From a virus (lineage: Duplodnaviria > Heunggongvirae > Uroviricota > Caudoviricetes), in the IMG/VR virus record IMGVR_UViG_3300045988_157791: 64,000 bases of DNA. The stretch is one strand, 5' to 3'. The notes beneath the pieces are model-generated. The model saw only the letters and a list, made by a program, of their open reading frames with translations, was not told the origin of the DNA and did not search any database. Shown here one piece after another: positions 1 to 64,000 of this stretch; positions within the stretch are counted from its first letter, which is position 1; the number at the start of each line of letters is the position of its first letter. The position numbers and the translations under genes are program-made.

Positions 1-54
1 ACCGCTGACATCCTGCTTACAAGGCAGGCGCTCTACCAACTGAGCTAAACCGGC
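1..54 (-). tRNA. tRNA-Thr (anticodon UGU), 3' part cut by window edge
   Basis: Reverse complement reads GCCGGTT-TA-GCTC-AGTTGGTA-GAGC-G-CCTGC-CTTGTAA-GCAGG...; anticodon loop gives UGU. Differs from the host thr tRNA I recall, so probably phage-encoded. Confidence 0.75.
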
Positions 55-58
55 AATT

Positions 59-145
59 TGGTGGGGAGTGATGGAGTCGAACCACCCGAGTCGCAATGAC
101 AGTAGATTTACAGTCTACCCCGCTGCCCCTACGGACTAACTCCCC
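59..145 (-). tRNA. tRNA-Tyr (anticodon GUA), class II with long variable arm
   Basis: Reverse complement GGGGAGT...GTAGA-CTGTAAA-TCTAC...GGTGG-TTCGACT-CCATC-ACTCCCC-A-CCA; anticodon stem-loop, T-arm and acceptor stem pair correctly. Confidence 0.75.
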
Positions 146-150
146 TAAAT

Positions 151-225
151 TGGCGATGGTGGGTGGATTCGAACCACCGACCAGTTGGTTAACAGCCAAC
201 TGCTCTACCGCTGAGCTACACCATC
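151..225 (-). tRNA. tRNA-Asn (anticodon GUU)
   Basis: Reverse complement GATGGTG-TA-GCTC-AGCGGTA-GAGC-A-GTTGG-CTGTTAA-CCAAC-TGGTC-GGTGG-TTCGAAT-CCACC-CACCATC-G-CCA; complete cloverleaf. Confidence 0.85.
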
Positions 226-1003
226 AATTCAGCACTGCCAGTATTTATTACTCAACAGTGCCAATCGCGACGGTTTAGTTTCTGCCAGGAAACGCACCGC
301 TACTTGCACTTTTCGTTAGTGCCAGACGCTTTCGACTTCGCTCAATAGTAGAAGGCAAAATCTTTAAGTAGATGATGTTTCTGAGGACAGCACCTACTTT
401 GTAATTTATACAATGTGATGTATGGAATCATTTGTTGTGAAAACAGGCACCAATGGCAACAGTGGTTAAACCTACACAACAATCCTGTCTTCACAACGTT
501 GAGGCCACTACTCCGATTGAATGTTTGCCCAACATGTTACATATCAACGCTCGCCGGTATCTCTGTGAATAGAACCTTAGAATTGATAAAAATGTAATGG
601 CCTCAACGTTGTGTGCTGGCTAACCATACCAGCCGGGCTACGTCGCCGCCTTTTAACCCAGTATAAACGACATAATTGAACAAAATGACGTAACAGGATG
701 GGCGGTCAGTGGCTAAGAATCCGGGAGTCATATGGAGTTGAAAATATACCAACCGCCCATTCTGTTACTTCATCGGAGGGAACATGAATGTTCCCTCCTG
801 CGTTCTGCAATCACACTCGCTCAGTGTGTCCCATTTCGGTAACGAGGCTGGAAACTGACCTCGCTGGTGTTTGGCTTATTAGGCTACTGCCAGATAGACT
901 TCTTCGTTTGCACTTGTATTTAAGTTCAAACAGTCGCGTCTCAACGAAAACAAAGTCATCTTATACATAAAAGATAAGTAAGTAAATACTTATCATTGTA
1001 TTT

Positions 1004-1294
1004 TTATTCGGTTGTGACTTTTTTGATCAAGGCCACTCTACGACTAGGTGTTCTTGTGATGGTGGCAGTGAATCGTTTCGCTTGGATAGTAATGGTTTCG
1101 TTCTCCTTAAGTTGCCCGTAGCGAGTTTCCACCAGGGTGCCAAGACGCCACAGACCATCATCGATACGTTTATGACTAGCAAATTTAATCAGCAACAGTT
1201 TTACGACTAACTGACCTACGTAAAAGGCGAATGCGACTCCGGCCGCTAAGAAATAGGTGGCCAACCACCATTCCCAAGAAGTTAAATTGCTCAT
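1004..1294 (-). CDS. hypothetical small membrane protein (96 aa)
   Basis: ORF with N-terminal hydrophobic helix (WWLATYFLAAGVAFAFYVGQLVV); AAGGTG ribosome-binding site upstream of ATG. Confidence 0.5.
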   Translation of the reverse strand: MSNLTSWEWWLATYFLAAGVAFAFYVGQLVVKLLLIKFASHKRIDDGLWRLGTLVETRYGQLKENETITIQAKRFTATITRTPSRRVALIKKVTTE

Positions 1295-1439
1295 TTTTTC
1301 ACCTTTGTTTCATGAACTACCCGATACACACGCTTTCCGATGCACAGTGTTTTGGTTTTAAGTTCCTGCTTAATTAAATCACGACAGATGCCGAAGCCGA
1401 TAAGGAAGCCACCCATAAAAGCTAATGAGATGTATGGAA

Positions 1440-1655
1440 TCATTTTAACACTCCTGATTCTACTAATTGCTGTAGCAATACTTTCCCTTTATCAGTTAAC
1501 TGGTAGTTGGCCGAACACCACGTTTCAGAAACGTTTGCAACCAACCCTAAACGCTCTAACTTAGCTCGCGTTTTAGGCTTCCAGTACTCAGGGAACTCCG
1601 GCCACTTACTGATTTCATGAAGCGTTTCCTTCTCCCGTTTACTTAATACGATCAT
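1440..1655 (-). CDS. hypothetical protein (71 aa)
   Basis: AAGGAG ribosome-binding site 5 nt upstream of ATG; start overlaps the stop of an unlisted upstream small ORF. Confidence 0.5.
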   Translation of the reverse strand: MIVLSKREKETLHEISKWPEFPEYWKPKTRAKLERLGLVANVSETWCSANYQLTDKGKVLLQQLVESGVLK

Positions 1656-1818
1656 CCTTAATCTCCTTCAGGGTGTTGGTTATTTCTACAATGCGATAAA
1701 TACGACCGCGTCTTTCTATAACACCGCTTTTAATGTAGTCATTGATGCAACTGGACATCACCACAATACCTATGAAAAAACCAACTGCTAAAAATGCAAT
1801 CATCCAGCCGAGCATCAT
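1639..1818 (-). CDS. unlisted 59-aa membrane protein, translationally coupled to ligase
   Basis: Hand translation gives MMLGWMIAFLAVGFFIGIVVMSSCINDYIKSGVIERRGRIYRIVEITNTLKEIKDDRIK; its ATG overlaps the ligase TGA (ATGA) and its stop overlaps the next start. Below the 60-aa cutoff of the ORF track. Confidence 0.4.
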   Translation of the reverse strand: MMLGWMIAFLAVGFFIGIVVMSSCINDYIKSGVIERRGRIYRIVEITNTLKEIKDDRIK

Positions 1819-3137
1819 TCTTTATCTCCGATTCGATCTTCTGTATCGCGTAAGCAACGCGGCCATTTCAGTCGTGGGTGGCGTAAGCTGCCGTCCGGTG
1901 TTTTCTCGTGACAATGAACCTCGACAATACGACCACGGTACTTCTCTTTGTTGTTCCAGATCTCATCCAGATATTTATGCTTAATGCCGCTCGCACGAAC
2001 GATGACGCCGTTTTCAAGACGAATAACAATTTTTCCAAGTGTGTTGGCAAAACCAGAGTCCGGGTCGCCCGGCTCAAAGTCGATAATTTCACCATCTTCT
2101 GAATCTTCGTCTTTTAACTTCCACCAGCTGCGGGTACGTTTAAACTCGTAAACAGAGTTCGGATCTTTGCCCATCTCCCCTTCTTCGTTATCGTCCAGGC
2201 GTTTCATGAAGCGTTCGATGAAGTCTTCGTGGCTATGGATGATATAGAACGGATGCAGGTGAATGTCTTGTGTGTAGCCTTCACTGCGATCGTTTTTGAA
2301 CAACGCCACGAGAATAGCCAGGCGCTCTTTCAGCTTCATACCTGTCTTTGCATATTCTTTGGATTTAGCCTGTGCCCGCCATTCCGGTAGGAAGAAGTCG
2401 AAAACATGATAAATAGCGCCAATTGCCTGCACGTTCTTTTTGCGCAATGCAGATACGGACTGGTTAAATGAACCGGCTGTTCCTTCACCATCGAAGAAGA
2501 TGTGTTTGTGGCCTGAAAGTTTGCCTAATTCGAGCATGGCTGGCTTTAGGTGATCGAGAGACGTGATTGGATTACCAGTACGAGAAAGGAAGTTCACCTC
2601 TTCCTCGTCAACAATAACCTCACAAATTACTCGCAAACCATCGAGCTTAAGGCTGCCAATCATCGGCCATTTGGCTTTAGGATTTGGCTTGAAGGGGTAT
2701 TTGTCGCCTTTTTCTTTATACGGTGACGCCAGCTGCACCTCAAATTTCGGAATGGGATTTTCAAAAACCTTGTTGCATAGGCTAATCCCAACGCCAGCTT
2801 TCGGATCTTTTAAGAGGAAACGACGGAACACGTCCTGCCCATCGGCGCACATTGACGCCACGATAGACTCAACAGCAGCTATTGCTGCGTTCCCCGTCAG
2901 CTCGCGAGAGGCCAGCTTATTCAGTATATCAATGGCTTTTTCGTCACTTGGGACGGACTCACTAAGCGGCTCTGCCACTTTGTATTTCTTTACCCCAAAA
3001 CGGATGAAAGGGTTGAGCATCAATGAAACCATGCTTTGCTCGAAGTCATCCATGTTGGCCAATGCCTCTTTTTTTGCATTGGTTCCCATAGCTTTCATTT
3101 CGTCCAGCTTATGCTTAAGTGCGATCAACTTTTTCAT
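1815..3137 (-). CDS. ATP-dependent DNA ligase
   Basis: Adenylation motif I KxDGxR present as SLKLDGLRVI; 440 aa, size typical of phage ATP-dependent ligases. Confidence 0.75.
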   Translation of the reverse strand: MKKLIALKHKLDEMKAMGTNAKKEALANMDDFEQSMVSLMLNPFIRFGVKKYKVAEPLSESVPSDEKAIDILNKLASRELTGNAAIAAVESIVASMCADGQDVFRRFLLKDPKAGVGISLCNKVFENPIPKFEVQLASPYKEKGDKYPFKPNPKAKWPMIGSLKLDGLRVICEVIVDEEEVNFLSRTGNPITSLDHLKPAMLELGKLSGHKHIFFDGEGTAGSFNQSVSALRKKNVQAIGAIYHVFDFFLPEWRAQAKSKEYAKTGMKLKERLAILVALFKNDRSEGYTQDIHLHPFYIIHSHEDFIERFMKRLDDNEEGEMGKDPNSVYEFKRTRSWWKLKDEDSEDGEIIDFEPGDPDSGFANTLGKIVIRLENGVIVRASGIKHKYLDEIWNNKEKYRGRIVEVHCHEKTPDGSLRHPRLKWPRCLRDTEDRIGDKE

Positions 3138-3616
3138 TGTTGTTTTGCCTCCATATGTTGATCGATTTGCTCATGTGTTTCTTTTGTTGTTTCTTCAAGC
3201 AACGCCGCATACACGTCAGTGATCGCTGTTTGTGATGTGGTGCTCTTCTTAACCATGCTATTAATCGTTACACTGTCACGTTTTCGTTTTATAGTTCTGG
3301 CTTGTTTATTCCGTTCTTCAACCTCCTTAATGAGCGCGGTCATATCTTCGAAATACAGAGATTCTCCTTTACGAATCTCTTCAACCATCATTTTTAACGC
3401 CTTGCATTTGCCTGCTTTGATAGCGGTTGCGCACGACTGGAATGAAGTTCGAGGAAGACGATTTTCTTTGAAGGCAAGAATGGTGTGCTGGCAAACGGAG
3501 TAGCTGCAATATGCCGACTCACCGTTTATCTTTACTTCCTCACAACGAAGTGAATAACCATTATTTCCTGAAATAGAGGGGATTTTTGACAAATCAGCTT
3601 TCACAACTACCGCCAT
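3134..3616 (-). CDS. hypothetical Cys-rich protein (160 aa)
   Basis: 4-nt overlap with ligase start; several Cys in the N-terminal half suggest a possible metal-binding domain. Confidence 0.5.
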   Translation of the reverse strand: MAVVVKADLSKIPSISGNNGYSLRCEEVKINGESAYCSYSVCQHTILAFKENRLPRTSFQSCATAIKAGKCKALKMMVEEIRKGESLYFEDMTALIKEVEERNKQARTIKRKRDSVTINSMVKKSTTSQTAITDVYAALLEETTKETHEQIDQHMEAKQQ

Positions 3617-3670
3617 AAATAATCTTGTACTTACCTATCGTTATTTGCGTAAAAACGACGCACGGAGAGA

Positions 3671-4453
3671 TTACCAACTTCCCCAGCTAACCATCTTGCG
3701 CTGATTGCTTTCTAAGCGATAGGGGACAAGAAGCTCTGTGACATGATTGGTGGCGTATGATTTAGCCTCTTGCTCTATCATCGGTAATTCGTTAGCAATC
3801 CTGACCATCTTCCCAGCAAATTCCGCCATTACGCCATCACATGCCTTCCCAGCATCAATAACGATATGCACCAGATCCAACTGGCTTTTGCACATGTCGC
3901 AAAGAGACGCATACTCACTCTCTCTGATTACATTTACGGCATCATTAGCCCCTTTATTAAGCAAGACTTCCAACAGGTTTGTCGGGGTAACGAAATCGGC
4001 TTTAAGTGACAATGTTCTCTCACCTTTTATCGACCGTAAGTACTCTTCGTAGTTTTGCTTGTCTTCCAGCAAAACTAAGCTATGCATAGTTAGAAGTGAT
4101 TCCTGAATAGCCTCTTCAATAATACTGTCGTTTGGCGCACAAAAAACGGTATTTGTGTAGATCACTTTGCCATCCATCCATGCACCAACCTGCACTTTAA
4201 GACTGAGCGGGTTTTCTTTGCTAATAAAAACAACTAATGCAGAACGCCGTGCACAAGAAGGTTCACCCCATACGTGTAACTCAACTTTCAGATAAGGTAG
4301 CCCTGGTAGCGGGATCTCAACCAAACGAGTGGCGATATGATCCATTGCTGTTTTTACCGCTTTTTCAATGATGTCTAGTCGATTGCTCTCGCTGATTTCT
4401 AAACCAGTTTTATCAATGATGTCGCAGGCTAATTTCTGAATTTCGTCTTTCAT
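3671..4453 (-). CDS. hypothetical protein (260 aa)
   Basis: Long ORF in the operon frame, preceded by the recurrent TAAGTA/TACTTA intergenic motif. Confidence 0.5.
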   Translation of the reverse strand: MKDEIQKLACDIIDKTGLEISESNRLDIIEKAVKTAMDHIATRLVEIPLPGLPYLKVELHVWGEPSCARRSALVVFISKENPLSLKVQVGAWMDGKVIYTNTVFCAPNDSIIEEAIQESLLTMHSLVLLEDKQNYEEYLRSIKGERTLSLKADFVTPTNLLEVLLNKGANDAVNVIRESEYASLCDMCKSQLDLVHIVIDAGKACDGVMAEFAGKMVRIANELPMIEQEAKSYATNHVTELLVPYRLESNQRKMVSWGSW

Positions 4454-4528
4454 ACCAACTCCTAGCTAACAGATGAAAGTATTCTTACAGAAAGATAAGT
4501 AATCATCTACTTATTTTAGAGGCGCTTG

Positions 4529-5782
4529 TTACGATAGCGCCTTAATGCCCAAAACCTTGCTTTGCAACTCCAACTGTTTGGTATACGGTTTTGCCCGATA
4601 ATAGGCTTTGATAATTTGTTCTGGCGTTGCACCGCCCGGGTCGAGTCCTTCCTCACCCAAACACGCAACTTTGACATTAAGACCGATACTGGTCAGTCGC
4701 CTGGCTGCGGCCATAGTGTTGCGTATAGCTTGCTTTTCACTATCCCACATCATGATCACATTACGTAACCCACGCGCCTTGAGCGTCAGGAACGCGCCCA
4801 ACTGATCTTCTGCATCCTGAGTGGTGTTACCAGATAGATGCATCCCGAACGTTCCTATCGGTTCCACGTAATCACGTAATGTTTCTTCATCAAAAATAGC
4901 TCGTTTAACCCCCATAACATCGAACGCCCCCTCACAGACAACTACAGTCTGTTTGCCGACCGCATTATGGCCGTTGTAGAGAAACTTACCTGAAGCTGGA
5001 AGCTGCATAGGAAAGAGGTAGCGACGTTCAGCTGTACCGGTAATGTCTCGCCCCTGAAATGTCTTCATTACCCCATCCAGATCGTAAACCGGTATCAGTA
5101 TTCGCATATCGAATATCTGTCCTTTAACCTGATCTGTATACGGATCTACATAGGCGTGCTTGCCTTCGACGCAGTATCGTAGGTCAAAATACTTTGCCAT
5201 TTCAGGCGATATGTTTCGTTCAACCAGATAGTCTGGAAGACGGCCATCTATAGGAAGTTCGTAATGACGAGGGAGTGCAAGTGGTCCCTCTAACTCGACT
5301 GTGCTTGCAAGCACTATCTCTTCTTTCTTTGGTGCCCACCCCTGGGAAAGAAGGGCGTTCTGCACATATTCCTCGAACTGTCGTCGTGATTTGCCGCTGT
5401 AGTGCTTGAGGAAGACCAGCTTATTGAACTGAATCTCTTCGGGATGATCACCAGCGAAGCATTTACCGACGCCACTGGTCAGATTGAAATATACCTTCCA
5501 GTTGGAGCTGCCGCATACCGGACACTCCTTGATATTCACTTCACGACCGCGAGCACTCACGCCTCCACGTCGATAAACGATACCTTCAGTGTCCAACCAT
5601 TGTTCAAAATCTAATTCGGTAATTAGCTCTTTCAGCTCGCTCACGATAATTCCACTTTTAATAGGCAATATTGTGACCAACCTAAATGTTGATATAACAT
5701 AAAGGCTCATGTGTTTTTCTTTTGTGGTTTGGCAAAAGAAAAGTTGTTTCACCAATGAATCAAGCGTGGAGGCGTTCTCCAC
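4529..5782 (-). CDS. DNA primase (zinc-binding plus TOPRIM, DnaG/T7-like)
   Basis: CPVCGSS...KCFAGDH zinc-finger-like segment and TOPRIM motif VVVCEGAFDVMG. True start probably the internal ATG near 5710. Confidence 0.65.
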   Translation of the reverse strand: MENASTLDSLVKQLFFCQTTKEKHMSLYVISTFRLVTILPIKSGIIVSELKELITELDFEQWLDTEGIVYRRGGVSARGREVNIKECPVCGSSNWKVYFNLTSGVGKCFAGDHPEEIQFNKLVFLKHYSGKSRRQFEEYVQNALLSQGWAPKKEEIVLASTVELEGPLALPRHYELPIDGRLPDYLVERNISPEMAKYFDLRYCVEGKHAYVDPYTDQVKGQIFDMRILIPVYDLDGVMKTFQGRDITGTAERRYLFPMQLPASGKFLYNGHNAVGKQTVVVCEGAFDVMGVKRAIFDEETLRDYVEPIGTFGMHLSGNTTQDAEDQLGAFLTLKARGLRNVIMMWDSEKQAIRNTMAAARRLTSIGLNVKVACLGEEGLDPGGATPEQIIKAYYRAKPYTKQLELQSKVLGIKALS

Positions 5783-5791
5783 GCTTATTTT

Positions 5792-7132
5792 TTAGGTAAC
5801 GTCTAAGATTCGCTCAATGAAGCGCATTTGTTCGAGGTTTTGTTTAACGCGAATGCTGATCCCTCCCTGCTGGTTACGTGAACCAGCAAAGTAGAGACGA
5901 GCCTCTCCTTTCGCTTCTTCTTCTTCTGTTTTGTTGATCGTTATTACCAGGTCAGCAATACGTACTTTTTCGATGTTGTCGGCAGCGTGCATCATTGTGG
6001 CAACTTCTGACGCGCCACCTTCACGGTTTGTTTGCGATGCTGTGATACCAGCAACGTTGTGTTTGTCATAAAGAGCACGTAAGTCGGTATAGATACTACG
6101 TATGTTGGCGCGATCATCACGAAGGTCATAACTGGCACGCATCAAATCTGCATAGTCGACAACAACCATGTCAGGCACCATGCCATTGGCTTTCATGCTG
6201 TTAAGCATACGATCCAGATCTGCCGGTGACATACTTCCTGACGGACGCTCAACAACCCACAAACTACCAATCCCCTTCGTGGCTCCCAACTCTGCCAACT
6301 TACGATGAACTTCATCGCGCCGTTCCACCAACTTGGACATTTCCGTCTCCGACAATCTTGCATCAAAGCGGTCGGACAAAATGTTGGTGTGAACCTCCAG
6401 CGAGAGATACAGAACATTGTAGCCAGCAAGCGTTGCGTTTATGGAAAACTCACCCATTGCGGTCGATTTACCGGATTTAGCGAACCCCATGAAGAGCACC
6501 ATTTCACGCTTCGCCCAGCCTTTTTGGTACAGCAACCTATCGAGCAGAGGGAGTCCAGTTGTAATGCTGTTTGGCACATACTCCTCTGAAGCCTCATATT
6601 CACGCGCTTTCAATCGCTCACTTGCGGAGGTGTAGTAGTCATAGATTCCGGTCGCTTCGTTCGAGCCTATCTGCTGAACCTTGGCCATGATTGCCATCGC
6701 CCCCTGAAAGTCGCCCTTCTCTTTCAGTTCAGCAGCTTTAATCAGAGCATCATCAAACGCTACACTTTTTGCGAATGTGGATACCTGGTCAACCATGTAC
6801 GAGGTATCAGACAATTTTTCTGCAAGGATGCGCTTAAACGCAGCAACAACATCGGCGAATAGTTCCTCACGGATAGTCTTATCGCGTTTCGCACGCTTAA
6901 GCATATCCAGAATTGCAGATGAAGAGGGCGCGCTCTTGTACATACGGTAATAGCCCGAAACCATATTAACCAATATGGCATTGGCCGCATTGGCAAATTG
7001 GCTAGGCACAACCAGATCTCCCGCACGAGTAAGAAACTCGTGATCACGACAAAAATATGCCGTCAGTCTGTTCTGGAAATCTTCATCAAACTCTTCGGAC
7101 AGCCCGCGTCCTGTATGGCAAAGTTCGGTCAT
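5792..7132 (-). CDS. DnaB-like replicative helicase
   Basis: Walker A GFAKSGKST and DnaB-type Walker B VVVDYADLM. Confidence 0.75.
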   Translation of the reverse strand: MTELCHTGRGLSEEFDEDFQNRLTAYFCRDHEFLTRAGDLVVPSQFANAANAILVNMVSGYYRMYKSAPSSSAILDMLKRAKRDKTIREELFADVVAAFKRILAEKLSDTSYMVDQVSTFAKSVAFDDALIKAAELKEKGDFQGAMAIMAKVQQIGSNEATGIYDYYTSASERLKAREYEASEEYVPNSITTGLPLLDRLLYQKGWAKREMVLFMGFAKSGKSTAMGEFSINATLAGYNVLYLSLEVHTNILSDRFDARLSETEMSKLVERRDEVHRKLAELGATKGIGSLWVVERPSGSMSPADLDRMLNSMKANGMVPDMVVVDYADLMRASYDLRDDRANIRSIYTDLRALYDKHNVAGITASQTNREGGASEVATMMHAADNIEKVRIADLVITINKTEEEEAKGEARLYFAGSRNQQGGISIRVKQNLEQMRFIERILDVT

Positions 7133-7175
7133 GTGCTTTCCTTTGTTTTTTAAACAAATTGTTTTCTAGTATTAG

Positions 7176-7925
7176 TTAATTAGATAGGGGATCAATAAAC
7201 CGCCGTGCTTCTTCCAGTTCTTCTGGAAAGTGGGCGGAAATAAGGCGCTCTGGAACGATTTCCATTAGCCAGATAGCGGAGAAAATTGTGCGTATGCGCT
7301 TGCTGCGAGGGATGGTGCGCAAACGCTCCAGAATCCACTCAAAATAGCTTTCCTGAATCGGGTTGAACTGCATGTCTCCCATATGCTTAAAGCTAACGAG
7401 AGAGTCATCCAGACGGGTTGTTGCGCGTCTGGCTAATTTCTCTTCGAATATCTCAATCAGCTCTGGCTGCCACAAATGCTGTGGGCGCGGCAGCTTGTCC
7501 CACAGCCGTCGTGCAGCTGCGGAAAGAACGGTGGAGATAAAGTAGTCGTATGAGCAGCAATAGCGATCCGCAAACTGGCGTGCTTTCCATAGCGACGTTT
7601 TATTGGCAGTCGACAACTCCTGATAAGGCAGGCGTTTTAACCCGGTGGTGAACGGAGCTGTTTCAAAGTGTTCGCGACCGTGCGTCAGCATGATATTTGA
7701 GTACTGACGTTTGTATGCCTCCGTAAAAAGACAGGTGGCCATGAGAGGATGCATGTCGCGGTAATCAAACCACTTCGTCTCGAAGAGTTCAGCCTCGTCT
7801 TTACAGCGCGACAAACCAATGTTTTCAGCGACCCACTTGTCCATAACAGCGGTATTCCACTCTGTCATGAAGTCGTACTGGTCGTTGTCGATGGTATCGA
7901 AAAAGATTTGGCTCATGTGGCTCAC
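7176..7925 (-). CDS. hypothetical protein (249 aa)
   Basis: ORF at the head of the leftward replication-gene block; no recognisable motif. Confidence 0.5.
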   Translation of the reverse strand: MSHMSQIFFDTIDNDQYDFMTEWNTAVMDKWVAENIGLSRCKDEAELFETKWFDYRDMHPLMATCLFTEAYKRQYSNIMLTHGREHFETAPFTTGLKRLPYQELSTANKTSLWKARQFADRYCCSYDYFISTVLSAAARRLWDKLPRPQHLWQPELIEIFEEKLARRATTRLDDSLVSFKHMGDMQFNPIQESYFEWILERLRTIPRSKRIRTIFSAIWLMEIVPERLISAHFPEELEEARRFIDPLSN

Positions 7926-8032
7926 CTGGTAGGTAGTTACTTACTTATCACGATGAGCGGATGATAGCGACTGGTGGCAGTTTTTGGAAGTGGAAACGGA
8001 AGGGAGTTGTTCTGGTGGTGTCTTTTAAAAGA

Positions 8033-8087
8033 CCTGCTTCCGTATATATTTAATAAGTTACTTATTATTTATATATACAGAAGCAGG
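8033..8087. repeat. 55-bp extended palindrome, copy A
   Basis: CCTGCTTCCGTATATATTTAATAAGTTACTTATTATTTATATATACAGAAGCAGG; outer arms CCTGCTTC/GAAGCAGG around an AATAAGTTACTTATT core. Second copy at 39347-39401. Confidence 0.7.
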
Positions 8088-8198
8088 CATAACTTGTCGT
8101 CTTAGACGCCCAGAAGCTCTACACTTTGAGCCTGTTAAATTGATTAAAAACTTATGTGTAAAATAGAACGCATTAGTCAGTAGCAAAGAGATGCAATA

Positions 8199-8966
8199 AT
8201 GGACGATTTATCGGTATACGCGAGATCATTGGATAAGGCTAAATACTATGTTTACTGTCTCTATGATACAGAAGACAAGATGAAAAGACCGTTTTACATA
8301 GGAAAAGGCAAATCGACTCGTTGTCTCGATCACATCAAGTATCCCGATGACTCTCCCAAATCCATGCGGATCAAAGAACTTTTGGCTAATAAAAAATTAG
8401 GCATAGATATACTTCGTCATGGTATGGATGAAACCACAGCCAAACTTGTTGAGGCGACATGCATCGACCTTATGGGGGTCGGAGAGCTTACGAATAAGGT
8501 ACGAGGAAGTGGTTCCATGATGGGCAGAATATCACTGGACGCCTACCATCACTTAGTGCTGCAAGAGGAAACTGAAATTGCTCCTGAGCACGCCGGTCTT
8601 GCCTTCCTGCTAAACAGCACCTACAAGTCAGGAATGTCCGCTCTGGCATTATATGAAGCTACGCGTGGCGTATGGGCAAAGGTTCCAAGAGACGAGAATC
8701 TCAAATATGCCTACGCTACATATGGTGGGCTGATAATGGAAGTTTATCAGATTGAATGCTGGGTCAAAGCCGGTTCTCAGCAGTACTTTACAAGGGATAT
8801 AGCTCTTGGCCCCGACACAAAACGTTATGAATTTGTTGGCAGAATAGCCGATGAGCATATTAGAAAACTGTATGTAGGCAAATTAATCAAGAAGCCACCA
8901 AGCTACGGTAGCCCTTTTGTGAAGGTTGGGGTGGTTAGGACTGAACATAGTGTTAGCGCGGCATAA
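8199..8966 (+). CDS. GIY-YIG nuclease domain protein, free-standing homing-endonuclease-like
   Basis: N-terminal YYVYCLYD...RPFYIGKGKSTR...H matches the GIY-YIG signature; only plus-strand gene in a minus-strand block. Confidence 0.65.
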   Translation: MDDLSVYARSLDKAKYYVYCLYDTEDKMKRPFYIGKGKSTRCLDHIKYPDDSPKSMRIKELLANKKLGIDILRHGMDETTAKLVEATCIDLMGVGELTNKVRGSGSMMGRISLDAYHHLVLQEETEIAPEHAGLAFLLNSTYKSGMSALALYEATRGVWAKVPRDENLKYAYATYGGLIMEVYQIECWVKAGSQQYFTRDIALGPDTKRYEFVGRIADEHIRKLYVGKLIKKPPSYGSPFVKVGVVRTEHSVSAA

Positions 8967-8983
8967 AGCTGACACTGTAGTTA

Positions 8984-9012
8984 TGCATTGGCGCAATGTA
9001 CGCGCCAATGCA
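8984..9012. terminator. hairpin between convergent genes, likely bidirectional terminator
   Basis: GCATTGGCGC-AATGTA-GCGCCAATGC stem-loop followed by a T-rich tract. Confidence 0.5.
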
Positions 9013-9018
9013 TGATTT

Positions 9019-9378
9019 TTAACCTTTCTTCATCAACTCTCGTTTGATTTCATCGGTACGCATCGTGACATCGGCAGCGGTGATCGCCTCATTCAATTTC
9101 ACGATGTCCTCGATTTCCTGCGGTGACTTCTCTGCCAGATGGAAAATGGCTGCTCGAATCACGTCAGAACGAGTGAACTTCTCGAAGCGAGGGATGAACT
9201 TCATCATCTCCAGCAGTTCGAAGTATTCGTCCTCCAGTGACATTGTGCGGCTTTTAATTTTCTCTTTGCCACGAGTCGGGCGTCCCTGTGGTCTGACTGG
9301 TTGGCGCAAAGGAGTTGTGTTCTTAGCCGGTGCATCAGGCTCTTTGCGCTTTGCTAGGTCACCCATTTTCATGGACAT
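9019..9378 (-). CDS. ParG-like partition/centromere-binding protein (ribbon-helix-helix C-terminus)
   Basis: Directly downstream of the ParA-like gene (start/stop abut at 9378); basic disordered N-terminus plus RHH-like C-terminal segment. Confidence 0.5.
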   Translation of the reverse strand: MSMKMGDLAKRKEPDAPAKNTTPLRQPVRPQGRPTRGKEKIKSRTMSLEDEYFELLEMMKFIPRFEKFTRSDVIRAAIFHLAEKSPQEIEDIVKLNEAITAADVTMRTDEIKRELMKKG

Positions 9379-10046
9379 TATTCTTCTTCCTCCAGACTCA
9401 ACAGATAATCTACAAATTCTTCAAACTCGGCTTCCGCCTTTTTGTCGCGCTCGCTACCGGTCATTTCAAAGATAGAACGACCAGACTCTTCCGCATCATC
9501 ATAGACGTTGCGGTTATATAGATTGACTGGCGCAGACTCGATTCCAAACGTCTCAACAATCTCTTTAGCCGCCAGAATGCGAGACACTTGTGATGGCAAA
9601 GCCGGGCACTGGTTCATGACCGCGCGGACCTTCACTTTATCGTTTACATTGCGAACATTGTCGATAATAGGATCGATGTCACGTAAAGATTTCAAATCAC
9701 GACGCTTAGGACGCAGCGGGATAATGATAACGTCAGCCATCAGCATCGCTTGTCGCTGAATTTCGGAGTCGAAGCCACCAGCATCTACCACTACAAACTC
9801 AGCTCTACCCTGAAGCGATTTTAGGTGCTTAATGATGTCATCCTGAACGTATGCAAAAGGAATCAGCTCAAGGTCTTCGTTCTGTCGACGGTCTTCACAC
9901 CAGCTCGTTGTCGTGCGCTGAATATCTATATCGGTAATATAAACCTTCTTCTTCTTTTTGACTTTCAGGCAAACGGCAATTTGCTGGGCAACGGTGGATT
10001 TGCCAGGCCCGCCCTTTGTGCCGCCAACCACAAAGATCTTGGTCAT
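9378..10046 (-). CDS. ParA-family partition ATPase (small type Ib-like)
   Basis: Deviant Walker A GGTKGGPGKST near the N-terminus and VVVDAGG motif; 222 aa. Confidence 0.7.
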   Translation of the reverse strand: MTKIFVVGGTKGGPGKSTVAQQIAVCLKVKKKKKVYITDIDIQRTTTSWCEDRRQNEDLELIPFAYVQDDIIKHLKSLQGRAEFVVVDAGGFDSEIQRQAMLMADVIIIPLRPKRRDLKSLRDIDPIIDNVRNVNDKVKVRAVMNQCPALPSQVSRILAAKEIVETFGIESAPVNLYNRNVYDDAEESGRSIFEMTGSERDKKAEAEFEEFVDYLLSLEEEE

Positions 10047-10078
10047 TGGAGAGTTCCCTTTGCGTCTATTATTATCGT

Positions 10079-10112
10079 CTGAAACAACTTGTTTTCTTAT
10101 ATGTGATATAGC
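10079..10112. promoter_or_regulatory. palindromic operator GAAACAACTTGTTTTC upstream of the parA-like gene
   Basis: Near-perfect palindrome about 35 bp upstream of the ParA start; same motif recurs upstream of terS and several accessory genes. Confidence 0.5.
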
Positions 10113-10364
10113 CTAAATGCCTACGGCTACGGTGTAAAGGTTAAATGGTAGGTTGTGGTTAACAATTGGCAATCATAGCTTGTATTTGTCTGTTGAAAAA
10201 AGTAACAATGACCTCTATATTACAAGTACGGTGATATGCCGTACACAATTTGATAATGCACACGTAATGGGCTATAGCCTTTTAAAGTAATTTTTGAGTC
10301 GAAAACTCAGTTTGAACAGAGGAGATTGATGGCCTTCCTACATCACGGCCATCAGGAGGAATAC

Positions 10365-10634
10365 ATGTCAGCACTAAAAAAGCAGCGCATCGATTTGAGA
10401 TTAACCGATGACGATAAAAGCATCATCGAGGAAGCTGCCGCAATGTCTAACCAGAGCATTACTCAGTTTATGGTTAGCAGTGCATCTGAACGTGCCGTGA
10501 AAGTTATAGAGCAACACCGTAGACTAGTTCTGAATGAAGAATCCTGGAATCTGGTTATGGACGCTATAAGCAATCCTCCGGCACCGAACGACAAGCTGAA
10601 ACGAGCTGCTGATCGTCTGAAAAGCATGGAGTAG
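10365..10634 (+). CDS. DUF1778-type antitoxin (TacA/AtaR-like)
   Basis: MSALKKQRIDLRLTDDDKSIIEEAA... with AGGAGG ribosome-binding site before the ATG at 10365; 8 bp before the GNAT toxin gene. Confidence 0.75.
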   Translation: MSALKKQRIDLRLTDDDKSIIEEAAAMSNQSITQFMVSSASERAVKVIEQHRRLVLNEESWNLVMDAISNPPAPNDKLKRAADRLKSME

Positions 10635-10641
10635 TTTACTC

Positions 10642-11163
10642 GTGAGCAATACAACGATAGAGATTTTCTCTGGAGAGAAAGATTATGATCTAAACGGTTT
10701 TGATTGCGGCGAAGAGTCACTAAACGCCTTTTTAGCCAACCACTTAAAAAGGCAGCATGAGGGAAAAATTCTTCGTGCTTATGTGCTTTGCACTCAAGAA
10801 GAAAGGCCAAAAGTGTTAGGATATTACACTTTGTCAGGTAGTTGTTTTGAAAAGGAGTCCTTACCTTCAAGAAGCAAACAAAAGAAGGTTCCTTATCGGA
10901 ATGTTCCAAGTGTTACTTTGGGTAGGCTGGCTTTGGACAAGTCCCTTCAAGGTCAAGGATTTGGCTCAATGCTTGTAACACATGCAATGCGCGTTGTGTA
11001 CAATGCATCTCTTGCTGTAGGCATTCATGGACTTTTCGTTGAGGCGTTAAATGACAAAGCCAAGGCGTTTTATAAAAGTTTAGGCTTTATCCAGCTGGTT
11101 GGTAACAACGAGCGTTCTTTGTTCTATCCTACAAAATCTATCGAAAAATTGTTCGAAGAATAA
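10642..11163 (+). CDS. GNAT-family acetyltransferase toxin (TacT/AtaT-like)
   Basis: GNAT motif GQGFGSMLVTHAMR; classical DUF1778 plus GNAT toxin-antitoxin arrangement. Start codon is GTG. Confidence 0.75.
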   Translation: MSNTTIEIFSGEKDYDLNGFDCGEESLNAFLANHLKRQHEGKILRAYVLCTQEERPKVLGYYTLSGSCFEKESLPSRSKQKKVPYRNVPSVTLGRLALDKSLQGQGFGSMLVTHAMRVVYNASLAVGIHGLFVEALNDKAKAFYKSLGFIQLVGNNERSLFYPTKSIEKLFEE

Positions 11164-11331
11164 TGTGTTCCCCTCATTTGAGGGGAACTTCGACATCACC
11201 AACCACAAACCCTCTCTCCCATCGTATTGTGAAAAAGGATTTGGCGTTCGGTTTCTTCAGTCATTACATCATTATTGCTGATATAGATAGGCTCAGCCCC
11301 ATCGCAGAACAACACGCTGGCTGTTTGTGGT

Positions 11332-11583
11332 TTAATGACGCACCCACTTATCATACAACTCACGATGAACGGCAGAAGCATCTTTCTGACGTATTTTACT
11401 GCTCGTCTCATTCACCACTTTCACTGTGTTTTGAAGTCGTTTTCTGTCTTCCTGTTTTGCCTTCTCTTCCATTGCTCGTCGCGCCGCATTCCCGCCCATC
11501 GTGTAAGCGCCGACAAGAACGAAAAGAACGGCAGCCAGCGTAATCAAAGCAACTTTTAGCTTTGTCATCAGGCTGCCTAGCAT
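11332..11583 (-). CDS. small N-terminally anchored protein, possible i-spanin
   Basis: N-terminal helix LKVALITLAAVLFVLVGAY followed by a charged helical region; follows the endolysin candidate. Confidence 0.35.
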   Translation of the reverse strand: MLGSLMTKLKVALITLAAVLFVLVGAYTMGGNAARRAMEEKAKQEDRKRLQNTVKVVNETSSKIRQKDASAVHRELYDKWVRH

Positions 11584-11584
11584 A

Positions 11585-12304
11585 TTAGACCATCCCTTTC
11601 TGGTGTTTTCTTACCTGCGACCAGGCAATGAATCCTGCCACAACAATAGTGGCAATACCGAAGATGATGCGTACTGTATCCCCGCTAGAGATATGACCTT
11701 GTGCTTTATCCATAGCAGCGGAAACCTGCGGCATAACATCGGCCAGCTGCGCCAGACCAATACCTGCTGTAACAGTTGCGCCTGCAGTTTCTTTAGTTAC
11801 AGGAACAGCCTTCACGGTTTTCACCGGCTTAACAACGCCAGCTCGACGCAGACCTTCCTCAATAACTTCTGCCGCATACCAGGTGTTCAGCGTTTTTAGC
11901 GGGCCTCGGCCATTCTCGTGGCGAATGATTGCCTCAACCAAAGGTCGAAGGATGTCGTAATCATGCAGATCGATGATCATGTCTGCGGTTACACCAACGG
12001 CTTTAGACACCTCATTAATGTAGGCGTCAGTATTGTTTTCATTCGGCGGTGCCCAGCGTTCAATAACTTCACGAATGGTATCGATACTTGTGCCGTCTTT
12101 TGCGCGACGTTTATCGTGGTAGGTAATTAGAGTCACCGCCAGCGCACGAATCCCCCAAACAGGGTCTTTAAACGTGCAAAAGCGCGGTTCGTCTGGATTC
12201 GCAACCAGACCTTGCCACGGTGATCCTTTATCAAGATTACCGGGGTTATTATTACGAATGCCTCTCGGAGTCTTCATCCTTGATCTCCTGTTATTGCAGT
12301 CCAC
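11585..12304 (-). CDS. candidate endolysin / cell-wall-active protein with C-terminal membrane anchor
   Basis: RNNNPGNL motif and a C-terminal hydrophobic helix (IIFGIATIVVAGFIAWSQV); placement between two small membrane proteins. Function inferred from context only. Confidence 0.35.
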   Translation of the reverse strand: MDCNNRRSRMKTPRGIRNNNPGNLDKGSPWQGLVANPDEPRFCTFKDPVWGIRALAVTLITYHDKRRAKDGTSIDTIREVIERWAPPNENNTDAYINEVSKAVGVTADMIIDLHDYDILRPLVEAIIRHENGRGPLKTLNTWYAAEVIEEGLRRAGVVKPVKTVKAVPVTKETAGATVTAGIGLAQLADVMPQVSAAMDKAQGHISSGDTVRIIFGIATIVVAGFIAWSQVRKHQKGMV

Positions 12305-12626
12305 TTTTTACGCCATACGCGGCTAACCCCAAAAGCAGTGCGGTAATAATGAACGACGTTATTTTAGAAACAATGCCGCCAAAGAACCCACTTGAGATGG
12401 AATCTAACCGGTTAAGGAGTTTGTCCAGATTGGAGTGTTGAATACTATGTTGCGCCGGGGTCATATCACCAAAGTAGGTTTTCAGCTGATCATTGACCTC
12501 CTGGCCAATTTCTTCACGTAGCTCTTTACCTAATTTGCCAACAACCTCCCGAGCAACGATCGCGGCAATACGCTCAACTTGCTCTGTTGTAACGCCCGCC
12601 ATCTCGTTCGACATGTTTTCCTCCAT
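12291..12626 (-). CDS. small membrane protein, possible holin
   Basis: 111 aa with one C-terminal hydrophobic helix; first gene after the tail fibre; recurrent intergenic motif upstream. Confidence 0.35.
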   Translation of the reverse strand: MEENMSNEMAGVTTEQVERIAAIVAREVVGKLGKELREEIGQEVNDQLKTYFGDMTPAQHSIQHSNLDKLLNRLDSISSGFFGGIVSKITSFIITALLLGLAAYGVKSGLQ

Positions 12627-12816
12627 GAAAAGTCAAATCGGGATGGCGGATTTATATCACACTTCCCCTTTCAATTATAGGTATATACTTACCTATCTAT
12701 GCATATACCGTTTAACGGCTGTTCAAATTCGTATCTAGTAACTCACTAATATATCCCTATGATTGCGGCTGTGAGATCGCATTTTAAACCTCACAGCCAT
12801 ATAAATAATGTCTAAA

Positions 12817-15800
12817 TCAGTTACTTGTTGCCCCAACAGTACCTGCAAATTTCAGCCATTGACCTGACGGACTTCTATTACTACGGTAGTGATAAACGAG
12901 GATTGCGTTTGTAATCCCACCATAGTCAGCTTTGTGTGACGTCGTTAAACGAATTGTATAATCACCGTTAGGTAGATTAAAAACTTCGATTATAGATTCT
13001 GCTAATTCTACAGCACCAAATCCCGTTATATTGTTGATACTGCCAGCATTGAATCCCATAGCATCGCCAAAGCCAATCCAATAACTTTTGCTAAACGCCC
13101 CATTTGATTTTAGGTGGCTAATGAATGCGGACAAGCTCATGCCCATATCCCCACCTGAAACAGAGGAAGTTCGCACAGTCATACTTGGAAGAGCACTGCT
13201 CTTCACATAGGAACTTAGAAGGTTTGTTACCTCTGTTTTCGTGTAAGCATTAAGGTTAGCCGCAGTCAAAGTTATATCGGCAGAGCCATCAAACGCCACA
13301 CCAGCAATTTTCCTTGCTGTCTGCAATTTTGTGGCGGTTGCGGCATTACCAGTAGTGTTCTGATTACCAGTTGTATTCACACCAGGGATTGAATCCTTAG
13401 CGGTATATACCTGCGCCCACGCTGACCATGCCGCATCAGTGGTATCTCTTCGGGAGCGAATGAAAACCGGCGCATGTGCACCGCTCGTACCACTCCAGCC
13501 AATAAGCAACTCGCCCTCACCAGCAGCACTCGCACCTTTCATGTGCAATACGTTGCCATACGTGGTCGGGTAGCTATTGTTGTACGCCTCATACATTTGA
13601 ATGCCAGCAGTGCCTTGAGTAGAGCCGCTTAACGCCGTAACTCGGCCACGAGATACCAATGTATTAATATTGATATCGCCTGAACCATCAAACTTAACAC
13701 CATTGATGTTTCTCGCTGTTTGCAACTTCGTAGCTGTTGAAGCATTACCGTTCAAACTACCATTTACGCCACCAGTCACATTTAGTCCATTACCAATTGA
13801 TACAGCACCGCTGGTATTATTAATTGTAATAGGTCGCAAACCGTTCCATGAACCTAATGTGTCTCCTGATGCTGTTAGCATGAAATATGTGTTCGATCCA
13901 TCATTACGGATAAAGAACCCAAAGCTACCGTAAGCAATGCGGAAACCATTTGCATATTTTGAAATGATCTCGCCAGAAGATGTCAAACCTCCAGATAATG
14001 TACCACCGGTAAGAGGTAATGCACCGACATCAGAGGCTGTTGGTTTGTTTTTCGTGTTATATACTCTTCGCCATCCTGGAGAATAATCTGTGCCATTAAA
14101 TACATAGATAAACTCCGCATTAGTGAGAGCACCGGAAACACTTGTCGTTGTGGCCGTTGTTATGCGGATCGTATAATTATTTGAACTACTACCGTTATTA
14201 AATACTTCTATAACAGCTCCTGCCAATGGAATAACGCCACAACCAGTTTCACTATTTGGTATGGTTGCGCTATTGGCATAGGCCCACGCACATCGAGCAA
14301 TCCATGCCTTTGTGTTAAAGGCTCCATTATTTTGCAATAACGTCACTAACTGGGCTGTTGTTATTGCTCCGCCATTACTTCCTGTAGTTAACCAACCAGT
14401 AGGAGATGCTGGGCAACCTATATTTGCTGGTGACAAGGAAATATTTGCCGAACCGTCAAACGACACCCCATTAATAGTACGCGCAGTCTGCAACTTCGTA
14501 GCAGTAGCCGCATTACCTGTTGTATTCTGATTACCAGTCGTATTAACACCTGGCAAATTAATATTTGCAGTACCATCAAAGCTCACGCCGCCGATAGTTC
14601 TTGCCGTCTGTAGTTTTGTAGCAGTTGCGGCATTACCAGTGGTGTTCTGATTACCCGTAGTGTTTACACCTGGAAGATTAATATTGGCAGAACCGTCGAA
14701 ACCAACTCCACCGATAGTTCTTGCCGTCTGTAATTTCGTTGCTGTAGCAGCATTTCCTGAAAGACTTGAAATAAATGGATGTGAACAGTAATAACCTCGT
14801 CCATTTTTAAAGTCCAAAATTATCTGTGCATTCGTACTTTCTGATAAAGGATCAGTTGCCCCCCACTTATAAGTGGTTTGACCAACTGCATAATCAGCCG
14901 TTGGAACAATCACATTTAATCCTTCCTCAGCAAAAATCTGGATAGGGAATGCTCTTGTCTCAACGTAAAATACACTACACAAATCATCATCTTTTACGCT
15001 TGCGATAATCGAGTGTATAGATCGTTCAACGGTTGAATATATTGAGAAAAAACCAACAGCATATGAACCGCGATCAGACCAACCGCCCGGCATAACAAAA
15101 CCATTAAACTCACAATTATTCATAGCGTATCCGCCAGCTGAGGAATAAGTGGTGATAACCACTCGTGAGGCTAATTCATCTGTGCCACCACCAGTTCGGC
15201 GAAAGACTACAGGATACCACTTACCGCTTACTGCATTTGCAGGAGCAGAGAAAGTGTATTTTCGCATCCCCTTTTTCTTATCCACTTCACCTTTGCTGTA
15301 AACATTAATGTTATTCAGGAAGCGGCCCTTGTCGGGGATATCAGCACCATTCTGATCCTTCTGTAGTCGTTTTTCAGCATTATCATATGCGGTCTTAACT
15401 GCTTTTGGTGTCGCGGCTAAAGATTCACTGGTGCTGTCGACAGCACTGCTAAGTTTCACAACACCTTTGGTGGTAAGGCTTGCGTCTTCCATCGCAACTG
15501 CACCGGCAATCTCTTCAGCACGATCAGCGGCAGCTTCCGCACGGGTCGCAGCGGATTCAGCAGCAGTTTTGCTCTGAGATGCAGCTGTCGCACTGCCTGC
15601 CGCCTCTGTTGCCTTCGTGGATGCCGTTGAAGCACTGCTCTTCGCTGCTGATGCCTGCTTGGTCGCCTCATCTTTTGAAGCGGATGCTGAGGTGGCTGAT
15701 GCAGACGCAGAACTTGCAGATTCAGCAGCTGCCGCCTTAGAGGAAGCAGCATTGTCTTCTGAGGTCTTTGCATTTGTTTCAGAGGTTTTTGCTGCCGATG

Positions 15801-16854
15801 CTGAATTTTTAGCAGCTGTAGCCTGACTCGTCGCCTCTGTCGCTTTTGTGGTAGCTGTTGTCGCGGATGACAATGCGCTATCCGCAGATTTTCCTGCCGC
15901 TGTTGCACTTGATGAAGCACTATCCGCACTTGCTGAGGCTGCACTTGCTGACGCTTCTGCCGCAGATTTCGAACTGTTTGCAGACGATGCACTCTGTTCG
16001 GCTGCCGTTTCAGATGCTTTTGCGTTTGCCTCTGACGTTTTTGCTGCCTTAGAGGAATTTGCAGCTTCTGTTGCCGATGATGCAGCCGCGTTTGCACTCG
16101 ATGAAGCGTTAGTCTCTGATGCTTTGGCTGCATCCTTAGATGCAGAGGCACTGGACGCAGATATTGCAGCCTCCGTTGCTTTGGTCGATGCTACAGACGC
16201 TGATTCTGCTGCCGCTTCTTTGGCGGCCTCTGCGTTCGTTTCAGATCTTTTCGCAGCAGTTGCACTCGCACTTGCAGCACTTTGTGAGGATGCCGCAGCG
16301 GATGCACTTTGAGACGCTTGAGATGCTTTTTCTCCAGCGGTATTGGCGCTTTCTGCCGCTGCGGCAGCACTGGCCGCCGCCTCACGAGCTTTGTCGCCAG
16401 CAGCATCAATCGCGTCAGTGTTATTTTTATACCACTCAACGTTTTCGTTGTGCTCGTTGACGATCTGCATTAGCGGCTTAACGGTCACTTCTGTACCGTC
16501 TTCACGCTCGATTGTCACCTCATCAAGAGCAGTCAACCAACTGCGCATAGACTTGGAATCAGCCGACATACGCGACATTAGTGCAGTAAAGCGCGCGCTA
16601 AACTGCGTTAAGTCACCTTCATAGGTCGTAATGATTCGGCACGGAACTTCAGACTGAGTTTCGCCGGTATAAGGTTCTGAGAGAACAATGTTTGTATCAC
16701 TGGTTACGCGCTTGATCTCATACAGCTTATTGTCGGGGCCAATGACGATCATGCCCGGCAACACACCATTAGCTGTTACGTTCCAGGCTGTTCCAACACC
16801 AACGAGAGTATTGCTACCCTGTGTAAATGTGATAGTACCTTCCCTGTACCACAT
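12817..16854 (-). CDS. tail fibre protein (1345 aa)
   Basis: About 270-aa Ala/Ser/Thr-rich low-complexity segment, then repeated blocks GNQNTTGNAATATKLQTARTIGGVxFDGSANI (at least 5 copies); last gene of the tail operon. Confidence 0.8.
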   Translation of the reverse strand: MWYREGTITFTQGSNTLVGVGTAWNVTANGVLPGMIVIGPDNKLYEIKRVTSDTNIVLSEPYTGETQSEVPCRIITTYEGDLTQFSARFTALMSRMSADSKSMRSWLTALDEVTIEREDGTEVTVKPLMQIVNEHNENVEWYKNNTDAIDAAGDKAREAAASAAAAAESANTAGEKASQASQSASAAASSQSAASASATAAKRSETNAEAAKEAAAESASVASTKATEAAISASSASASKDAAKASETNASSSANAAASSATEAANSSKAAKTSEANAKASETAAEQSASSANSSKSAAEASASAASASADSASSSATAAGKSADSALSSATTATTKATEATSQATAAKNSASAAKTSETNAKTSEDNAASSKAAAAESASSASASATSASASKDEATKQASAAKSSASTASTKATEAAGSATAASQSKTAAESAATRAEAAADRAEEIAGAVAMEDASLTTKGVVKLSSAVDSTSESLAATPKAVKTAYDNAEKRLQKDQNGADIPDKGRFLNNINVYSKGEVDKKKGMRKYTFSAPANAVSGKWYPVVFRRTGGGTDELASRVVITTYSSAGGYAMNNCEFNGFVMPGGWSDRGSYAVGFFSIYSTVERSIHSIIASVKDDDLCSVFYVETRAFPIQIFAEEGLNVIVPTADYAVGQTTYKWGATDPLSESTNAQIILDFKNGRGYYCSHPFISSLSGNAATATKLQTARTIGGVGFDGSANINLPGVNTTGNQNTTGNAATATKLQTARTIGGVSFDGTANINLPGVNTTGNQNTTGNAATATKLQTARTINGVSFDGSANISLSPANIGCPASPTGWLTTGSNGGAITTAQLVTLLQNNGAFNTKAWIARCAWAYANSATIPNSETGCGVIPLAGAVIEVFNNGSSSNNYTIRITTATTTSVSGALTNAEFIYVFNGTDYSPGWRRVYNTKNKPTASDVGALPLTGGTLSGGLTSSGEIISKYANGFRIAYGSFGFFIRNDGSNTYFMLTASGDTLGSWNGLRPITINNTSGAVSIGNGLNVTGGVNGSLNGNASTATKLQTARNINGVKFDGSGDININTLVSRGRVTALSGSTQGTAGIQMYEAYNNSYPTTYGNVLHMKGASAAGEGELLIGWSGTSGAHAPVFIRSRRDTTDAAWSAWAQVYTAKDSIPGVNTTGNQNTTGNAATATKLQTARKIAGVAFDGSADITLTAANLNAYTKTEVTNLLSSYVKSSALPSMTVRTSSVSGGDMGMSLSAFISHLKSNGAFSKSYWIGFGDAMGFNAGSINNITGFGAVELAESIIEVFNLPNGDYTIRLTTSHKADYGGITNAILVYHYRSNRSPSGQWLKFAGTVGATSN
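14440..14790. repeat. about 105-bp tandem DNA repeats inside the tail fibre gene
   Basis: Three near-identical units each encoding TTGNAATATKLQTARTIGGV-FDG-ANINLPGVN. Confidence 0.7.
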
Positions 16855-16947
16855 GTTGAATATGCTCCTTGATTTGGTGGGCTATCCTTGCCCACCATAA
16901 AGTAAGTACCTACTTATTTTTACCGATGTAAATATTTTTTTCTACTA

Positions 16948-19900
16948 TCACAGAAGGCCAATTCTCACTCGGAGGACGTTGTTATCGTCATAAACGTCAA
17001 TCCGCTGACCATTTATGACCAATCGCCCATTGCCGCCGCTATTACCGTTAATCTCAAGCGTTCCATTTTTGCCGAACCGCCATCCAGATCTACCGCTAAC
17101 AAAATTGGTAGATTGCAGATCGCCTACTTTTGCATTGGTGATTGTGCCATCCTTGATATACGCACCATTCATATAGGCGATACTGTTTTCGATAACAAAT
17201 GGCGTGGTGATCTTCCCGTTAACAGAGTTGACCAAACCAAATCTGTCCGCCTGAACCAAAAACTGAGATAGCCCAGTGGTGTCAATACCAAGCGCAATAC
17301 CGGCAACATACTTCTGCCCTCCGCTCGTTGAAGTCTCCATTTTCAACGTCCACGCGGTTGATACTTTTTTGTTGGTATCAGCAATAGCTGTTGCCTGCTG
17401 TTGAATTGTCGCGGTATTTCCATCCACCTCTGCTTTCAGAGTATCGATTCGCCCACTCAGAGCATTATCTGCCTGCGTTCTCGCTGTCGTTTCAGTTGTG
17501 ACCGCCGCAGAAATGTTGGCTGCTGTTTGAGACTCTAAGTTTGTGATTTGAGTCGCCAATGCAGCATCTTGCTCTGTACGCGTTTTCGTTTCGGTTGCTA
17601 CAGCCGCTTTAATATCCTCTTTGTATTGAGAGGTCAGCTTGGTGATCTGAGACGACAACGCCGAGTCAGCATCAGTTCGAGCCTGCGTTTCAACTGCAAC
17701 GGCCGCACTAATATCTTTCGCTGTCTGTGCTTTTAAACTTGAAACCTCTTTTGTTAAAGCGGTATCACCATCTGCACGAGCCGTTGTTTCTCTGGCAAGA
17801 GACGCCTCGAGATCATTAGCTTTTGCTGTAAGAGACGTAATCTGGGTAGACAATGCACTATCGGCATCAGTCCTTGCTTTTGTCTCTACAGCAACCGCTG
17901 CGGCAATATCAGTTCCGGTTTGTGCTCGCAGGCTGTTAATTTCTCGTGAGAGCGCCTGGTCAGCACTTGCTCTGGCCTCCTGCTCCTGAGTGATGGCCGC
18001 GGATATATCACCGTCAACCTTTGACTGAAGCTGGTTTATTTGTTTGGCTAACGCAGAGTCCCCGCTTGCTCGGGCCTCCTGCTCACTACGTATTGCAGCA
18101 GAAATATCATCATCAACCTTTGCCTGAAGTTGGGTGATCTGTCTTGCCAGAGCCGAATCTTCCGTTGCTCGGGCTTCTTGCTCTTCCTTAATAGCTGCGA
18201 CGATATCGTTGCTTACTTTCGACTCAAGCTGAGTGATCTGTGTCGTCAGAGCTTCATCGGCAGATGTACGAGCCTCCTGCTCTGTACTAATCGCCGCGCT
18301 GATATCTCCTTCAAACTTAGATTGCAGCTGAGTGACACGCTTTGCCAACGCTTCATCGCCATCGGCACGAGCGGTGGACTCTTCCAGAATACTGGCCTTA
18401 ATGTCTTCGCCAATTTCTACGCGAATTTCCTCAACCTTCGTGGCCATTGCAGACATATCATCAGCAAAGGTTTTCTGTGTTGTTGCGATCTTCGCGTTAT
18501 TGACCATCTGCTTGTGCTGGTCTTCATCTTGACGAAGAGCCAGGTCAATATTTGTTTTGGCTAACGCCTCAATGTTCGTAGTCAGTTCTGCACTGGCACG
18601 ATCGACCTCTGCAACCGTCTTTTTCATTTCTTCAACGGCAGCGGAGCTTTCCTCTACCGTTGACTGCAACACTTCCAGTTGTTTAGCGTTTGCAGCATCG
18701 CCTTCAACACGAGCCTCGCTTTCCTTAGCAATAAGAGCCGCCGCTTCATCTCTTGCAGCCTTTATTGCCTCGACTGTATTAGCGAGAGCTTTATCGTGTT
18801 CAGATACGGTGTTTTCGATTTCAACAATTGCAGCATCAGTAGCATCAATTTTTTCAAACGCTTCATTGACCTTGTCGATCGTTGCCGAAACCTCACCTTT
18901 AAGCTCGGTTTGTGCGTTCTCCAAAGCATCGCTACGCTCGTTGAATTTTATTTCAAAATCCGCGAGGTTATCGCTGAACTGCTTATCTAATTCAGCTATA
19001 TCTTCCTTAACGTCGTTTACCGCCCCCTCCAAAGATTCGACGCTCTGGTTGATATGCTCATTTAACTCGTCAACTGCTTCTTGAGAGGCTTTGCTGTTGA
19101 TGTCCTCAAGCAGAGCCTGACCAAGCTCGGAAGATGTAATTTTGCCAGTCAGGAACGACAGTACATCGCGAGTTGTCGCCTCTGTACCCAAGTTTGAGTT
19201 CGGAGGACTTAACATACCTCGCTTGTTCGATGCTCGAACCCAGTAATACCACGTTTCGCTATCCCCAAGACCAGCATGTGTAAAGGTGGTGCTTGCAGAC
19301 TCTGCGATCAGTTTCGCCGTATCCAGATTGTTGGTCTGGGATGCGTAAACATTAATGTGATCAAGGTCTACCGAATCTGGATTAACCCAATTCAGTATCA
19401 CATTACGATAGTCTCCAACGGCCGTTAATGACGTTGGGGAATCCGGCGGTGTCATTGTGCCCAACACCTGATAAACGGTACTGATAATCTCTGTTTTTTT
19501 ACCGTTGAATGAAACCGCATACAGCTGGAAGTCGTAGCGTCCATTCTCCGCGACATTAACGATTTCGTATTGCTCTTCGGTTACACGCGCCGATTGCCAG
19601 TTCGATACATTGTTTTCATCAGAACGTCGCCAACTGATCCAATACTCTGGAGATTTCCCTTCCCATGTTGCAGTCAGTTTTACTGACAGGTTGCCCGGGC
19701 TTGAGAGATAAGTCCCTTCAGTGATTTGCAGATTAGATGGCTTGGAGTAAGTCGGGTCCAATACCGTCGTATTTTGCGGGATAAGCGTTGCACCATTGTC
19801 GATCGCCTCATATTTAGACGGATTGTTCTCAACAGCGGTGATGTCAAAGCTACCCGGCGTTTCCCCCTGCGCGATGTTAACGATGCGAACGCGCATAGGT

Positions 19901-21681
19901 TCGAGGTCTGGTTCTGTAATAGTCCAGACGCCGTTCAAAACAGGCGTTTCAGCCGAAGACAGGGCTTTTGAAAACGTAACTTTTGTTATATTTTCGCCAG
20001 TTTCAAGAACATCGCGTTCAACGATTTTGCCTTCCTGATTCAGTATTCGAATAAAGCAGCCGCCTTTGGCTAACGACACAGGCGCATCGAGTGTGACGCT
20101 GTTTTTGGTAAACGCCACAATTCGACCTGAGTTACGTTTGCCTGCGCGATATTTGTTCTGAATCAGAACGGTTTCACCAGGCATCAGAAATGACGCGTCT
20201 AAGCCGGCAGTAAATGTAATTACATCCGACTCCATTCTGGCGGTATATAAAAGCCACAAACCAACTCGGTGAGCCTGCCCTCGGCTTGTACAGCCAAATG
20301 CTACGACTTCTGTCTTACGCTCACCATAACGGCGCATTGCGTCCTGATCTTCAACGTACTCGATGTTTTGCTTATACCCGTCCTCCTTGTTGTTGTAGGT
20401 TACGAGCGCAACGGATGGGCGATCTTTACGCGCAGAACCTTTATAGGTAAACAATCCATCTTTGACGTTAGAGTTGGTAAACATCATTACCGGATCTGAT
20501 GGGCTATCCTGCATGATGTTAACCATCCCACCAGCCCAAAACACCATGCCGCGGAATGCTCCAGCAATATCCTGAATTAGTCGGTATGCGTCCTGTCGAC
20601 TGGTGATCTGCGTATTGATTGCAAAGCGTTTCTCTTTGCCACCAAAGCCATCATCGACCTCTTCGTCACAATATCGACCAATCTGGTACAACTGGCCAAG
20701 GTCAATCATAGATTCCGACACATACTGACCAAGGCCATATCGAGCATTGGTCAGCAAATCAAAGAGAATCCACGCGGGGTTCGAAGAAGACAACAGCTTA
20801 AAAGTGCCATCCCATACCCCAGCGTAAGTGTTACTGGACTCGTTATAGTTTGAAGGTACTCGAATTTTTAGGCCACGCACCAGATAAGAGCGAGATGGCA
20901 TGGTGCTGCCGAATTGCTCAGAGTTTACCTTCAATCCAACTAAAACAGAGTTTGGATAGTTCATCGGTGTATCGACAATTTCCCCGATTGAATCCACCCA
21001 TGTATCGTTATAGAGATACTGGCTACTGTTATCATCGGTAATACGGACCACACGAACCTTGTATGCTCGTCCAGGCTTAGGCAGCTTCAGCTCATAGCTA
21101 CGGTAATAAACGCCGGTCTTCTTTGCTGTTAGCTTAATGCCAACGCTTTTTTCACCTTCAGCGACCACATCTACAAATGTTGAGTCGCCATTTGCTATCT
21201 GGAACTTGTACTCAACAGTCGTACCGTTCGTGTCACCAGTTTTTTTATCTATGCTTCGCAAAGAAGGAAACTTCATGATGACACGAACCCGATCAGCTTC
21301 ATCGTTATCGATTGAAACCGTTACATAATGTGTTTTTTTTAACTGGATATTGACGGATTTAGGCGTTTCAACGAAATCAAAGCCAGACATTGGAGTCTGG
21401 TCTTGTGAACCGTCGCGAAAATCCCATGTGATTCCGCTGAAGTTGGAGGAACCGTCTTCATTTACAATCGGCAGATCGTCGATAAAAATAGATCTTGCGC
21501 CATTTACTAAGCCGCCAATTACCCCTTCCCCAAGAAGATCGAGGATAGCGGCCATTGCACGAGAATTTACGGTATCGTCGGCTTCAACCGGTGTACGGCT
21601 GGAGCTTTTGCTGCTTTTTTTACCCCCCGCACCGGCAATAAACAGCGGTAGCTTTTTCTTCTTGAACTGTTCCATGTTCAA
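16948..21681 (-). CDS. host-specificity / central tail tip protein (lambda J-like, 1577 aa)
   Basis: Position after I/K/L/M-like genes; large internal array of 33-aa repeats DISAAI-EQEAR--AD-AL--QITQL-SKV (about 10 copies). Confidence 0.75.
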   Translation of the reverse strand: MNMEQFKKKKLPLFIAGAGGKKSSKSSSRTPVEADDTVNSRAMAAILDLLGEGVIGGLVNGARSIFIDDLPIVNEDGSSNFSGITWDFRDGSQDQTPMSGFDFVETPKSVNIQLKKTHYVTVSIDNDEADRVRVIMKFPSLRSIDKKTGDTNGTTVEYKFQIANGDSTFVDVVAEGEKSVGIKLTAKKTGVYYRSYELKLPKPGRAYKVRVVRITDDNSSQYLYNDTWVDSIGEIVDTPMNYPNSVLVGLKVNSEQFGSTMPSRSYLVRGLKIRVPSNYNESSNTYAGVWDGTFKLLSSSNPAWILFDLLTNARYGLGQYVSESMIDLGQLYQIGRYCDEEVDDGFGGKEKRFAINTQITSRQDAYRLIQDIAGAFRGMVFWAGGMVNIMQDSPSDPVMMFTNSNVKDGLFTYKGSARKDRPSVALVTYNNKEDGYKQNIEYVEDQDAMRRYGERKTEVVAFGCTSRGQAHRVGLWLLYTARMESDVITFTAGLDASFLMPGETVLIQNKYRAGKRNSGRIVAFTKNSVTLDAPVSLAKGGCFIRILNQEGKIVERDVLETGENITKVTFSKALSSAETPVLNGVWTITEPDLEPMRVRIVNIAQGETPGSFDITAVENNPSKYEAIDNGATLIPQNTTVLDPTYSKPSNLQITEGTYLSSPGNLSVKLTATWEGKSPEYWISWRRSDENNVSNWQSARVTEEQYEIVNVAENGRYDFQLYAVSFNGKKTEIISTVYQVLGTMTPPDSPTSLTAVGDYRNVILNWVNPDSVDLDHINVYASQTNNLDTAKLIAESASTTFTHAGLGDSETWYYWVRASNKRGMLSPPNSNLGTEATTRDVLSFLTGKITSSELGQALLEDINSKASQEAVDELNEHINQSVESLEGAVNDVKEDIAELDKQFSDNLADFEIKFNERSDALENAQTELKGEVSATIDKVNEAFEKIDATDAAIVEIENTVSEHDKALANTVEAIKAARDEAAALIAKESEARVEGDAANAKQLEVLQSTVEESSAAVEEMKKTVAEVDRASAELTTNIEALAKTNIDLALRQDEDQHKQMVNNAKIATTQKTFADDMSAMATKVEEIRVEIGEDIKASILEESTARADGDEALAKRVTQLQSKFEGDISAAISTEQEARTSADEALTTQITQLESKVSNDIVAAIKEEQEARATEDSALARQITQLQAKVDDDISAAIRSEQEARASGDSALAKQINQLQSKVDGDISAAITQEQEARASADQALSREINSLRAQTGTDIAAAVAVETKARTDADSALSTQITSLTAKANDLEASLARETTARADGDTALTKEVSSLKAQTAKDISAAVAVETQARTDADSALSSQITKLTSQYKEDIKAAVATETKTRTEQDAALATQITNLESQTAANISAAVTTETTARTQADNALSGRIDTLKAEVDGNTATIQQQATAIADTNKKVSTAWTLKMETSTSGGQKYVAGIALGIDTTGLSQFLVQADRFGLVNSVNGKITTPFVIENSIAYMNGAYIKDGTITNAKVGDLQSTNFVSGRSGWRFGKNGTLEINGNSGGNGRLVINGQRIDVYDDNNVLRVRIGLL

Positions 21682-21692
21682 AAAATCCTTGT

Positions 21693-22286
21693 TTACATTA
21701 GCTGGTCAATCGTGATTGAAGAACTCACAACCTGTGAGCCAACCAGAATTTCCTCGCCATAGATAAGTTGTACTGGGTTGCCCTGGTTTTCTGTATTTTG
21801 AGGGCCGTCGAAATAATAAGAGTTCGAGTTATCTGCCTGTCTCACACTTTCGTTAGTGGCTTGCGGCGATATGATTTGTGATATGCCGCCCATCATCAGT
21901 GACAAACCGAGAGGTGCTAAAGCAGGCATCACTACCGCCGATACAACCAACAAAGCGGCCCCTACTACCGTCTGAAACCACCCAAAAGCAGATCCACCGC
22001 TTCCTCGCGGAACAGGTGTAATGCGGATTTTGGCAATGTTGTCAGACTGCCCCATCATCTGATATTCACTTTCGTCAACAGACCACTTGTGGCCCTGTTT
22101 ATTGGTGATCTGGATGTGGTAACGGTCATAGGTTTTGATATTGCGCTTCATCCATGCTTTAAACCCAGGCTTGTTGGCCTCAATTAAATCCAGAGCCTGT
22201 TTTGTATTGCGCACCTTTAGATGCCAGTGGCGGCCAAAATGTTTGGCCATAGGGCCGCCAAGCTGCACATGAACTAACTCAGACAC
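21693..22286 (-). CDS. tail assembly protein (lambda I-like)
   Basis: 197 aa, hydrophobic central segment, lies between the K-like and J-like genes. Confidence 0.55.
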   Translation of the reverse strand: MSELVHVQLGGPMAKHFGRHWHLKVRNTKQALDLIEANKPGFKAWMKRNIKTYDRYHIQITNKQGHKWSVDESEYQMMGQSDNIAKIRITPVPRGSGGSAFGWFQTVVGAALLVVSAVVMPALAPLGLSLMMGGISQIISPQATNESVRQADNSNSYYFDGPQNTENQGNPVQLIYGEEILVGSQVVSSSITIDQLM

Positions 22287-23098
22287 GTCTCATCTCCCTT
22301 GAGCAAGTCTCTGTGACGCAAGTGATGCGTCGTATGTTTCTGATACATTCCGCCGTAATAAGCACGACAACTAAGACGGTCGATCTGGTGATGAAGAATC
22401 ATTCCATCGCCGATATAAACCGCGCAGTGATCTGGCATTTTCCCGTATTGAATAAAGAAGACGTCCCCACGTTGAGGCTCTGTTCCAGGCGCAAGCCGTA
22501 CCAATCCCTCGTTTCGGTAGTTCTGGTCGAGAATGTCGTTATCGCCGGTGTACCACGATGGAATATGCAGGTGTGCGTTCGGGTTAAGCTCGACGTTAAA
22601 CTCACGCTTCAAATAGTCCCGACACAACATCCAGCAATCGAATACGCCAAATACATACGGTCTACCCAGGTATGGCATTTCGAAACCATCAGGTGTGATC
22701 ACATTCATCTCGCTAAAATGGAAAGGGGCATCTCCCTCAACATTCTTGCGAATAGCCAGAATCATCCACGGAACTTCCGTCGCTTCACAGCCTGCACGAT
22801 CGGCATCAGATGCTTCTGCTGATTCATCAGTATGTGAATGCCAGATTGCGATTACGTCACCTGCATCCTCTGCCGCCATAATGTCGTCAACGTGCATTAC
22901 AAAAGTGTTCTGCGGGTTCTCCGAAACATTTCGCGCTTCCATAAAGCGATATTTGTCGCCATTAGTTCTCACCAGAAAGCCACACGCTTCATTAGGGTAG
23001 CGATTTATGGCGCAGAGATAGATTTGCTGCATAACATCAGAGCCAAGCTCAGGGATTGCTTTATTACCCATATCGCGTAGCTCCAATAAATCCGCCAA
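22274..23098 (-). CDS. tail tip assembly protein (lambda K-like; JAMM/MPN plus NlpC/P60-like)
   Basis: JAMM motif HSHTDESAEASDAD (HxHx7Sx2D) and a downstream Cys/His pair (DCWMLC ... HCAVYIGDGMILHH). Confidence 0.6.
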   Translation of the reverse strand: MADLLELRDMGNKAIPELGSDVMQQIYLCAINRYPNEACGFLVRTNGDKYRFMEARNVSENPQNTFVMHVDDIMAAEDAGDVIAIWHSHTDESAEASDADRAGCEATEVPWMILAIRKNVEGDAPFHFSEMNVITPDGFEMPYLGRPYVFGVFDCWMLCRDYLKREFNVELNPNAHLHIPSWYTGDNDILDQNYRNEGLVRLAPGTEPQRGDVFFIQYGKMPDHCAVYIGDGMILHHQIDRLSCRAYYGGMYQKHTTHHLRHRDLLKGDETCLS

Positions 23099-23795
23099 AA
23101 TGGATCACACCGTCGGCAAAATAATTCCGACGCGCATTACAGGCGTCATAACGTTTTGTGCAGTAATCCGCACCAGACATAGACGTCTGCTGGTTATTTT
23201 TGTCGAAATATGGACCGGTATAGCCGCATTCTGGCCCTCGGTATTTCCACGGGCAGGTGTTTTTAATGATCTGACGATACGGCAGTTGCACCCCCATCAA
23301 ATCGAACACACTGGACAACTCAAACTCGACAACCTGATGAGTTTCGAGCGTTTTCTGTTCGATAAACCACATTTCATCCGGGAAATGTTGGTTTGGATCT
23401 GCTGTTGGATTACCGTCTTTAAAATTAACGGCATCGAGGAAGCGAGCCAGCGTCATCTTGCGAATAATGCGGCAGCCAACAAGATCGTCGTTTGCCTGAA
23501 CTTCCGCAGAGACGGTTCCGGCAAAGTTCGATACCTGAATTTTTGGACGTGGCAACGTTCCCTGGCCCGTTTTGTCAAAACCTGATGCTTTGATTGGCCA
23601 CGGCTCATATGTCACTCCTTGCCAGACAACCGGTTGCATCAGTTCGTTTGTACCGGCGTGGAAGAATAGCTTTCCCCCTGAAGTTGTATTCGACATATCC
23701 AGTACGAACAACTCAATGAGTGCAGAGGGAGATAAGCTCTGAATATCAGCTTTAATTCCCATTGTTTCATCCTTGAAATAAGTAGGCGCTAACAT
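23064..23795 (-). CDS. minor tail protein (lambda L-like)
   Basis: 243 aa with C-terminal Cys cluster (CPWKYRGPECGYTG...CTKRYDAC), as in Fe-S-containing L proteins. Confidence 0.55.
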   Translation of the reverse strand: MLAPTYFKDETMGIKADIQSLSPSALIELFVLDMSNTTSGGKLFFHAGTNELMQPVVWQGVTYEPWPIKASGFDKTGQGTLPRPKIQVSNFAGTVSAEVQANDDLVGCRIIRKMTLARFLDAVNFKDGNPTADPNQHFPDEMWFIEQKTLETHQVVEFELSSVFDLMGVQLPYRQIIKNTCPWKYRGPECGYTGPYFDKNNQQTSMSGADYCTKRYDACNARRNYFADGVIHFGGFIGATRYG

Positions 23796-23844
23796 CCTGT
23801 TAGCGCCACAATAATAGTAAATTAGTACCTACTTATCCAGATAC

Positions 23845-24180
23845 TTAAGCCTCAAATACTTGTCTGAATGTAGCTGTTAAGACACAGTACCCCTGATATC
23901 GCTTGACCGTATGACTGTCACATACAACTACAATCTGCTTGCCTCTTGGATTAACCCAATAGAACGATTCAACGCCTGATCGCTCAGTCAGGAAGTCATC
24001 GATTGCATTAATTTCGTTGTATGATCTGGTAAAGGTTAACGACCATTCTTCTTTAATACGATTAAGACCTTGAGCCTGTCGCTGTTCGTAGTCATCACCA
24101 AAATTAAGTACAGTTACATTCGGTTTTACGCTTTTTTCAGATTCGTAATCTGGATACCAATTAAACGTTTGTCTTTCCAT
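23845..24180 (-). CDS. minor tail protein (lambda M-like)
   Basis: 111 aa, immediately downstream of the tape measure gene. Confidence 0.5.
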   Translation of the reverse strand: MERQTFNWYPDYESEKSVKPNVTVLNFGDDYEQRQAQGLNRIKEEWSLTFTRSYNEINAIDDFLTERSGVESFYWVNPRGKQIVVVCDSHTVKRYQGYCVLTATFRQVFEA

Positions 24181-24222
24181 CTCACATCCTTGTGAGACTG
24201 CCCCGACCGGGGCAGTCGATAG

Positions 24223-27200
24223 TTAGTTACGTTGAGTGTTTGGGTTGAGTGATCCGCCAGGGCGTTTCTCTTGAGCGATAGTCTCAAGCGCGATTGCTTT
24301 CATCCGTTGAGCGGCATTGTTCCATATGCTTTCTGTATCGCCGGATTCAGTTGTGCTACCGTCACTATGGACGTTGATCTCAATTGATACCGGAGAAAGA
24401 ACATTTCCTCCTCCACTCATACCATCGGTACTGAGCGTTACAGGGATTGTTCGACCATCAGGCAATGGAACATACGCCTCATTCATATCGCCTTCCCCAA
24501 ACAACGCCAATTGAGGTGAGTTGGCGATACCGCCTTTCTGGTATGCCCGGAGCGGGATCACGCCGTCTTTTCCGAATATGCCACCATTTGCAAACTTCGG
24601 AATTGCAGGAATACCATTCGTGCCATCGGCAGCAGAACTGGTCAGATTGTTGAACCCGGAAGTTGAGCCAGAAGAACCGGACATCAATCCATCGAATCCA
24701 CCACCAGCCCATACTGAAACCAAACCAGATGCAACTGTCGCGCCGAAATTCAACCACTTATTACCAGAGCCGGAAGCATTAGCTCCAAGCATTGCAAACG
24801 CGGCAGACAGAGCGCCGGTAACAGAGCTGAGGTTCTGCATCGAGAAGATGGAGTCCTTCACTGCTTTTGTCTCAGCATCTTTGGCTTCGGTGCTATTAAA
24901 TAGCCCTGATACCCAGCTACCAATCGCATTTGTTGCTGTGCCAATTACGCTGGTGGTCTGCTGTGTCGTTTGCCCCAATCCAGTTACCGAACTGGACGTC
25001 TCCTTCGTGGCTTCTCCTACCGACTTGTCGCCATTAACAGTGTTGCTTATGCGCACACCTTGATTGGCAACTGCGGAAGCAACCCCGGTGAGCAAATTAC
25101 CACTCTGTGAACTACCAGCTGCGGTGGTTCCCATCCCCAACATGTTCATTAGAGGCAGCGTGATCTGCGACTTCACGACCATATTGGTGATATCTTTCAA
25201 AATGGACTGAGATAGGCTGGAGAAGCTCATCTTCCCGTTAATAACGAAATCAGTCAGGACATCAGTTAAGCCACTAAACAAATCAGTCCAGGTGCTTTCG
25301 ATCTGCTCTGCCAGATTTTCGTATTCCAGTGCCAACTTCTGCGTCGCAGTCCCCGTCTCTTTAATAAGCGCGGTATTGCCAGCAGCAATCAGTTGATTGA
25401 TTTTCTTTGTATAAAGCGCCACAACTTTAGGATCAGACGCCTTATCACGAAGTTCTATCAACGCTTTGAGATTGCGGTTGTAGGTGTCTTCGAAATCAGC
25501 AACTTTCTCTTCGCGAGACGGCGTATAGCCAGCACTAATAATGGAATCCGCCTCCGGTGCCCAAGTGGAGATCATCTGCTCAACATTGCGGCGATTAAAC
25601 ATCTCGCGATATTCAGGTGTCGCATTTTTGAGGTCTTCAAGACGTTTTTTCGCCTTGTCGATCATCTCTTGAGTGATGAACTCGTTAGGTACCGCATTAG
25701 CCAAATCTGTCAGCGATTTCGTTGTATCGCGAAGAGACTGATCAAACGATACCGTAGCCTTAGAGCTTTCACCCATTTGCCCCATAAGCTGATCAGCTTT
25801 GTCCAGAGCCTTCTGGTATCCGGCTGCCAGTTTCTGTTGCGCTGCCTGTTCCTTCTTGGCAGCACGCTGCGAGGCGTTAGCTGATCGTTGGGCTGCTTTC
25901 TCGGCGGCTGCTGCATCCTGTTCACGTGCTTTAGTCAGTGCGGCAATGGCTGCGGCACGCTCTTCATCGCTCATTTTCTCCAGAGAGCTGGCACTGGATG
26001 CTTTCTGCAAATTAAGCTGCGTCTTGAGTTGTTTAGGCCCAATAATCGGCTTACCTTCGAAGTCCATCATCGGAGTGCCGTCAGGCAAAGTACGCTGATA
26101 AGTCGCAGAATCCATCTGGTTTCGCATATATTGCGCCAACGCCTTCTGAGCAGCTTTATCAGTTGTACCTAACCCCAGAACATCTCCATTGATTGACACT
26201 AAGCCATTACCACTTTTGGCCGCGTTATCCCTCTTAAACTCTGCCTGAGTCAGTTCCTGAGCAACGACTTCCAAATGCTCCTGATAGCCACGAATACTTC
26301 CTTGCAGTTTCTGAATCTGCTCGGTATTTCCTTCCTTTTTCGCTTTTTCAAGCTGATCATTAAGAGTCGCGATTTGCTTCTCGGTCGCATTCTTACGAGA
26401 AGAAAGTGAATCAACCAGTTTTTGCGCAGGCTCCAGATAGCTTTTGTTTACCGTTTCACGTAACGGTGCCAATAGCTTGCTCTTTTCGTCATCCGAAAGT
26501 GAACCGTCATCCTTGATTTTCTGGATTTTCTCCAGAGCCTCCTGACGAGCTTTCACGAACGTTGCCGCAAAGTCTCTATTCTCTTCGAGTATTTTCTCTA
26601 TCTGGGATTCTGCCGTCTCTTTTGCCAGACGTTTGGCTACAGCCAAATCCCCTCTGGCAATAGTTTCATTGGTTTCATCGCGTTTCTTACGAAGTTCATT
26701 TAGCTCATTTTCTATTCGCTTACGTTCATCATGATTAATCTTTACTGTAGTTCCGGCCATACCCGGCCCATAAACCACCTTTTCGCCAGATTTTAACTCT
26801 TGTTCCTTTTGCGTGATTTGTTGCTCAAGACGCGCTTTATACTCGGCCATCTGTGCACGTTTAGCCGCCGTCATCGCTTCTGGTATTTTCCTAATCTCGT
26901 CAACGACCTTTGAAGTTTCGCTACGAAGCATGGTCATATACGTGATTAAGCCAGCAACAGCTACAGTGGCGACTGTAAATGCTGCCCCTATAGGGTTTGC
27001 CGCAATGAACGCCGTTAATCCTGCAAAAGCGCCTTTAAGCCCCGTAATCGCCCCACGGATGGCGAAAATAAGAGAGGGGATCGGAGCCAGCCCCATACGT
27101 GCCGCACGATTGAATCGAGTTACTGCTGTAGCGCCGAGGTTAAATGGAGTCTGTATGGCGGTCGCCATCGTGGCAAAGGTGCTAACCATCTGGCTCCCAG

Positions 27201-28821
27201 CGCCAACTACCCCCATGATCCCTGCTCGCATCAGTTTGAACGCAACCATCGCGGCCACGACCTTACCAAGATTAATTACCAGCTCTTGGTTCTTTGCTAA
27301 CCATTGAGCAAGCTGACGCAACCCATCGATTGCCGTCGTTAACCCCGAACCTAAAGAATTGGCAAACGAAATCCCTTCGGCGCTATTCATGATTGAAGCC
27401 AGTTCTTTCATCCCCTTTGATAGAGAATCCAGATATCCGGTCTGACCAACTCGATCAGCAAATAACGTGAATGACGTCTGAAGTTGCGCCAGCGCACCTG
27501 TGTAGGTTTGCATCATGTCTTTCGCTGCGTTCTCGTTCTCCGCACGCAGACCAACAAACATCAGAGACAACGCCTGCTTTGCCTCAACCGTACCGCTGGC
27601 AACGGCTTTAGTCAGTTCCCCCATAGTGATGCCTGCGGCGTCTGCCATTGCCTGCATCGCGTTAGGAACGGCTTCACCTAATTGCTGACGTAGCTCTTCC
27701 ATTGACACAACGCCCTTACCGGACATCTGCTGAACGGCCACAGCCGCACGTTTCAACAGCTCACTATCACCACCAAAACGAGCAACGGAGTCCACCAGCG
27801 CCTTCAGAGAACCATCGGTTGGATCTAAGCCAGCAGAACGAAACTTCACGAAGGAATCTGTTAACGCCTGCATCGCGAACGGCGCATTTTGCGCCATGTC
27901 TACGATGTACTTCATATCATCAGCGGCAGCCTGGCCCGGGTTGGACTTCTCCTTATTCAACCCTCGAAGCATCACCCGCATACGTTCCATTTCGGCCGCA
28001 GCTTCAACAATAGGCTTCTGCCACCCAAACATGATGTCAGTAACCGTTCTGGCTGCATCTCCGATCTCGCCAAGCAGGAAAATGTTGCCACGAAGGCCAG
28101 AGAACATACCTCCTTCGTTACTTTTACCGCTATGGCCAGAAGCGCCGCTACGCCGCCCGCTACCACCATCGCCACTTCCAGATGTACGAACGCGTACCGG
28201 CTTGCTAATCAGTTGCTGACGTCCGATAACTTCGTCCATCTGCTCACGAACCTTTTTCAGTCCCTCGGCAGCCTGACTCGTTGTGACACCCCAATTACTG
28301 AGTCGCTTCGTCGTGGTATTAAGGCGCGTATTCATGCCACTCACGGACGCAGAGGCTTCTTTGACCTCCGTACCAAAGCGGCTTGCGCTTTTGCTTGCAT
28401 AGGTCGCCCAATCAGAGAAATCATTTAGCTCTGATTGCACTTTACGTAATGACGCGGTGAGTTTATCTACTGAAGAAGTTGTCGTATCGACGCGCTCAAT
28501 CAGGGCTTTAAGACCAGAATTGAGGCTGGTGATGTTGCCACGCATTTTACGCGTAGCATCTGAAGCAAGCTCAAAACCGGCAGCTACATCCTGTAGTTTA
28601 TCTGCCGTAGAATCGAGCTTGCTTTCCAGAACGCCAATGATACGGGCGACCGAACCCAAAGAGCGTTCAAAGGTTTGGATTTTTTGAGCAGGCTTTGTTA
28701 CCTGCTCACCAAATCGAGTAAGCAGTTTCCCCGCACGATCGATTGACGCTGTAAACTGTTTGTCTTCCAGCGACAGGATAAACTCTACGTTTTGTGACAT
28801 TCCCTTGTCATCCTCTGCCAA
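24223..28821 (-). CDS. tail tape measure protein (1532 aa)
   Basis: Very long helical protein with hydrophobic central segments, Gly-rich C-terminal region, downstream of the G/T chaperone pair. Confidence 0.85.
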   Translation of the reverse strand: MAEDDKGMSQNVEFILSLEDKQFTASIDRAGKLLTRFGEQVTKPAQKIQTFERSLGSVARIIGVLESKLDSTADKLQDVAAGFELASDATRKMRGNITSLNSGLKALIERVDTTTSSVDKLTASLRKVQSELNDFSDWATYASKSASRFGTEVKEASASVSGMNTRLNTTTKRLSNWGVTTSQAAEGLKKVREQMDEVIGRQQLISKPVRVRTSGSGDGGSGRRSGASGHSGKSNEGGMFSGLRGNIFLLGEIGDAARTVTDIMFGWQKPIVEAAAEMERMRVMLRGLNKEKSNPGQAAADDMKYIVDMAQNAPFAMQALTDSFVKFRSAGLDPTDGSLKALVDSVARFGGDSELLKRAAVAVQQMSGKGVVSMEELRQQLGEAVPNAMQAMADAAGITMGELTKAVASGTVEAKQALSLMFVGLRAENENAAKDMMQTYTGALAQLQTSFTLFADRVGQTGYLDSLSKGMKELASIMNSAEGISFANSLGSGLTTAIDGLRQLAQWLAKNQELVINLGKVVAAMVAFKLMRAGIMGVVGAGSQMVSTFATMATAIQTPFNLGATAVTRFNRAARMGLAPIPSLIFAIRGAITGLKGAFAGLTAFIAANPIGAAFTVATVAVAGLITYMTMLRSETSKVVDEIRKIPEAMTAAKRAQMAEYKARLEQQITQKEQELKSGEKVVYGPGMAGTTVKINHDERKRIENELNELRKKRDETNETIARGDLAVAKRLAKETAESQIEKILEENRDFAATFVKARQEALEKIQKIKDDGSLSDDEKSKLLAPLRETVNKSYLEPAQKLVDSLSSRKNATEKQIATLNDQLEKAKKEGNTEQIQKLQGSIRGYQEHLEVVAQELTQAEFKRDNAAKSGNGLVSINGDVLGLGTTDKAAQKALAQYMRNQMDSATYQRTLPDGTPMMDFEGKPIIGPKQLKTQLNLQKASSASSLEKMSDEERAAAIAALTKAREQDAAAAEKAAQRSANASQRAAKKEQAAQQKLAAGYQKALDKADQLMGQMGESSKATVSFDQSLRDTTKSLTDLANAVPNEFITQEMIDKAKKRLEDLKNATPEYREMFNRRNVEQMISTWAPEADSIISAGYTPSREEKVADFEDTYNRNLKALIELRDKASDPKVVALYTKKINQLIAAGNTALIKETGTATQKLALEYENLAEQIESTWTDLFSGLTDVLTDFVINGKMSFSSLSQSILKDITNMVVKSQITLPLMNMLGMGTTAAGSSQSGNLLTGVASAVANQGVRISNTVNGDKSVGEATKETSSSVTGLGQTTQQTTSVIGTATNAIGSWVSGLFNSTEAKDAETKAVKDSIFSMQNLSSVTGALSAAFAMLGANASGSGNKWLNFGATVASGLVSVWAGGGFDGLMSGSSGSTSGFNNLTSSAADGTNGIPAIPKFANGGIFGKDGVIPLRAYQKGGIANSPQLALFGEGDMNEAYVPLPDGRTIPVTLSTDGMSGGGNVLSPVSIEINVHSDGSTTESGDTESIWNNAAQRMKAIALETIAQEKRPGGSLNPNTQRN

Positions 28822-29077
28822 ATATTTGCATCAGTTGCTCTTTGGCGTCAGGGTCTGCCTTATCCTGGCTTGGATCGTAGACTTTATCTGTTACGACTGG
28901 TCTTCCAATCCTGAGTTGCAAACCCTCCATGAACGCCTTCACAGCCTCGCCATCCGCCTGGGACGCACGAGCGACTTGTAAGTTGCGGACATCCTCTTCC
29001 GCACGCAGACGGTCTATATTGCGACTGAGCATCCAGAACATCGTGAGAGGAACGTTCAGTAGCTCTAATGGCGACAC
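28808..29077 (-). CDS. tail assembly chaperone T-like frame (probable -1 frameshift extension of the G-like gene)
   Basis: ORF lies in the -1 frame relative to 29158-29475 and overlaps the tape measure start, as in lambda G/GT. Confidence 0.4.
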   Translation of the reverse strand: MSPLELLNVPLTMFWMLSRNIDRLRAEEDVRNLQVARASQADGEAVKAFMEGLQLRIGRPVVTDKVYDPSQDKADPDAKEQLMQIFGRG

Positions 29078-29157
29078 GGCGTAGTGAGCAACTACACGAC
29101 TGAAATAGAATCCGAGATCTATTGAGACGGTCCTTGTCCCGGATTCATCGCGGGAAA

Positions 29158-29475
29158 TTACTTTGCCCCTTCGCCAGCCGCTTTTTCGTTTTCTTCATCA
29201 ATCACTTCCATAGCGAAGGTGAAGATCTGCTGGAGTTGCGGAACAGTCAGTTTTTCAAGAACTTCGTCAGGTACTGAAGGGATAACCTTACGAACCAGAT
29301 CTGCATAAGCTGTCACTTGCTCAACAGGAGACATATTCATGAGATCTTTGCCTTCCATCTGCTTGATGGAAACGAACAGACCTACCGTCATTTCAACGAT
29401 GGGATATTCCTGACCGCCAAATTTGATGCTTTTCTTCGGAGGCAGAATGGAATCTAGATCGAGTAATTTGGTCAT
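29158..29475 (-). CDS. tail assembly chaperone (lambda G-like)
   Basis: 105-aa acidic protein between the major tail and tape measure genes. Confidence 0.55.
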   Translation of the reverse strand: MTKLLDLDSILPPKKSIKFGGQEYPIVEMTVGLFVSIKQMEGKDLMNMSPVEQVTAYADLVRKVIPSVPDEVLEKLTVPQLQQIFTFAMEVIDEENEKAAGEGAK

Positions 29476-29530
29476 TGGTTAAAATCCTTTTAAAAGAGAG
29501 GCCCATCCTGAGCCTCTGCTTAATTACTGA

Positions 29531-30313
29531 TTAATCTGCGGGGTTAATCGTTACTGACTTAGTTGCCTTCTTACCACCGCTATTGCTGGTGAAGGAGATA
29601 TTTGTAGAACCCTGCGCCACACCACGTACCAGACCCGTTTGATCTACCGTGGCCTTTTCCTGGTCTTCGGATTCCCAAACACCGGTTTTGTCTGCGGCAT
29701 CAGCTGGAGTGATTTCGGCTGTCAGTTGCACAGTTTCTCCAGCTTTTACGGTTGGAGATTCCGGTGAGATCGACACAGTTTTTACCGGTTTAGGACCGCT
29801 CATTTTGCCCAGAACGCCTTCATCATCCGGGTATGCGCTGAACTGAACAGAGAACACACGAACATCATCAGACTGGTAGGTCATAGTGAAGTTGCCCGCG
29901 GTTGCCGCTTTCGGGATGGTCAACACATAGTCGGTGGTGTCCTGCGGAGTCAGAACCAGCTCCTTCGCCACATCAATCAGGTTAACGCCCTGTGCAGATG
30001 TGATCGTGACAGAGTTGTCATCTTCGCTCAGAGTAGAGCCAGGCATCAGGTCAACCATGTTTTGGAGTACAGACTCAGCCAGAGGCGCGGTGATGGTAAT
30101 GTTGCGCCCCTGAACTAATTCGGAAATTACGGTCTGCCCCAACTGATCGACGGTGACTTTCAGCGTTTCAGTGGCTACTTCAACCTGAACACCACCTTTG
30201 GTGTAACCCAAATCCACACCACCAAACGACACCTTACAGGCACCAAGTTTGATGTTTTTTACATGGGTATTAGACATTGATGGAAAACTCCTTTTTCCGT
30301 TAATTCTACGCAT
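29531..30313 (-). CDS. major tail tube protein with C-terminal Ig-like (Big_2-type) domain
   Basis: C-terminal VSISPESPTVKAGETVQLTAEITPADAADKTGVWESED...ATVDQTGLV is a typical Big_2 fold signature. Likely true start MSNTHVKN near 30277 with AAAGGAG ribosome-binding site. Confidence 0.65.
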   Translation of the reverse strand: MRRINGKRSFPSMSNTHVKNIKLGACKVSFGGVDLGYTKGGVQVEVATETLKVTVDQLGQTVISELVQGRNITITAPLAESVLQNMVDLMPGSTLSEDDNSVTITSAQGVNLIDVAKELVLTPQDTTDYVLTIPKAATAGNFTMTYQSDDVRVFSVQFSAYPDDEGVLGKMSGPKPVKTVSISPESPTVKAGETVQLTAEITPADAADKTGVWESEDQEKATVDQTGLVRGVAQGSTNISFTSNSGGKKATKSVTINPAD

Positions 30314-30351
30314 TCATTGCGCTAATAGTAAGTATATACTTACCAATTGAG

Positions 30352-30858
30352 TTAATTCAATAAATAGCCAGCAAATTCAACAGGAATGCCTGCTTCTATT
30401 AATGCCCCATCATTTTTGGGATAAATGATTGGCATCGCCATCGGTCGTACAAGTCGAAAATAAACACCACCAGATTCCGTTTCCTCTACTGGAAACATCT
30501 CAATGATTTTATTGGCTTTCTCAACCGTCGTAGTAATTGACGAACCACGCACAATGATTGTGAATGATTCGTGATAAAAGCCCTGTAGCTCATGATCGAT
30601 GCTGATGCCGGTATTTGGGTTAATAAGCAGGACGCCAGATTTCACATTGGCAGGCAAGTAGTGACAGAAAATGTCAGTCCCGACCGTGCCAATCTTTGCC
30701 TTCTGCATCAAACTTGCAAACGCTTCAATAAACACATTAACCTCTCGTAAATCCGGCTTTTCTGGCAGCCTCAAGAATCGCTTCTGAGAACTGCTTCTCG
30801 CTAATTTCCACCGCTCTTTCCAGAAAGTGTGGCCCAACACGGGGTTTAACACCGGCAA
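30352..30858 (-). CDS. tail terminator-like or head-tail joining protein
   Basis: ORF directly upstream of the major tail gene; real start probably internal (near 30708) because the listed start overlaps the preceding gene by 122 nt. Confidence 0.4.
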   Translation of the reverse strand: MPVLNPVLGHTFWKERWKLARSSSQKRFLRLPEKPDLREVNVFIEAFASLMQKAKIGTVGTDIFCHYLPANVKSGVLLINPNTGISIDHELQGFYHESFTIIVRGSSITTTVEKANKIIEMFPVEETESGGVYFRLVRPMAMPIIYPKNDGALIEAGIPVEFAGYLLN

Positions 30859-31210
30859 TTGGTGGGTTTGTCACGTTCTTCATTCGAGAAAGATAACCGA
30901 GTCGGTATTTACCCAGCTCCATGTACTTAGCATAGTCACCTACTTCTACGCCCGGATGCCCCTGACGTGGTTTTGCTCCAGACACAGAAAGCTCAATACG
31001 CAGCCCTGAATAACCTTCTTTAATCACCCTGGCAAAGATGGCTGTCTCCAGAGATCCGGTTTCCAGCGGGGCCATTGCACGGCTGAGACGCTCAACCAAA
31101 CGCGCCAGCTTTTCCATGTCCCGGATAAGATATCGCTTAAATGCTTTCTGGCTGTTGTTGAGTCGATTCCCCGCACGTTTGAACTGATGCGCATCGTATT
31201 TCAGACCCAT
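30737..31210 (-). CDS. head-tail connector / tail completion protein candidate
   Basis: 157-aa ORF in the neck-gene block, overlapping neighbours. Confidence 0.4.
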   Translation of the reverse strand: MGLKYDAHQFKRAGNRLNNSQKAFKRYLIRDMEKLARLVERLSRAMAPLETGSLETAIFARVIKEGYSGLRIELSVSGAKPRQGHPGVEVGDYAKYMELGKYRLGYLSRMKNVTNPPIAGVKPRVGPHFLERAVEISEKQFSEAILEAARKAGFTRG

Positions 31211-31641
31211 ATATTCGCCCCTACTTCAAGATGCCCAGGTCTTCCTCGTAGCCCCCAGCGGCGATGAACACTGGACACCTTTAATTTTTGACCTTCAAGG
31301 ATCAGTACATCATCAAGTTGTACAGCCGCTTCCAAAGGGACAACTAACACAGCATCAAACAGCTCCAGACTCGCCTTACCACGACTACCAGAGCTATCAG
31401 CACGAACTGACGATTTCTCATTACTCTGTTCGAACTTAACCACGCCGACATTCGTCTTCCTGACGAATTGTAATTGCGCCTCGCCGTAAACGTTCTTTGC
31501 GCCAAAGCGGTAGATCGCAATTTCTGTTTGCCACGAAATATTCATGCTCTCTCTCTGTTGTTGTCGGTCGCTCTCATTACTGGCCAAAAACCCTTTCGAC
31601 CAAAAGTAAATAATGCGACTGGCGTTACGCACGGCGAACAA
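31201..31641 (-). CDS. head-tail adaptor candidate
   Basis: 146-aa ORF in the neck-gene block with start/stop overlaps. Confidence 0.4.
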   Translation of the reverse strand: MFAVRNASRIIYFWSKGFLASNESDRQQQRESMNISWQTEIAIYRFGAKNVYGEAQLQFVRKTNVGVVKFEQSNEKSSVRADSSGSRGKASLELFDAVLVVPLEAAVQLDDVLILEGQKLKVSSVHRRWGLRGRPGHLEVGANIWV

Positions 31642-32458
31642 TCATACGGTTGTTGATGTAACTGACCAGCAAGCGCCAGGTACTGCGAGCCACATGCACG
31701 TTTGCAGCTTTACCGGTACGGTACATGTTGGTTGTTTCACCGATTGACTCTGACAAAATGCCATCCTCTCGTGCTGCGGCAACATCATTGCCATTTGCGA
31801 TCTCACACGCTTCGTTGACAACGGCAAGCATCAACGCTTCTTTGAAGTAGTCAGGGAACTCTTCAAACTTCTCCTGCGTCATCTTTTCCCAATCGACTAA
31901 ATCATGCCGGTACGCTCCATCTGCTCCCCACGGAATGTCATACACATTCAGCATATTTTGAGGGCGATCGTATCGGTCAAAGTCGATACGTAGAATTTTG
32001 CGGATTGAGAACGGTAAAGTTTTAATTCGTCTGGTAGCCTCAATGAGACGCTTGCGCATTAAGCCTTCACCATCCGACAGCAAAGTGTCCCCATTCAGCA
32101 TATCGATCGCCTGCATTTGAGCATCAGCGACAGTTGCAAACGACTGTTCTGGTATCGACAGTTCAAAACTATTCAGCAGAACATACATTTGCCGCTCTTC
32201 ATGCGTCAGACCCGATGCAACAGCCTTCACAATGACGTACCGCAGATCGCGTTCTTTCTCAGAGAGCTGGTTATATTCAGCCGACACGACAACCGGAATC
32301 GACATTTGACCGCTGGTAATTTCTAGCGGCTCGCCATCAACGAGAATAGCCCCGGTGCTGTCCTTTACTGTGTAGGTAGCAGATTCGATATCCAGCACGT
32401 TGAAGGCAAATGAAAGGGAAACAGCTTCACCGCTACGATACGAGTCGATCTGCGCCAT
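31625..32458 (-). CDS. hypothetical head/neck morphogenesis protein (277 aa)
   Basis: ORF in the structural block; start overlaps the stop of the upstream gene. Confidence 0.4.
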   Translation of the reverse strand: MAQIDSYRSGEAVSLSFAFNVLDIESATYTVKDSTGAILVDGEPLEITSGQMSIPVVVSAEYNQLSEKERDLRYVIVKAVASGLTHEERQMYVLLNSFELSIPEQSFATVADAQMQAIDMLNGDTLLSDGEGLMRKRLIEATRRIKTLPFSIRKILRIDFDRYDRPQNMLNVYDIPWGADGAYRHDLVDWEKMTQEKFEEFPDYFKEALMLAVVNEACEIANGNDVAAAREDGILSESIGETTNMYRTGKAANVHVARSTWRLLVSYINNRMIVRRA

Positions 32459-32892
32459 TACTCACCGCCTTGTGCTTTCAGGATGCCTTCAATCATCTCG
32501 ACAATTCCTTTCGCTTTGACACCAACCTGATTACCAATCACACGTAGACCGGCAATGCCTTCATTGTCTGCAATTGACTCCAACTCTTCTCGTGTGAAAG
32601 TCTGGATCTGTTTGGCCGGTTCATCTGGTGTCCCACGTTTCATTGGCACAATGTCAGGTGCTGCTGGCTCGGTAATCAGGTCTGCGGTCAACTCGCCACG
32701 ATCACTGTATGCGGCAGACGGAGAAACATTTTTGCCCTCGACTGTTGATGCTCGCATTGAGGCACAAATCCTTTGCTGATCGATAAAAGGCAACTCCGCT
32801 ACGGACACCCCGTTCTCGAACTGAACGCCGCACAACATTCCCGAATAACCGGAAAATTGCGGTTCTAATAAAACAATTTTTGCTGGTTTCAT
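32458..32892 (-). CDS. hypothetical head protein (144 aa)
   Basis: Follows the Ig-like decoration gene in the capsid block. Confidence 0.4.
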   Translation of the reverse strand: MKPAKIVLLEPQFSGYSGMLCGVQFENGVSVAELPFIDQQRICASMRASTVEGKNVSPSAAYSDRGELTADLITEPAAPDIVPMKRGTPDEPAKQIQTFTREELESIADNEGIAGLRVIGNQVGVKAKGIVEMIEGILKAQGGE

Positions 32893-32936
32893 AACGCATT
32901 CTCTCTACATGGGCGGCTTTCGCCGCCCAATATTGA

Positions 32937-33857
32937 TTATTCCTGTGCAGCAGTGACTTCTACGGTCGCTGTCGCTTTGTGGCTACCATCTTGGGTAGTA
33001 ACCTCGATTGTGGCAGTACCAGCCGCAACGCCAGTTACAACACCGGTTTCGCTATCCACCGTTGCAAACTCGGTATTTTTGGATTCCCAAGTAACGGTTT
33101 TATTTGTTGCTCCTGCCGGCTCGACATTTGCGGTCAGCTGAACAGTTTTGTTTGCCTCAACGGTTGTGCTATTTGGGTCGATTTCGACGCCGGTAACAGC
33201 CACAACAGGCGCAGTTACTTCCACCGTTGCAGTTGCCTTTTTGCTGCCATCTTGGGAAACGATCTCAATCGTCGCAGTGCCAACTTCTACACCAGTAACG
33301 TTCCCGCTCTGGTCTACCGTTGCCTTATCTTCATTTTTGGAAGACCAGGTAACAGCCTTATTCGTCGCATTTGACGGCTGAACATTCGCTTTCAGACTGA
33401 CTGATTTCCCTTTCTCAACAGACGTTGATTCTGGCGTTACCGTTACGGATTGAACGGCTACCGGATTTACGGTGACTTCCACTGAAGCGGAAAGCTGGGT
33501 TTCCTGATCAGTTGCAGTAATTTTTACTTTGCCTGATGCTACGCCAGTTACTAATCCAGTGCCGTTAACGGTTGCAATTTGGTCATTGGCTGACTTCCAG
33601 GTGAATGAACTGGCACTCTTACCCATACTAATACCTGCACTAAGTTGAACAGTTTTCCCAACCAAAACTGACGGTGAAGCCGGGGTTATGTTTACGGATT
33701 GGGAGAGGGGAACCGCCTGCAAACAAGCAGATAGCTGACTTTGTTGCCGCTCGGTTAAAGGTTCATCGGAGATAGAATTGGTAAATCCGGCACGGCACAT
33801 ATGCCCCGTAAAATCCGAAAATGCCTCTTCTGTAATCTTCATCTTTTGTTCTGGCAT
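32937..33857 (-). CDS. capsid decoration / Ig-like domain protein (tandem Big_2-like domains)
   Basis: Three repeats of the pattern VTVTPESTSV..GKSVSL.A.V.P..ATNK.VTW.S....ATVD..G.VTGV; directly follows the capsid gene. Confidence 0.6.
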   Translation of the reverse strand: MPEQKMKITEEAFSDFTGHMCRAGFTNSISDEPLTERQQSQLSACLQAVPLSQSVNITPASPSVLVGKTVQLSAGISMGKSASSFTWKSANDQIATVNGTGLVTGVASGKVKITATDQETQLSASVEVTVNPVAVQSVTVTPESTSVEKGKSVSLKANVQPSNATNKAVTWSSKNEDKATVDQSGNVTGVEVGTATIEIVSQDGSKKATATVEVTAPVVAVTGVEIDPNSTTVEANKTVQLTANVEPAGATNKTVTWESKNTEFATVDSETGVVTGVAAGTATIEVTTQDGSHKATATVEVTAAQE

Positions 33858-33930
33858 TTCTCGCTCCTACAAAAAGGGTGGGCGTATAGCCCACCCTTTA
33901 ACATAGATAACTACCTATCTACCACACTGA

Positions 33931-34806
33931 TTAAATTTTTACATTGGTCAGTGCAGCGATAGCCTTATCGTGCTTATTCGCCAGAGAGCAGTACCACTTC
34001 ACACGGGTACGTACTGCGTCTTTGTTCTGTACAGTACCAATGTTTTCAACAACGATACCTGCGTTGTCGCCGCCATACAGACCAGTAACGCCGTTCTCTT
34101 CTGACAGATGCAGGCAGTAGATGCTTGCTTTGCCAGAATCGGTCGGGATGAAGTCGTTGATGATGAACGGAACGCCGTTATGACACAGCATCGGACGACC
34201 GAAGTTCTCCATCATGATTTCAGACGGACCTACGTTTACTGTACGCAGCAGCGCACGGTAAGCACGCAGGTGCTCTGAACGCATCATGATGCAGTCAGCA
34301 CCAAGATCTTTCACCGCATCGACCAGTTCGTCGAACATAGAGAAAGTCATAGATGCACCGGCGATATCGATCTTCTGATCTGCGTGCATCAGGCGTGGAA
34401 TGCCGTCAAACGCCTTGTTGTTGGAGCTGGAGTCACCCAAAATCAGGTTGCGACGGAACGCACGAGCCAGACCTTTAACTTTCTGACGAACCTGAATAGC
34501 CAACTGGTTGTTGGTGTCGGCCATAGTGGTCGCCAGGAATTTATCAACGTCTACGTCACCAGCCAGAATACGCAGTTTCGCAACGCATTCTTCGAAGGTT
34601 GCTGCACCTTCAGGGATGGTGTCGTTAACGTCGATGAAGGTAGCTTCACTCAGCGTTTTTTCACGGTTGTACAGATATGCCTTTGAATTAATTTTCATAA
34701 AAGGCAGGATGGCAAACAGGTCATCGCGATCGATGATAGTTTCGATCACACCCTGTTCAAGTTCGTTGTTAGACAGCTTTTCAGCTTCTTCACGCAGTAA
34801 TGGCAT
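33931..34806 (-). CDS. major capsid protein
   Basis: 291-aa ORF between scaffold and decoration genes, preceded by a strong hairpin and ribosome-binding site. Assigned by synteny. Confidence 0.6.
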   Translation of the reverse strand: MPLLREEAEKLSNNELEQGVIETIIDRDDLFAILPFMKINSKAYLYNREKTLSEATFIDVNDTIPEGAATFEECVAKLRILAGDVDVDKFLATTMADTNNQLAIQVRQKVKGLARAFRRNLILGDSSSNNKAFDGIPRLMHADQKIDIAGASMTFSMFDELVDAVKDLGADCIMMRSEHLRAYRALLRTVNVGPSEIMMENFGRPMLCHNGVPFIINDFIPTDSGKASIYCLHLSEENGVTGLYGGDNAGIVVENIGTVQNKDAVRTRVKWYCSLANKHDKAIAALTNVKI

Positions 34807-34831
34807 CTATCAATTCCCTTTGATTTAGATG

Positions 34832-35719
34832 TTACTTAAGTCCAATTTTCCCCAGACCGGAGGCCAACTTATCCATAGTCGACTTATTCTTCGGTTGGGA
34901 TATTGTGTAGGTCGATTTGGAATGTGAGCCTACACCCTGCTTGGCTTCGCTACGCATCAATGCGTCAGCTTCCGGATCTGCCCGCACAATGCGTTCAATC
35001 GCGGATTCAAACGGCAACGGCTTACCTTCACCGTCAACCAGAACAGCTCGTTCTTTGTGACCTGCCGGTTTGTCATAACCCACTACGCTACCGTCTTCAC
35101 CCACTTCAAAATGAGAACCGTAGATCACGCGGGCTTTTGCCGGGGTCATCAGAACTTTGTCACGTAGGAAGAGAGAGTTACTGAAGGAAGCGCCCACGGT
35201 CATCTCGACTAATTGAGATTTCAGTGATGCGTTTTCACTTTCCAGTGCTGCATAACGTTCGTCACGCTGTGCCAGCTCTGCCTGGTGTGCTTCGATCATC
35301 TGTTTTTTAACAGCATCGAACTCACCACGACGCTCCAGTTCAGCTTGCTCCGCCTCACGACGTGCGTTTTCTGCGGCCTGTTCAGCTTCTAAAAGCTGGC
35401 GAGCACGAGCCGGATCGATATCACCGTACTGAGCAAGCTGATCGGCCAATGTGCGCTCTTTCTCTTTGCGCTTCATGTTCTCCTTCAGCAGTTCAGCACC
35501 AGCTTTCTTGGTTTTACGAAGTTCGGCCAGTAACTCTTCCTGAGTCATGCCAGCGTATTCGTCATCGCCCTTCGGCTGCTCTTTTTGTTCACCCTGTTTG
35601 TCAGGATCTTGTGTACTCTGCTCATTATCAGCAGCTACACCGCCAGCGCCTCCACGCTCATGCGCTTCAGCGACATCCATCAGACCACGACGGGCCAAAA
35701 GCATTTGCCACAGATTCAT
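34832..35719 (-). CDS. scaffolding protein
   Basis: Highly charged Glu/Ala/Arg/Lys-rich helical protein between portal and capsid genes. Confidence 0.55.
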   Translation of the reverse strand: MNLWQMLLARRGLMDVAEAHERGGAGGVAADNEQSTQDPDKQGEQKEQPKGDDEYAGMTQEELLAELRKTKKAGAELLKENMKRKEKERTLADQLAQYGDIDPARARQLLEAEQAAENARREAEQAELERRGEFDAVKKQMIEAHQAELAQRDERYAALESENASLKSQLVEMTVGASFSNSLFLRDKVLMTPAKARVIYGSHFEVGEDGSVVGYDKPAGHKERAVLVDGEGKPLPFESAIERIVRADPEADALMRSEAKQGVGSHSKSTYTISQPKNKSTMDKLASGLGKIGLK

Positions 35720-35740
35720 AAAAATTCCTTTTGTTACTTA

Positions 35741-37315
35741 TCACTCGTTCTCTTGAGTAGATGAGTCCCCATTCCCTCGGGGTTGATCTTGCCCGCTTTC
35801 TTGGGCTGCACCACGATCATAAGTAAGTACTGACTTATTTTCAAGGGTATTTAGATCATTTTTTGGAGGAAAATTCAAGAGATCTTTATCAAATTCCTTT
35901 TTCATCGCCTCAGTAATGTTCGGGAAAATCTTCTCAATAAGCATTTCCATCTGGTGACGACGTACAGAGTCCGGTGCCTGAAGTAATGACAGTTTCTCGG
36001 CAACAGAAAATTCATCAGTAAGGCCACGAATATCGAAACTTTCTGGATATGCAATTAAAGAGTGGTCTTCGTCCAGATCTACCCCCATCCATTTCGCAAC
36101 CAGTAGCATGATTTGGCGTTCAGCCCTTTCCAGACGCTCTGCTTTTGTGACAAGCAAGCTATTTACACGCTGGAAGTCATACATTTTTGCGGCACCAGAT
36201 GAATTATCGATTCCCTGTGCGTTGTCCTGCTTCGTTCGCTCACCAGCTACACCAACTGAATGGTAGATTTCGTTAATCACCGTCTTAATCGTAGTGATGA
36301 TCATCTGAGCTTGTTTCGGGTCTGGTGACAGATAAAACGGCTGGTTTCCACCTTCAGAATCGTAGGTGAAGACTCGCTTTGTGCCCATTTCAAGCACTTT
36401 AGTGTGGTTTTCATCACCAGGTAAAAGCGACTGTACCGGTATAGCCAACTGGCTAAATGTCTGATCCTGAATAATGGCATCAAGGTTTGACAGATAGTTT
36501 GCAACCGCACGATCAAGATAAGCGATATCATCGATCAACGATGGGCTGAAATACGGTGATTCACTTTCTCCAATACAATCAACAGGAAACACAGGAACTA
36601 CGCCGAGATTATGCTCACCGCTATCCTCTAAAATAACTTTTGCCTGACGGCGACCTGCTCCACCAGCGCCCTTCTTCACTTCCTCACGGAACAGATACCA
36701 CTCGTTTTGTGTCCACAGACGATAACGTTGGTATTCCTGACCTGTAGAAGTAAAAGGATCTGCGTCATCACGAGCGACTTCCACAATTAACGCCCACAAC
36801 ATATTCCCGTCGTCGTCCCATGCCACATCCAGCATTTGCTGAGGTGAAATCCAGTAGGCGTAGGCGCGAGCATCTTTCTTTTTCTCGTCAGCTACTGACT
36901 CAACATCACCACTCATCGTGCTATCGACAACAACCCATATGCGACCGTAAATAGACGACTGCAAATCAATAGCGGCCATAAATGAGTCAATAGAGGCATT
37001 CTGGCGAGTCGCACGTTTCCAGAAATTGCGGATCTGCTCTGGTGCCTCTTCGATATTTCTATGAATGTCTTCTTTAAAGAGATATTTGTTGATGAGGTTT
37101 ACCACCTCACGAGTGTGGTTGAAGCGATAAGCACGTTCAACTCGCTCCTTAAACTCCTGATCTCCCTCTTTAAAGTAACGAAAGATATTGTCTGTAAACC
37201 AACCACGCCCGCCAGCGTAAGTGCTGGCGAGGAAGTCCCAATGTTCTTTTTTCTTTTCGTATTCCGGGTGGCGTCGCGCCACCAGATCCTTAATTTGTTT
37301 GTCGTTCAATTCCAT
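35741..37315 (-). CDS. portal protein
   Basis: 524 aa, immediately downstream of TerL; acidic C-terminal tail. Confidence 0.65.
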   Translation of the reverse strand: MELNDKQIKDLVARRHPEYEKKKEHWDFLASTYAGGRGWFTDNIFRYFKEGDQEFKERVERAYRFNHTREVVNLINKYLFKEDIHRNIEEAPEQIRNFWKRATRQNASIDSFMAAIDLQSSIYGRIWVVVDSTMSGDVESVADEKKKDARAYAYWISPQQMLDVAWDDDGNMLWALIVEVARDDADPFTSTGQEYQRYRLWTQNEWYLFREEVKKGAGGAGRRQAKVILEDSGEHNLGVVPVFPVDCIGESESPYFSPSLIDDIAYLDRAVANYLSNLDAIIQDQTFSQLAIPVQSLLPGDENHTKVLEMGTKRVFTYDSEGGNQPFYLSPDPKQAQMIITTIKTVINEIYHSVGVAGERTKQDNAQGIDNSSGAAKMYDFQRVNSLLVTKAERLERAERQIMLLVAKWMGVDLDEDHSLIAYPESFDIRGLTDEFSVAEKLSLLQAPDSVRRHQMEMLIEKIFPNITEAMKKEFDKDLLNFPPKNDLNTLENKSVLTYDRGAAQESGQDQPRGNGDSSTQENE

Positions 37316-37341
37316 TTGAATAACCTTAGATAATTACTTAC

Positions 37342-38598
37342 CTATCGAGAACCACCAAGAATAACACGGTTTTTGACTGGATACCTACGATGTACTGGAT
37401 AGCCCAATGCGTCTGCACTATGCTCAATGCCACCTGTCTTATCCATATCTCGTGTTCCAGGCTTGTAGATGACTTTTTCCAGTGAATCAATCAAATGCTT
37501 GCACTTCGGATCGATATACAGCCGGATATCTCCAGATGCGGACATCAGCATTCGGTTAACAGCATTAACACGATCCGCAATTGGCGGGTGCTTTTTCGAA
37601 TAATCGACACGTAAGAATCCCTTCTCTTTGAATATGTCTACGTCAGACTCCCCACGAGCATGTTGGCGATAAGCACCTGCCGGATCTGGAAATACCGTTA
37701 CCTGTGATTTCCAGCGCCAGAAGCGTCTCTCAAGCTCATCACAAACTTCTGCCGTGTTAGAGGAAAAGAGCACCAATTCATCAATTGCCCATAGCTCACC
37801 ATTTGGCTGAGGTTGCAAAATTACTGAAGACATCGGGTCAATGTTGAAGTCCTGCCCTACCCATATAGGCAACCGAGGGTTGAACTGAAGCGGTTTTACA
37901 TGCACGTTACGATCGAACGGGTAGTAAACGCGCCCGGACATGTTCTCAAAGCTGGCCAGGTACTCCTGAGCGAACGATTTGGGGTCCATATCGTTCTTAG
38001 CAGCTTCAATTTCCGCCGTAGGTACAAACGGAGAATCGGCAGTTACAAACTGCCAGCTCTTCCACTGTCCCTTTCTTTGCAGCTCTACGTTCTGGCCTAT
38101 AGTCCACAGTTTGTGAAATTCCGAGAAGCCTTTTGGCGTACCAATGATCAGTGCACCGCCGCGTGTCGATGAAAGAGTAGGTCGTAACACCTTGTACCAG
38201 GTGTCAGCCTTCATATCCTGAAATTCATCAAGCACTACAAAATGCAACGCTACGCCGCGCAGAGTGTCAGGCTTATCAGCACCTTTGAGGGCGATCTCCG
38301 AACCGTTCTTCAACACGATTGTCATCGTGGTGTCGTTCTTTTTCCTAACCCACTTACGAGGCAGAACTTCCTGTAGATCGTCCCACAAAATCTGGCGAGC
38401 CATCTGGTAAGTAGGAGCGACATACCAGACCCTTTGCTTTTTTTCCTTTGCCGCCGCACGAATAATAGTGGAGATCGACAACCGGGATTTTCCCCAGCGT
38501 CGACCAGCACAAACAACTTTAAATCGATGCGGAGACTGGAAGACTTTCATCTGTCCAGAATGCAGTTGCACAAGACTGAGCGAGGACGGGATTGCCAT
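37342..38598 (-). CDS. terminase large subunit
   Basis: Walker A VVCAGRRWGKS near the N-terminus, size 418 aa, 4-nt overlap with the upstream small subunit gene. Confidence 0.8.
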   Translation of the reverse strand: MAIPSSLSLVQLHSGQMKVFQSPHRFKVVCAGRRWGKSRLSISTIIRAAAKEKKQRVWYVAPTYQMARQILWDDLQEVLPRKWVRKKNDTTMTIVLKNGSEIALKGADKPDTLRGVALHFVVLDEFQDMKADTWYKVLRPTLSSTRGGALIIGTPKGFSEFHKLWTIGQNVELQRKGQWKSWQFVTADSPFVPTAEIEAAKNDMDPKSFAQEYLASFENMSGRVYYPFDRNVHVKPLQFNPRLPIWVGQDFNIDPMSSVILQPQPNGELWAIDELVLFSSNTAEVCDELERRFWRWKSQVTVFPDPAGAYRQHARGESDVDIFKEKGFLRVDYSKKHPPIADRVNAVNRMLMSASGDIRLYIDPKCKHLIDSLEKVIYKPGTRDMDKTGGIEHSADALGYPVHRRYPVKNRVILGGSR

Positions 38599-39230
38599 TA
38601 TTCGTCCTCCCCTTCACTTCCAACATCTGTCGCATCAAATTCGCTTAGAGCTTCTTCTTCCAACGTCTCAAGCAATTCGTCATCGATGATTTCAGGCTCG
38701 TCGTCTTCCTGACGTAATTTCGCCACCTGGGAAGGCGTAAGCTCACCAAATACCAGGTTCGGAATTTCTTCCTCGTCATTTTCCGCATGATCCATGCCCA
38801 ATGCTTTGGACGAAACTTCAAAGCATTTTGCAAGGGTATTACTGGCTCTCTGTAAGCTCTTGAGAGAATCCTCAATCGCCCCTAAAGGCTTACCCTCACG
38901 TTTGGCCGTAGTGACTTCGACCATCACCATCTGCCCCAACGCATACGCCCAGCCGTCATAACGTGTACGACGTTCTTCTATCTTTTCCGCACGGGCTTTA
39001 GCGCGAAGCTCTGCGTCAGATTTAAGAGACTCACGAACCATCTTCCCAACAGAGTCCGCGCCTTTCTCTAATCCTCGCTTTTTGAAATGTCTGGAGAGTG
39101 TTTCACGACGAATGCCGTACTCTTCCTCCAGCTTTGAGAGTGTATATTCGCCTGACGTCCATTTGGCTTCAGCTTCGGCCCACTCCGCTGGTGTCAGGCG
39201 AGTTTTTACCTCGTCTTTTTCGACCGTCAT
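38598..39230 (-). CDS. terminase small subunit (HTH-containing)
   Basis: N-terminal helix-turn-helix-like LSKLEEEYGIRRETLSRHF, very acidic C-terminus, coupled to TerL. Confidence 0.55.
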   Translation of the reverse strand: MTVEKDEVKTRLTPAEWAEAEAKWTSGEYTLSKLEEEYGIRRETLSRHFKKRGLEKGADSVGKMVRESLKSDAELRAKARAEKIEERRTRYDGWAYALGQMVMVEVTTAKREGKPLGAIEDSLKSLQRASNTLAKCFEVSSKALGMDHAENDEEEIPNLVFGELTPSQVAKLRQEDDEPEIIDDELLETLEEEALSEFDATDVGSEGEDE

Positions 39231-39269
39231 AGATCCCTCTAAAACACACAGAGCGCGTCCATGCGCTCT

Positions 39270-39313
39270 AAAACAACTTGTTTACTGCATCTGCTAACCA
39301 ACTTGTTTTCTGG
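39270..39313. promoter_or_regulatory. two AACAACTTGTTT operator-like half-palindromes upstream of terS
   Basis: AAAACAACTTGTTTA and CCAACTTGTTTTCTGG, same family as the parA and accessory-gene operators; adjacent hairpin AGAGCGC-GTCCAT-GCGCTCT at 39251-39271. Confidence 0.45.
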
Positions 39314-39346
39314 GGTGTTTAATTAGGTCTGGCATGTCTTACGAAG

Positions 39347-39401
39347 CCTGCTTCCGTATATATTTAATAAGTTACTTATTATTTATATATACAGATGCAG
39401 G
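39347..39401. repeat. 55-bp extended palindrome, copy B
   Basis: CCTGCTTCCGTATATATTTAATAAGTTACTTATTATTTATATATACAGATGCAGG; one mismatch to copy A. Confidence 0.7.
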
Positions 39402-39425
39402 TCTTTAAATAAGCTCCCAGACCGA

Positions 39426-39692
39426 TTACATCACCAGTAACTTCGCTTTGGCTCGACCTAAAGTGGTTAACCCAAGAGTCCGGCGGTGATAGCGATTGTC
39501 ACTGCGTTGGCGCGTATGCCCTTTCTCCACCAGCCCCTTTTTTATCAGAGCGCGAATTGAGAACTGGATACTTTGCTTGGTTGTCTTGTACGGCAAAACT
39601 TCAAGCAATTCGTCCAGGTCAAGTAGATGACCTCGCTCATAACCGAGATTGAGCGTTTTGATGATGTCCTTTTGTTTATCGGTTAACGTCAT
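39426..39692 (-). CDS. small winged-helix-like DNA-binding protein (88 aa)
   Basis: Last gene of the five-gene operon; basic C-terminus. Fold assignment tentative. Confidence 0.4.
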   Translation of the reverse strand: MTLTDKQKDIIKTLNLGYERGHLLDLDELLEVLPYKTTKQSIQFSIRALIKKGLVEKGHTRQRSDNRYHRRTLGLTTLGRAKAKLLVM

Positions 39693-39701
39693 GGCAAATC
39701 C

Positions 39702-40592
39702 TTATGCCGGTAAAGCAATTTCTAACGGTTTATCCAAAGGTTGTTTGTCGAATGCCAGCAGTGGCAGCGTGTCAGGCAGTCGACGGCCAAAGTCAGGGTT
39801 TCGGTACACACCATACAACGGAGACGTAAAGCTCAGGTTGTGAATGTCCTTGAGCAGCTTCACAATGCTGGCCTCGTCCACCAGACTGTCGGCAATGTCC
39901 TGAATCGTCGTGCCACGATTCCGCCCAGCTTTTGCCAGGGAACTGTTCTTGTGGTAGTCCGCCACCAGATCACGCAGTGCACGGCGACGACGAGACTCGC
40001 TCATAGCGAACAACTCTTTGACGATCGCCTCGTTATCACCCGGGTCGGAGCGGAAATGGCGCTGGAACACACGCAGTGCACTTTCATAGCTCTTCGGTCG
40101 CTCAGGGCGGATGAACTTAAACCCTGCTTTCATGGCGAAGGGATTGTATTTGCTCATCGATGACTGGATCTCAATGATTGGCCGGTCATGCATCCTGCTA
40201 ACCAGGTTAATCATTCGATAAGAGACGCCTACGCCACGATACTGAGTATCCACAACTGAGCGACTGATCACCGCAAAGTTGTTATTCACGTACCGACCCC
40301 AGTACTGGTTAGCCACGGTGGTATTAGTGGTTGGTTTCAACTTAGGAAACATGCGGTGGCGAGGTGCCAGCAGTAGTTTCGGATAAGCCATAACCACGAC
40401 GCCCACCAGACGGTCATCAAGTTCGCAGCGATAGTAAGTTGGCGCGAAAGGTTTGCCGTCTGTTTTGTAGTGAAGCGACTTAAGAGCGTGCCAGTCCTCT
40501 ACAGTTCCCTTTGTGACTGTCATTCGTTCCAGAAAGTCCAGATGACGCGGAAACTCTTCAGGGCGGTAGCGTTTAATGATGATGTCCGTCAT
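39702..40592 (-). CDS. GNAT-like acetyltransferase-fold protein (296 aa)
   Basis: Putative acetyl-CoA binding motif TQYRGVGVSYRMINL; 4-nt overlap with the upstream ATPase gene. Confidence 0.4.
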   Translation of the reverse strand: MTDIIIKRYRPEEFPRHLDFLERMTVTKGTVEDWHALKSLHYKTDGKPFAPTYYRCELDDRLVGVVVMAYPKLLLAPRHRMFPKLKPTTNTTVANQYWGRYVNNNFAVISRSVVDTQYRGVGVSYRMINLVSRMHDRPIIEIQSSMSKYNPFAMKAGFKFIRPERPKSYESALRVFQRHFRSDPGDNEAIVKELFAMSESRRRRALRDLVADYHKNSSLAKAGRNRGTTIQDIADSLVDEASIVKLLKDIHNLSFTSPLYGVYRNPDFGRRLPDTLPLLAFDKQPLDKPLEIALPA

Positions 40593-41254
40593 GAATGGAC
40601 CTCATCATGACTACCATTGTGATATTCCACCTTCACGCGTTCTTTGTAGTGCTTGGTGATCTGCATATCCGGGCGCAGCGCGTTCTTCAGGTCTTCGTGA
40701 GTCGTCGCCACCATTACCGTCGCACCAACCTTTCGAGCGGCACGCTGGAGGTTAGATGCCACAACCTGAGCGGTTACACGGTCTAAAACAGCACCGAACT
40801 CGTCAGCAGCCCACACTTTAGCGCCTGACTCAATCAGTTTGGCAATCTTGAGACGATATTTCTGACCGTCTGACATTTCAGAAGGCTTGCGAACAAACAG
40901 ATATGCATCGTTCAGACCAGCCATAGATAACAATCCAAGCGCATCACTGGTCGTTTTGCCCAACTGATCGATGACGTTAACCTCATTATCGAAGGTAAAA
41001 TCATCGATGGAGGCTACAGACAGCCCTTCATCCTTCATCTGTCGTTGCAACTCGCGCAGCACAACGGATTTGCCGGAACCGGATTGGCCGGTGATGTACA
41101 CCACATCGCCCTGCTTCACTTCCAGCTCCAGATTGTCGTAAAGCGTCCACTCTTTTTCGTCCAGACCAAGCCCGAACGACTCAGCGATTTCCAACGTGCG
41201 CGTGGTTTTATTTACGCGTGTCTGAAACGATACGTTGATGATGTATTTGCTCAT
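40589..41254 (-). CDS. minimal ABC-type ATPase (221 aa)
   Basis: Walker A GQSGSGKS, ABC signature-like SDGQKYR, Walker B WAADEFGAVLD, H-loop TTHEDL. Confidence 0.65.
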   Translation of the reverse strand: MSKYIINVSFQTRVNKTTRTLEIAESFGLGLDEKEWTLYDNLELEVKQGDVVYITGQSGSGKSVVLRELQRQMKDEGLSVASIDDFTFDNEVNVIDQLGKTTSDALGLLSMAGLNDAYLFVRKPSEMSDGQKYRLKIAKLIESGAKVWAADEFGAVLDRVTAQVVASNLQRAARKVGATVMVATTHEDLKNALRPDMQITKHYKERVKVEYHNGSHDEVHS

Positions 41255-41952
41255 GCAGCCATCTCCCCGGAAGAGATCTTCTCCGCATATGCCACAAATG
41301 CGTCTACCCCGCTTTCTCCCGTCATTTCTTCCATGTGGGCAAGCAAATCACCAACAACAATGGCAGAGCCAGCAGGAAGCGTTTTAAAGCCCAATACGTC
41401 GACAACACGTACTTCTTCCGCTGCAACTTCACGACTGATCTCGGTGTGTTCATCCTTCTGTCGTTTAGTTTCTTCGCCAAGATCGATAACTAGCGAGTCG
41501 GTGTCCATTTCTTCTGTCATACTGCCAACGAGAACATTCAACTCACGCTCTTCAAAGCCGAAAACCTCGATATCGTCCAGAACAAGCGACTCAAGCTCTT
41601 TCTGTAGCTTAATTGCATCGTAATCAATGCTGGCAAGTCGGTTATCTTCAAGGCGCTTCGCACGAACCTCGTCATCACTGAGATCATCGCGAACAATAAC
41701 CGGTACGCGCTCAAGTCCAGCAAAAATTGCAGCCTCACGGCGGCCATGACCAGTAATAATTACGTCGTTCTTATCGACCGTAATTGGCTGGTCAAATCCG
41801 CGCTTTTTAATGGCTGCGGCCAGATCTCTGATCTGCTGTTCATCATGCTTTTTGGCATTCATCTCATAGGGAATAAGATCTGCCGGGTCGCGATATACGA
41901 TTTCAAACTTTTTGGTCATTACATACGCTCCTTGTAGTAGTCGACCAGCCAC
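41251..41952 (-). CDS. ParB/Srx-like N-terminal domain protein (233 aa)
   Basis: ParB-box-like ITGHGRREAA; acidic C-terminal half. Confidence 0.6.
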   Translation of the reverse strand: MAGRLLQGAYVMTKKFEIVYRDPADLIPYEMNAKKHDEQQIRDLAAAIKKRGFDQPITVDKNDVIITGHGRREAAIFAGLERVPVIVRDDLSDDEVRAKRLEDNRLASIDYDAIKLQKELESLVLDDIEVFGFEERELNVLVGSMTEEMDTDSLVIDLGEETKRQKDEHTEISREVAAEEVRVVDVLGFKTLPAGSAIVVGDLLAHMEEMTGESGVDAFVAYAEKISSGEMAA

Positions 41953-42617
41953 ACCAGAGCCTCACCAGCGTTCTCCATTTCATTACCGGTGTTAATAGCC
42001 TGCTCTTTGATGATGTTTTTTATGGTTTCTGCAACACGATCTGACGCATCGAAAGTTACTTTGAAGCGCATGGTCTGATGTTCCGCACCCACACGTTCGG
42101 TTTTCTCTCGTTTGTCGGTATCGACAGGCTCATCACTACCACGAGACAACGCCTCCAGTGCTTCAAGGTCGATTGCCGCCTCTTTTGCTAAAACCATCGA
42201 GATTTCGTCGTCATACGGGGCGATTTCAGACAGTTGATAGTCAAGTTCTGACTGAATTTCTTCAATGAAGCGTTGCAATGCGATTTGGTCGTCTTCACCG
42301 TATCGCTCGTTGTCCACCAGTGACATCTGTTTAGCTACGACATCGCTAATTTTGCCCACAGAAAGCACCGGAACCGTTGAAATTCCTTGCTCAATAGCGG
42401 CACGCCAGCGATGTTCGCCGCCGAGGATTTCAAAAAATCCATCTTCAAGTTCACGAGCCAAAATTGGCTTAAAAAAGCCCAATTTTTCGATAGAACCTTT
42501 CAGTTTTTCAAAATTCTGCGCACCAACCGAATTGGTGTTCCAGGTATTCGGGCGAAGGTTGGCAACATCAACCTGCAAAATCGTGATTTTTACATCCATT
42601 TTATTGCTACAATCCAC
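41919..42617 (-). CDS. ParB/Srx-like N-terminal domain protein (232 aa), paralogue of the downstream gene
   Basis: ParB-box-like LGGEHRWRAA; first gene of the operon, divergent from the SF2 helicase. Confidence 0.6.
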   Translation of the reverse strand: MDCSNKMDVKITILQVDVANLRPNTWNTNSVGAQNFEKLKGSIEKLGFFKPILARELEDGFFEILGGEHRWRAAIEQGISTVPVLSVGKISDVVAKQMSLVDNERYGEDDQIALQRFIEEIQSELDYQLSEIAPYDDEISMVLAKEAAIDLEALEALSRGSDEPVDTDKREKTERVGAEHQTMRFKVTFDASDRVAETIKNIIKEQAINTGNEMENAGEALVWLVDYYKERM

Positions 42618-42681
42618 TAAGTAATCACTTACTTATTATAATAGCCAAATAACATACAAAAGGCACTAAGGAAAGAGGTTT

Positions 42682-44241
42682 ATGACTGTTCGGATTGTAT
42701 CTAACGCAGTAAATGCGCTTATTTCTGGCGCAGATGACAAGGTAAAGCAACTGGTGCAGCAAATGTTGAGCTACGAAGTCGAGACTGGCGACTGGAAGGG
42801 CACAAGCACGATGTTCAACTGGAGTAAAAACTCGTTCCCTGCTGGCTTTGCCAAGCCTGTAGCGGCGAACTTGAACAAGGCGGGCATCAAATGTGTTCAT
42901 ATCCGCAAAGACAAAGCCCCGGCGCTTGGAAAGCCAAATCCGGCGGTTAACCCATTCCCATACAATCCTGATTATGCGTATCAGGATCAGACTGTGGAAA
43001 CACTAGTTCGCGAGGGAATGATGATTGCGCAGATCGCTACTGGTGGCGGGAAATCTAATGTTGCCTGCAAAGCAGCTGCACGTATCGGTCGAATGACATT
43101 ATTTTTAACAACCCGCTCTGTTCTGATGTTTCAAATGGCCGAAAACTTCCAGAGATCCATCGACTACCGCGCCAAAAATGGCGAACCGTGGTTAAAAGAC
43201 CAAAAGGTTGGAGTCATTGGCTCGGGTGAGTTCCAGGTATCACGACATATCAACGTCGCTACAGTTCAAACTCTGGCAAGTTTCCTTGAAGAACCACCAC
43301 GCGATGCAACACCAGATAAGAAGAGCTACCACCTCAAACGTCGGGACTTGGTGAAACGCTTCCTTTCAAGTGTGTCTCTGCTTATTCTGGAAGAGGCGCA
43401 TGAGTCTTCAGGCTCTAATTTCTATGACATCGCCAGATTATGTGTGAACGCAGACTATCGTCTGGCGCTTACAGCCACGCCGTTCATGAAGGATTCTACA
43501 GAAGCCAACATGCGTCTGATGGCTGTGGCCGGGCGAATTGAAATTAAAGTCACAGAAAAGTACCTGATTGATCGAGGCATTCTGGCAAAACCGTACTTCC
43601 TTTATCATAAAGTTGCTTACAAGCCAGACGAGGTCAGAATCAAGGCGGAACTTGCCAACAAACACCTTAATTTTAGAGTAGGTATGAGCACTGCCTACCA
43701 AAAGGCTTATCAGTTGGGGATCGTGTATAATTTGGGACGTAACGAGGCCATTGTGCGCGAAGCATTGCTCTATAAGCAACATTCTCTCAATTGTATGACT
43801 CTGGTTCGTCTTAAACGCCACGGGCAAATCCTGATGGAGATGATGAAGGAGTCCGGCCTTAGAGTTGACTTCATTTATGGGGAATCGAACCAGGCGACAA
43901 GGCAAGCAAAGCTGAACAGTTTAGCGTCTGGCGAAATAGATGTTTTAATAGGCTCGACTATTCTGGATGTCGGTGTTGATGTGCCAAGCGTGGGCGCGGT
44001 CATTCTTGCTGGTGGTGGGAAAGCAGAAGTTGAAATGAGACAGCGTGTCGGTCGTGGCTTACGAGCAAAAAAAAATCAGGCAAACGTGTGTTTTATCACT
44101 GATTTCATTGACATTAGCAACAAATACCTGTTGTCTCACTCTTATGAGCGAAAACACATCATCGACACCACACCTGGCTTTGCAGAAGGTGTATTGCCTA
44201 TTGATGGCGCATTCGATTTTGGAGTTCTGAAACGAGATTAG
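42682..44241 (+). CDS. superfamily 2 DEAD/DEAH-box-type helicase
   Basis: Motif I ATGGGKS, motif II LEEAHE, motif III TATP, motif VI QRVGRGLR. Confidence 0.75.
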   Translation: MTVRIVSNAVNALISGADDKVKQLVQQMLSYEVETGDWKGTSTMFNWSKNSFPAGFAKPVAANLNKAGIKCVHIRKDKAPALGKPNPAVNPFPYNPDYAYQDQTVETLVREGMMIAQIATGGGKSNVACKAAARIGRMTLFLTTRSVLMFQMAENFQRSIDYRAKNGEPWLKDQKVGVIGSGEFQVSRHINVATVQTLASFLEEPPRDATPDKKSYHLKRRDLVKRFLSSVSLLILEEAHESSGSNFYDIARLCVNADYRLALTATPFMKDSTEANMRLMAVAGRIEIKVTEKYLIDRGILAKPYFLYHKVAYKPDEVRIKAELANKHLNFRVGMSTAYQKAYQLGIVYNLGRNEAIVREALLYKQHSLNCMTLVRLKRHGQILMEMMKESGLRVDFIYGESNQATRQAKLNSLASGEIDVLIGSTILDVGVDVPSVGAVILAGGGKAEVEMRQRVGRGLRAKKNQANVCFITDFIDISNKYLLSHSYERKHIIDTTPGFAEGVLPIDGAFDFGVLKRD

Positions 44242-44243
44242 TT

Positions 44244-44522
44244 ATGAGCGAAAAGAAAACAACTTATTGCCAAGTGGCATTGTCTGATAAGGCCAATGAA
44301 AAACTTGGAAAATTTCAAATAAAACTCAAAGAGAAAAAAATCAAGATGTCTAAGGCTGAAGTTATCAATGCCATTCTGGAGACGATGACTATGGCTGAAT
44401 TTGACAAAGTCACATCTGCCGTTGGGGTTTCCGCTAAGACGCGTGAGAAAATCATGCGCATCTATGAGAACTCCAATATGACAAAAAAAGATCTAGAGGA
44501 AATACTGAGCAGGTTGCCGTAA
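44244..44522 (+). CDS. small ribbon-helix-helix-like protein (92 aa)
   Basis: Starts 2 nt after the helicase stop; KMSKAEVINAILE resembles an RHH strand-helix. Confidence 0.4.
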   Translation: MSEKKTTYCQVALSDKANEKLGKFQIKLKEKKIKMSKAEVINAILETMTMAEFDKVTSAVGVSAKTREKIMRIYENSNMTKKDLEEILSRLP

Positions 44523-44554
44523 CATTTCATATTTACCCCCTATCTACTAATTCT

Positions 44555-45154
44555 ATGATGTGCTCACTTGTTAGAAAGGAGCACATCATGAGTTGGTTAA
44601 AAGAATTATCATTTGTTGACACCACTGGCGCTAAGAAAAATCATTCTTTCTGGAAAGTCAGCGATCCTTCCGATTTTCTTGTTGGTGCTAATGCTGCTTT
44701 TGAATTGCTTAACTTTTATCAACGTTATCCTGAAATGAAACACAGTCCACTCCTGTACAGAATAACAAACGATATGAATAGGTCTGGTTTATTATCAAGT
44801 GAGTCAGCGAAAGGCTTTTTTAGCAAAATTACGCCACACATATCATTCGATTCAGCAAACGAAATTGATTATCTACCCACGAAACCTCAAGAACAATTAT
44901 CTGTACCACCTGAGAAAAAAGAAAGACGAATTGCCAGCATTGAAAATATATCGAAAGAGCTTCGCACAACAACGTTGAGGCTGCTGAACTTTCTTACGCT
45001 ACTTAATTGGATAGATGATCAAACATTGATTCCATCAACCGATGCGTTGGATAACAGAGTCCTTAGGCTGAACAAAAAATCGCAATTTGGTTTTGTGTTC
45101 ACCAAAAAAGGTGAAGATTTAATCAAAAGAAAATATAGATTATTGAATGATTAA
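44555..45154 (+). CDS. hypothetical protein (likely 188 aa from ATG at 44588)
   Basis: AAAGGAG ribosome-binding site and ATG at 44588 lie inside an 11-bp inverted repeat (ATGATGTGCTC ... GAGCACATCAT) that could sequester the site. Confidence 0.5.
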   Translation: MMCSLVRKEHIMSWLKELSFVDTTGAKKNHSFWKVSDPSDFLVGANAAFELLNFYQRYPEMKHSPLLYRITNDMNRSGLLSSESAKGFFSKITPHISFDSANEIDYLPTKPQEQLSVPPEKKERRIASIENISKELRTTTLRLLNFLTLLNWIDDQTLIPSTDALDNRVLRLNKKSQFGFVFTKKGEDLIKRKYRLLND

Positions 45155-45539
45155 TAGTCTACATGCAGGTGTATGAGAGCACCTGCATGTGACACTCATC
45201 ACATTTTTGAATGTATATACCTTCGGCTGAAAAAAGATCTTGATAGGCTGAATGATATTTGTAGGCTTCGCCTCCGAAGAAATTCGGAGGATATATGCGA
45301 CAATTTATAAAAACGTGTGACCTAAGAAATATAGTAGATGATATTGCATGTGATGAAATTAGCAAAAAAGAGAAGAACAAAAACGCCAATTAACGCTATC
45401 TACCTATAAATCTGAAGAGTTCAATAGGATGCATATCTGAAACACGCCCTCGACGATACCAAAAAGATTTGTCGAGGGCGTCGGGCTTTCCCTATGTCTG
45501 AACGATTAAATTTTACAGCAATTAAATATTTTGTATATG

Positions 45540-46340
45540 TTATTCTTCTGGTGGTACGACAAAATCGTCGAGTTTATTCTTTTCGTCTCGAAGCAACCTG
45601 ATTTCTTCTTCTGTTATGCATTTGTCATAATCTGTTTGTTCAGAATGGCACAGCGCAACTGCGAATGGATAGCCGGTGTAAGACAGCCCTCTAACAGGTT
45701 CTAATTCACCGTTGTCTTTTTTCCTAAATTTGTAAAAGTCAGGAGTGTCATAATTGGTGACGCTAACAAGAGCATATTTATCATTTTCTCTTGCATACAC
45801 TTCACTAACACCTCTCGATTCGCCCAACTCTCTACTCACATATGTCGAATCACTTGCAGCATCAAACACAGCCTGACCTAATGGAGTTTTTTTTAAATCA
45901 TCTATTTTCTCTTTTTCCTTCCTGATTTTAGATTCGTTTTCCAGATAAAGTTTCACACCATTTTCTTTACATGCTAGATTTTGGCGTTCAAAACGTAATC
46001 GTTCTCTTGCCGAGTTGGTACTTTTATCCATTGTAACGAATACAATCGGGTTACGTTCACGAACATCAAAGATGTGTGCATTGAATGCGGTCGCACCTGT
46101 ATAGGCGTTCAAGACGTTTTTGCCATTCACCTCTCCACATACCATATATGAATAGCTATTTTCACCTAACTGAATAGCTCGCATATTCGTGAACCGACCA
46201 GCATCAGGATCTAGCAGTGTAGAGCGAATATCCTTTTCAACTAGATTTATGGCTCGCTCTTCATCAGAATCACAACCTGTTAATAGTAAAGCCGCTATTA
46301 ACAATGCTAATGAGTATTTTTTATTCACCCCATTCTTCAT
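45540..46340 (-). CDS. lipoprotein (266 aa)
   Basis: Signal peptide with lipobox LLTGC; hairpin terminator CGCCCTCGAC...GTCGAGGGCG downstream. Confidence 0.55.
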   Translation of the reverse strand: MKNGVNKKYSLALLIAALLLTGCDSDEERAINLVEKDIRSTLLDPDAGRFTNMRAIQLGENSYSYMVCGEVNGKNVLNAYTGATAFNAHIFDVRERNPIVFVTMDKSTNSARERLRFERQNLACKENGVKLYLENESKIRKEKEKIDDLKKTPLGQAVFDAASDSTYVSRELGESRGVSEVYARENDKYALVSVTNYDTPDFYKFRKKDNGELEPVRGLSYTGYPFAVALCHSEQTDYDKCITEEEIRLLRDEKNKLDDFVVPPEE

Positions 46341-46442
46341 GAAACTTATTCCATAATCAATTTTTGGTGGAATGTACGGTTAGTCTGTCTACGCATCATA
46401 GAGATGTATATAATGACCAAAAAAGACTTAAAAAGGTAGACT

Positions 46443-46964
46443 ATGGTTAAAGACATCACCTACGGCATACCGGCTGAAGTCTGGCCGCGAGACTACGAAC
46501 ATGCTGAAAACATACTTATGTTCTGGCGGAAGAACAACATTCCTGTAAGAGTCACGCTTGAAGACGGTCAGGTGTTTTGCATGTACGTTCAGGGGACAAT
46601 GCCTTCCCGCAATAAGCTAGATTTATGCCCGCTTCCATATGATAAAGAAAATCGTATAAGACTCCCACTTGAGCGCATTAGCACAATTGAATCAGGTGTA
46701 ATCGATGGCATTGCTCGCGAGTTCAAAGGTAGGCTAACAATACATCCAGACTATGTTGACAATCAGCCATCACGCCGTGACTTTTTTGCGATATGTCGCA
46801 AGGCTTATCAAAACGACCAATCTATAAGGGTCTACATGGCAGACGGTCGTGAAATAGAAGGGGTGTCAAGAGGCGTTGATGCTTGTCAGGTCACTCTTAA
46901 GTTAGAAGACGGCAGAAAAATACTTGTTTTCTTCGATTGGGTTGAACGAATCCTTCCATTTTAA
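46443..46964 (+). CDS. hypothetical protein (173 aa)
   Basis: ORF followed by a clear intrinsic terminator. Confidence 0.5.
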   Translation: MVKDITYGIPAEVWPRDYEHAENILMFWRKNNIPVRVTLEDGQVFCMYVQGTMPSRNKLDLCPLPYDKENRIRLPLERISTIESGVIDGIAREFKGRLTIHPDYVDNQPSRRDFFAICRKAYQNDQSIRVYMADGREIEGVSRGVDACQVTLKLEDGRKILVFFDWVERILPF

Positions 46965-46976
46965 ATCTATAAGGGT

Positions 46977-47006
46977 AATAACCGGCTAAGTCCGGTTATT
47001 ATTTTA
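46977..47006 (+). terminator. intrinsic terminator
   Basis: AATAACCGG-CTAAGT-CCGGTTATT hairpin followed by ATTTTA. Confidence 0.65.
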
Positions 47007-47155
47007 CATGCCATTCATTTAAAACTCTTTCAATGCCACTCTGTATAAATATATAAGGTTAAAAGCCTGAATTGATTATTTATTTAGGGAACACCTTCGA
47101 CGATCTTGCTTTTATTTCTAGGACTTTCATCCCTGCAAAAATTTAAAAAAAACAC

Positions 47156-47183
47156 TTGCAATCTTTTTTCACGTATCGATAAT
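47156..47183 (+). promoter_or_regulatory. sigma70-like promoter
   Basis: TTGCAA, 16-nt spacer, GATAAT, about 70 bp upstream of the 47250 ORF. Confidence 0.45.
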
Positions 47184-47249
47184 TGAACTCGTCGAAAGCG
47201 AGCTGGCTAACGACAGCAAAAAATAAATTCATTTTAATTTTTCGTAAGG

Positions 47250-47909
47250 ATGTCCATCATGGCTAACATTATCATTTCTAAAAAATCCATCGTTGAAGCT
47301 GCTTCCATTGTATCCGATGAACTGCGCGAAAAAGCAGATCTGGCAACTCAAACATATAACGAACATTATAAAAATGGTACGCACACTAAAGCAGACAAAG
47401 CAAATATGCAAGCTGCGACCACTAAACTTGCTTACTTCATCAACAACGTTGTAAACGCTGTAGAAGAAGAAAAATTATGCTCTGTTTTCTACTATGCGAT
47501 CAAAGCAAGTAAACAAGCGCCAGAAGCATTTTTCCGTGATGCAATGGCTAACAGTTATTCTCTGGAAAAACTGGTTTATCTGGTCAAATCAATTAAATCT
47601 GGTAAATGCGTTTATTCCGTCGCTGATATGTCAGGATCTCGTGTATTCGCTTTAATCGATATGATTAACGACGAGATCGACACGTTCACCAATGGCGCTG
47701 TTTTCGATTTAATGAATGAAGCAAAAAAAGCGTGCGAAATTAAATTGGACGCTGGCTATACTCAAGCCAACCAGTTGATCAATCTTTGCGAACGTCTCGG
47801 ACTTGTTGAAAAAGTCAAAGGAGCTGGGAGCGCGAAAGCTGGTACTCAGCAATATCGCTTCATTAAAAATGATTTCTATAACTATCTGGCTGATGCTTTT
47901 AAAGCGTAA
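47250..47909 (+). CDS. hypothetical protein (219 aa)
   Basis: ORF with upstream promoter-like elements and downstream terminator. Confidence 0.5.
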   Translation: MSIMANIIISKKSIVEAASIVSDELREKADLATQTYNEHYKNGTHTKADKANMQAATTKLAYFINNVVNAVEEEKLCSVFYYAIKASKQAPEAFFRDAMANSYSLEKLVYLVKSIKSGKCVYSVADMSGSRVFALIDMINDEIDTFTNGAVFDLMNEAKKACEIKLDAGYTQANQLINLCERLGLVEKVKGAGSAKAGTQQYRFIKNDFYNYLADAFKA

Positions 47910-47918
47910 TTAATGGAA

Positions 47919-47945
47919 TCTGGCGCCCACTATGGGCGCTTTTAA
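47919..47945 (+). terminator. intrinsic terminator (GCGCCCACTATGGGCGC hairpin plus T-run)
   Basis: Perfect stem-loop followed by TTTT; identical hairpin repeated at 48194-48220. Confidence 0.7.
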
Positions 47946-47957
47946 GGAGTTTTAATC

Positions 47958-48188
47958 ATGTATGTTCTTATCGCTGGCGTTAACGTGCGCAATGAATATT
48001 TTGTTAATCGCATCGCTGGGATCGCTGGCTACGCTGGGCGCTCAGTCGAGTTTATCGATGAAACAACGCGTAAAATTGACTTATTGAACGACCAGGAGCG
48101 AAAAAAAGCTGAGGTGAACGACGCTGATATATTTTTAATGTTAAAAGCGTTTGTAGAAATGGGATTTGAAATCAGTTTACATAAATAA
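47958..48188 (+). CDS. hypothetical small protein (76 aa)
   Basis: AAGGAG ribosome-binding site upstream; flanked by two identical terminator hairpins. Confidence 0.5.
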   Translation: MYVLIAGVNVRNEYFVNRIAGIAGYAGRSVEFIDETTRKIDLLNDQERKKAEVNDADIFLMLKAFVEMGFEISLHK

Positions 48189-48193
48189 AATCG

Positions 48194-48220
48194 AGCGCCC
48201 ACTATGGGCGCTTTTTTCGT
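48194..48220 (+). terminator. intrinsic terminator, second copy of the same hairpin
   Basis: GAGCGCCCACTATGGGCGCT followed by TTTTTT. Confidence 0.7.
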
Positions 48221-48240
48221 TTCCAATACTTCCACAATAA

Positions 48241-48266
48241 CGCGCCATTGATGGCGCGTTTTTTAT
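48241..48266 (+). terminator. intrinsic terminator
   Basis: CGCGCCATTGATGGCGCG hairpin followed by TTTTTTATT. Confidence 0.65.
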
Positions 48267-48683
48267 TGTCTTTGACTCACTCCAACAACATAAAAATAAG
48301 CGCCAAAATAACGCCATAAACGCGCTTTTATATCCTTGCCAGTACATACCCATTACTTAACACATTAACGCGCTTAAAATGCGTTATATTGCGCTATAAC
48401 GTATGGCTAATCATTGGCTTTTAGTCTTGCTATGTGATCCGCGTTTATTTGTCGGCGCGGATCGGCATTTTGTGTTGTTTTGTATCCGCTCGCATATGAT
48501 TGCCACGTTGGGCAACGTGTACGCGCTTACAGTGATTTACCCACGGATTCACATAATCACATAGCGAAAGCTATCTGGATGGCCCAGGGGCTGAAACCCC
48601 CACCAGCGATACCCCAGCGCCGCTACGCAATTTCTGGCGCGATTCCGGGTTTCTCCCGCTCAGTTTTCTACATAAAGGCGAAT

Positions 48684-48803
48684 GCAGCCGTTTCCCGAAA
48701 AAATCCTGGCCGTTTCCCGTCGGCTCATGAATGCGTTCCTCGCCGTTTCTGAAAATTTCCCTGCGGCAGCTGGTGGCTATAGAGAAAGGGCCGTTTCTGG
48801 CCC
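48684..48803. repeat. iteron-like direct repeat array 1 (four units of GCCGTTTCCCG-AAAA type)
   Basis: GCAGCCGTTTCCCGAAAA, CTGGCCGTTTCCCGTCGG, CTCGCCGTTTCTGAAAA, GGGCCGTTTCTGGCCC at roughly 22-30 bp spacing. Confidence 0.6.
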
Positions 48804-48812
48804 TCTTCTCAG

Positions 48813-49295
48813 TTACACGCCATCAAGGATGTGGATGCGGTTGCTTGCGTATACATTCAGCATAAAGTTAGCGCAAAACAGTTTCCATGTGTCAACGCCA
48901 GCGGTATACGTAATGTTTTTGCATTTAATTGCATTGTTGGCGATCCGCATCCCCTGCGATACTGCTTCATCGTCGGAAAATTTGAACGACGATTGAGTTT
49001 TAATCCAGACAGAAATCTGCGTAGCGAACTCAATCAGCTTGGACTGGCAGAATCGCCCGGAGCGCACCGGAAAGACGAACGTTCCGAATCCAGAATTTAC
49101 CACATATGCTTTCTCAAATACCCGCGAGTAACGACGATTGCCAATGATGTTGCGTACAATAATGCATTTTTCTTGTTCTGACAGTTCTACCGTCTCATTG
49201 TGACGCCAGGCACCAAGTACTCGTTTTTCAATGTCAGAGAACGTTACAGCGATATTGCCATGTGCGGGTGCGTTTACAGTAGCGATAAAATTCAT
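48813..49295 (-). CDS. hypothetical protein (160 aa) with own operator cassette
   Basis: ATG at 49295 preceded by a conserved cassette (GATAAT-like box then AGAAAACAATTTGTT palindrome). Confidence 0.5.
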   Translation of the reverse strand: MNFIATVNAPAHGNIAVTFSDIEKRVLGAWRHNETVELSEQEKCIIVRNIIGNRRYSRVFEKAYVVNSGFGTFVFPVRSGRFCQSKLIEFATQISVWIKTQSSFKFSDDEAVSQGMRIANNAIKCKNITYTAGVDTWKLFCANFMLNVYASNRIHILDGV

Positions 49296-49335
49296 GATTA
49301 ATTCCTTATCGTAAATAACAAATTGTTTTCTTGTT

Positions 49336-49385
49336 GGCGTTAATTATCGTTGTACGAATAAGGCGTCAAAGTGGAAAGTTGCGGT
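49336..49385 (-). promoter_or_regulatory. conserved promoter/operator cassette
   Basis: AACAAATTGTTTTCTTGTTGGCGTTAATTATCG...GAATAAGGCG; near-identical cassettes at 49798-49853, 51451-51502, 51934-51988 and 54735-54810. Confidence 0.5.
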
Positions 49386-49499
49386 AGCCGGACGGGAACA
49401 GGTGGGTTTGTCGGTTGCCTGGAGGTAAGAGGTTGGTGTTTTTAGCCTGAGGGAAACAGGATGGTCATTTAAGGCCACCAGCATTGGTGGCCTTAGTCT

Positions 49500-49781
49500 T
49501 TAGTGGAGCAGACCGATGTCGATGGTATCCCCTGAATCACCCACACGGATCATCAGCATGGCGAAGGCGTTTAGTGGATAACTGGCGTGCCATTCAGGGA
49601 AGCGGTCATCTCGCATGAAGTCGGCAATGTCGTAAACGCAGCCCTCAAAGTGGAAGAATCGCGTGCTTACCTGCTCGTCATATTCCACATGATCCATTTC
49701 TTGCTGTTCTGTTTCCGGCAAGTCCAGCCATGATTCAAGGAATACATTTTGTGCTTTAGGGGTAATGGTGAAATCAGTCAT
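49500..49781 (-). CDS. small acidic protein (about 93 aa)
   Basis: Likely start MTDF at 49781 immediately downstream of a conserved cassette; Asp/Glu-rich. Confidence 0.5.
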   Translation of the reverse strand: MTDFTITPKAQNVFLESWLDLPETEQQEMDHVEYDEQVSTRFFHFEGCVYDIADFMRDDRFPEWHASYPLNAFAMLMIRVGDSGDTIDIGLLH

Positions 49782-50116
49782 GAGCATATCCTCACTGCGT
49801 AAACATGTTGTTTTCTTGTTGGTGTAATTATCGCAGTGTAGATAAGGCATAAAAGAAGTTAATACAGGCTGAATACACAAGAAAGGTTCTGGAAGTTGAT
49901 AACCAGGTTTCAAACTAACCTTCGGTTATTAAAAGTCATTTAAGGCCACCAATGCTGGTGGCCTTAATAATTATCGCCCGATTACGCTAAGGATCTTTTC
50001 CTCAACTGATTTGTTGTTGCGACTAAACTGCCTTGCGTATCTGATGACAGAAGAGGCGTTTTGCTTTCTGACCATCTCGGCTCTTTCCTTCAGGCGTTTC
50101 TTGAAATCGCCCATAT

Positions 50117-50533
50117 TTACCACCAGGCACGGAACGTCAGTCTATTATTGTGAAAGTCGTGGTTCTTAATCAGATCTTCCACAAGCTCTTTCAACTCCCC
50201 CACATCATGCCAGTAACCTTCATCGTACTCCTGACTGCCGAAGAAAAAACCTTCCCGGGTAGGCAAGTACTCTTCGCAATTACTTTCGTTTATGTGCATC
50301 AAATGAGCCTTCAGAAAACAAATGTCATTCATCGTTAATTCTAAAAGCTCACAATTTTCGACTTCACCTACGTTGCGCTCCATCCACCCAACGAGCGCAT
50401 TGAACTTACGGAAGTAAGCAACCTGCTTTCTGGATGCCTCGTTATTCAGATCGTTTTTAGGCTGCGTCTCGATATAGATATCAAGTCCCATGATGGTTTC
50501 CTTATTAAGTTGCTTCAGTGAAATCATTTTCAC
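50117..50533 (-). CDS. hypothetical acidic protein (start probably MGLDIYIE near 50491)
   Basis: ORF with AGAAAACAGATTGTT palindrome at 50549-50563 upstream. Confidence 0.45.
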   Translation of the reverse strand: MKMISLKQLNKETIMGLDIYIETQPKNDLNNEASRKQVAYFRKFNALVGWMERNVGEVENCELLELTMNDICFLKAHLMHINESNCEEYLPTREGFFFGSQEYDEGYWHDVGELKELVEDLIKNHDFHNNRLTFRAWW

Positions 50534-50608
50534 AAATCAGATAAGGCAGAAAACAGATTGTTATCGGGCATAAGAAAATGGCGCGGTTTACGCGCCATTC
50601 AAAGAGGA

Positions 50609-51070
50609 TTAAGCGAATACGCTTTCAGGGATTAAGGTGTCAGCAGGAATGCCGGAGGTAATGCGCAGGCCGTACTGACCAATCCAGGTAGTGTTGGTAT
50701 TCAGGCTGGAGGCGAATACGGTGTTAACCATATTCATCATGGTTTCAAACACCTCTTCATCAACCTGGCGGAAGTAGTTCTCGATTTTCAGCAGCAGCGG
50801 GTCAGTTGCATCGAAAATAGACTGGTATTGAGTCGCGTACTCGCCGCCGGAGGCATCACCTTTACGCACGATCGTACTGGCCTGGACTTCGGCACCAGTT
50901 TCGGTGTTGTACGTAACAACGGTGATTTTTGCCACATTCTTACCTTCGGCGGTTTCAGAGGCATAGTAAACATCAACTGTCAGTTTTTCGCGTTTAACGG
51001 TCATTTCACTCTCCGTAGTGTATTGGTTATTTTTATATTCTATGATCGTAAGTATGTACTTACAATACAA
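50609..51070 (-). CDS. hypothetical protein (start probably MTVKREK near 51004)
   Basis: TAAGTATGTACTTAC motif and a hairpin immediately upstream. Confidence 0.45.
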   Translation of the reverse strand: MYCKYILTIIEYKNNQYTTESEMTVKREKLTVDVYYASETAEGKNVAKITVVTYNTETGAEVQASTIVRKGDASGGEYATQYQSIFDATDPLLLKIENYFRQVDEEVFETMMNMVNTVFASSLNTNTTWIGQYGLRITSGIPADTLIPESVFA

Positions 51071-51130
51071 AAAAGCCCCGTAAGGATGGCGGGGCTGTCG
51101 TACGGTCGACTAATTACCACTTGCACATTA

Positions 51131-51472
51131 TCAGGCTATTGCCATCACTGATGCTCTCTGAATCTCTTGCTGGGCCACGCGGTTAACTTCCATCAAAGCC
51201 AGTTCGAGCTGATGTTCCGGCCACATTCTTTGAAATGCCACCCAGCCTTTTCCACGCTGGCGACGAACATTCATTACATAACGAGTAAAGGTGTTTTTAT
51301 CGAAAGACACCGCTGTTTCACGGAATAGACGAATAGAGGTTCCATTGGCAACGATATCCAGCAAAGTTAATTGAGCAACCAGTGCAGGCTTCTCTTTTCT
51401 CTTCTGGTCTTTGTCCAGACCAAGAACCAATGATTTTTTCATCACAACTCCGTAAACAACTTGTTTTCTCAA
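51131..51472 (-). CDS. hypothetical small basic protein (start probably MKKSLVLG at 51442)
   Basis: Conserved cassette AACAACTTGTTTTCTCAATGGCGTAAATAATACC directly upstream. Confidence 0.45.
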   Translation of the reverse strand: MRKQVVYGVVMKKSLVLGLDKDQKRKEKPALVAQLTLLDIVANGTSIRLFRETAVSFDKNTFTRYVMNVRRQRGKGWVAFQRMWPEHQLELALMEVNRVAQQEIQRASVMAIA

Positions 51473-51595
51473 TGGCGTAAATAATACCAGTAAGAAAACG
51501 GCTACAAAGCATATTGATCAGGTGCATGAGCGATATGCAGGTTCTTCCCTGCGGCTATAGAGAAATTAAGCCAGCAAAGCTGGCTTTGGTTGGGG

Positions 51596-51946
51596 TTACT
51601 CGAATACTTCAAGAAACTCCTGAACGTCCCAATGCTGGACGAGGTGAAGATAGACCTTAGAAATCACGTCATTTTCGCTATCGCATGTGAAGTAGTACTT
51701 CTGGCTGCGGTTGTATGTGTCCACACAAAATTCGCTCATATCCATAAAGTCAGCATCTTCACCCATGTCGCAAATCATCAAAGCAGGTGCGTCATCACGA
51801 GTCATCAGCTCAAGCACCCACCGCGAATTGATCAGAGTGGAAGACCAACCTTCTAACTCATAAAACTGATCAAACTCTTTTTGAGTTAATTTCTTGATTT
51901 GGTTGATGTCGATATTTGCAAACATAAAGCAACCCTTAAACAACAT
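51596..51946 (-). CDS. small acidic protein (start probably MFANIDIN near 51925)
   Basis: Conserved cassette AACAACATGTTTTCTTATTGGTGTTATTATCGC directly upstream; Asp/Glu-rich. Confidence 0.45.
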   Translation of the reverse strand: MLFKGCFMFANIDINQIKKLTQKEFDQFYELEGWSSTLINSRWVLELMTRDDAPALMICDMGEDADFMDMSEFCVDTYNRSQKYYFTCDSENDVISKVYLHLVQHWDVQEFLEVFE

Positions 51947-52283
51947 GTTTTCTTATTGGTGTTATTATCGCAATAACGCATAGGCGAAAAAGGATTTTAT
52001 TCCGGTGAATGTGGTTTTGGCAGTGAGTTTTCAGGTTCAGTACCGAGTACACTTTTTACATTATTCTGATTTAGTAGCCGAAGGTGGCTGGTGGGCAGAA
52101 TAATCATCTCCCCGAAAACCTACTGAAATCGATTGTGACCCGTTGGCTGTCTGGCACAATTACGCTGTAGCTGGGCATTCAGAGGGAATCCAGCGGTAAG
52201 TAAGTTCGCCTGCACGTGAGCGCCTCTCTTCTTCCCGCACATTACAGGTGGGTAGCCGCAACTCTCCCTCTCGCTATACCGGT

Positions 52284-52420
52284 ACGCCGCCGTTCCTGAA
52301 CCGGCATCGAGCCTTTTCCCGAAATCCACACAGGCAACTCGACCGTTTCCCTGAAAACCTCCAGCCGTTCCCCGAAGGCAACCCAGCCGTTTCTGTAGCG
52401 GGATGCAGCCTTTTCCCTGT
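52284..52420. repeat. iteron-like direct repeat array 2 (about six units)
   Basis: CGCCGTTCCTGAA, GAGCCTTTTCCCGAAA, CGACCGTTTCCCTGAAAA, CAGCCGTTCCCCGAAGG, CAGCCGTTTCTGTAGC, GCAGCCTTTTCCCTG; same orientation as array 1. The overlapping track ORF 52120-52578 is probably not a gene. Confidence 0.6.
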
Positions 52421-52579
52421 ATGGACCGAAGGCTGACCGTAGGGGTGTTACGGGGGATAAAATCAGGAGTTGAATAAATACGAAAAAGGAGGCGACACCC
52501 CTCCTTCCCTCCCAACTTATACATACCTGTCTTGTTCGCTATACATGTTGTGTTTTCTTCGTGTTTTATCTGTTTCAAC

Positions 52580-53400
52580 CTCTCTATAGGCGTTAATGCT
52601 CACTCCTTCCAGAACGTTCTATACGGCGACTATTTCTGTTGGTGAATTGGGTGTGTTGTTTTCCCTGTCGGTGTATGTGGTTTCGTTCGTTTTGCGATGG
52701 TTCTTCTATGGGGTGTTCTCGTCGTTTTGGTGATTGTTCTTCTCCGTGTATGGAGTAATGGCAGGTGGGCGATTCCTTTCGTTATTGTGTTTGAGTTGTT
52801 TGTCTGGAGTGCGTGAAGGGCTTTTGTAGTTATTCGTGTATTGGGTAATGGCGTTTCCCGTGATTGTTATGTTTCGTGTCTTTTGGGATTGAGAGAAACC
52901 TTGCGGTTACAGGCTTCGTTGGGGTTTCAGTGATTCTGATGTTTCTTCGCTGTTTGGGTAATGGCGTGTCGTGGGTATCGCGCGTATGAATGTTTTCGGA
53001 TTGCCTGTGAAAGTTAGGTTGGTTGTCCGGTAGCCTGGGAAGAAGAGGTGGGTCTTTTCGGTAGCCTGCCATAAAGAGGTTGGTTGTTTTTGGTAATGGC
53101 ATATGTGTTATTTAGTTGTTTTGTTATACCTGAAAATAAGTTGTTTATATGGTTATGTAACGCAACGGGAGCGATTTTGAGCGTGTGTTTTTGTTGGTAG
53201 TGTGTTGGGTCGTCTGTGGTGAAAATTGGACGCTGTGGCGCTGTCTGCTGCGTAGAGTTACGGGTATAAGAAGTGATGTGTGAAAACGTCAATTTTTTAG
53301 ACCAAATCGGGTGAAAGCGTTGACGTTTCGTTGATCTGTTATTTAGTTGTTTTCTTATTTGTATAAACAACCATAACCTATTGATATTTAATGATGTGAT
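52580..53400. repeat. about 800-bp strongly GT-skewed non-coding region with dispersed GGTAATGGC repeats
   Basis: Plus strand is G+T-rich throughout; GGAGTAATGGCAGG, TGGGTAATGGCGTT, TGGGTAATGGCGTG, TGGTAATGGCATAT at about 100-bp intervals; minus-strand ORFs are low-complexity. Confidence 0.55.
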
Positions 53401-53489
53401 TGCTGGTATGGGAGGGGAGTAGTGGCGATCAACGGATTCTTATAGAAAAGAATCAAATTGTGACCGCCATTATCAATGAGTTGCAACCG

Positions 53490-54059
53490 TTAGTTGTTCA
53501 GATAAACATTTGGAACACGGACGTAGAAGTTCCTGTCGCCGGTAAGTTCCAGAGTAATGTTAATGTCATTACCATTGTCTAGTGTAGCCGTTGCTCTATA
53601 GAACTTATCCGTCACCTTGTCCTCTATTGTCACCTTCATACATTTTGGTGCAGTCGAACCGTTATTCTCTTTCAGAATAGTTGTCACGAGAGGGCAGGCT
53701 GCTTCTTCAAGAGCAACCTCGTCCTTGTGTGGGATGCCGATGAAGATAACCCAAGCCAGCGACGCAACGATTATGATAAATGGCACTCTGCTGCCTTTTG
53801 TAATAGTCGCGCGCTTCCAGAGATAGACAGGCAGGAGGAATACCCCCCATAGAATTGAAGGTGGTTCACAGCCAGACTCCGATAGAGCCATTCTGTCAGC
53901 TACTAACAAACCGATGGTAGTTACACCCCCAATTATAATAGCGTAATTGGTATACTCTTCCGGCGATACTCCAAAGAAGAAAGGCATGAACGCTAGAATC
54001 CACGCATAAATGTTATTCAGAGGTTTTGTTTGTTGGTTCTGGGTTTCCATCACATCCAT
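53490..54059 (-). CDS. integral membrane protein (189 aa)
   Basis: Several hydrophobic helices (IYAWILAFMPFFFG, IIIGGVTTIGLLV, LWGVFLLPVYLW, FIIIVASLAWVIFIGI) and a hydrophilic C-terminal domain. Confidence 0.5.
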   Translation of the reverse strand: MDVMETQNQQTKPLNNIYAWILAFMPFFFGVSPEEYTNYAIIIGGVTTIGLLVADRMALSESGCEPPSILWGVFLLPVYLWKRATITKGSRVPFIIIVASLAWVIFIGIPHKDEVALEEAACPLVTTILKENNGSTAPKCMKVTIEDKVTDKFYRATATLDNGNDINITLELTGDRNFYVRVPNVYLNN

Positions 54060-54211
54060 TCCATCACATAAAAATCGCGTTTATATATTATCAATTTTCT
54101 CACTTGTATAACCTAAATACGCATCCGTTTATCAATCCACCTTCCACAAACATCAGCTTTAGCTATGAAAAATAACAATCTCAAAGTGAAAACCATTATC
54201 ATAGGAAACGA

Positions 54212-54397
54212 TTAGATGAGATGGTCTAATTCATCATCTATCATTGCTTTAACACTTGAGTCATTAACCCCGTATTGATTTATGAACCGTTTCAGCTCCG
54301 GTGAAAACTGAAGGTAGATATCGTGAGCGTTTTTCACTGTAGGTTCAACGCCACGCATTTCAAGCGCCTTTAGTAGATATGAGTCTTCTTTAAGCAT
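54212..54397 (-). CDS. hypothetical small protein (61 aa)
   Basis: Short ORF downstream of 54434-54742; weak evidence. Confidence 0.3.
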   Translation of the reverse strand: MLKEDSYLLKALEMRGVEPTVKNAHDIYLQFSPELKRFINQYGVNDSSVKAMIDDELDHLI

Positions 54398-54433
54398 AAA
54401 TTCTCCGTTGTCTAGTATGAAGCGATTGCCGGA

Positions 54434-54742
54434 TTACCATTGCCAGCACTCTAGCCCTTCAACGACCGGTGCACCACAATCAAAATGTACAGAGTCAAAG
54501 CCTACATCAAGTACTTTCTGAATGTTCGCAATCGCGCCCTCGGATATACCATATCGACGCAACTCATCTTTCCAGTCATCGTCCTGTAACCCGGCGTGGA
54601 CAATGCAACCGTACTCAATTTGTGAAACCCAATCCAGCTCATTGCTTGCGATCATGAATCGGCGAGCATCTTCCTCTGATGTATGAGATGAGCTGATCAA
54701 TGCCACCTGGTAGGCTTGGGTAATGTTCAACATTTCAACCAC
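54434..54742 (-). CDS. small acidic protein (start probably MLNITQAY near 54730)
   Basis: Two operator palindromes (AAAACAAGTTGTTTT and AGAAAACAAATTGTTTT) at 54737-54802 upstream. Confidence 0.45.
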   Translation of the reverse strand: MVEMLNITQAYQVALISSSHTSEEDARRFMIASNELDWVSQIEYGCIVHAGLQDDDWKDELRRYGISEGAIANIQKVLDVGFDSVHFDCGAPVVEGLECWQW

Positions 54743-54844
54743 TCCAAAACAAGTTGTTTTCTTATGTGGTTTATTATCTCCATCAACAAAAGGCAGAAAA
54801 CAAATTGTTTTAGGTACTGTGTAAATCAGAAGGGATTGTGTCTA

Positions 54845-54875
54845 TATGAAAATGCCCGGCGTGTTGCCGGGCATT
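54845..54875 (-). terminator. metG intrinsic terminator
   Basis: GCCCGGCGTGTTGCCGGGC hairpin just after the metG stop, followed by a T-rich tract on the minus strand. Confidence 0.65.
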
Positions 54876-54894
54876 GCGAAGAGAGGTTGTTTAA

Positions 54895-56928
54895 TTACTT
54901 AACCTGGTGGCCAGGTTTAGCACCAGCATCCGGGCTTAACAGGAAGATATCTTTCCCGCCGGGGCCAGCAGCCATCACCATGCCTTCAGAGATACCGAAG
55001 CGCATTTTACGTGGTGCCAGGTTAGCCACCATAATGGTGTGACGACCAATCAGTGCCTGCGGATCCGGGTAGGCAGAACGAATACCGGAGAAGACATTGC
55101 GTTTTTCACCGCCGAGATCCAGTGTCAGGCGCAGCAGTTTGTCAGAACCTTCAACAAACTCTGCGTTTTCGATCAGCGCTACGCGCAGGTCAACTTTGGC
55201 GAAGTCGTCAAAGGTGATGGTTTCCTGAATCGGATCATCTGCCAGTGGGCCAGTAACTGGCGCGGCAGCTGCTTTCACTTCTTCTTTAGACGCTTCCACC
55301 AGTGCTTCAACCTGCTTCATATCGATGCGGTTATACAGTGCCTTGAACGGATTTACTTTATGGCCCAGCAGCGGTTGCTGGATACCATCCCAGGTCAGTT
55401 CTGTATTCAGGAATGCTTCTGCACGTTCAGTCAGTTTCGGCAGTACCGGCTTCAGGTACGTCATCAGCACGCGGAACAGGTTAATGCCCATAGAGCAAAT
55501 CGCCTGCAGATCGGCATCGCGTCCTTCCTGCTTCGCCACCACCCACGGAGCCTGTTCATCGACATAGCGGTTAGCCAGGTCAGCCAGTGCCATGATTTCA
55601 CGGATAGCTTTACCAAATTCGCGGCTTTCCCACGCTTCACCAATCACTTCAGCGGCATCAGTGAAGGTTTTGTACAACTGCGGGTCAGCCAGCTCGCTTG
55701 CCAGCACACCGTCAAAACGCTTATTGATAAAGCCAGCGTTACGGGACGCCAGGTTAACCACTTTGTTCACGATATCGGCATTCACACGCTGAACGAAATC
55801 CTCCAGGTTGAGATCGATATCATCAATGCGCGAAGAGAGTTTCGCAGTGTAGTAGTAACGCAGGCTGTCAGCGTCAAAATGATTCAGCCAGGTGCTGGCT
55901 TTAATAAAGGTGCCGCGAGACTTGGACATCTTCGCGCCGTTCACCGTCACATAGCCATGAACAAACAGGTTGGTCGGCTTGCGGAAGTTGCTGCCTTCCA
56001 GCATGGCAGGCCAGAACAGGCTGTGGAAGTAAACGATATCTTTACCGATGAAGTGGTACAGCTCGGCGGTGGAGTCTTTCTTCCAGTATTCATCGAAGCT
56101 TACGCTGTCGCCGCGCTTGTCGCACAGATTCTTGAAAGAACCCATGTAGCCAATCGGTGCGTCCAGCCAGACGTAGAAATATTTGCCCGGCGCGTTCGGA
56201 ATTTCAAAACCGAAGTAAGGGGCGTCGCGGGAGATATCCCACTGTTGCAGGCCAGATTCAAACCACTCCTGCATTTTATTTGCCACCTGCTCCTGCAACG
56301 CACCGCTGCGGGTCCATGCCTGCAACATTTCGCTGAAAGAGGGCAGATCAAAGAAGAAGTGTTCAGAATCACGCATTACCGGCGTAGCACCAGAAACCAC
56401 CGATTTCGGTTCAATCAGTTCAGTCGGGCTGTAGGTCGCGCCGCAGACTTCACAGTTATCGCCGTATTGATCTGGCGCTTTACATTTCGGGCAGGTGCCT
56501 TTCACAAAACGGTCCGGCAGGAACATGCCTTTTTCCGGATCGTACAGCTGAGAGATGGTGCGGTTTTTAATAAAACCGTTTTCTTTCAGGCGAGAGTAGA
56601 TAAGTTCTGACAACTGGCGGTTCTCTTCGCTGTGCGTCGAGTGATAGTTGTCATAGCTGATGTTAAAGCCTGCGAAATCAGTCTGATGTTCCTGACTCAT
56701 TTCGCCAATCATCTGCTCCGGTGTGATACCAAGCTGCTGAGCTTTAAGCATGATCGGCGTGCCGTGGGCATCGTCGGCGCAGATGAAGTTGACCTCGTGG
56801 CCGCGCATTCGCTGGTAACGGACCCAGACATCAGCCTGGATGTGCTCCAGCATATGGCCGAGGTGGATTGAGCCGTTAGCGTACGGCAGCGCGCACGTCA
56901 CCAGAATTTTCTTCGCGACTTGGGTCAT
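54895..56928 (-). CDS. metG: methionyl-tRNA synthetase
   Basis: 677-aa protein from [31 protein letters not shown] with class I HIGH-type (HLGH) and KMSKS motifs and C-terminal tRNA-binding domain. The track ORF extends upstream to a non-ATG start. Confidence 0.95.
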
Positions 56929-57085
56929 AGTAGGCATTACTTCTTTGTAGTGAAAAGGGGCTTGATAGTAACAAAATGGCCTTATGTCTGCCATGTGATA
57001 ACAGCATTTCTCATAAATGATTAAATGTCGTAGCTGGAGTACACTACAAGGCGACAATTGCGCAAATTAAAATAAAGGAGACGGG

Positions 57086-58186
57086 ATGAGCGAGTCCAAA
57101 TCGCCGGATGCCCTGAGAGCAATGGTAGCCGGTACGCTGGCTAATTTTCAGCACCCAACCCTGAAACACAACCTGACTACGCTTAAAGCGTTACACCATG
57201 TTGCGTTGATGGATGACACACTGCATGTCGAACTAATCATGCCTTTCGTGTGGAATAAGCCTTTTGAAGACCTGAAAGAGCAATGTAGTGGTGATCTGCT
57301 CCGTATCACTGGCGCAAAGGCTATTGACTGGAAGCTGTCGTACAACATTGCCACGCTTAAGCGCGTCAAAAACCAACCAGGCATTAATGGCGTTAAGAAC
57401 ATTATCGCCGTCAGCTCAGGCAAGGGCGGCGTAGGTAAATCCTCCACGGCGGTAAATCTGGCACTGGCGTTGGCTGCTGAAGGTGCGAAAGTTGGTATTT
57501 TGGATGCCGATATCTATGGTCCATCAATTCCAACCATGCTGGGCGCGGAAAACCAACGTCCAACCTCACCGGACGGTACTCACATGGCACCTATCATGTC
57601 TCATGGCCTGGCAACCAACTCTATTGGTTATCTGGTCACCGACGACAATGCAATGGTGTGGCGTGGACCGATGGCCAGCAAGGCGCTGATGCAGATGTTG
57701 CAGGAAACTCTATGGCCTGATCTGGACTATCTCGTTCTCGATATGCCGCCGGGCACTGGTGATATTCAGTTGACGCTGGCGCAGAACATTCCTGTAACTG
57801 GTGCGGTTGTGGTAACTACGCCGCAAGACATCGCGCTGATCGATGCGAAGAAAGGCATTGTGATGTTCGAAAAAGTCGAAGTGCCGGTACTGGGTATCGT
57901 CGAAAACATGAGTGTGCATATTTGCAGTAACTGCGGTCATCACGAGCCAATTTTTGGCACCGGTGGCGCACAGAAACTGGCCGAGAAATACAACACGCAG
58001 TTGTTAGGCCAAATGCCACTTCATATCTCTCTTCGTGAAGATCTGGATAACGGAACACCAACCGTTATTAGTCGTCCAGATAGCGAATTTACGGCTATTT
58101 ATCGTGACCTCGCAGATCGCGTTGCTGCCCAAATGTATTGGCAAGGTGAAGTAATACCTGGCGAAATCGCATTCCGCGCAGTGTGA
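57086..58186 (+). CDS. apbC: Mrp/ApbC Fe-S cluster carrier ATPase
   Basis: Deviant Walker A SSGKGGVGKSST, CSNCGHH Cys motif, divergent from metG with about 157-bp spacer, the usual enterobacterial arrangement. Confidence 0.9.
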   Translation: MSESKSPDALRAMVAGTLANFQHPTLKHNLTTLKALHHVALMDDTLHVELIMPFVWNKPFEDLKEQCSGDLLRITGAKAIDWKLSYNIATLKRVKNQPGINGVKNIIAVSSGKGGVGKSSTAVNLALALAAEGAKVGILDADIYGPSIPTMLGAENQRPTSPDGTHMAPIMSHGLATNSIGYLVTDDNAMVWRGPMASKALMQMLQETLWPDLDYLVLDMPPGTGDIQLTLAQNIPVTGAVVVTTPQDIALIDAKKGIVMFEKVEVPVLGIVENMSVHICSNCGHHEPIFGTGGAQKLAEKYNTQLLGQMPLHISLREDLDNGTPTVISRPDSEFTAIYRDLADRVAAQMYWQGEVIPGEIAFRAV

Positions 58187-58212
58187 TAAAAAGGCGGTGC
58201 AATGCACCGCCT
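58187..58212. terminator. hairpin terminator between convergent apbC and the UmuD-like gene
   Basis: GGCGGTGCAATGCACCGCC stem-loop flanked by A-run on one side, so a T-run for the minus strand. Confidence 0.55.
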
Positions 58213-58223
58213 AATCAGTTCTC

Positions 58224-58613
58224 CTACATCACGGGACAATCATCAAACTCGCCACTTCTTGCGTCGTTGATAATGTGAGTGATCACACCAAACACGGCAT
58301 TGCTGCCCGTGCATCCATCGTCATCCTTTGGCAATGCTTCCTTCTTACCGGTTCTTAAATCCTCCAGATGCTGACGTGGGTACTTCCGGTATCTTTTTAC
58401 GCGATATTCCCCATCCAGAGCGCATACAAGCAGAGAACCATCAACTGGGGTAAGTGAGGAATCAACCACCAGCAATGCACCCTGTAATATTCCCTCACGA
58501 TGATGACTATCAGCTGCCCGCATGAAGTAGGTCGCTGAAGGATGTCTGATTAGTTGCTGATCAAGAGAAATACGGCTCTCTGCATAATCCGCCGCAGGAG
58601 AAGGGAAGCCCAT
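58224..58613 (-). CDS. UmuD'-like S24 peptidase-fold protein (129 aa), lacks the N-terminal cleavage region
   Basis: MGFPSPAADYAESRISLDQQLIRHPSATYF... parallels UmuD from the post-cleavage Gly onward; Ser (ADSH) and Lys (RVKR) positions retained. No umuC-like gene adjacent. Confidence 0.6.
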   Translation of the reverse strand: MGFPSPAADYAESRISLDQQLIRHPSATYFMRAADSHHREGILQGALLVVDSSLTPVDGSLLVCALDGEYRVKRYRKYPRQHLEDLRTGKKEALPKDDDGCTGSNAVFGVITHIINDARSGEFDDCPVM

Positions 58614-58712
58614 AGCGTTTTACCTCAATGATACTGTTTATTCATACAGTATACATTGAAAAGGCATAGTTTGTGAAAGCGGGGTTTGCAGGCGCGCCAC
58701 GCTGGGGGCTAA

Positions 58713-59105
58713 TCACATTGGTGGCGTGAACTTGCCATTCATATATTGCAAAATGCTTGACTCAATTTTTTCATTAAAATCAGAATGATGCTCCTCAAGG
58801 ACAAAGCGCGCCTTATTGTTGCGCACAATAACCTCCGCCAACGGACTAACCAGAGATGTGGAGTTAGAGATTTTCTCGGCGCGCTCTACATCGCTTTTAA
58901 ACGTTACGATGAAGTGCTGGTGGCCTGGTGACCGGCGACACAACATGCGTCGCACTTCCACGGTATCTTCACGGCCTTGAGTATGTACAGGAAAGCTATC
59001 GACCACCGCTGTATTGGTGCGGATTGTCTGCATAGAACGCGTGTTGTCGTGATAGTTAAGCATGTTTAATGTCTTCCCCATCTTGCCGTTATTTTCTTGG
59101 TGCAT
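58713..59105 (-). CDS. hypothetical protein (130 aa)
   Basis: ORF in leftward operon; no recognisable motif. Confidence 0.4.
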
Positions 59106-59340
59106 CCTCGTTCTGATACACCGGATGGCTTCCTTTTGGCAACTGGAGGCTTAACTGCCGGTAGTGCCGTAACCGTTCCATGAAATAGGTGCGCAGGTTC
59201 TCTGGTTGCTCGCGGGCTACCTGTTCAGCTATGACAGGTATGTTCAATCGCTCTTTGTACGCCACACCGCTGGCAGCCAGATCAACGTTAACCTTATCCC
59301 GTTCTTCCTGACTTTTAGCTGCAATATTCCAGTCGCTCAT
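59089..59340 (-). CDS. hypothetical small protein (83 aa)
   Basis: Charged small ORF, overlaps downstream start. Confidence 0.4.
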
Positions 59341-59342
59341 AT

Positions 59343-59615
59343 TTAAGGCTCACATTTCCAGATGGTATTCTGAACACCCGAACCGGGCGCAAGATTAGGG
59401 TTAGCGTTCGCGCTATGCTGATATACTGCTTTAGACTTCCCATATTGCTGACAGGCTTTATCTGCGGTTTTTTGCAGGCTATCCAGGCCATACCAACCAT
59501 CTGACTGTATGCTTACCTTTTCACCGTCGTTGTATTGCACCATTGCACACCCAGATATAGCCAGTATCGCGCCGACAATAACGCTTTTCCATAAAACTCT
59601 ATGCAACATATACAA
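59343..59615 (-). CDS. small lipoprotein (90 aa)
   Basis: Signal peptide with lipobox AISGC. Confidence 0.5.
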
Positions 59616-59654
59616 AAATCCCCTCTGTGAATTGAGGGGATTTTAGCATGGTGA

Positions 59655-60413
59655 TCAGATATCGGCCTTATTCGGAATTTTATCAGCCACCAGCGGCAAT
59701 AAAGCCTTCGCCATTTCATGAACCAACATGGCATCAATGACGCCTAGCGTATGGACCGGCTTAATCTTTAATGCGGCCTCAAGATAGCCTCTTTCCAGAG
59801 TGGTTTTTACGCTTTTCTTGGGCGATTGTTGGGAACTATCCGGAAAATCCGGATGGTTGCCAGCCAGTCTACGCAAAACGGCCTTAACAGCCTCAATACG
59901 GTCATCATCAACTTTTTCTACAATATTGGAATTTAAATACTTCGAAGCCTTGCTATGCCAATCGCTGGTTTTAGGGTCTTGTCCATCCATCAAACGCCAA
60001 GCTTCAGCGATTAACTCATAGCCAGTAACAGTGGCTTCCTGCGCATCACCAATCAGTTGTGTGATCTCTCTTTCAAGCATGCTTAGAGCGTTAGGCATTG
60101 GTTTTTCTTCCGGTACTACTGGCACTGGAGGGGCGGCGTATACTTCAATTGTCCCATTATCAATAGGCCATTCTCCATCCTTGAGGTAGTCACTTGTGCC
60201 GTCAACTTGCTGTTCTGCAATGTGGAATGCACCTATTGGTTTTGCCTCAAGCGAGGCCAGTGCAATTCGTGCCAGTTTTAGATCTCGTGCAACCATCTCA
60301 ATAACAACTTTGCAGTCCGCACCTTCTTTACTAACACGTCCTTTCAAGTCTTCCAGATAACTAACGCTTTCGCGTGCATGGGAGATTAACTGTTCTTTGG
60401 TTAAGGTGGTCAT
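59655..60413 (-). CDS. hypothetical protein (252 aa)
   Basis: ORF in leftward early-type operon. Confidence 0.45.
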   Translation of the reverse strand: MTTLTKEQLISHARESVSYLEDLKGRVSKEGADCKVVIEMVARDLKLARIALASLEAKPIGAFHIAEQQVDGTSDYLKDGEWPIDNGTIEVYAAPPVPVVPEEKPMPNALSMLEREITQLIGDAQEATVTGYELIAEAWRLMDGQDPKTSDWHSKASKYLNSNIVEKVDDDRIEAVKAVLRRLAGNHPDFPDSSQQSPKKSVKTTLERGYLEAALKIKPVHTLGVIDAMLVHEMAKALLPLVADKIPNKADI

Positions 60414-60634
60414 TAGGCAGCTCTCTCAACAACAAGCAATTCGTCGTAGTCATAATCCGTTTCGGAACCATCCGTACCGAACAGAGTCACTTTGTCACCT
60501 TCCATCCAGAAAGATTTAACCGCACATCGTTTGCCTTTAGATGTTATGACCACATCACCTTGGGTTACATCTTCAGCGCGAACTTCTACTGTTCTCATAA
60601 TGCTGACCCTCTTTGGTGAAAACGCCTGATGCAA
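60413..60634 (-). CDS. hypothetical small protein (73 aa)
   Basis: Start/stop abuts the downstream gene. Confidence 0.35.
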   Translation of the reverse strand: MHQAFSPKRVSIMRTVEVRAEDVTQGDVVITSKGKRCAVKSFWMEGDKVTLFGTDGSETDYDYDELLVVERAA

Positions 60635-61139
60635 TACTGTTTATGATGCTGTCAGTACAGGGAGTAGAAAGCTGGGCATCTCCAGCTATTTTCATGACTT
60701 CGACATTCGCATATCGAATACCGAGGTGTATCAGACCTGCTATACCTGACTTAAGTCGAACATTTTCCATAAACAGATCCTTTTCCCGCTGTTTAACGGT
60801 CTCCAGCTCAACACGCAGTTTCTCAAGCGTTAGGGCCATCTCTACGTTCTCCTGCTCAAGACGTCGGATGTGTTGCTGTCTTTTATCCAGTTCGTCCAGC
60901 AGTGCAATCACATCGGGATCACTATCATCAACTACTGTTACGCGTGATTTTTCATAATGTTCATCTGCAAAAGTACGCCCTATCTTAAAATATCCGTCAT
61001 CACTCTCACCGGAACAGGCATAAACAACATGTGCTCCAGATATGCGCTGTATTGACATTTCCTCGCCACAAACAGAGCATTTAGGCGCTGGTTTTGGTGA
61101 ATAACGTTCACGTAACGTCAGGTAGTAAATCTCATTCAC
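60573..61139 (-). CDS. zinc-ribbon plus coiled-coil protein (188 aa)
   Basis: CSVCGEE...YACSG zinc-ribbon-like N-terminus followed by a coiled-coil segment (RRLEQENVEMALTLEKLRVELETVKQREKDL). Confidence 0.45.
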   Translation of the reverse strand: MNEIYYLTLRERYSPKPAPKCSVCGEEMSIQRISGAHVVYACSGESDDGYFKIGRTFADEHYEKSRVTVVDDSDPDVIALLDELDKRQQHIRRLEQENVEMALTLEKLRVELETVKQREKDLFMENVRLKSGIAGLIHLGIRYANVEVMKIAGDAQLSTPCTDSIINSIASGVFTKEGQHYENSRSSR

Positions 61140-61591
61140 TGTTTATTTCCTGTACGAAGCTCAGCGGCAAAAGCTACTGCGTGATCATGATGTTCAAGTG
61201 TGTATGCGCACTCAGCAAACATCTCCACGCCCTGCGCACGTACTTCAGCCAGAAAAGCATCGGTGGCTGGAGTCTCCGTTAATTCGCTAACCCAATTATC
61301 TCCGTGTTCCTCGGCACACATCGCATCGAATGCTCGCTCAGATTCTTTCAGGGCTGCATTCTCCGCCGCTAATGCGTCTCTCTGCGCCCGCAACTTCTCA
61401 ATTTCAGCAGCCATGTAGTAACCAACCATAGCGAAGACGGCAAAAGAGTTGTCTGCCTCATCAGGCGACACTGAGGCCATTAGCAGGCCATCGTAAAAAT
61501 CGTGACTCCCATTGGTGATCGCCACCGCATAGGAGTCGTGGTTCTCGCGCTTGTGAATGAGAACTACGGGATTTTCGATTTTGTTACTCAT
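61136..61591 (-). CDS. hypothetical protein (151 aa) with coiled-coil segment
   Basis: 4-nt overlap with the downstream gene; AGAAAACAATTT operator-like motif upstream near 61650. Confidence 0.45.
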   Translation of the reverse strand: MSNKIENPVVLIHKRENHDSYAVAITNGSHDFYDGLLMASVSPDEADNSFAVFAMVGYYMAAEIEKLRAQRDALAAENAALKESERAFDAMCAEEHGDNWVSELTETPATDAFLAEVRAQGVEMFAECAYTLEHHDHAVAFAAELRTGNKQ

Positions 61592-61729
61592 GTGTTTTTC
61601 TCTTCTTTGCTGTTACATAAGCACTACCAAGTGCTGGTTTATTTTCACAAATAAGAAAATGTAGAAAACAATTTATTTAAGGCCATAAGTCATGGCCTTT
61701 ATTTATTCATGCAGAAGGATTTGTAGCGC

Positions 61730-62110
61730 CTAATTGCCGTATAAAATGGGTTGAGGCGCTTGCCAGTAAGCTCCACCGTCCCATGTGAACCCCATGCGAA
61801 TAAGAGTGTTTATTGCGGCTTTGGTAGACTCTGATTCGACGCTGACTTTTCGAAACTCTTGAACCTCTTTCGCCAACTTGTATGTAATTGTGCAGGGGAC
61901 GATTGCAGCCCAGCCTTTCTCATGACTGTTAATGACCATCTGGATGTGACCATCCAGAATAGGTTGATCAGGCATGTTATTGAAAACGTCTGCCTGTTTT
62001 TGAATGTGAAGAAAAAGCCTTGCCAGCTCCATTTGCTCACTACGAGACAAGGGATTATCAAGAGGGCTTTTTGCAAAAGCGGCTATACGCTGTGCGTCAA
62101 TGCCAAACAT
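61730..62110 (-). CDS. hypothetical protein (126 aa)
   Basis: Start abuts the stop of 62110-62814. Confidence 0.45.
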   Translation of the reverse strand: MFGIDAQRIAAFAKSPLDNPLSRSEQMELARLFLHIQKQADVFNNMPDQPILDGHIQMVINSHEKGWAAIVPCTITYKLAKEVQEFRKVSVESESTKAAINTLIRMGFTWDGGAYWQAPQPILYGN

Positions 62111-62814
62111 CAGCGCACCTCACCATCTTTATGGCTGGAGTTAACTTCCGTCATTAAATGTCTGACGTAATCGACAAGAGAGCCGCCTGGTGGAATCTGG
62201 CATTCCTCAACTAACTGGAAGTAGATATCCGCTGCATTACGTGTATTGCTACCCGCGCATATTCTTTCTTCCCGAAGTGCATGAAGCTCGTTGATCAAAC
62301 GGTCACACTCTCCGTTACGCTGATCCACAACAGCCTCAAGTTCTGCGACGCGTTCACCTGGCGTCTTACCTTCTTTGCGTTGGATGGTAACGACGAAATC
62401 GCCAATTGCAGGGACGTTGTAATCCAGCTCAAGGTAGTTTTTGGCACCGCTGCGGACGAACTCACCCGCGAACATGGTGGCGAACATCGCAGAGGCCACT
62501 TCGCCGTTGAAAAGTGACTCCAGATCTAACGGAGTCCCGGCATCAAGAGCCTCTTTTGCTGTATCCATTGCATCCATGAACCGATCAAACTCATTGGCGC
62601 GCTTTTCCAAGTTTTTCCATTGCTCGCTCCAACGTTTGGCAACGAAGTCTATGAATGTTTTCGCGGATTCATCAAAATCCCCCTCAAACTTAACGATGCC
62701 TTTATCAATAATGATCTGGCCTACCGCATCCTCTGCATAACCTTTCAATGTAAACTTGAAAGGAAAATCAGAATGGCCTGTGACGTTAAAATGCTCTAAC
62801 TGGAGGTTGTTCAT
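62110..62814 (-). CDS. hypothetical protein (234 aa)
   Basis: Preceded by TAGGTAAGTATTTACCTATC motif at 62855-62880. Confidence 0.45.
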   Translation of the reverse strand: MNNLQLEHFNVTGHSDFPFKFTLKGYAEDAVGQIIIDKGIVKFEGDFDESAKTFIDFVAKRWSEQWKNLEKRANEFDRFMDAMDTAKEALDAGTPLDLESLFNGEVASAMFATMFAGEFVRSGAKNYLELDYNVPAIGDFVVTIQRKEGKTPGERVAELEAVVDQRNGECDRLINELHALREERICAGSNTRNAADIYFQLVEECQIPPGGSLVDYVRHLMTEVNSSHKDGEVR

Positions 62815-62875
62815 GTGTTTTTCTCTTATCGTTTAGTAACTACATTCTTACACAAATTAGGTAAGTATTTACCTA

Positions 62876-63931
62876 TCATTTAACGCGTTTGAAAACGTAT
62901 ACGCTGACTGTGATCCCTGTGTCTTCAAACTCGTTGGTAAACGACTTCCCTCTGGCATAAACGTAATTATCCATCGTCATCCAGTCCAGTATTGGCGCAG
63001 TGCCCGGCAATACTGCTACAAGACGCCCGCCGACTTTCAGATGCCCCAGCGCAGCCAGCGTGTGCTCTCTATGACGACCAAGCGAGTACGGCGGGTTCAT
63101 AACGATTTTGTCGAACTGATAACCTACGTTGTCCTCAGACCACTTTATGAAGTCGCAGCAAATCGTGTTCGTATACCCTTTTCCGCGCAGGATATCAGCG
63201 AAGAGAGGTGCGATTTCTATGCAGGTAACATCTTCCAGATCGGCGTTGATATAGGCCAGAAGATCCCCACGTCCGGCTTGAGGCTCCAGCAGCTTCTCAC
63301 CAGACTTCAATTCAGTGGCTCTGGCAACGTACTCAGCAATCAAGCGTGGGGTAGGGTAGAACTGGTGTGATTTTGTATCCGGTATTAATCCGGTAGCCAC
63401 AATCGTATTTAGCGTATGGCCGATCTCATACGGGAACTGCCAGTGCTTTTTCTCCTGCACGCCGCCAATGAAGCTCAGTGTGCGCTCAAGCTCTTCCACC
63501 TGCGACTTCTGGAGAGCTGAATCAGAGAAGTACCATACGCCTTTGTCTTTGCTTAATCGCCCGTCACGAAGCGCAGTGCGAACCGGCACGGAGATCGTCT
63601 TCTGGATTAACCCGAACTGCTTTGGTGCCCGTGTTTTTGGCGCGGTGCGACATGGCGCGGGGATTGCAGCAGGCATACTGTAAGCCAGCACCTCATTCAA
63701 CTTCCAGGCCACGTCAGGATGTATTTCAAAGTGAACGTTGCCGTTCTTGAACATCTTCACGCGCATTAGATTTCCATCGACGTTCATCCAGTCACCGGTC
63801 TGGCAGTCGTTTGCCCGATACGCAGCTGATAGCACCTCAGCAGTGCGGTTGATGGTAATAAATTCTTTGTGCGCGAAGAAATGAAGCAAGACACGCAGAT
63901 CGTCGATATAGTCCTCTTTGCGATAGTTCAC
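62876..63931 (-). CDS. N6-adenine DNA methyltransferase
   Basis: Motif I LEPQAGRGDL (S-adenosylmethionine binding) and motif IV NPPY; no restriction endonuclease gene adjacent in window. Confidence 0.75.
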   Translation of the reverse strand: MNYRKEDYIDDLRVLLHFFAHKEFITINRTAEVLSAAYRANDCQTGDWMNVDGNLMRVKMFKNGNVHFEIHPDVAWKLNEVLAYSMPAAIPAPCRTAPKTRAPKQFGLIQKTISVPVRTALRDGRLSKDKGVWYFSDSALQKSQVEELERTLSFIGGVQEKKHWQFPYEIGHTLNTIVATGLIPDTKSHQFYPTPRLIAEYVARATELKSGEKLLEPQAGRGDLLAYINADLEDVTCIEIAPLFADILRGKGYTNTICCDFIKWSEDNVGYQFDKIVMNPPYSLGRHREHTLAALGHLKVGGRLVAVLPGTAPILDWMTMDNYVYARGKSFTNEFEDTGITVSVYVFKRVK

Positions 63932-64000
63932 ACTAACGCTGTCCCGCCAGAAATCAGAAATGCAGTCAGCGATTATCAGACGTTCGCTGAAACCGTTTGT

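Follow-up and report, generated by a model that had tools for sequence, protein, structure and literature searches.

The central fibre shaft of the F7 pyocin has been shown experimentally to undergo a helix-to-sheet switch during membrane puncture (He et al. 2026 preprint, PMC12874032), and this switch is a recent, single-system answer to the question of what energy source a non-contractile tail uses for tip opening and outer-membrane breach. The motif described for this shaft carries small residues at positions that are solvent-exposed in the coiled coil (He et al. 2026 preprint, PMC12874032). In the pyocins F2 and F7 alike, the coiled coil has an acidic kink to which three trimers of the side fibre attach (PMC12874032; PMC13455828; PDB 25vf), and the part of the F2 fibre that aligns to the repeat array described below is a three-stranded coiled coil (PMC12874032; PMC13455828). 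Lambda and T5 operate without such a switch (discussion of He et al., PMC12874032). For the lambda-like tip protein of phage T1, gp33, the C-terminal 350 residues are unresolved, and the fibre is predicted to be about 37 nm long and of alpha/beta structure (PDB 9l9p, PMC11945409). The Salmonella phage-plasmid SSU5, to which the locus analysed here is related, is not named in the main text of He et al. (PMC12874032).

The window, a stretch of 64,000 nucleotides (IMG/VR record IMGVR_UViG_3300045988_157791), belongs to an SSU5-like phage-plasmid of E. coli. Its J-like gene (Table 1) is 99.2% identical at the nucleotide level to the gene annotated 'tail host specificity protein J' in Escherichia phage Cyrano. 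The open reading frame begins at a TTG and encodes 1577 aa; since the Cyrano and P0001 annotations begin J at an ATG two codons further in (21675), we consider that codon the likelier start, which gives a product of 1575 aa. Pfam placed FNIII-A_GpJ at aa 104-238, Phage-tail_3 at 360-523, fn3 at 647-730 and Phage_Tail_Tip at 1425-1559, and the protein also matched the PHROG family 'central tail fiber J' (E = 0), PDB 8iyk_J (E = 3.6e-124) and NCBIfam lambda_TipJ (E = 3e-157, though below the curated cut-off). A phmmer search against the PDB matched 8iyk_J, 25vf_A and 9l9p_S over aa 20-868. The hub and FNIII domains are therefore homologous to gpJ, and the protein is a lambda-J-like tail tip protein. 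The annotations of Cyrano, PhiR41_1 and SSU5 share the tail gene order tape measure-M-L-K-I-J-side fibre, and the layout of open reading frames in the window agrees with it; the Cyrano counterpart of the side fibre gene, CYRAN_21, bears the annotation 'tail fiber protein, P1 S homolog'. Two antisense open reading frames over the repeat array (18130..18564 and 18557..19084, both +) had no Pfam matches, and we take both to result from the richness of the coding strand in Ala, Ser and Thr.

Table 1. Positions of the J-like gene, its parts and the neighbouring side fibre gene in the window; residue numbers refer to the J-like protein.
Feature	Residues (aa)	Window position	Strand	Basis or remark
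J-like central tail fibre / tail tip gene	1-1577	16948..21681	-	ORF list and translation, Pfam, PHROG, NCBIfam
Hub and FNIII part	1-885	19027..21681	-	homologous to lambda J residues 3-837
Upstream helical shaft	886-1023	18613..19026	-	most divergent part of the protein
Conserved linker	1024-1092	18406..18612	-	alignment of length variants
Ten-unit array	1093-1421	17419..18405	-	register, identity matrices, alignment
Unit 1		18307-18405	-
Unit 2		18208-18306	-
Unit 3		18109-18207	-
Unit 4		18010-18108	-
Unit 5		17911-18009	-
Unit 6		17812-17910	-
Unit 7		17716-17811	-	32 aa
Unit 8		17617-17715	-
Unit 9		17518-17616	-
Unit 10		17419-17517	-
C-terminal beta-prism, 'central straight fibre' tip	1422-1577	16951..17418	-	Pfam PF09327, E = 1.4e-41
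Side tail fibre gene downstream of J		12817..16854	-	1345 aa; ORF list

Lambda gpJ (8iyk, 8xcj) has a homologous hub, FNIII domains and a beta-prism central straight fibre, but lacks a helical shaft, and it carries a separate C-terminal LamB-binding domain that is absent from the J-like protein. In the alignment, lambda J (1132 aa) residues 3-837 correspond to aa 21-863 and residues 839-971 to aa 1420-1549, so that residues 837/839 flank a single point at which about 556 residues are inserted, made up of the upstream helix, the conserved linker and the array. Because of the Pfam domains and this alignment, we place the insertion at the junction between the FNIII domains and the beta-prism. The tip beyond it was recognized as a beta-prism central straight fibre by Pfam, by strands predicted by AF2 and by Foldseek, which matched it to the lambda gpJ fibre (8xcj/8xci; 8xcj_F, E = 1.5e-7) and to SU10 7z4b_EA.

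Ten units in tandem make up the array. Nine have 33 aa and one has 32 aa; the consensus is DISAAIxxETxARTxADxALxxQITxLxSKxxx, and seven positions are invariant in 10/10 units (A4, E9, R13, D17, A19, L20 and L27). Each unit scored against the unit profile with E values of 1e-14 to 1e-19, a partly circular result given that the profile was built from the same units. When the profile was run against a library of 1.84 billion proteins, 1991 cluster representatives were found to carry the unit, which is therefore not a chance pattern. No curated family covers it: neither Pfam (E <= 1) nor NCBIfam gave a match within aa 935-1421. At the DNA level the units share a mean identity of 52% (range 39-67%) and no exact word longer than 12 nt; Tandem Repeats Finder recovered only 2.2 copies at 76% match, and a second DNA repeat search four copies at 63-71%. 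An earlier note on this DNA had described a 1577-aa protein, longer than typical J proteins, with about ten consecutive 33-residue coiled-coil repeats mirrored by near-identical DNA repeats. The gene product, the repeat number and the surplus length, much of which is the array, all hold, and the predicted helix reported below is in keeping with a coiled coil; near-identity of the DNA copies does not hold.

Within the repeat, all ten units carry the reversed form of the F7-type motif (SxLxxMxxSxS) at positions 4-14 and the forward form (SxSxxMxxLxS) at positions 19-29. The two forms alternate at 18/15-residue spacing with D/G/N-rich turns between them, and they occurred 14 and 18 times versus about 4 +/- 2 in shuffled sequences (12 versus 0.9 for a stricter pattern). 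Among 1597 units from 150 proteins, a sample chosen by the array-derived profile and hence partly circular, small residues occupied positions 4, 12, 14, 19, 21 and 29 in 95-100% of units, L/I/V occupied positions 6 and 27 in 98-100%, and E occupied position 9 in 99%. The array thus shows the alternating motif with small corner residues that marks an F7-type fold-switching shaft. Two other registers were discarded: a division into three equal strands per unit (33 = 3 x 11), since the paper's residues, placed on the F2 alignment, gave two strands per unit at 15-18 spacing, and a forward motif at positions 12-22 (ARTSADEALTT), which suits only some units, whereas positions 19-29 suit all ten.

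The likeness to the pyocins extends to sequence homology with that part of the F pyocin central fibre protein which switches. The F2 fibre 25vf_A matched aa 1271-1549 in phmmer (E = 5e-25); the counterpart of units 9-10 is F2 residues 1004-1063, among them E1039 and R1043, and F2 A985/A987/A995, V1010 and E1039-R1043 fall at the motif positions named by He et al., with numbering taken from the alignment. Both systems have a J-like hub, a helical shaft between FNIII and a C-terminal beta-prism (trimeric in the pyocins), alternating SxLxxMxxSxS / SxSxxMxxLxS motifs with a Glu-Arg i/i+4 pair and, ahead of the motif region, an acidic stretch. They differ in extent: in F2/F7 a coil of 163 residues contains about three units, which make six motif strands (roughly residues 985-1076), whereas the J-like protein has ten regular units and about six more motif strands ahead of them in about 536 helical residues; the period is 33 residues here versus about 32 in F2/F7. 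They differ also in setting, F2/F7 being tailocins and the J-like protein coming from a phage-plasmid virion, and switching is experimental in the F7 pyocin but inferred for the J-like protein. T1 gp33 (9l9p_S; E = 1e-29), a lambda-like tip protein of 1172 aa, has the same type of 33-residue repeats (DDIQASLTDIREVIATETEALSREIDQLKAQIG) and a homologous tip domain but about three units, and SSU5 J (SSU5_020; 1385 aa) shares the gene, its synteny, the unit type and a tip 96% identical but has five regular units versus the ten in the window. The array is a longer member of an already known shaft type (F pyocin, T1) rather than a new kind.

Using AF2 on monomers that covered array units 5-10, we obtained a single helix over aa 1226-1443 with pLDDT > 90 from the single sequence, and a helix up to aa 1408 followed by beta strands from aa 1414 with a 27-sequence alignment. 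Units 5-10 were thus helical at both depths (1 and 27 sequences), and the change from helix to strand was confined to aa 1409-1443 (~35 residues). Proline is absent throughout aa 930-1421. Hydrophobic residues recur with a period of 3.65 residues in the array, near 33/9, and of 3.54 in the upstream shaft. These models, the lack of proline and the 3.65 period indicate a long helical segment of coiled-coil character between the FNIII domains and the strands that would seed the beta-prism, and the array is predicted to be the distal part of a long helical shaft in the central tail fibre. Upstream of the array lie five more half-units that bear the motif (aa 950-1024, at 15/17-residue spacing), with motif matches at aa 950, 965, 982, 997 and 1014. 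The intervening linker contains an acidic segment, RQDEDQH (aa 1050-1056, window 18514-18534). The fibres of the F2 and F7 pyocins have an acidic kink (D950-D961/G955), and by analogy the linker may be a kink and a place where side fibres dock.

Comparison with relatives in E. coli and Salmonella revealed 4-10 units, with insertions and deletions that were always exact whole units. A J homologue from Klebsiella has 22 units, and in Klebsiella pJN2-26 the entire distal part is replaced by an unrelated region to give a 4045-aa protein. Ten units are thus not exceptional, given the Klebsiella homologue and arrays of 20-31 matched stretches in other proteins. In the hub and FNIII part the E. coli and Salmonella relatives share 89-98% identity; identity to relatives was 46-56% in the upstream helical shaft, 77-94% in the linker and 92-97% in the C-terminal tip, the last also across length variants. 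The boundary for wholesale module exchange lies at aa 885-901, outside the array, and the megablast alignments to PhiR41_1 and SCU-175 end near window position 19025. Close relatives carry in-register one- and two-unit deletions, among them two independent one-unit (99-nt) deletions in genes whose compared 3' halves share 95% identity or more, and the units at the junctions are hybrid, which suggests unequal crossing-over or slippage.

On balance we favour the reading that the J-like protein holds, between its FNIII hub and its lambda-like beta-prism tip, a length-variable shaft that probably acts as a fold-switch spring. The shaft would be a long trimeric alpha-helical rod with the array as its distal part. 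Each 33-residue unit would make nine helical turns, with I2, I6, E9, R13, D17, L20, I24, L27 and V31 forming a core stripe in which E9-R13-D17 would be a buried salt-bridge ladder. The same unit would encode a latent beta-hairpin, with strands at positions 4-14 and 19-29 and the D/G/N-rich turns between them. Before infection the ten units would form a coiled coil of ~49 nm (329 residues x ~0.148 nm) that sets the reach of the tip; upon receptor engagement the neighbouring beta-prism would seed refolding of the shaft into a triangular prism of beta strands, with ~20 strands per face and roughly 10 nm. Refolding would draw the tail tip closer to the cell and assist in opening it, as found experimentally in the F7 pyocin, and both the reach and the conformational energy stored would depend on unit number. 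We propose more tentatively, as a possibility, that a single 33-residue unit works as a modular 'spring element', coiled coil until infection and beta-hairpin afterwards. Some observations count against this picture: units 5-10 stayed helical in the monomer AF2 models, the array exceeds the motif-bearing part of the F2/F7 shaft more than threefold in length, which weighs against fold switching of the whole array, and the Cyrano paper (PMC9928086) makes no mention of J repeats or a tip fibre and its micrographs come without a described long tip fibre, which weighs against the shaft and spring as a whole.

The monomer AF2 models, in which units 5-10 are helical whichever alignment depth is used, would suit a static trimeric coiled-coil spacer that holds the tip at a set distance, for example across LPS or capsule, and never refolds, its conserved small residues serving helix packing or side-fibre contacts. 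A simple spacer also predicts what is seen in the relatives, a unit number free between 4 and 22 with the frame kept, and lambda and T5 manage without a switch (He et al., PMC12874032). A pure coiled coil does not, however, require small residues conserved at 95-100% in positions that He et al. report as exposed, nor D/G/N-rich turns every 15-18 residues, and the homologous F7 segment switches; we regard a purely static spacer as conceivable but doubtful. By analogy to the F2/F7 pyocins, whose side-fibre trimers bind the acidic coiled-coil kink (PMC12874032; PMC13455828), the shaft might instead serve chiefly to dock the side tail fibres, whose gene lies downstream, as RQDEDQH occurs in the conserved linker directly ahead of the array and J is followed by a fibre gene of 1345 aa. 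This we consider unlikely as the main role, given that the candidate site is outside the array and a single site needs no ten units; docking is in any case compatible with a fold-switching shaft.

The earlier note had offered two roles for the array, of which setting fibre length is plausible, unit number differing among related phages in whole units. The other, a recombination-prone cassette in which gain and loss of units alters host range, could draw on the in-register deletions and hybrid junction units of close relatives and on the shaft being the most divergent part of the protein. Yet the DNA copies are at most 67% identical with exact words of 12 nt, length differs in only 3/40 sampled rows of near-identical E. 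coli plasmids, by one unit each, and the tip beyond the array is conserved across length variants while the exchange boundary falls outside the array; we found no host-range data and no link to host range, and we judge this account improbable, more so than a docking platform. That the array might be a collapsed or inflated repeat of the assembly, the circumstance that the earlier note had named as fatal to its claim, has next to no likelihood. Cyrano and CMS-2020a have a J gene of exactly the same length, PLSDB contains about 160 plasmids with 95% identity or more, and the same J 3' half occurs in at least 166 of 5426 complete E. coli genomes, most of them with the same length. Because independent complete assemblies carry the array, and with units too diverged for assembly collapse, it is not an artefact.

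A shaft that varies in length and probably switches fold thus remains our preferred reading. A very common family of E. coli phage-plasmids, with this allele of the J 3' half present in 176 of 5426 complete genomes, carries the F7-type motif unit as a clean tandem array that varies in copy number on a constant hub and tip, and annotation pipelines overlook the unit, for which there is no Pfam or NCBIfam model, though a simple profile retrieves about 2000 protein clusters. The natural variation in unit number offers a genetically tractable series in which to ask if the switch works in real phages and if reach or force depends on the number of units. If the unit is a spring element, its copy number would tune the reach and stored energy of the injection trigger of a non-contractile tail, SSU5-like phage-plasmids would constitute an allelic series of 4, 5, 6, 7, 8, 9, 10 and 22 units, and the relation of spring length to host envelope thickness and infection efficiency would be directly testable.

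The J-like central tail fibre (tail tip) protein, hereafter J, comprises 1577 aa when counted from a TTG start; an ATG two codons inside the ORF (window 21675-21681 region) gives a 1575-aa product, which is database protein P0001 and has the start annotated in Escherichia phage Cyrano. PHROGs labels J 'central tail fiber J' and NCBIfam lambda_TipJ matches it across aa 25-960, while a Pfam search found no match from about aa 735 to 1393. Reading the translation at 33-residue steps revealed ten tandem units (the array), one of them of 32 residues, in which A4, E9, R13, D17, A19, L20 and L27 are invariant; the protein repeats and location described in an earlier note are thus correct. No Pfam or NCBIfam model spans the 33-residue unit. 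The same note had called the underlying DNA repeats near-identical, which they are not: pairwise identity between units is 28-73% for protein (mean 48%) and 39-67% for DNA (mean 52%), exact words common to two units reach 12 nt at most, and Tandem Repeats Finder and a second repeat search recovered only 2.2 copies (76% match) and four copies (63-71%), respectively. The units are old duplications that have diverged. Pfam gave no match for two antisense ORFs of 144 and 175 aa opposite the array and linker, and these are unlikely to be genes. A second in-frame tandem repeat, with a period of 120 nt (40 aa), 2.2 copies and 79% match, lies within the side tail fibre gene.

Coordinates of J, its parts and neighbouring features
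Feature	J (aa)	Window (nt)	Remark
J ORF	1-1577	16948..21681 (-)	
FNIII-A_GpJ	104-238		Pfam
Phage-tail_3	360-523		Pfam
fn3	647-730		Pfam
Hub/fibre junction	about 885-901	about 19025	module boundary
Upstream helix	886-1023		first part of insertion relative to lambda
Conserved linker	1024-1092	18406-18612	second part of insertion
RQDEDQH	1050-1056	18514-18534	acidic, in linker
Array	1093-1421	17419-18405	third part of insertion
Phage_Tail_Tip	1425-1559		Pfam
Antisense ORF		18130-18564 (+)	144 aa
Antisense ORF		18557-19084 (+)	175 aa
Side tail fibre gene		12817..16854 (-)	
Side-fibre repeat		14486-14754	

The J gene is 99.2% identical to that of Cyrano (pLF82), an SSU5-like phage-plasmid of E. coli LF82 whose virions have a 259-nm tail (PMC9928086), is 97.8% identical to that of phage CMS-2020a, and is related to that of Salmonella phage SSU5. 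Proteins with 95% or higher identity to J are encoded on about 160 PLSDB plasmids. Among 5426 complete E. coli genomes, 176 contain the gene's 3' half, plasmid-borne in every case, with at least 80% of that half covered in 166 of the 176. Since the gene recurs in Cyrano, CMS-2020a, PLSDB and complete E. coli plasmids, an assembly artefact, which the earlier note had entertained, is excluded. Public records label the protein just 'phage tail protein' or 'TipJ family'. Insertion sequences interrupt the gene in some E. coli plasmids: the IS66-family ISEc23 lies inside array unit 7 in locus L011 (NZ_CP124394.1; equivalent to window about 17727), and ISEc52 interrupts the gene in NZ_CP029421.1 (H121), which suggests phage-plasmids decaying to plain plasmids.

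Comparison of repeat number, as the earlier note had proposed, found 4-10 units in relatives and 22 units of 33 residues in a Klebsiella homologue (MCJ8600983.1, 46% identity to J). Homologues of 1575 and 1574 aa have ten regular units each, those of 1535 aa nine, 1509 and 1498 aa eight each, 1465 aa seven, 1426 aa six, 1386 aa five and 1353 aa four, and every gap in the alignment of these length variants corresponds to whole units; the SSU5 protein has five. Among plasmids 95-99% DNA-identical over the compared 3' half, exactly 99 nt were missing in 3 of 40 sampled rows. Array unit 4 is cleanly deleted in pPEC178_2, and in strain AH02 units 4 and 5 are joined into one hybrid unit; these are two independent in-register events. 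Changes in unit number do occur, though seldom.

Identity to the E. coli and Salmonella relatives is 89-98% in the hub (the N-terminal and FNIII part) and 92-97% in the tip (the C-terminal beta-prism), versus only 65-72% in the array and 46-56% in the upstream helix. The variable part of J is thus the shaft (upstream helix and array) rather than the tip. Variation is usually greatest at the distal receptor-binding end; in J the pattern is reversed, with the shaft far more divergent than hub or tip. Klebsiella variants and megablast breakpoints indicate that the distal fibre is swapped wholesale at aa 885-901. Klebsiella SSU5-like J proteins have only aa 1-901 in common with J (82% identity); that of phage pJN2-26 (L005/L008), a protein of 4045 aa, has an unrelated distal region beyond aa 901 and none of the 33-aa units. 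Megablast alignments to PhiR41_1 and CMS-2020a SCU-175 also end at this junction.

Residues 3-837 and 839-971 of lambda gpJ (8iyk_J) align to J aa 21-863 and 1420-1549, respectively. As these blocks split at 837/839, about 556 residues are inserted in J where the FNIII part meets the beta-prism. Residues 910-1193 of the F2 pyocin fibre (25vf_A) align to J aa 1271-1549 (E = 5e-25), and T1 gp33 (9l9p_S), which like J bears its own 33-residue repeats, aligns with E = 1e-29. The aligned region of F2 is a three-stranded 'alpha-helical shaft' whose acidic kink bears the side fibres (PMC13455828), and that of T1 gp33 was not resolved in the structure, with a predicted protrusion of about 37 nm (PMC11945409). 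RQDEDQH, conserved between two motif-bearing helical regions of J, resembles the acidic kink at which side fibres dock on F2 and F7 pyocin shafts.

For aa 1225-1577, AF2 without an alignment predicted a single unbroken helix at aa 1226-1443 (pLDDT >90); with a 27-sequence alignment, the helix ended at aa 1408 and beta strands began at aa 1414. Matches to the predicted beta part are the central fibre of lambda gpJ (8xcj/8xci) and the tip fibre of SU10. Proline is absent from aa 930-1421, and the hydrophobic period is 3.65 residues in the array, near 33/9, and 3.54 in the upstream helix. With the textbook coiled-coil rise of about 0.148 nm per residue, the array would measure about 49 nm and the entire helical region about 79 nm.

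In the F7 pyocin central fibre, a fold switch opens the tip and the tape measure protein is ejected; Gln at small 'corner' residues abolishes killing without affecting assembly, AlphaFold predicts an identical switch for 21 of 24 phage central fibre proteins, and each strand bears SxSxxMxxLxS, its direction following the strand (He et al., 2026 preprint, PMC12874032). In all ten array units, positions 4-14 hold the reversed motif (A-x-[IVL]-x-x-E-x-x-[AT]-R-[AT]) and positions 19-29 the forward one (A-L-[AST]-x-x-[IV]-x-x-L-x-[AS]). The motifs are spaced by 18 and 15 residues with D/G/N-rich turns between them, and six more motif strands lie upstream (aa 950-1024 and aa 1078). J contains 14 reversed and 18 forward motifs versus about 4 ± 2 in composition-preserving shuffles, and 12 matches to a stricter forward pattern versus 0.9. 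Numbering F2 by the alignment of 25vf_A with J, we found that G955 and D950/951/953/954/961 coincide exactly with sites named in two pyocin papers. A985, A987 and A995 make up a forward motif, V1010 occupies one of the small positions of a reversed motif, and E1039-R1043 pairs the M position of a reversed motif with its i+4 Arg; control residues A998 and A1011 are not at small positions. Since the named residues correspond to unit positions 19/21/29, 12 and 9/13 of J, one 32-33-residue unit amounts to a pair of antiparallel strands; F2 and F7 fibres have about three such units, whereas J has ten.

A profile built from the ten units matched 1991 cluster representatives at E <= 1e-3, of which 183 reached E <= 1e-30. 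Matched stretches number 20-31 in some of these proteins, and ten units are therefore not exceptional. In the top 150 proteins (P0121-P0270), the commonest unit spacing was 32 residues, followed by 36, 33 and 39. By phmmer, 30 of the 150 have a J-type hub and 90 have neither hub nor tip; by a separate cut, 59 show the array with the beginning of the tip domain after it. Across 1597 units, small residues occupy positions 4, 12, 14, 19, 21 and 29 in 95-100% and L/I/V positions 6 and 27 in 98-100%, with E at position 9 in 99%, R at 13 in 98% and D at 17 in 93%, figures that are partly circular because the profile itself selected the units.

We consider it rather probable that the number of units sets the length of a trimeric helical shaft in J and that this shaft probably serves as a metastable fold-switch spring. 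A shaft that is simply a static spacer, without a fold switch, would agree with the predicted helix and with an array that varies freely in length, but leaves unexplained both the regularly spaced turn-formers and why small residues are almost invariant at positions that are reportedly exposed in the coil; we hold it as a tentative alternative. By analogy with the pyocin fibres, the shaft might be a docking platform for side fibres, which would not exclude the other readings but seems unlikely; the best candidate site, RQDEDQH, falls outside the array. Least plausible is a recombination cassette in which gain or loss of units alters host range, given that the DNA of the units has diverged and the tip beyond them is conserved.

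Descriptions of coiled-coil shafts in J-like proteins, and of the fold switch of these shafts, date from 2025-2026 onward. In the literature examined, the shaft as 32-33-residue two-strand units, a clean tenfold tandem array in a common E. coli phage-plasmid, and the occurrence in nature of arrays of 4-22 units between a constant hub and tip all appear to be undescribed. On the reading that we favour, the number of units would fix the length of the helical trimer, and the shaft may act as a spring released by a switch of fold.

Follow-up and report, generated by a model that had tools for sequence, protein, structure and literature searches.

ABC-GNAT proteins (COG2401, [quoted passage not shown]) were predicted in silico to acylate a base in DNA (Iyer et al., 2013; Aravind group), a proposal that is restated by Iyer et al. 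(2021, PMC7824862), where Tenacibaculum phage pT24 is named as an exemplar. In the literature, no experimental test or characterization of the ABC-GNAT system was found. Related activities are known: a GNAT enzyme acetylates a base within the DNA polymer (PMC8989533), and the GNAT-fold enzymes Mom (an adenine methylcarbamoyl/acyl transferase) and PaMx11 gp48 (a 5-NmdU N-acetyltransferase) act on phage DNA bases. In TmcA/NAT10, an NTPase module is combined with a GNAT domain that acetylates a nucleic-acid base, the N4 of RNA cytidine. Moreover, a phage DNA dioxygenase depends on a ParB protein for its action on double-stranded DNA (5mYOX176/ParB176; O'Toole et al., 2026, PMC13229309), and such pathways often have ParB and terminase genes as neighbors.

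The window analyzed here, a DNA stretch of 64,000 nucleotides, represents an SSU5-like E. coli phage-plasmid with 98–99% identity to phages Cyrano and PhiR41_1. All five minus-strand ORFs of the operon described in an earlier note on this DNA were read from the sequence, and their close junctions establish a genuine, tightly coupled operon. Its placement between a divergent SF2 helicase gene and the terminase genes was likewise verified, including the TerS-like, TerL and portal genes. From the helicase to the packaging genes, the features are:

42682–44241, plus strand: SF2 (UvsW/XPB-like) helicase with ResIII, DEAD and Helicase_C domains
42600–42681: divergent intergenic region of 82 bp between ParB1 and the SF2 helicase, read from the sequence
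41919–42599, minus strand: ParB1, 226 aa, ParB/Srx N-terminal (NTPase-fold) protein (PF02195, E 3.3e-13; phrog_723, E 2e-79)
41251–41919, minus strand: ParB2, 222 aa, second ParB/Srx N-terminal paralogue (PF02195, E 1.5e-8; phrog_930, E 1e-112)
40589–41254, minus strand: soluble minimal ABC-type ATPase, 221 aa (PF00005, E 5.8e-13; phrog_293, E 6e-59)
39702–40592, minus strand: GNAT-fold acyltransferase, 296 aa, homologous to the C-terminal half of fused ABC-GNAT proteins
39426–39692, minus strand: small basic protein, 88 aa, pI 10.2 (phrog_900, E 2e-45)
39231–39425: gap of 195 bp between operon and TerS, with palindrome, repeats and a terminator-like hairpin
37342–39230, minus strand: packaging genes, TerS-like (38598–39230, phrog_867) and TerL (37342–38598)

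The 4-nt overlaps at 41251–41254 and 40589–40592 were both read directly as ATGA, and a 9-nt spacer separates the GNAT gene from the small gene downstream. A 34-nt overlap at 41919–41952, which had been reported in addition, is an artifact of choosing GTG 41952 as the start of ParB2. The ParB1/ParB2 junction is TAATG, with an overlap of 1 nt, since the PHROG 930 alignment begins at residue 12, the deposited ParB2 gene has 669 nt, and the ATG at 41919 is preceded by AAGGAG at a distance of 9 nt. The longest ORF of ParB1 begins with GTG 42617, but the start is most likely ATG 42599, as the gene has 681 nt in Cyrano, PhiR41_1 and RefSeq. Since a consensus scan of both intergenic regions called no promoter, we infer only a probable operon promoter region at 42600–42681, where a perfect TATAAT occurs on the minus strand (42640–42635). 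The gap before TerS contains an imperfect palindrome of 55 bp (39347–39401) whose core is AT-rich, two copies of the repeat AAnCAACTTGTTTnCTG, and a terminator-like hairpin (39270–39249) that is followed by a T-run directly before the TerS RBS. Window position 39364, within the palindrome, corresponds to the end of the linear SSU5 and Cyrano records, and the layout of the gap is analogous in distant relatives. The gap is a candidate pac, regulatory or loading site.

The ABC ATPase and the GNAT protein of the window belong to the COG2401-like ABC-GNAT family: an intact ABC ATPase is immediately followed by the GNAT gene, both are collinear with the fused proteins, and the COG name is used in the JGI and Cyrano annotations. 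The published exemplar was recovered with a fused query as well as with the ABC profile (pT24 gp038, E 3.7e-49). The window ABC and GNAT genes matched one fused protein, P0160, over 75% of its length, and pT24 was matched too. Compared to the fused proteins, the window enzyme consists of two translationally coupled genes, has two ParB paralogues and a putative winged helix-turn-helix (wHTH) gene alongside, and sits in the core block of a lineage of 105–122 kb phages. The complete set of catalytic motifs that had been described for the 221-aa ATPase is present in its translation: Walker A (G56–S63), Q97, the signature S128-D-G-Q131, Walker B (D151–E152), the D-loop (L157–D158) and H186, while the helical subdomain is shortened. 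In the fused proteins, its homologue is the N-terminal half; they start with the same motif, ...AE(A/S)FGLG(I/L)DE..., and their catalytic positions are invariant or nearly so (alignment A2). An ABC transporter was rejected, as a hydrophobic segment is absent from all five operon proteins (maximum 19-residue KD ≤1.46) and no permease gene occurs in the block in any lineage examined; the similarity to ABC transporters lies in the nucleotide-binding motifs, and the window operon lacks a membrane subunit. The Cyrano protein CYRAN_75, annotated as an "ABC transporter" and considered as a paralogue of the ATPase, is an AAA_28 kinase-like P-loop protein.

The GNAT assignment holds as well: the fold is intact and the acyl-CoA-binding motif is invariant. 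The protein is basic (pI 9.8) and carries a basic helical insertion of ~90 aa (residues ~165–255) ahead of the last β-strands. Among the viral structures compared, the top matches are Mom-family DNA acyltransferases, while the closest solved folds are protein or small-molecule N-acetyltransferases (Naa10, RimI, and glyphosate and IAA acetyltransferases); no PDB sequence was matched by the protein or the GNAT profile. The protein shows no sequence-level membership in the Mom or gp48 families, which also lack the insertion and have neither an ABC ATPase nor a ParB partner. TmcA and NAT10 share the logic of an NTPase joined to a GNAT, but their P-loop module is of the helicase type, their substrate is RNA, and homology is confined to the GNAT fold. 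A toxin-antitoxin GNAT of the TacT/AtaT/KacT type (~160–180 aa with an RHH/DUF1778 partner) was rejected given the 296 aa with insertion, the coupling to an ABC ATPase, the wHTH-like small partner and the core syntenic block. This phage does have an annotated KacT-type pair, at another place in its genome.

Both ParB/Srx-like proteins match PF02195, as had been proposed, and display a box II GxxR and a box III in conserved columns (box II GGEHRWRAA and box III VDNER in ParB1; box II TGHGRREAA in ParB2). They align to Spo0J, ParB and Noc structures, ParB1 specifically to Spo0J (1vz0), but beyond the N-terminal domain the alignment is limited to a short acidic linker followed by a small C-terminal domain, which is conserved in ParB1. 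ParB1 is acidic (pI 4.6); its predicted structure reached a pLDDT of 40, from an alignment of homologues that are 85–100% identical. Profile searches with the ParB sequences matched no HTH family. The closest families of ParB2 are ParB domains fused to phage DNA methyltransferases (phrog_498, ParB-MTase, E 5e-32; PADLOC MTase_II, E 2.7e-17). A canonical ParB of a ParABS system was rejected: the N-terminal fold with GxxR is shared, but an HTH or parS-binding domain was not detected in sequence, and the gene neighbor is an ABC ATPase instead of ParA, which lies ~30 kb away (~9389–10057 of the window, via the Cyrano annotation). This agrees with the earlier view of a separate partition gene near 9–10 kb and of an operon that is unlikely to be the partition locus. 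The organization rather resembles ParB176, a short ParB-fold protein with a nucleotide-binding and a small C-terminal domain, without evident DNA-binding domain, which is encoded beside a post-replicative DNA-modifying enzyme; as here, terminase genes are frequent neighbors of the thymine dioxygenases (PMC13229309). In those systems, however, the enzyme is an Fe/2OG dioxygenase instead of an ABC-GNAT, the window has two ParB paralogues, and ParB dependence was shown there, whereas by analogy it is putative for the window module. Of the 88-aa protein, previously described as putatively DNA-binding, the ORF and the basic character stand, while its wHTH matches are weak (Sta1/Lrs14, E 0.003–0.004; LexA_DNA_bind, E 0.07; wHTH part of the PADLOC CARF model, E 4.5e-5). 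It is probably a winged helix and is specific to this phage lineage, where nickie and other relatives have a homologue in the corresponding place.

The co-occurrence of the genes in unrelated phages, which the earlier note had named as a check, was found. The ordered block, in which the helicase gene is divergent from ParB, ParB, ABC, GNAT and the small wHTH gene, followed by the gap, TerS, TerL and portal, is kept at ~40–59% protein identity in 105–122 kb phages of Pseudomonas, Rhizobium, Stenotrophomonas and Xanthomonas, as well as in marine contigs. It is part of the core of a lineage of 105–122 kb siphoviruses and phage-plasmids, including phages isolated by plating on culturable hosts. 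Across this lineage, the ABC ATPase (54–59% identity) is conserved about as strongly as TerL (56–62%) and portal. The helicase is a constant neighbor within this lineage only (loci L004–L007 and L248–L250), and in relatives an insertion hot-spot lies between the ABC and GNAT genes, with probable accessory genes (DUF2829, RyR) inserted inside the block. Of 5,426 complete E. coli genomes, 247 contain the module, each time on a phage-plasmid, and it also occurs in 757 PLSDB plasmids from Klebsiella, Escherichia, Enterobacter, Yersinia and Salmonella. The SSU5-like element family is known as a carrier of resistance genes.

Outside this lineage, the ParB/ABC/GNAT core recurs, without the wHTH gene, adjoining the packaging genes of unrelated bacterial and archaeal viruses. 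A first IMG/VR scan with a GNAT alignment as query recovered only near-identical SSU5-like loci, and the distant co-occurrence comes from later scans with fused queries; the counts refer to the 80 best matches per scan and are not an unbiased sample. Profile searches revealed hundreds of ABC-GNAT fusions of 450–500 aa with the same domain order. Among the best matches, ParB lies directly upstream of the fused gene in 53 of 78 bacterial-phage contigs, and TerL follows within 3 kb on the same strand in 62 of 78 loci (median gap 586 bp). No more than 300 bp separate the fused gene from a TerL on its own strand in 40/80 archaeal-genome and 56/80 IMG/VR loci; in archaeal proviruses, the fused gene adjoins TerL in most of the best 80 matches, and ParB is absent from most. 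This near-obligate adjacency to terminase genes, seen in almost every lineage examined, is the strongest contextual signal and was absent from the earlier account. Cultured phages of hosts from four phyla have ParB directly upstream (Mariokart, S. pyogenes 315.4, Leptospira LE4, Pasteurella Pmp13), and ParB-ABC-GNAT triple fusions are found in P0194, P0217, P0225 and P0227 and in the archaeal loci L090 and L106. ABC-GNAT is also fused to PolB and to a DnaA-like ATPase, the latter in the N-terminal extension of P0203. The N-terminal extensions of P0196, P0203 and P0233 (440–480 aa) are not TerL, so that a candidate TerL-ABC-GNAT fusion was discarded. Formyl_trans_N proteins with an HPS(L/P)LP motif follow the fused gene in Gordonia phage Mariokart and a Porphyromonas phage, and in S. 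pyogenes 315.4 it is followed by an ASCH domain; for Cyrano CYRAN_64, the "ASCH" annotation is without Pfam support.

With slightly less than even confidence, we propose that the operon is an ATP-dependent, ParB-assisted DNA-base acyltransferase, the SSU5-lineage form of a widespread viral ParB/ABC/GNAT module. The ABC ATPase, a nucleotide-driven dimerizing switch, and the GNAT would work as one unit, as the single polypeptide in most other viruses suggests: ATP binding and hydrolysis would engage the DNA and offer a base to the GNAT active site, which would transfer an acyl group from acyl-CoA to an exocyclic amine, by the logic of TmcA, NAT10, Mom and PaMx11 gp48. The bases acylated would be those of the phage's own double-stranded DNA, once it has been replicated and near the time at which it is packaged. 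Following the model of the ParB-dependent phage thymine dioxygenases, the two acidic ParB-fold proteins without detected HTH could be NTP-dependent activators or DNA-engagement factors on duplex DNA, and the small basic protein might recognize a site, perhaps the palindrome in the adjacent gap, or mediate autoregulation. This proposal is supported by the ABC-GNAT and triple fusions, the upstream ParB, the intact GNAT fold with its invariant acyl-CoA motif and Mom-family top viral matches, the chemistry-type accessory genes (Formyl_trans_N, ASCH) in unrelated phages, the proximity of ParB2 to methyltransferase-fused ParB domains, and the basic GNAT and wHTH proteins; the PolB and DnaA-like fusions point to DNA, and the published prediction and the related activities named at the outset agree with it. 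However, it is with TerL, and not with nucleotide-metabolism genes, that the linkage is closest and most universal, the ParB proteins are acidic and lack an evident DNA-binding domain, and a formyltransferase or ASCH gene is absent from the window operon. No modification of SSU5-like DNA is reported in the literature searched.

The linkage to TerL, together with the ParB-less archaeal versions, fits equally well with a packaging accessory, a role we consider unlikely, but still the most serious rival. The module would then work with the terminase, for instance by marking or remodeling the pac/cos region: the ParB-fold proteins would assemble near the packaging start, with the ABC-GNAT as an ATP-driven regulator that might acetylate TerS, TerL, portal or a DNA-bound protein and thereby license or time packaging. 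In the window, 195 bp lie between the end of the operon and TerS, with the palindrome where deposited linear genomes begin and end, the ABC ATPase equals TerL and portal in conservation, and in Pmp13 and 315.4, whose layout is recognizable, the module follows the late regulator and lysis genes and so belongs to the late operon. On the other hand, a separate TerS-like gene stands beside the module in the window, nickie and Pmp13, so the module is no TerS replacement (in the window, the phrog_867 gene lies between operon and TerL, and in Pmp13 TerS is annotated beside it). A fusion to TerL was not found, the gene is far from the terminase in Nonlabens P12024S, pT24 and PX29, and formyltransferase or ASCH partners sit poorly with a role in packaging that is purely structural or regulatory. 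DNA-modification genes, too, typically adjoin terminase genes (PMC13229309), and position alone therefore does not discriminate.

The GNAT could also acylate a host protein or a small molecule, such as a nucleotide signal or an aminoacyl-tRNA, with ABC and ParB as regulators and DNA not being the substrate. The closest solved GNAT folds would suit such a host-takeover or anti-defence function, phage GNATs that modify host RNA polymerase are known (Rac, cited in PMC7824862), and the DUF2829 and RyR genes show that the block can hold probable accessory genes. Nevertheless, this is improbable: a host-specific target does not predict a core syntenic position and order with high conservation from Archaea to Proteobacteria, the fusions to ParB, PolB and DnaA-like modules argue against it, and no known anti-defence family was matched. 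Searches against PADLOC-DB 2.0 returned no system-level match, only generic P-loop, ParB-MTase and wHTH similarities, with the GNAT unmatched. This, the core, syntenic nature of the block instead of a variable accessory one, and the TerL-like conservation of its ABC ATPase also speak against a phage-borne defence module. Among the three functions initially suggested, DNA modification is favored by the evidence; as an ABC ATPase coupled to a GNAT domain had already been predicted in silico as a DNA-base acylator, the suggestion of a novel system is not supported. Highly improbable, finally, is a regulatory switch, in which the ParB-fold and wHTH proteins would form a transcriptional clamp like KorB/KorA, a precedent cited in PMC13229309, and act on the promoter of the divergent helicase or on the late operon, with the enzymes as incidental passengers. 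The divergent promoter region, the palindrome and the hairpin before TerS would fit, but the wHTH is lineage-specific, the ParB-ABC-GNAT core recurs in its absence, the ParB proteins have no detected HTH, and the ABC and GNAT proteins, with invariant catalytic motifs, are the most conserved members.

Viruses that carry fused relatives beside their terminase genes range from those of Bathyarchaeota to those of Streptococcus. If DNA is indeed modified by the module, the hypermodifications of phage DNA would gain a new chemistry, restriction evasion by these elements would be explained, and ParB-fold cofactors of DNA-modifying enzymes would be known from a second, independent case. A further-reaching and more doubtful reading is that SSU5-like phage-plasmids and hundreds of other tailed viruses of bacteria and archaea carry an unrecognized acyl mark on virion DNA, for example of the N4-acyl-cytosine or N6-acyl-adenine type and elaborated by formyltransferases in some lineages, which would be installed by a terminase-coupled, ParB-activated ABC-GNAT such that only capsid-bound DNA is marked; both the chemistry of the DNA and the means of distinguishing viral from host DNA would then be new. 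Should the module instead serve packaging, it would be an unrecognized, ancient terminase cofactor. Either way, the in-silico prediction of 2013 becomes testable in a tractable E. coli system.

Over positions 39300-42700, the window matches the Escherichia phages Cyrano, PhiR41_1 and CMS-2020a at 98-99% identity, Salmonella phage SSU5 at 85% and Klebsiella phage-plasmids at about 81%, and it therefore represents an SSU5-like phage-plasmid. The 3.2-kb block in question was found in 247 of 5,426 complete E. coli genomes, plasmid-borne every time, and in 757 PLSDB plasmids, including plasmids from Klebsiella (292), Escherichia (218), Enterobacter (91), Yersinia (62) and Salmonella (49). Next to the helicase gene that flanks the block, GC content falls to 0.38-0.40 (44001-48000), compared to 0.45-0.50 elsewhere in the window; this stretch holds small ORFs, a lipoprotein gene and a putative regulator, and is probably a horizontally acquired accessory segment. 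A KacT-type GNAT toxin and its antitoxin are annotated beside ParA in the Cyrano record (28190-29024, about 10340-11174 in the window) and constitute a GNAT system separate from the operon.

All five minus-strand ORFs that the earlier note had proposed for the operon (39426-42617) are present: ParB1, ParB2, an ABC ATPase, a GNAT protein and an 88-aa protein. The 4-nt overlaps, ATGA at ParB2/ABC (41251-41254) and at ABC/GNAT (40589-40592), can be read straight from the sequence, while the supposed 34-nt overlap of ParB1 and ParB2 is an artefact of taking GTG 41952 as the ParB2 start: the alignment to PHROG 930 begins at residue 12, and the gene measures 669 nt in deposited annotations. The sequence here is AAGGAGCGTATGTAATG, and the junction is therefore TAATG, preceded by AAGGAG, which resembles a Shine-Dalgarno sequence. 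For ParB1, the most probable start is ATG 42599, in agreement with Cyrano, PhiR41_1 and RefSeq, and not GTG 42617. A spacer of 9 nt separates GNAT from the last gene.

Pfam ParB_N recognises both of the ParB-like proteins (E 3.3e-13 and 1.5e-8), and the 221-aa ATPase has an ABC nucleotide-binding domain (E 5.8e-13) with all catalytic motifs. In the GNAT protein (pI 9.8), motif A (R119-G-V-G122) and motif B (Y149-N-P-F-A-M-K-A-G-F158) show little or no variation, and the predicted model contains the GNAT sheet, which is completed by strands 259-264 and 275-277 after a helical insertion of about 90 residues. The 88-aa protein has a pI of 10.2, and its winged-helix matches are weak. No hydrophobic segment was found in any of the five proteins. 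Compared to SSU5, the ABC and GNAT proteins (39702-41254) are 99% identical, whereas the flanking ParB1, ParB2, winged-helix and helicase proteins are 87-92% identical, which suggests that the two are under far stronger constraint or that their genes alone were recently exchanged.

A search of 1.84 billion cluster representatives with a GNAT profile returned 893 proteins, many of them 450-500 aa long with the GNAT part at residues ~200-480 and Pfam ABC_tran in the N-terminal half. These fused proteins open with the same N-terminal motif as the ATPase of the window, and their ABC-to-GNAT order is the gene order of the window. Judged by these architectures, ABC and GNAT form one enzyme. ParB-ABC-GNAT triple fusions were found in four proteins of 666-699 aa and also at two Bathyarchaeota loci. 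Odder architectures (among P0165, P0183, P0205 and P0203) comprise a LAGLIDADG/Hint intein inside the ABC ATPase and, twice, a family-B DNA polymerase fused upstream of ABC-GNAT; a DnaA-like ATPase is fused ahead of ABC-GNAT in one family protein. Some of these may be gene-calling read-throughs.

Within the phage lineage, GNAT homologues of 41-47% identity sit in the same ordered block: divergent SF2 helicase, ParB, ParB, ABC, 0-3 variable small ORFs, GNAT, small protein, a gap of 135-335 bp, TerS-like, TerL and portal. The block is present in an Ectothiorhodospira genome, a 3.3-Mb metagenomic contig, Tara Ocean contigs and cultured siphophages of 105-122 kb that infect Pseudomonas (nickie), Rhizobium (RHEph10, RHph_N1_15), Stenotrophomonas and Xanthomonas; the co-occurrence in unrelated phages that the earlier note had proposed as a check is thus found. 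Across these genomes, identity of the ABC ATPase (54-59%) is close to that of TerL (56-62%) and portal (47-56%) and well above that of TerS (29-35%), so ABC behaves as a core gene. This level of conservation does not fit a moron or a defence island, and the operon matches no known defence system in PADLOC, which argues against the suggestion of phage-borne defence. The space between the ABC and GNAT genes is an insertion hot-spot in relatives (SSU5, L003 1235-1489; L248 5646-5981; L249 6043-6898; L004 8961-9999), which holds a single extra ORF in both SSU5 and nickie, three ORFs in the Ectothiorhodospira element as well as in the Rhizobium phages, and none in the window. The inserts include DUF2829, Phage_gp49_66 and RyR-domain proteins and are possibly anti-defence or accessory cargo. 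In the early region upstream of the helicase, Tara relatives carry a PF04447 dATP/dGTP diphosphohydrolase (MazZ-like) gene (L006 1573-1998; L007 189-614), and other relatives a dCMP deaminase and NrdD.

The association with terminase extends to unrelated viruses. An archaeal-type fused query, run against one genome per species, yielded 250 relatives, the best 80 of which are nearly all from Archaea (Bathyarchaeota, Nitrososphaeria, Aigarchaeota), often in several copies per genome. ORF clustering and iterated profile searches located TerL on the same strand within 300 bp of the fused gene in 40 of these best 80 loci, and in 52 when the distance is extended to 2 kb. This TerL is genuine (Terminase_6N, E 1.5e-19), and neighbouring genes encode a tail tube and an HK97 gp10-like protein. 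Of the 80 IMG/VR contigs that best match this query, 56 have an adjacent TerL and 60 have one nearby. A third scan, of IMG/VR with a bacterial-phage-type query, gave 78 usable loci, with ParB directly upstream (within 150 bp, same strand) in 53; in 62, TerL follows on the same strand, no more than 3 kb downstream. Since the loci of each scan are its best matches and not a random sample, all these fractions are indicative only. The median gap before TerL in the last set, 586 bp, is room for TerS. Among the archaeal loci (L088-L167), the single genome of Bathyarchaeota A05DMB-2 carries at least seven copies of a tail-tube...TerL-ABC-GNAT module on separate contigs (JAAKEZ010000001, 2, 4, 10, 16, 26 and 31), and many IMG/VR provirus calls stop right after the ABC-GNAT gene. 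The archaeal copies may represent several proviruses related to one another, or else an element that has been domesticated and is GTA-like.

Searching 50,697 phage records with a fused protein (tblastn) matched 95 records from many lineages. Gordonia phage Mariokart encodes ParB (gp1), ABC-GNAT (gp2), a formyltransferase-like protein (gp3) and terminase (gp4); S. pyogenes prophage 315.4 has ParB, ABC and ASCH, then TerL; Leptospira phage LE4 has ParB, ABC-GNAT, three small ORFs and TerL; and Pasteurella phage Pmp13 has ParB, ABC-GNAT, TerS and TerL. In Nonlabens P12024S, Tenacibaculum pT24 and Aeromonas PX29, the gene is distant from terminase and lacks a recognisable ParB.

The DNA on either side of the operon carries the following features:
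ParB1/helicase intergenic region, 82 bp: perfect TATAAT
39231-39425: 195-bp gap between operon and TerS
39347-39401, in this gap: 55-bp imperfect palindrome with AT-rich core
39271-39287 and 39296-39312, in this gap: two AAnCAACTTGTTTnCTG repeats
39270-39249: terminator-like GC-rich hairpin and T-run, just before the TerS ribosome-binding site, about 20 nt before the TerS start

Window position 39364, which lies within the palindrome, is where the linear records deposited for SSU5 and Cyrano have both of their ends. Several distant relatives have GC-rich inverted arms around an AT-rich core (in L004, a direct repeat of a palindromic motif), and in several a terminator-like hairpin precedes TerS; the Ectothiorhodospira, Tara, ENA, Rhizobium-phage and nickie relatives share the layout that the gap has in the window. 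The gap may be a packaging site (pac/cos), a late promoter combined with a terminator under antitermination control, or a site at which the module loads.

An alignment of the two ParB paralogues took in the corresponding proteins of distant relatives, the lone ParBs that unrelated phages carry, and the archaeal and fused versions. It shows conservation of box I, box II (G-x-H/R-R) and box III (DN), followed by an acidic linker and a small C-terminal domain; no helix-turn-helix was visible in the aligned sequences. ParB1 and ParB2 are acidic (pI 4.5-4.6), and the families nearest to ParB2 are ParB domains fused to phage DNA methyltransferases (phrog_498, E 5e-32; PADLOC MTase_II, E 2.7e-17). 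The phage's own ParA lies elsewhere, in line with the earlier view that this is not the partition locus, and the operon fits neither the ABC transporters nor partition, toxin-antitoxin or known defence systems. The ParBs are less like those of partition systems than like the activator-type ParBs that accompany dioxygenases. Some phage thymine dioxygenases, forming one subclass, need short ParB-fold proteins without an evident DNA-binding domain to act on dsDNA, and ParB (27%) and terminase (19%) domains are among the commonest neighbours of such pathways (O'Toole et al., 2026; PMC13229309). ParB folds that differ in NTP specificity also occur in fusions with methyltransferases and with acetyltransferases (Kaljevic et al., 2025; PMC12704722).

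Further clues to the chemistry come from partner genes. A Formyl_trans_N protein directly follows ABC-GNAT in Mariokart (gp3; L251 1799-2446) and Porphyromonas phage008a (L257 6023-6496), scoring above the Pfam threshold (34.8 and 43.3 bits), with HPSLLP and HPSPLP motifs and a later aspartate, and without the PurN-type Asn. In these two unrelated phages, the gene occupies exactly the position expected for TerS. The ASCH domain of prophage 315.4 scores 26.5 bits. Compared to predicted viral structures, the GNAT model has Mom and ~550-aa 'endonuclease-like' proteins among its top matches. The latter presumably resemble Mom-REase fusions. Such fusions are described by Iyer et al. (2021; PMC7824862); a passage there, citing Iyer et al. 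(2013), predicts in silico that ABC-GNAT acylates a DNA base and names Tenacibaculum phage pT24, which carries a member of the family found in the window. A base in a DNA polymer is acetylated by a GNAT in the work of Lee et al. (PMC8989533). Experimental work on the ABC-GNAT module or the SSU5 operon genes was not found in the literature searched.

The best-supported reading, which we put at slightly under an even chance, has the operon encode an ATP-dependent ABC-GNAT enzyme, assisted by ParB, that would acylate phage DNA. In its favour are the fusions, catalytic motifs that are intact, partner genes of a chemistry type, the kinship between ParB2 and methyltransferase-linked ParBs, the experimental precedent of ParB-activated DNA modification and the prior in-silico prediction. 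Its main rival is that the module acts in packaging itself, as its near-obligate linkage to terminase and its level of conservation would suggest; the formyltransferase and ASCH partners and the presence of a separate TerS speak against such a role, which we consider rather unlikely. Readings in which the operon would serve host takeover or regulation are less likely. As for the novel system suspected by the earlier note, the finding is real, but its kind had already been predicted: the operon is a new architecture of an uncharacterised kind of system, and not a categorically new one.

Follow-up and report, generated by a model that had tools for sequence, protein, structure and literature searches.

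The window analyzed here (the whole stretch of DNA, 64 kb in length) belongs to an SSU5-type phage-plasmid of Escherichia coli and shows ~98% identity to phage Cyrano at the helicase region. Phage-plasmids of the SSU5 type, which carry accessory genes, are frequent in clinical E. coli, Klebsiella, and Salmonella. The original prediction described a helicase gene, a small gene, and a third gene with a buried start, and all three open reading frames as well as an 11-bp perfect inverted repeat are found at the positions that it gave. The metG and apbC genes had been suspected to mark a chromosomal junction, a candidate that was rejected as both genes are themselves plasmid-borne. The rightward part of the locus contains the following features:

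42682-44241, plus strand: UvsW-family SF2 DNA helicase, 519 aa, with a UvsW_N-like N-domain, two RecA-like motor domains, and EEAH as motif II
44244-44522, plus strand: conserved 92-aa partner gene (PHROG 1466), after a 2-nt gap behind the helicase stop codon
44532-44559, plus strand: weak sigma-70-like site TTTACC-16-TATGAT (9/12 match) that overlaps the left arm of the stem-loop, a candidate only
44546-44597, plus strand: conserved RNA stem-loop with an 8-bp outer stem (44546-44553/44590-44597), a 1-nt bulge, an 11-bp core, and a 13-nt loop
44576-44590, plus strand: cargo-gene initiation region with the Shine-Dalgarno sequence (SD) AAGGAG (44576-44581), a 6-nt spacer, and the AUG (44588-44590), all inside the helix
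44588-45154, plus strand: 188-aa cargo gene, encoding a helical N-domain (1-85), a disordered linker (87-111), and a probable MerR-type winged-helix-like C-domain (112-188)
45161-45190, no strand assigned: 11-bp perfect hairpin just past the cargo gene, where the genes 44588-45154 (plus) and 45540-46340 (minus) converge

The 519-aa protein is an SF2 helicase, as proposed (Pfam ResIII 1.1e-14, DEAD 2.7e-14, Helicase_C 4.9e-13), with readable motifs I (ATGGGKS), Ia, III (LTATPF), V, and VI (QRVGRGLR). Across 25 homologs, the motor motifs I, Ia, II, III, V, and VI are invariant, and so is the Glu of motif II, which reads EEAH instead of DExH. The best PDB match of a profile built from the 25 homologs is T4 UvsW (2oca, 3.2e-25) with archaeal XPBII almost level (4.1e-24), and XPBII comes out on top when the single sequence is searched. 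An hhalign comparison with T4 UvsW (99.5%, E = 7.5e-23, 422 columns) is colinear over query residues 15-479 and pairs residues 15-93 of the N-terminal domain with residues 15-93 of UvsW. The Pfam UvsW_N family (PF21241) is matched with 34-35 bits (cut-off 25.3 bits) by helicase homologs of 48-50% identity, the window helicase alone being under that threshold, and the depositors of the Cyrano record labeled the gene “UvsW helicase.” The curated models of the XPB/Rad25 repair helicases are not reached (NCBIfam repair_heli_XPB 49.8 bits vs. a cut-off of 610; Pfam ERCC3_RAD25_C 22.4 vs. 27). Profile comparison places the protein in the T4 UvsW family.

The window helicase resembles T4 UvsW (2OCA) in being an SF2 protein of ~500 aa and monomer size with a UvsW_N-type N-domain and two RecA-like domains (T5 D10 and archaeal XPB are also near), and the resemblance extends to the genome of Cyrano, which has genes for a gp32-like SSB (1.7e-66), an intein-containing RecA (RecA/UvsX-like), SbcCD-like (Mre11/Rad50-like) proteins, and a FEN. 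It differs from T4 UvsW in sequence (~24% identity; EEAH in place of DECH) and in its setting within a temperate siphovirus-type phage-plasmid, where it is always divergent from a ParB-ParB-ABC operon beside the terminase. We know of no such UvsW/ParB-ParB-ABC arrangement in T4. The UvsW members that have been characterized work in recombination, branch migration, and fork restart (PMC5180179). Judging from UvsW and T5 D10, the most likely substrate of the helicase is branched DNA, on which it would power branch migration, fork regression, and D-loop or R-loop processing with ATP while the element replicates by recombination and its concatemers mature. It would act next to the DnaB-type replicative helicase of the element and not replace it; the DnaB-like gene named in the original prediction is present at 5792-7132 (minus strand), and the window also carries a primase and a ligase. 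The suggestion that the second helicase serves recombination or restart is thereby supported by the hhalign and PDB profile results, which identify a non-replicative helicase of the UvsW family.

Upstream of the helicase gene lies a divergent operon that leads to the terminase genes:

41919-42617, minus strand: ParB-N protein (Pfam ParB_N; 3.3e-13 and 1.5e-08 for the two of the operon)
41251-41952, minus strand: second ParB-N protein (Pfam ParB_N)
40589-41254, minus strand: soluble ABC-type ATPase (Pfam ABC_tran 5.8e-13)
39702-40592, minus strand: 296-aa protein with no function assigned, operon member
39426-39692, minus strand: 88-aa wHTH-like protein, operon member
39426-42617, minus strand: the five-gene divergent operon as a whole, followed by TerS-like and TerL
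38598-39230: TerS-like, beyond the divergent operon
37342-38598: TerL, beyond TerS-like

Genes of the divergent operon and the terminase match PHROGs 723, 930, 293, 886, 900, and 867. The order portal-TerL-TerS-wHTH-296 aa-ABC-ParB-ParB followed by the divergent helicase-small ORF is conserved, and this core block is kept while the identity of the helicase falls from 100% to ~40%. Co-occurrence with the helicase was found for ParB1 in 81/81, ParB2 in 77/79, the ABC ATPase in 75/78, the 296-aa protein in 71/74, and the 88-aa protein in 67/73 loci. Each of the seven distant relatives shows the same block order, with a small ORF of 61-105 aa directly after the helicase gene; they are a Methylomicrobium MAG, a Vreelandella chromosome, Stenotrophomonas phage ANB28, Rhizobium phage B1VFA, and three metagenomic contigs. 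Both the family membership of the helicase and this synteny are direct observations, and the proposed link between helicase and divergent operon holds in all relatives examined (the 81 loci with ParB1 and the seven distant ones), none of which has the helicase conserved without the neighboring operon. PDB sequence searches returned nothing specific for the 296-aa and ABC proteins, the “acetyltransferase” label of the Cyrano record was not reproduced by Pfam, and a comparison of eight proteins with the PADLOC defense systems gave generic matches only. Within the core block, the helicase-partner operon is the rightward half; on the left, the genes for the two ParB-N proteins, ABC ATPase, 296-aa protein, and wHTH protein run into the terminase and portal genes. 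On a more speculative and rather unlikely reading, the UvsW helicase, its partner, the two ParB-N proteins, the ABC ATPase, and the 296-aa protein might form an uncharacterized machine that couples DNA processing to packaging. The terminase-side block is common to many siphoviruses and phage-plasmids of roughly 100 kb that make up a wide clade.

The same linkage could be read in terms of defense, with the helicase as a defense or counter-defense translocase (PbeA/Dnd-restriction-like or Res-like) that works with the ParB/ABC operon, and not as a recombination helicase. This is very unlikely. The helicase does match PADLOC PbeA (5.4e-23), NCBIfam dnd_restrict_1 (3.9e-16), and Pfam ResIII, and it is tightly linked to the ParB-N and ABC ATPase genes, but its score for the PbeA/Dnd-associated restriction helicase (TIGR04095) is 59 bits against a cut-off of 600, indicating that the resemblance is a generic SF2 similarity. 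The PADLOC match covers the SF2 core only and no further domain, nuclease or sensor, was found, whereas the colinearity with UvsW spans the full length including the N-domain. Defense genes are usually accessory; this block is core, lies beside the terminase, and is conserved in phages ANB28 and B1VFA. The PbeA/Dnd assignment was rejected, and the counter-defense role raised in the original prediction is not supported, the PADLOC and NCBIfam matches being far under the family cut-offs.

The second gene of the operon starts 2 nt past the helicase stop codon, as claimed, and given this gap it is probably translationally coupled to the helicase. Judged by gene arrangement, helicase and small partner form a two-gene operon in which the partner always accompanies the helicase. 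The partner family is small (24 cluster representatives among 1.84 billion proteins) and three PDB searches found no sequence match. The label “RHH-like” was not upheld: scans of 12 and 15 family members against Pfam returned no RHH family at E <= 10. The N-terminus resembles RHH proteins by its pattern alone (short strand, helix, “SKAE” helix) and is followed by a helical C-terminal half; the AlphaFold model, unreliable at a pLDDT of 48.7, has helices at 15-30 and 37-47 after an unstructured N-terminus. One distant family member has a SHOCT-like C-terminus. In T4, the gene directly after uvsW encodes the helical 76-aa UvsW.1, described as a potential DNA-binding partner (PMC7824862). The 92-aa protein shares its position and size class, but hhalign against UvsW.1 from the T4 record detects no homology (0.15%, E = 0.38), so that a UvsW.1 counterpart was rejected at the sequence level and the 92-aa proteins are a separate small family with an RHH-like N-terminal pattern.

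Behind the partner gene, the arms of the perfect inverted repeat (ATGATGTGCTC, 44555-44565, and GAGCACATCAT, 44579-44589) are separated by 13 nt, and within the loop CUU and AAG pair as well. Such a repeat is more than chance would give: folding of the 52-nt hairpin (44546-44597) yields -28 kcal/mol (z = -7.5), and none of 200 shuffled sequences was as good. Comparison of the slot behind the small gene covers the 80 closest of 403 IMG/VR relatives. That the structure exists and is conserved is observed directly. Pairing at stem positions 1-9 is seen in 14/14 distinct sequences, and 92% of all stem positions are paired in register, compared with 20-48% when the register is shifted. Double compensatory changes occur at positions 7, 8, 9, 10, and 15 and G·U pairs at positions 1, 2, 12, 14, and 15; the extension of the stem into codons 2-3 covaries with synonymous changes, and the loop varies between 11 and 16 nt. 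By such compensatory and G·U changes the stem is kept even in relatives whose 188-aa protein is only ~42% identical.

The stem is also retained in loci L146, L142/L145, and L157, all of which lack the 188-aa gene. This persistence without the third gene assigns the stem-loop to the end of the helicase operon, a relationship that the original prediction missed. Relatives without this hairpin (SSU5 and others) have canonical GC-rich, T-tailed terminators at exactly the same position, and a strong hairpin also occurs there in those distant relatives that have an intergenic gap. The hairpin shares with intrinsic terminators that it is stable and closes an operon, but it is only moderately GC-rich and has an 11-16-nt loop and no U-tract (its tail reads GAGUUGGUUAAAAG). 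A terminator scan made no call at the hairpin, and with the U-tract lacking as well, a 3'-end role is suggested by its position only. The scan found no terminator-like site between 44241 and 44546 either.

The stem-loop matches no Rfam family, and neither the arms nor the core have a second copy in the 64-kb window. IMG/VR was scanned with the pattern ATGTGCTC-N11-16-GAGCACAT, which recovered 76 stretches that include 26 loci with the 188-aa gene as well as other SSU5-like stretches without it; the rest are chance-like, except for one look-alike that precedes a gene for an HNH endonuclease. The hairpin was rejected as a repeated operator or mobile motif given that it is unique in the window and matches outside SSU5-like stretches are chance-like. 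The core GTGCTC/GAGCAC (6-8 bp) is invariant although flanks, loop, and downstream gene all differ, an invariance beyond the needs of pairing that hints at sequence-specific recognition. The entire hairpin is inverted between L146 and L142/L145. Template switching in DNA quasipalindromes can yield “compensatory” changes by mutation, and in view of this inversion the covariation should be read with that caveat.

According to the original prediction, the third gene has its ribosome-binding site and ATG within the hairpin, and this is borne out, the hairpin being real and conserved. The ORF opens at 44555, but ATG 44588 is likely the true start, as PHROG 13473 aligns over 1-188/188, homologs align from this Met onward, and the upstream ATG is out of frame in relatives with a 14-nt loop. 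SD, AUG, and codons 2-4 are all paired in the stem. In all gene-bearing lineages the loop ends in AAAG followed by the GAG of the right arm, so that the SD (AAAGGAG) straddles the loop-arm junction, and the AUG lies in the arm or directly at its 3' end. The helix over SD and AUG has a stability of -19 to -29 kcal/mol. We infer that translation of the cargo gene is occluded: the operon transcript would end in the conserved stem-loop, into which the SD, AUG, and first codons of the cargo gene are built in this lineage, and with these elements inside the stem-loop, read-through transcripts from the helicase operon would be unable to initiate cargo translation. The favored reading, which we hold to be somewhat probable on the strength of the comparative sequence evidence, is therefore that a UvsW-type recombination/branch-migration operon ends in a conserved stem-loop that locks cargo translation. 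Candidate routes for opening the stem are transcription from a start within the hairpin, cleavage by RNase III, or a binding protein.

A precedent exists in T4, in which genes e, soc, 49, and I-TevI have their SD and/or AUG sequestered on read-through transcripts, which are not translated (PMC3014915). These genes, as well as mobE of phage Aeh1, share with the cargo gene the placement of SD and AUG in a stable helix just past another transcription unit. They differ in that a promoter in the 5' arm defines the release in T4, none being demonstrable or conserved here, in that the same stem occurs here in relatives without the downstream gene, and in that the host is a temperate phage-plasmid. 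Release of the T4 gene e/I-TevI type would be a specific opening mechanism within the favored reading: with the -10 element in the left arm, transcripts from an own promoter would begin in the loop, be devoid of the 5' arm, and be translated, whereas read-through transcripts would stay locked. The sigma-70-like site would place a start near 44566, the first base of the loop, and the mechanism is documented in T4, but such sites are common in the region (14 found vs. 6.2 expected). In the other clade (Klebsiella, Salmonella, and Enterobacter; L003, L004, and L005) no sigma-70-like site was called, the homologous -10 position reading CATCAT with a poor -35, and the candidate internal promoter is not conserved there. 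The conserved TTTWCCCC box was rejected as a recurrent promoter element too, since it is not enriched in the window (5 found vs. 3.2 expected). This release mechanism is accordingly doubtful.

The sigma-70-like site also bears on whether the palindrome is a double-stranded DNA operator for a dimeric protein that controls the cargo promoter, either through autorepression by the 188-aa protein or through the 92-aa protein. The invariant half-sites ATGTGCTC and GAGCACAT are 21-22 bp apart from center to center, about two helical turns, the promoter-like site overlaps the left arm, and the core is more invariant than pairing demands. Such an operator is nevertheless unlikely: the palindrome persists without the 188-aa gene, the other clade lacks the promoter-like site, the spacing of the arms varies from 11 to 16 nt, and the element is single copy in 64 kb. 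The G·U (T·G) positions and the variable extensions into the coding region suit RNA pairing and not a fixed operator, and for the small protein one would look for an operator at the promoter of the operon and not at its 3' end.

Inversion of the whole hairpin between L146 and L142/L145, as template switching yields, and its occurrence without the gene would also fit a stem-loop with no regulatory role, that is, a self-perpetuating DNA quasipalindrome, an mRNA 3' stabilizer, or an RNase III site that overlaps the start codon incidentally. We regard this as quite improbable, because the placement of SD and AUG is kept in every gene-bearing lineage and a helix of such stability over both must depress initiation. 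The invariant core and the inversion between close relatives, together with the position of the hairpin at the left edge of every cargo variant, raise a further, rather unlikely possibility: beyond a passive translational lock, the GTGCTC/GAGCAC stem-loop may be a sequence-specific boundary element at the cargo-insertion hotspot behind the uvsW-type operon. It could then be an RNA operator of a local protein (the 92-aa partner or a FljA-family mRNA-binding repressor) or, at the DNA level, a hairpin or cruciform that favors the exchange of cargo.

The gene behind the lock is replaceable cargo, which the original prediction had not recognized, and it is AT-rich (34-38% GC). The C-domain of its product is a probable MerR-type winged helix with putative DNA-binding function; Foldseek E-values against solved MerR, RacA, and Par structures are not significant, and no sequence-level match of the 188-aa protein to MerR, RacA, pSK1 Par, or KilA-C/antirepressor was found. 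In contrast to these MerR-type proteins, the domain is C-terminal and follows an N-terminal helical domain without relatives. The right arm of the hairpin at 45161-45190 is kept in L157, from which the 188-aa gene is deleted. A FljA-family mRNA-binding repressor (46443-46964 in the window) is always encoded just past the slot.

The helicase operon and its stem-loop are real but of a known and fairly ordinary kind, and the results refine annotation and offer simple experiments without overturning current understanding. A conserved core block (helicase, partner, ParB-ParB-ABC, and terminase) with a putative role is now defined, and the cargo hotspot from 44523 to ~46440 is a place to look for new accessory genes. 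The stem-loop provides a concrete, testable case of a cargo gene that would be insulated from the expression of the essential operon in front of it. The “DEAD/DEAH helicase” of SSU5-type phage-plasmids can be placed in the UvsW family beside a T4-like set of recombination genes, which suggests that these temperate elements may grow lytically via recombination-dependent replication.

Over the segment 42600-45200 the window shares 98.2% identity with Escherichia phage Cyrano (pLF82 phage-plasmid) and 97.7-97.8% with two further E. coli phage-plasmids, PhiR41_1 and that of a CMS-2020a record; Salmonella phage SSU5 matches the helicase part at 79.5% identity. Based on the near-identity to known phage-plasmids and on the phage and replication gene content (terminase, portal and tail genes, three tRNAs, a primase, an ATP-dependent ligase and the DnaB-like helicase that had been predicted), the window is assigned to the SSU5-type phage-plasmids. 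The features concerned are:

5792-7132, DnaB-like helicase
8199-8966, + strand, 255-aa ORF with a LEM-3-like GIY-YIG nuclease domain (5.5e-07)
39702-40592, - strand, 296-aa core gene
42682-44241, + strand, 519-aa helicase
44244-44522, + strand, 92-aa protein
44546-44597, stem-loop
44588-45154, + strand, 188-aa protein
46443-46964, + strand, FljA-family gene (Pfam Flag1_repress, E 5e-81)
54895-57057, - strand, full-length metG (methionyl-tRNA synthetase)
57086-58186, + strand, full-length apbC/mrp

The 255-aa ORF runs antiparallel to the adjoining DnaB-like helicase and primase genes and may be a homing endonuclease. For metG and apbC/mrp, identity is ~98% to the copies on other E. coli plasmids of ~110 kb and 90-95% to the chromosomal genes; the Cyrano record labels their counterparts MetRS and MinD.

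The 519-aa protein matches the ResIII/DEAD and Helicase_C domains and displays every SF2 motif, as originally proposed. Motif II (residues 237-241) reads EEAH, with a Glu that is invariant in 25/25 aligned homologues at the first acidic position, where the usual DExH motif has Asp. A PDB search with the single sequence matched archaeal XPBII, Rad25, RecG and T4 UvsW, and a 25-homologue profile ranked T4 UvsW first (3.2e-25) with XPBII closely next. An hhalign comparison with T4 UvsW (probability 99.5%, E 7.5e-23, 422 columns) spans residues 15-479 and includes the N-terminal domain, Pfam UvsW_N scores above threshold in homologues of 48-50% identity, and NCBIfam/PADLOC scores for XPB, Dnd restriction and PbeA lie far under the family cut-offs. 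These results together place the helicase, by sequence, in the UvsW family, in agreement with the Cyrano depositors' own label (UvsW); it is a member of a known family, already annotated as such. The characterised family members T4 UvsW and T5 D10 drive branch migration and annealing, and serve recombination-dependent replication as well as the rescue of forks (PMC5180179; PMC7824862). Beyond the extent of the window, Cyrano has genes for a gp32-like SSB (1.7e-66), SbcC/SbcD-like proteins, a flap endonuclease and a RecA that contains an intein, a recombination gene set that resembles that of T4 and that a UvsW-type helicase suits. LAGLIDADG inteins interrupt both this RecA (L198 5065-7404) and the large terminase of a Methylomicrobium relative (L109 2443-4833).

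The 92-aa ORF starts 2 nt past the helicase stop codon, and all three ORFs are arranged as predicted. Its product belongs to PHROG 1466 (function unknown in PHROG), and a HMMER scan of 1.84 billion representatives revealed just 24 relatives, of which nearly all stand alone as proteins of 90-120 aa. The sequence pattern resembles a ribbon-helix-helix (RHH) protein (short hydrophobic strand, helix, 'SKAE(I/V)IN' helix), but the family matched no RHH model even at E <= 10, and PDB searches with the protein returned no match. The AlphaFold model is poor (pLDDT 48.7), and one distant family member has a SHOCT match at its C-terminus. T4 places the small UvsW.1 gene right behind uvsW and UvsW.1 was therefore compared with the 92-aa protein; the two share their position but no detectable homology (profile comparison probability 0.15%). 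In gene order the 92-aa protein consistently accompanies the helicase.

Gene neighbours were counted in the 80 closest IMG/VR relatives and six distant loci, evaluating only loci with sufficient flank. In the divergent operon, the first ParB gene accompanies the helicase in 81/81 evaluable loci, the second in 77/79, the ABC ATPase gene in 75/78, the 296-aa gene in 71/74 and the 88-aa gene in 67/73; the corresponding counts are 69/73 for TerS and 70/72 for TerL. The order portal-TerL-TerS-...-ABC-ParB-ParB followed by the divergent helicase-small ORF pair is kept down to 40-50% helicase identity, in a Methylomicrobium MAG, a Vreelandella chromosome, Stenotrophomonas phage ANB28, Rhizobium phage B1VFA and three metagenomic contigs. 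The linkage is real, and the pattern that would have refuted the original prediction, a helicase conserved apart from the operon, was not found. A PDB sequence search identified no specific relative of the soluble ABC ATPase. The 296-aa protein (42-53% identity throughout the clade) has nothing in Pfam, NCBIfam or PDB and is a conserved protein without a family match; Cyrano annotates it as a homologue of 'MK0520, ABC-type ATPase fused to acetyltransferase'. Overall, the observations of the original prediction are real except for the RHH label. Its interpretation is partly right: the helicase probably serves recombination or restart, as a member of the UvsW family, and is linked to the ParB/ABC operon, whereas counter-defence finds no sign, with defence-family scores far below cut-off.

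The ribosome-binding site and ATG of the 188-aa gene lie, as predicted, at an 11-bp perfect inverted repeat (44555-44565/44579-44589, arms 13 nt apart), with the SD AAGGAG (44576-44581) and the ATG (44588) inside or abutting the right arm. The mechanical ORF opens at 44555, as does the Cyrano annotation. ATG 44588 is the likely conserved start, because the PHROG 13473 match covers 1-188/188, homologue alignments begin at this Met and the 14-nt loop of some relatives puts the upstream ATG out of frame. In the predicted RNA fold a bulge and eight further pairs (44546-44553/44590-44597) extend the repeat, three loop bases are paired as well, and pairing covers the entire SD, the AUG and codons 2-4 (52-nt hairpin, -28 kcal/mol, z -7.5; 118-nt segment, -30.8 kcal/mol, z -3.7). 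The motif occurs once in the 64-kb window and matches no Rfam family.

Klebsiella, Salmonella, Enterobacter and Cronobacter elements encode homologues with only 41-45% identity to the 188-aa protein, and the stem is kept in all of them with an identical core (ATGTGCTC/GAGCACAT). The pair next to the core is G-C in the window and C-G in these other elements, the part of the stem that runs into codons 2-3 shows covarying synonymous changes (A-U, G-C, G·U), and the 13-14 nt loops always end in AAAG ahead of GAG. Among 14 distinct sequences, stem positions 1-9 are paired in 14/14, five positions show double compensatory changes and five carry G·U pairs; in-register pairing reaches 92% of positions compared with 20-48% when the register is shifted. 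Compensatory changes in a DNA quasipalindrome can also come from template switching, an alternative source for this pairing evidence.

The interval between the small gene and the FljA-family gene varies in content and is AT-rich (GC 34-40% versus 45-54% in core genes). It holds the 188-aa gene and a lipoprotein gene in the window, a 140-aa lipoprotein gene in SSU5, only a reverse-strand lipoprotein gene in relatives L142 and L145, other genes in L157, L130 and L134, and nothing in L146. The GTGCTC/GAGCAC hairpin stands right behind the small gene also in L146, L142/L145 and L157, none of which has the 188-aa gene (in L157 with 15 contiguous pairs and a loop without SD). The L145 hairpin shows compensatory differences from L142 and L146, and the entire hairpin is inverted between the close relatives L146 (11846-11876) and L142/L145, which suggests template switching or cruciform-mediated inversion at the site. 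Relatives without this hairpin have canonical terminators at the same place, and distant relatives with an intergenic gap after the small gene have a strong hairpin there as well; in phage B1VFA (L192 9799-9843; CTGCTCGCTATAA/TTATTAGGAGCAG, 77% complementary) the AGGAG of the next gene lies within the right arm, 3 nt ahead of the annotated start. The 188-aa gene is therefore cargo of which the hairpin is independent, and the conclusion is that the stem-loop belongs first of all to the helicase operon, as its terminal structure, with the cargo initiation region embedded in it. In a distant relative integrated in the Vreelandella chromosome (L194 11417-14143) the slot holds an MmeI-family restriction-modification gene, which may mean that the cargo hotspot is ancient and open to defence genes.

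The 188-aa family is narrow (36 clusters, all in Enterobacteriaceae SSU5-like elements). Its AlphaFold model (pLDDT 79) places a disordered linker between a helical N-domain and a C-domain, and a Foldseek search with it gave no significant match. A DNA-binding role is plausible for this protein, and the hairpin DNA could then be its autoregulatory operator; this is unlikely, since the hairpin is present in loci without the 188-aa gene and the G·U pairs would be left unexplained.

The FljA-family gene directly past the slot is present in all SSU5-like loci examined. Salmonella FljA is an mRNA-binding translational repressor of flagellin, and by analogy the phage-plasmid gene may silence host flagellin; its product is also a candidate binder of the hairpin.

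As an RNA structure, a helix of -19 to -29 kcal/mol on the SD and AUG is predicted to block initiation on read-through transcripts, as described for the T4 genes e, soc, 49 and I-TevI, where a promoter within the 5' arm bypasses the lock (PMC3014915). The SD/AUG helix is shared with these genes, whereas the T4 promoter is matched only by a weak, one-clade candidate, a sigma-70-like site (TTTACC-16-TATGAT, 44532-44559, 9/12 match) with its predicted start at the first loop base; the other clade (L003, L004, L005) has no equivalent. A conserved TTTWCCCC box is not enriched in the window, and the hairpin has no U-tract and receives no call in a terminator scan of the window. Release might involve an internal promoter, RNase III or a protein. 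Three unrelated IMG/VR contigs (L062 5060-5100, L091, L101) share the 9-bp hairpin arms (GATGTGCTC/GAGCACATC), with AAAGGAG in the loop and an ATG directly past the stem, ahead of a 165-aa HNH/AP2-like homing-endonuclease ORF; the layout has the same design as T4 homing-endonuclease genes, and the resemblance is probably convergence or chance. Pairing alone is an insufficient explanation for the 6-8 bp core that is invariant in every context, which keeps sequence-specific reading alive. The regulatory design of the hairpin is a known one, to which it adds a new and well-conserved case.
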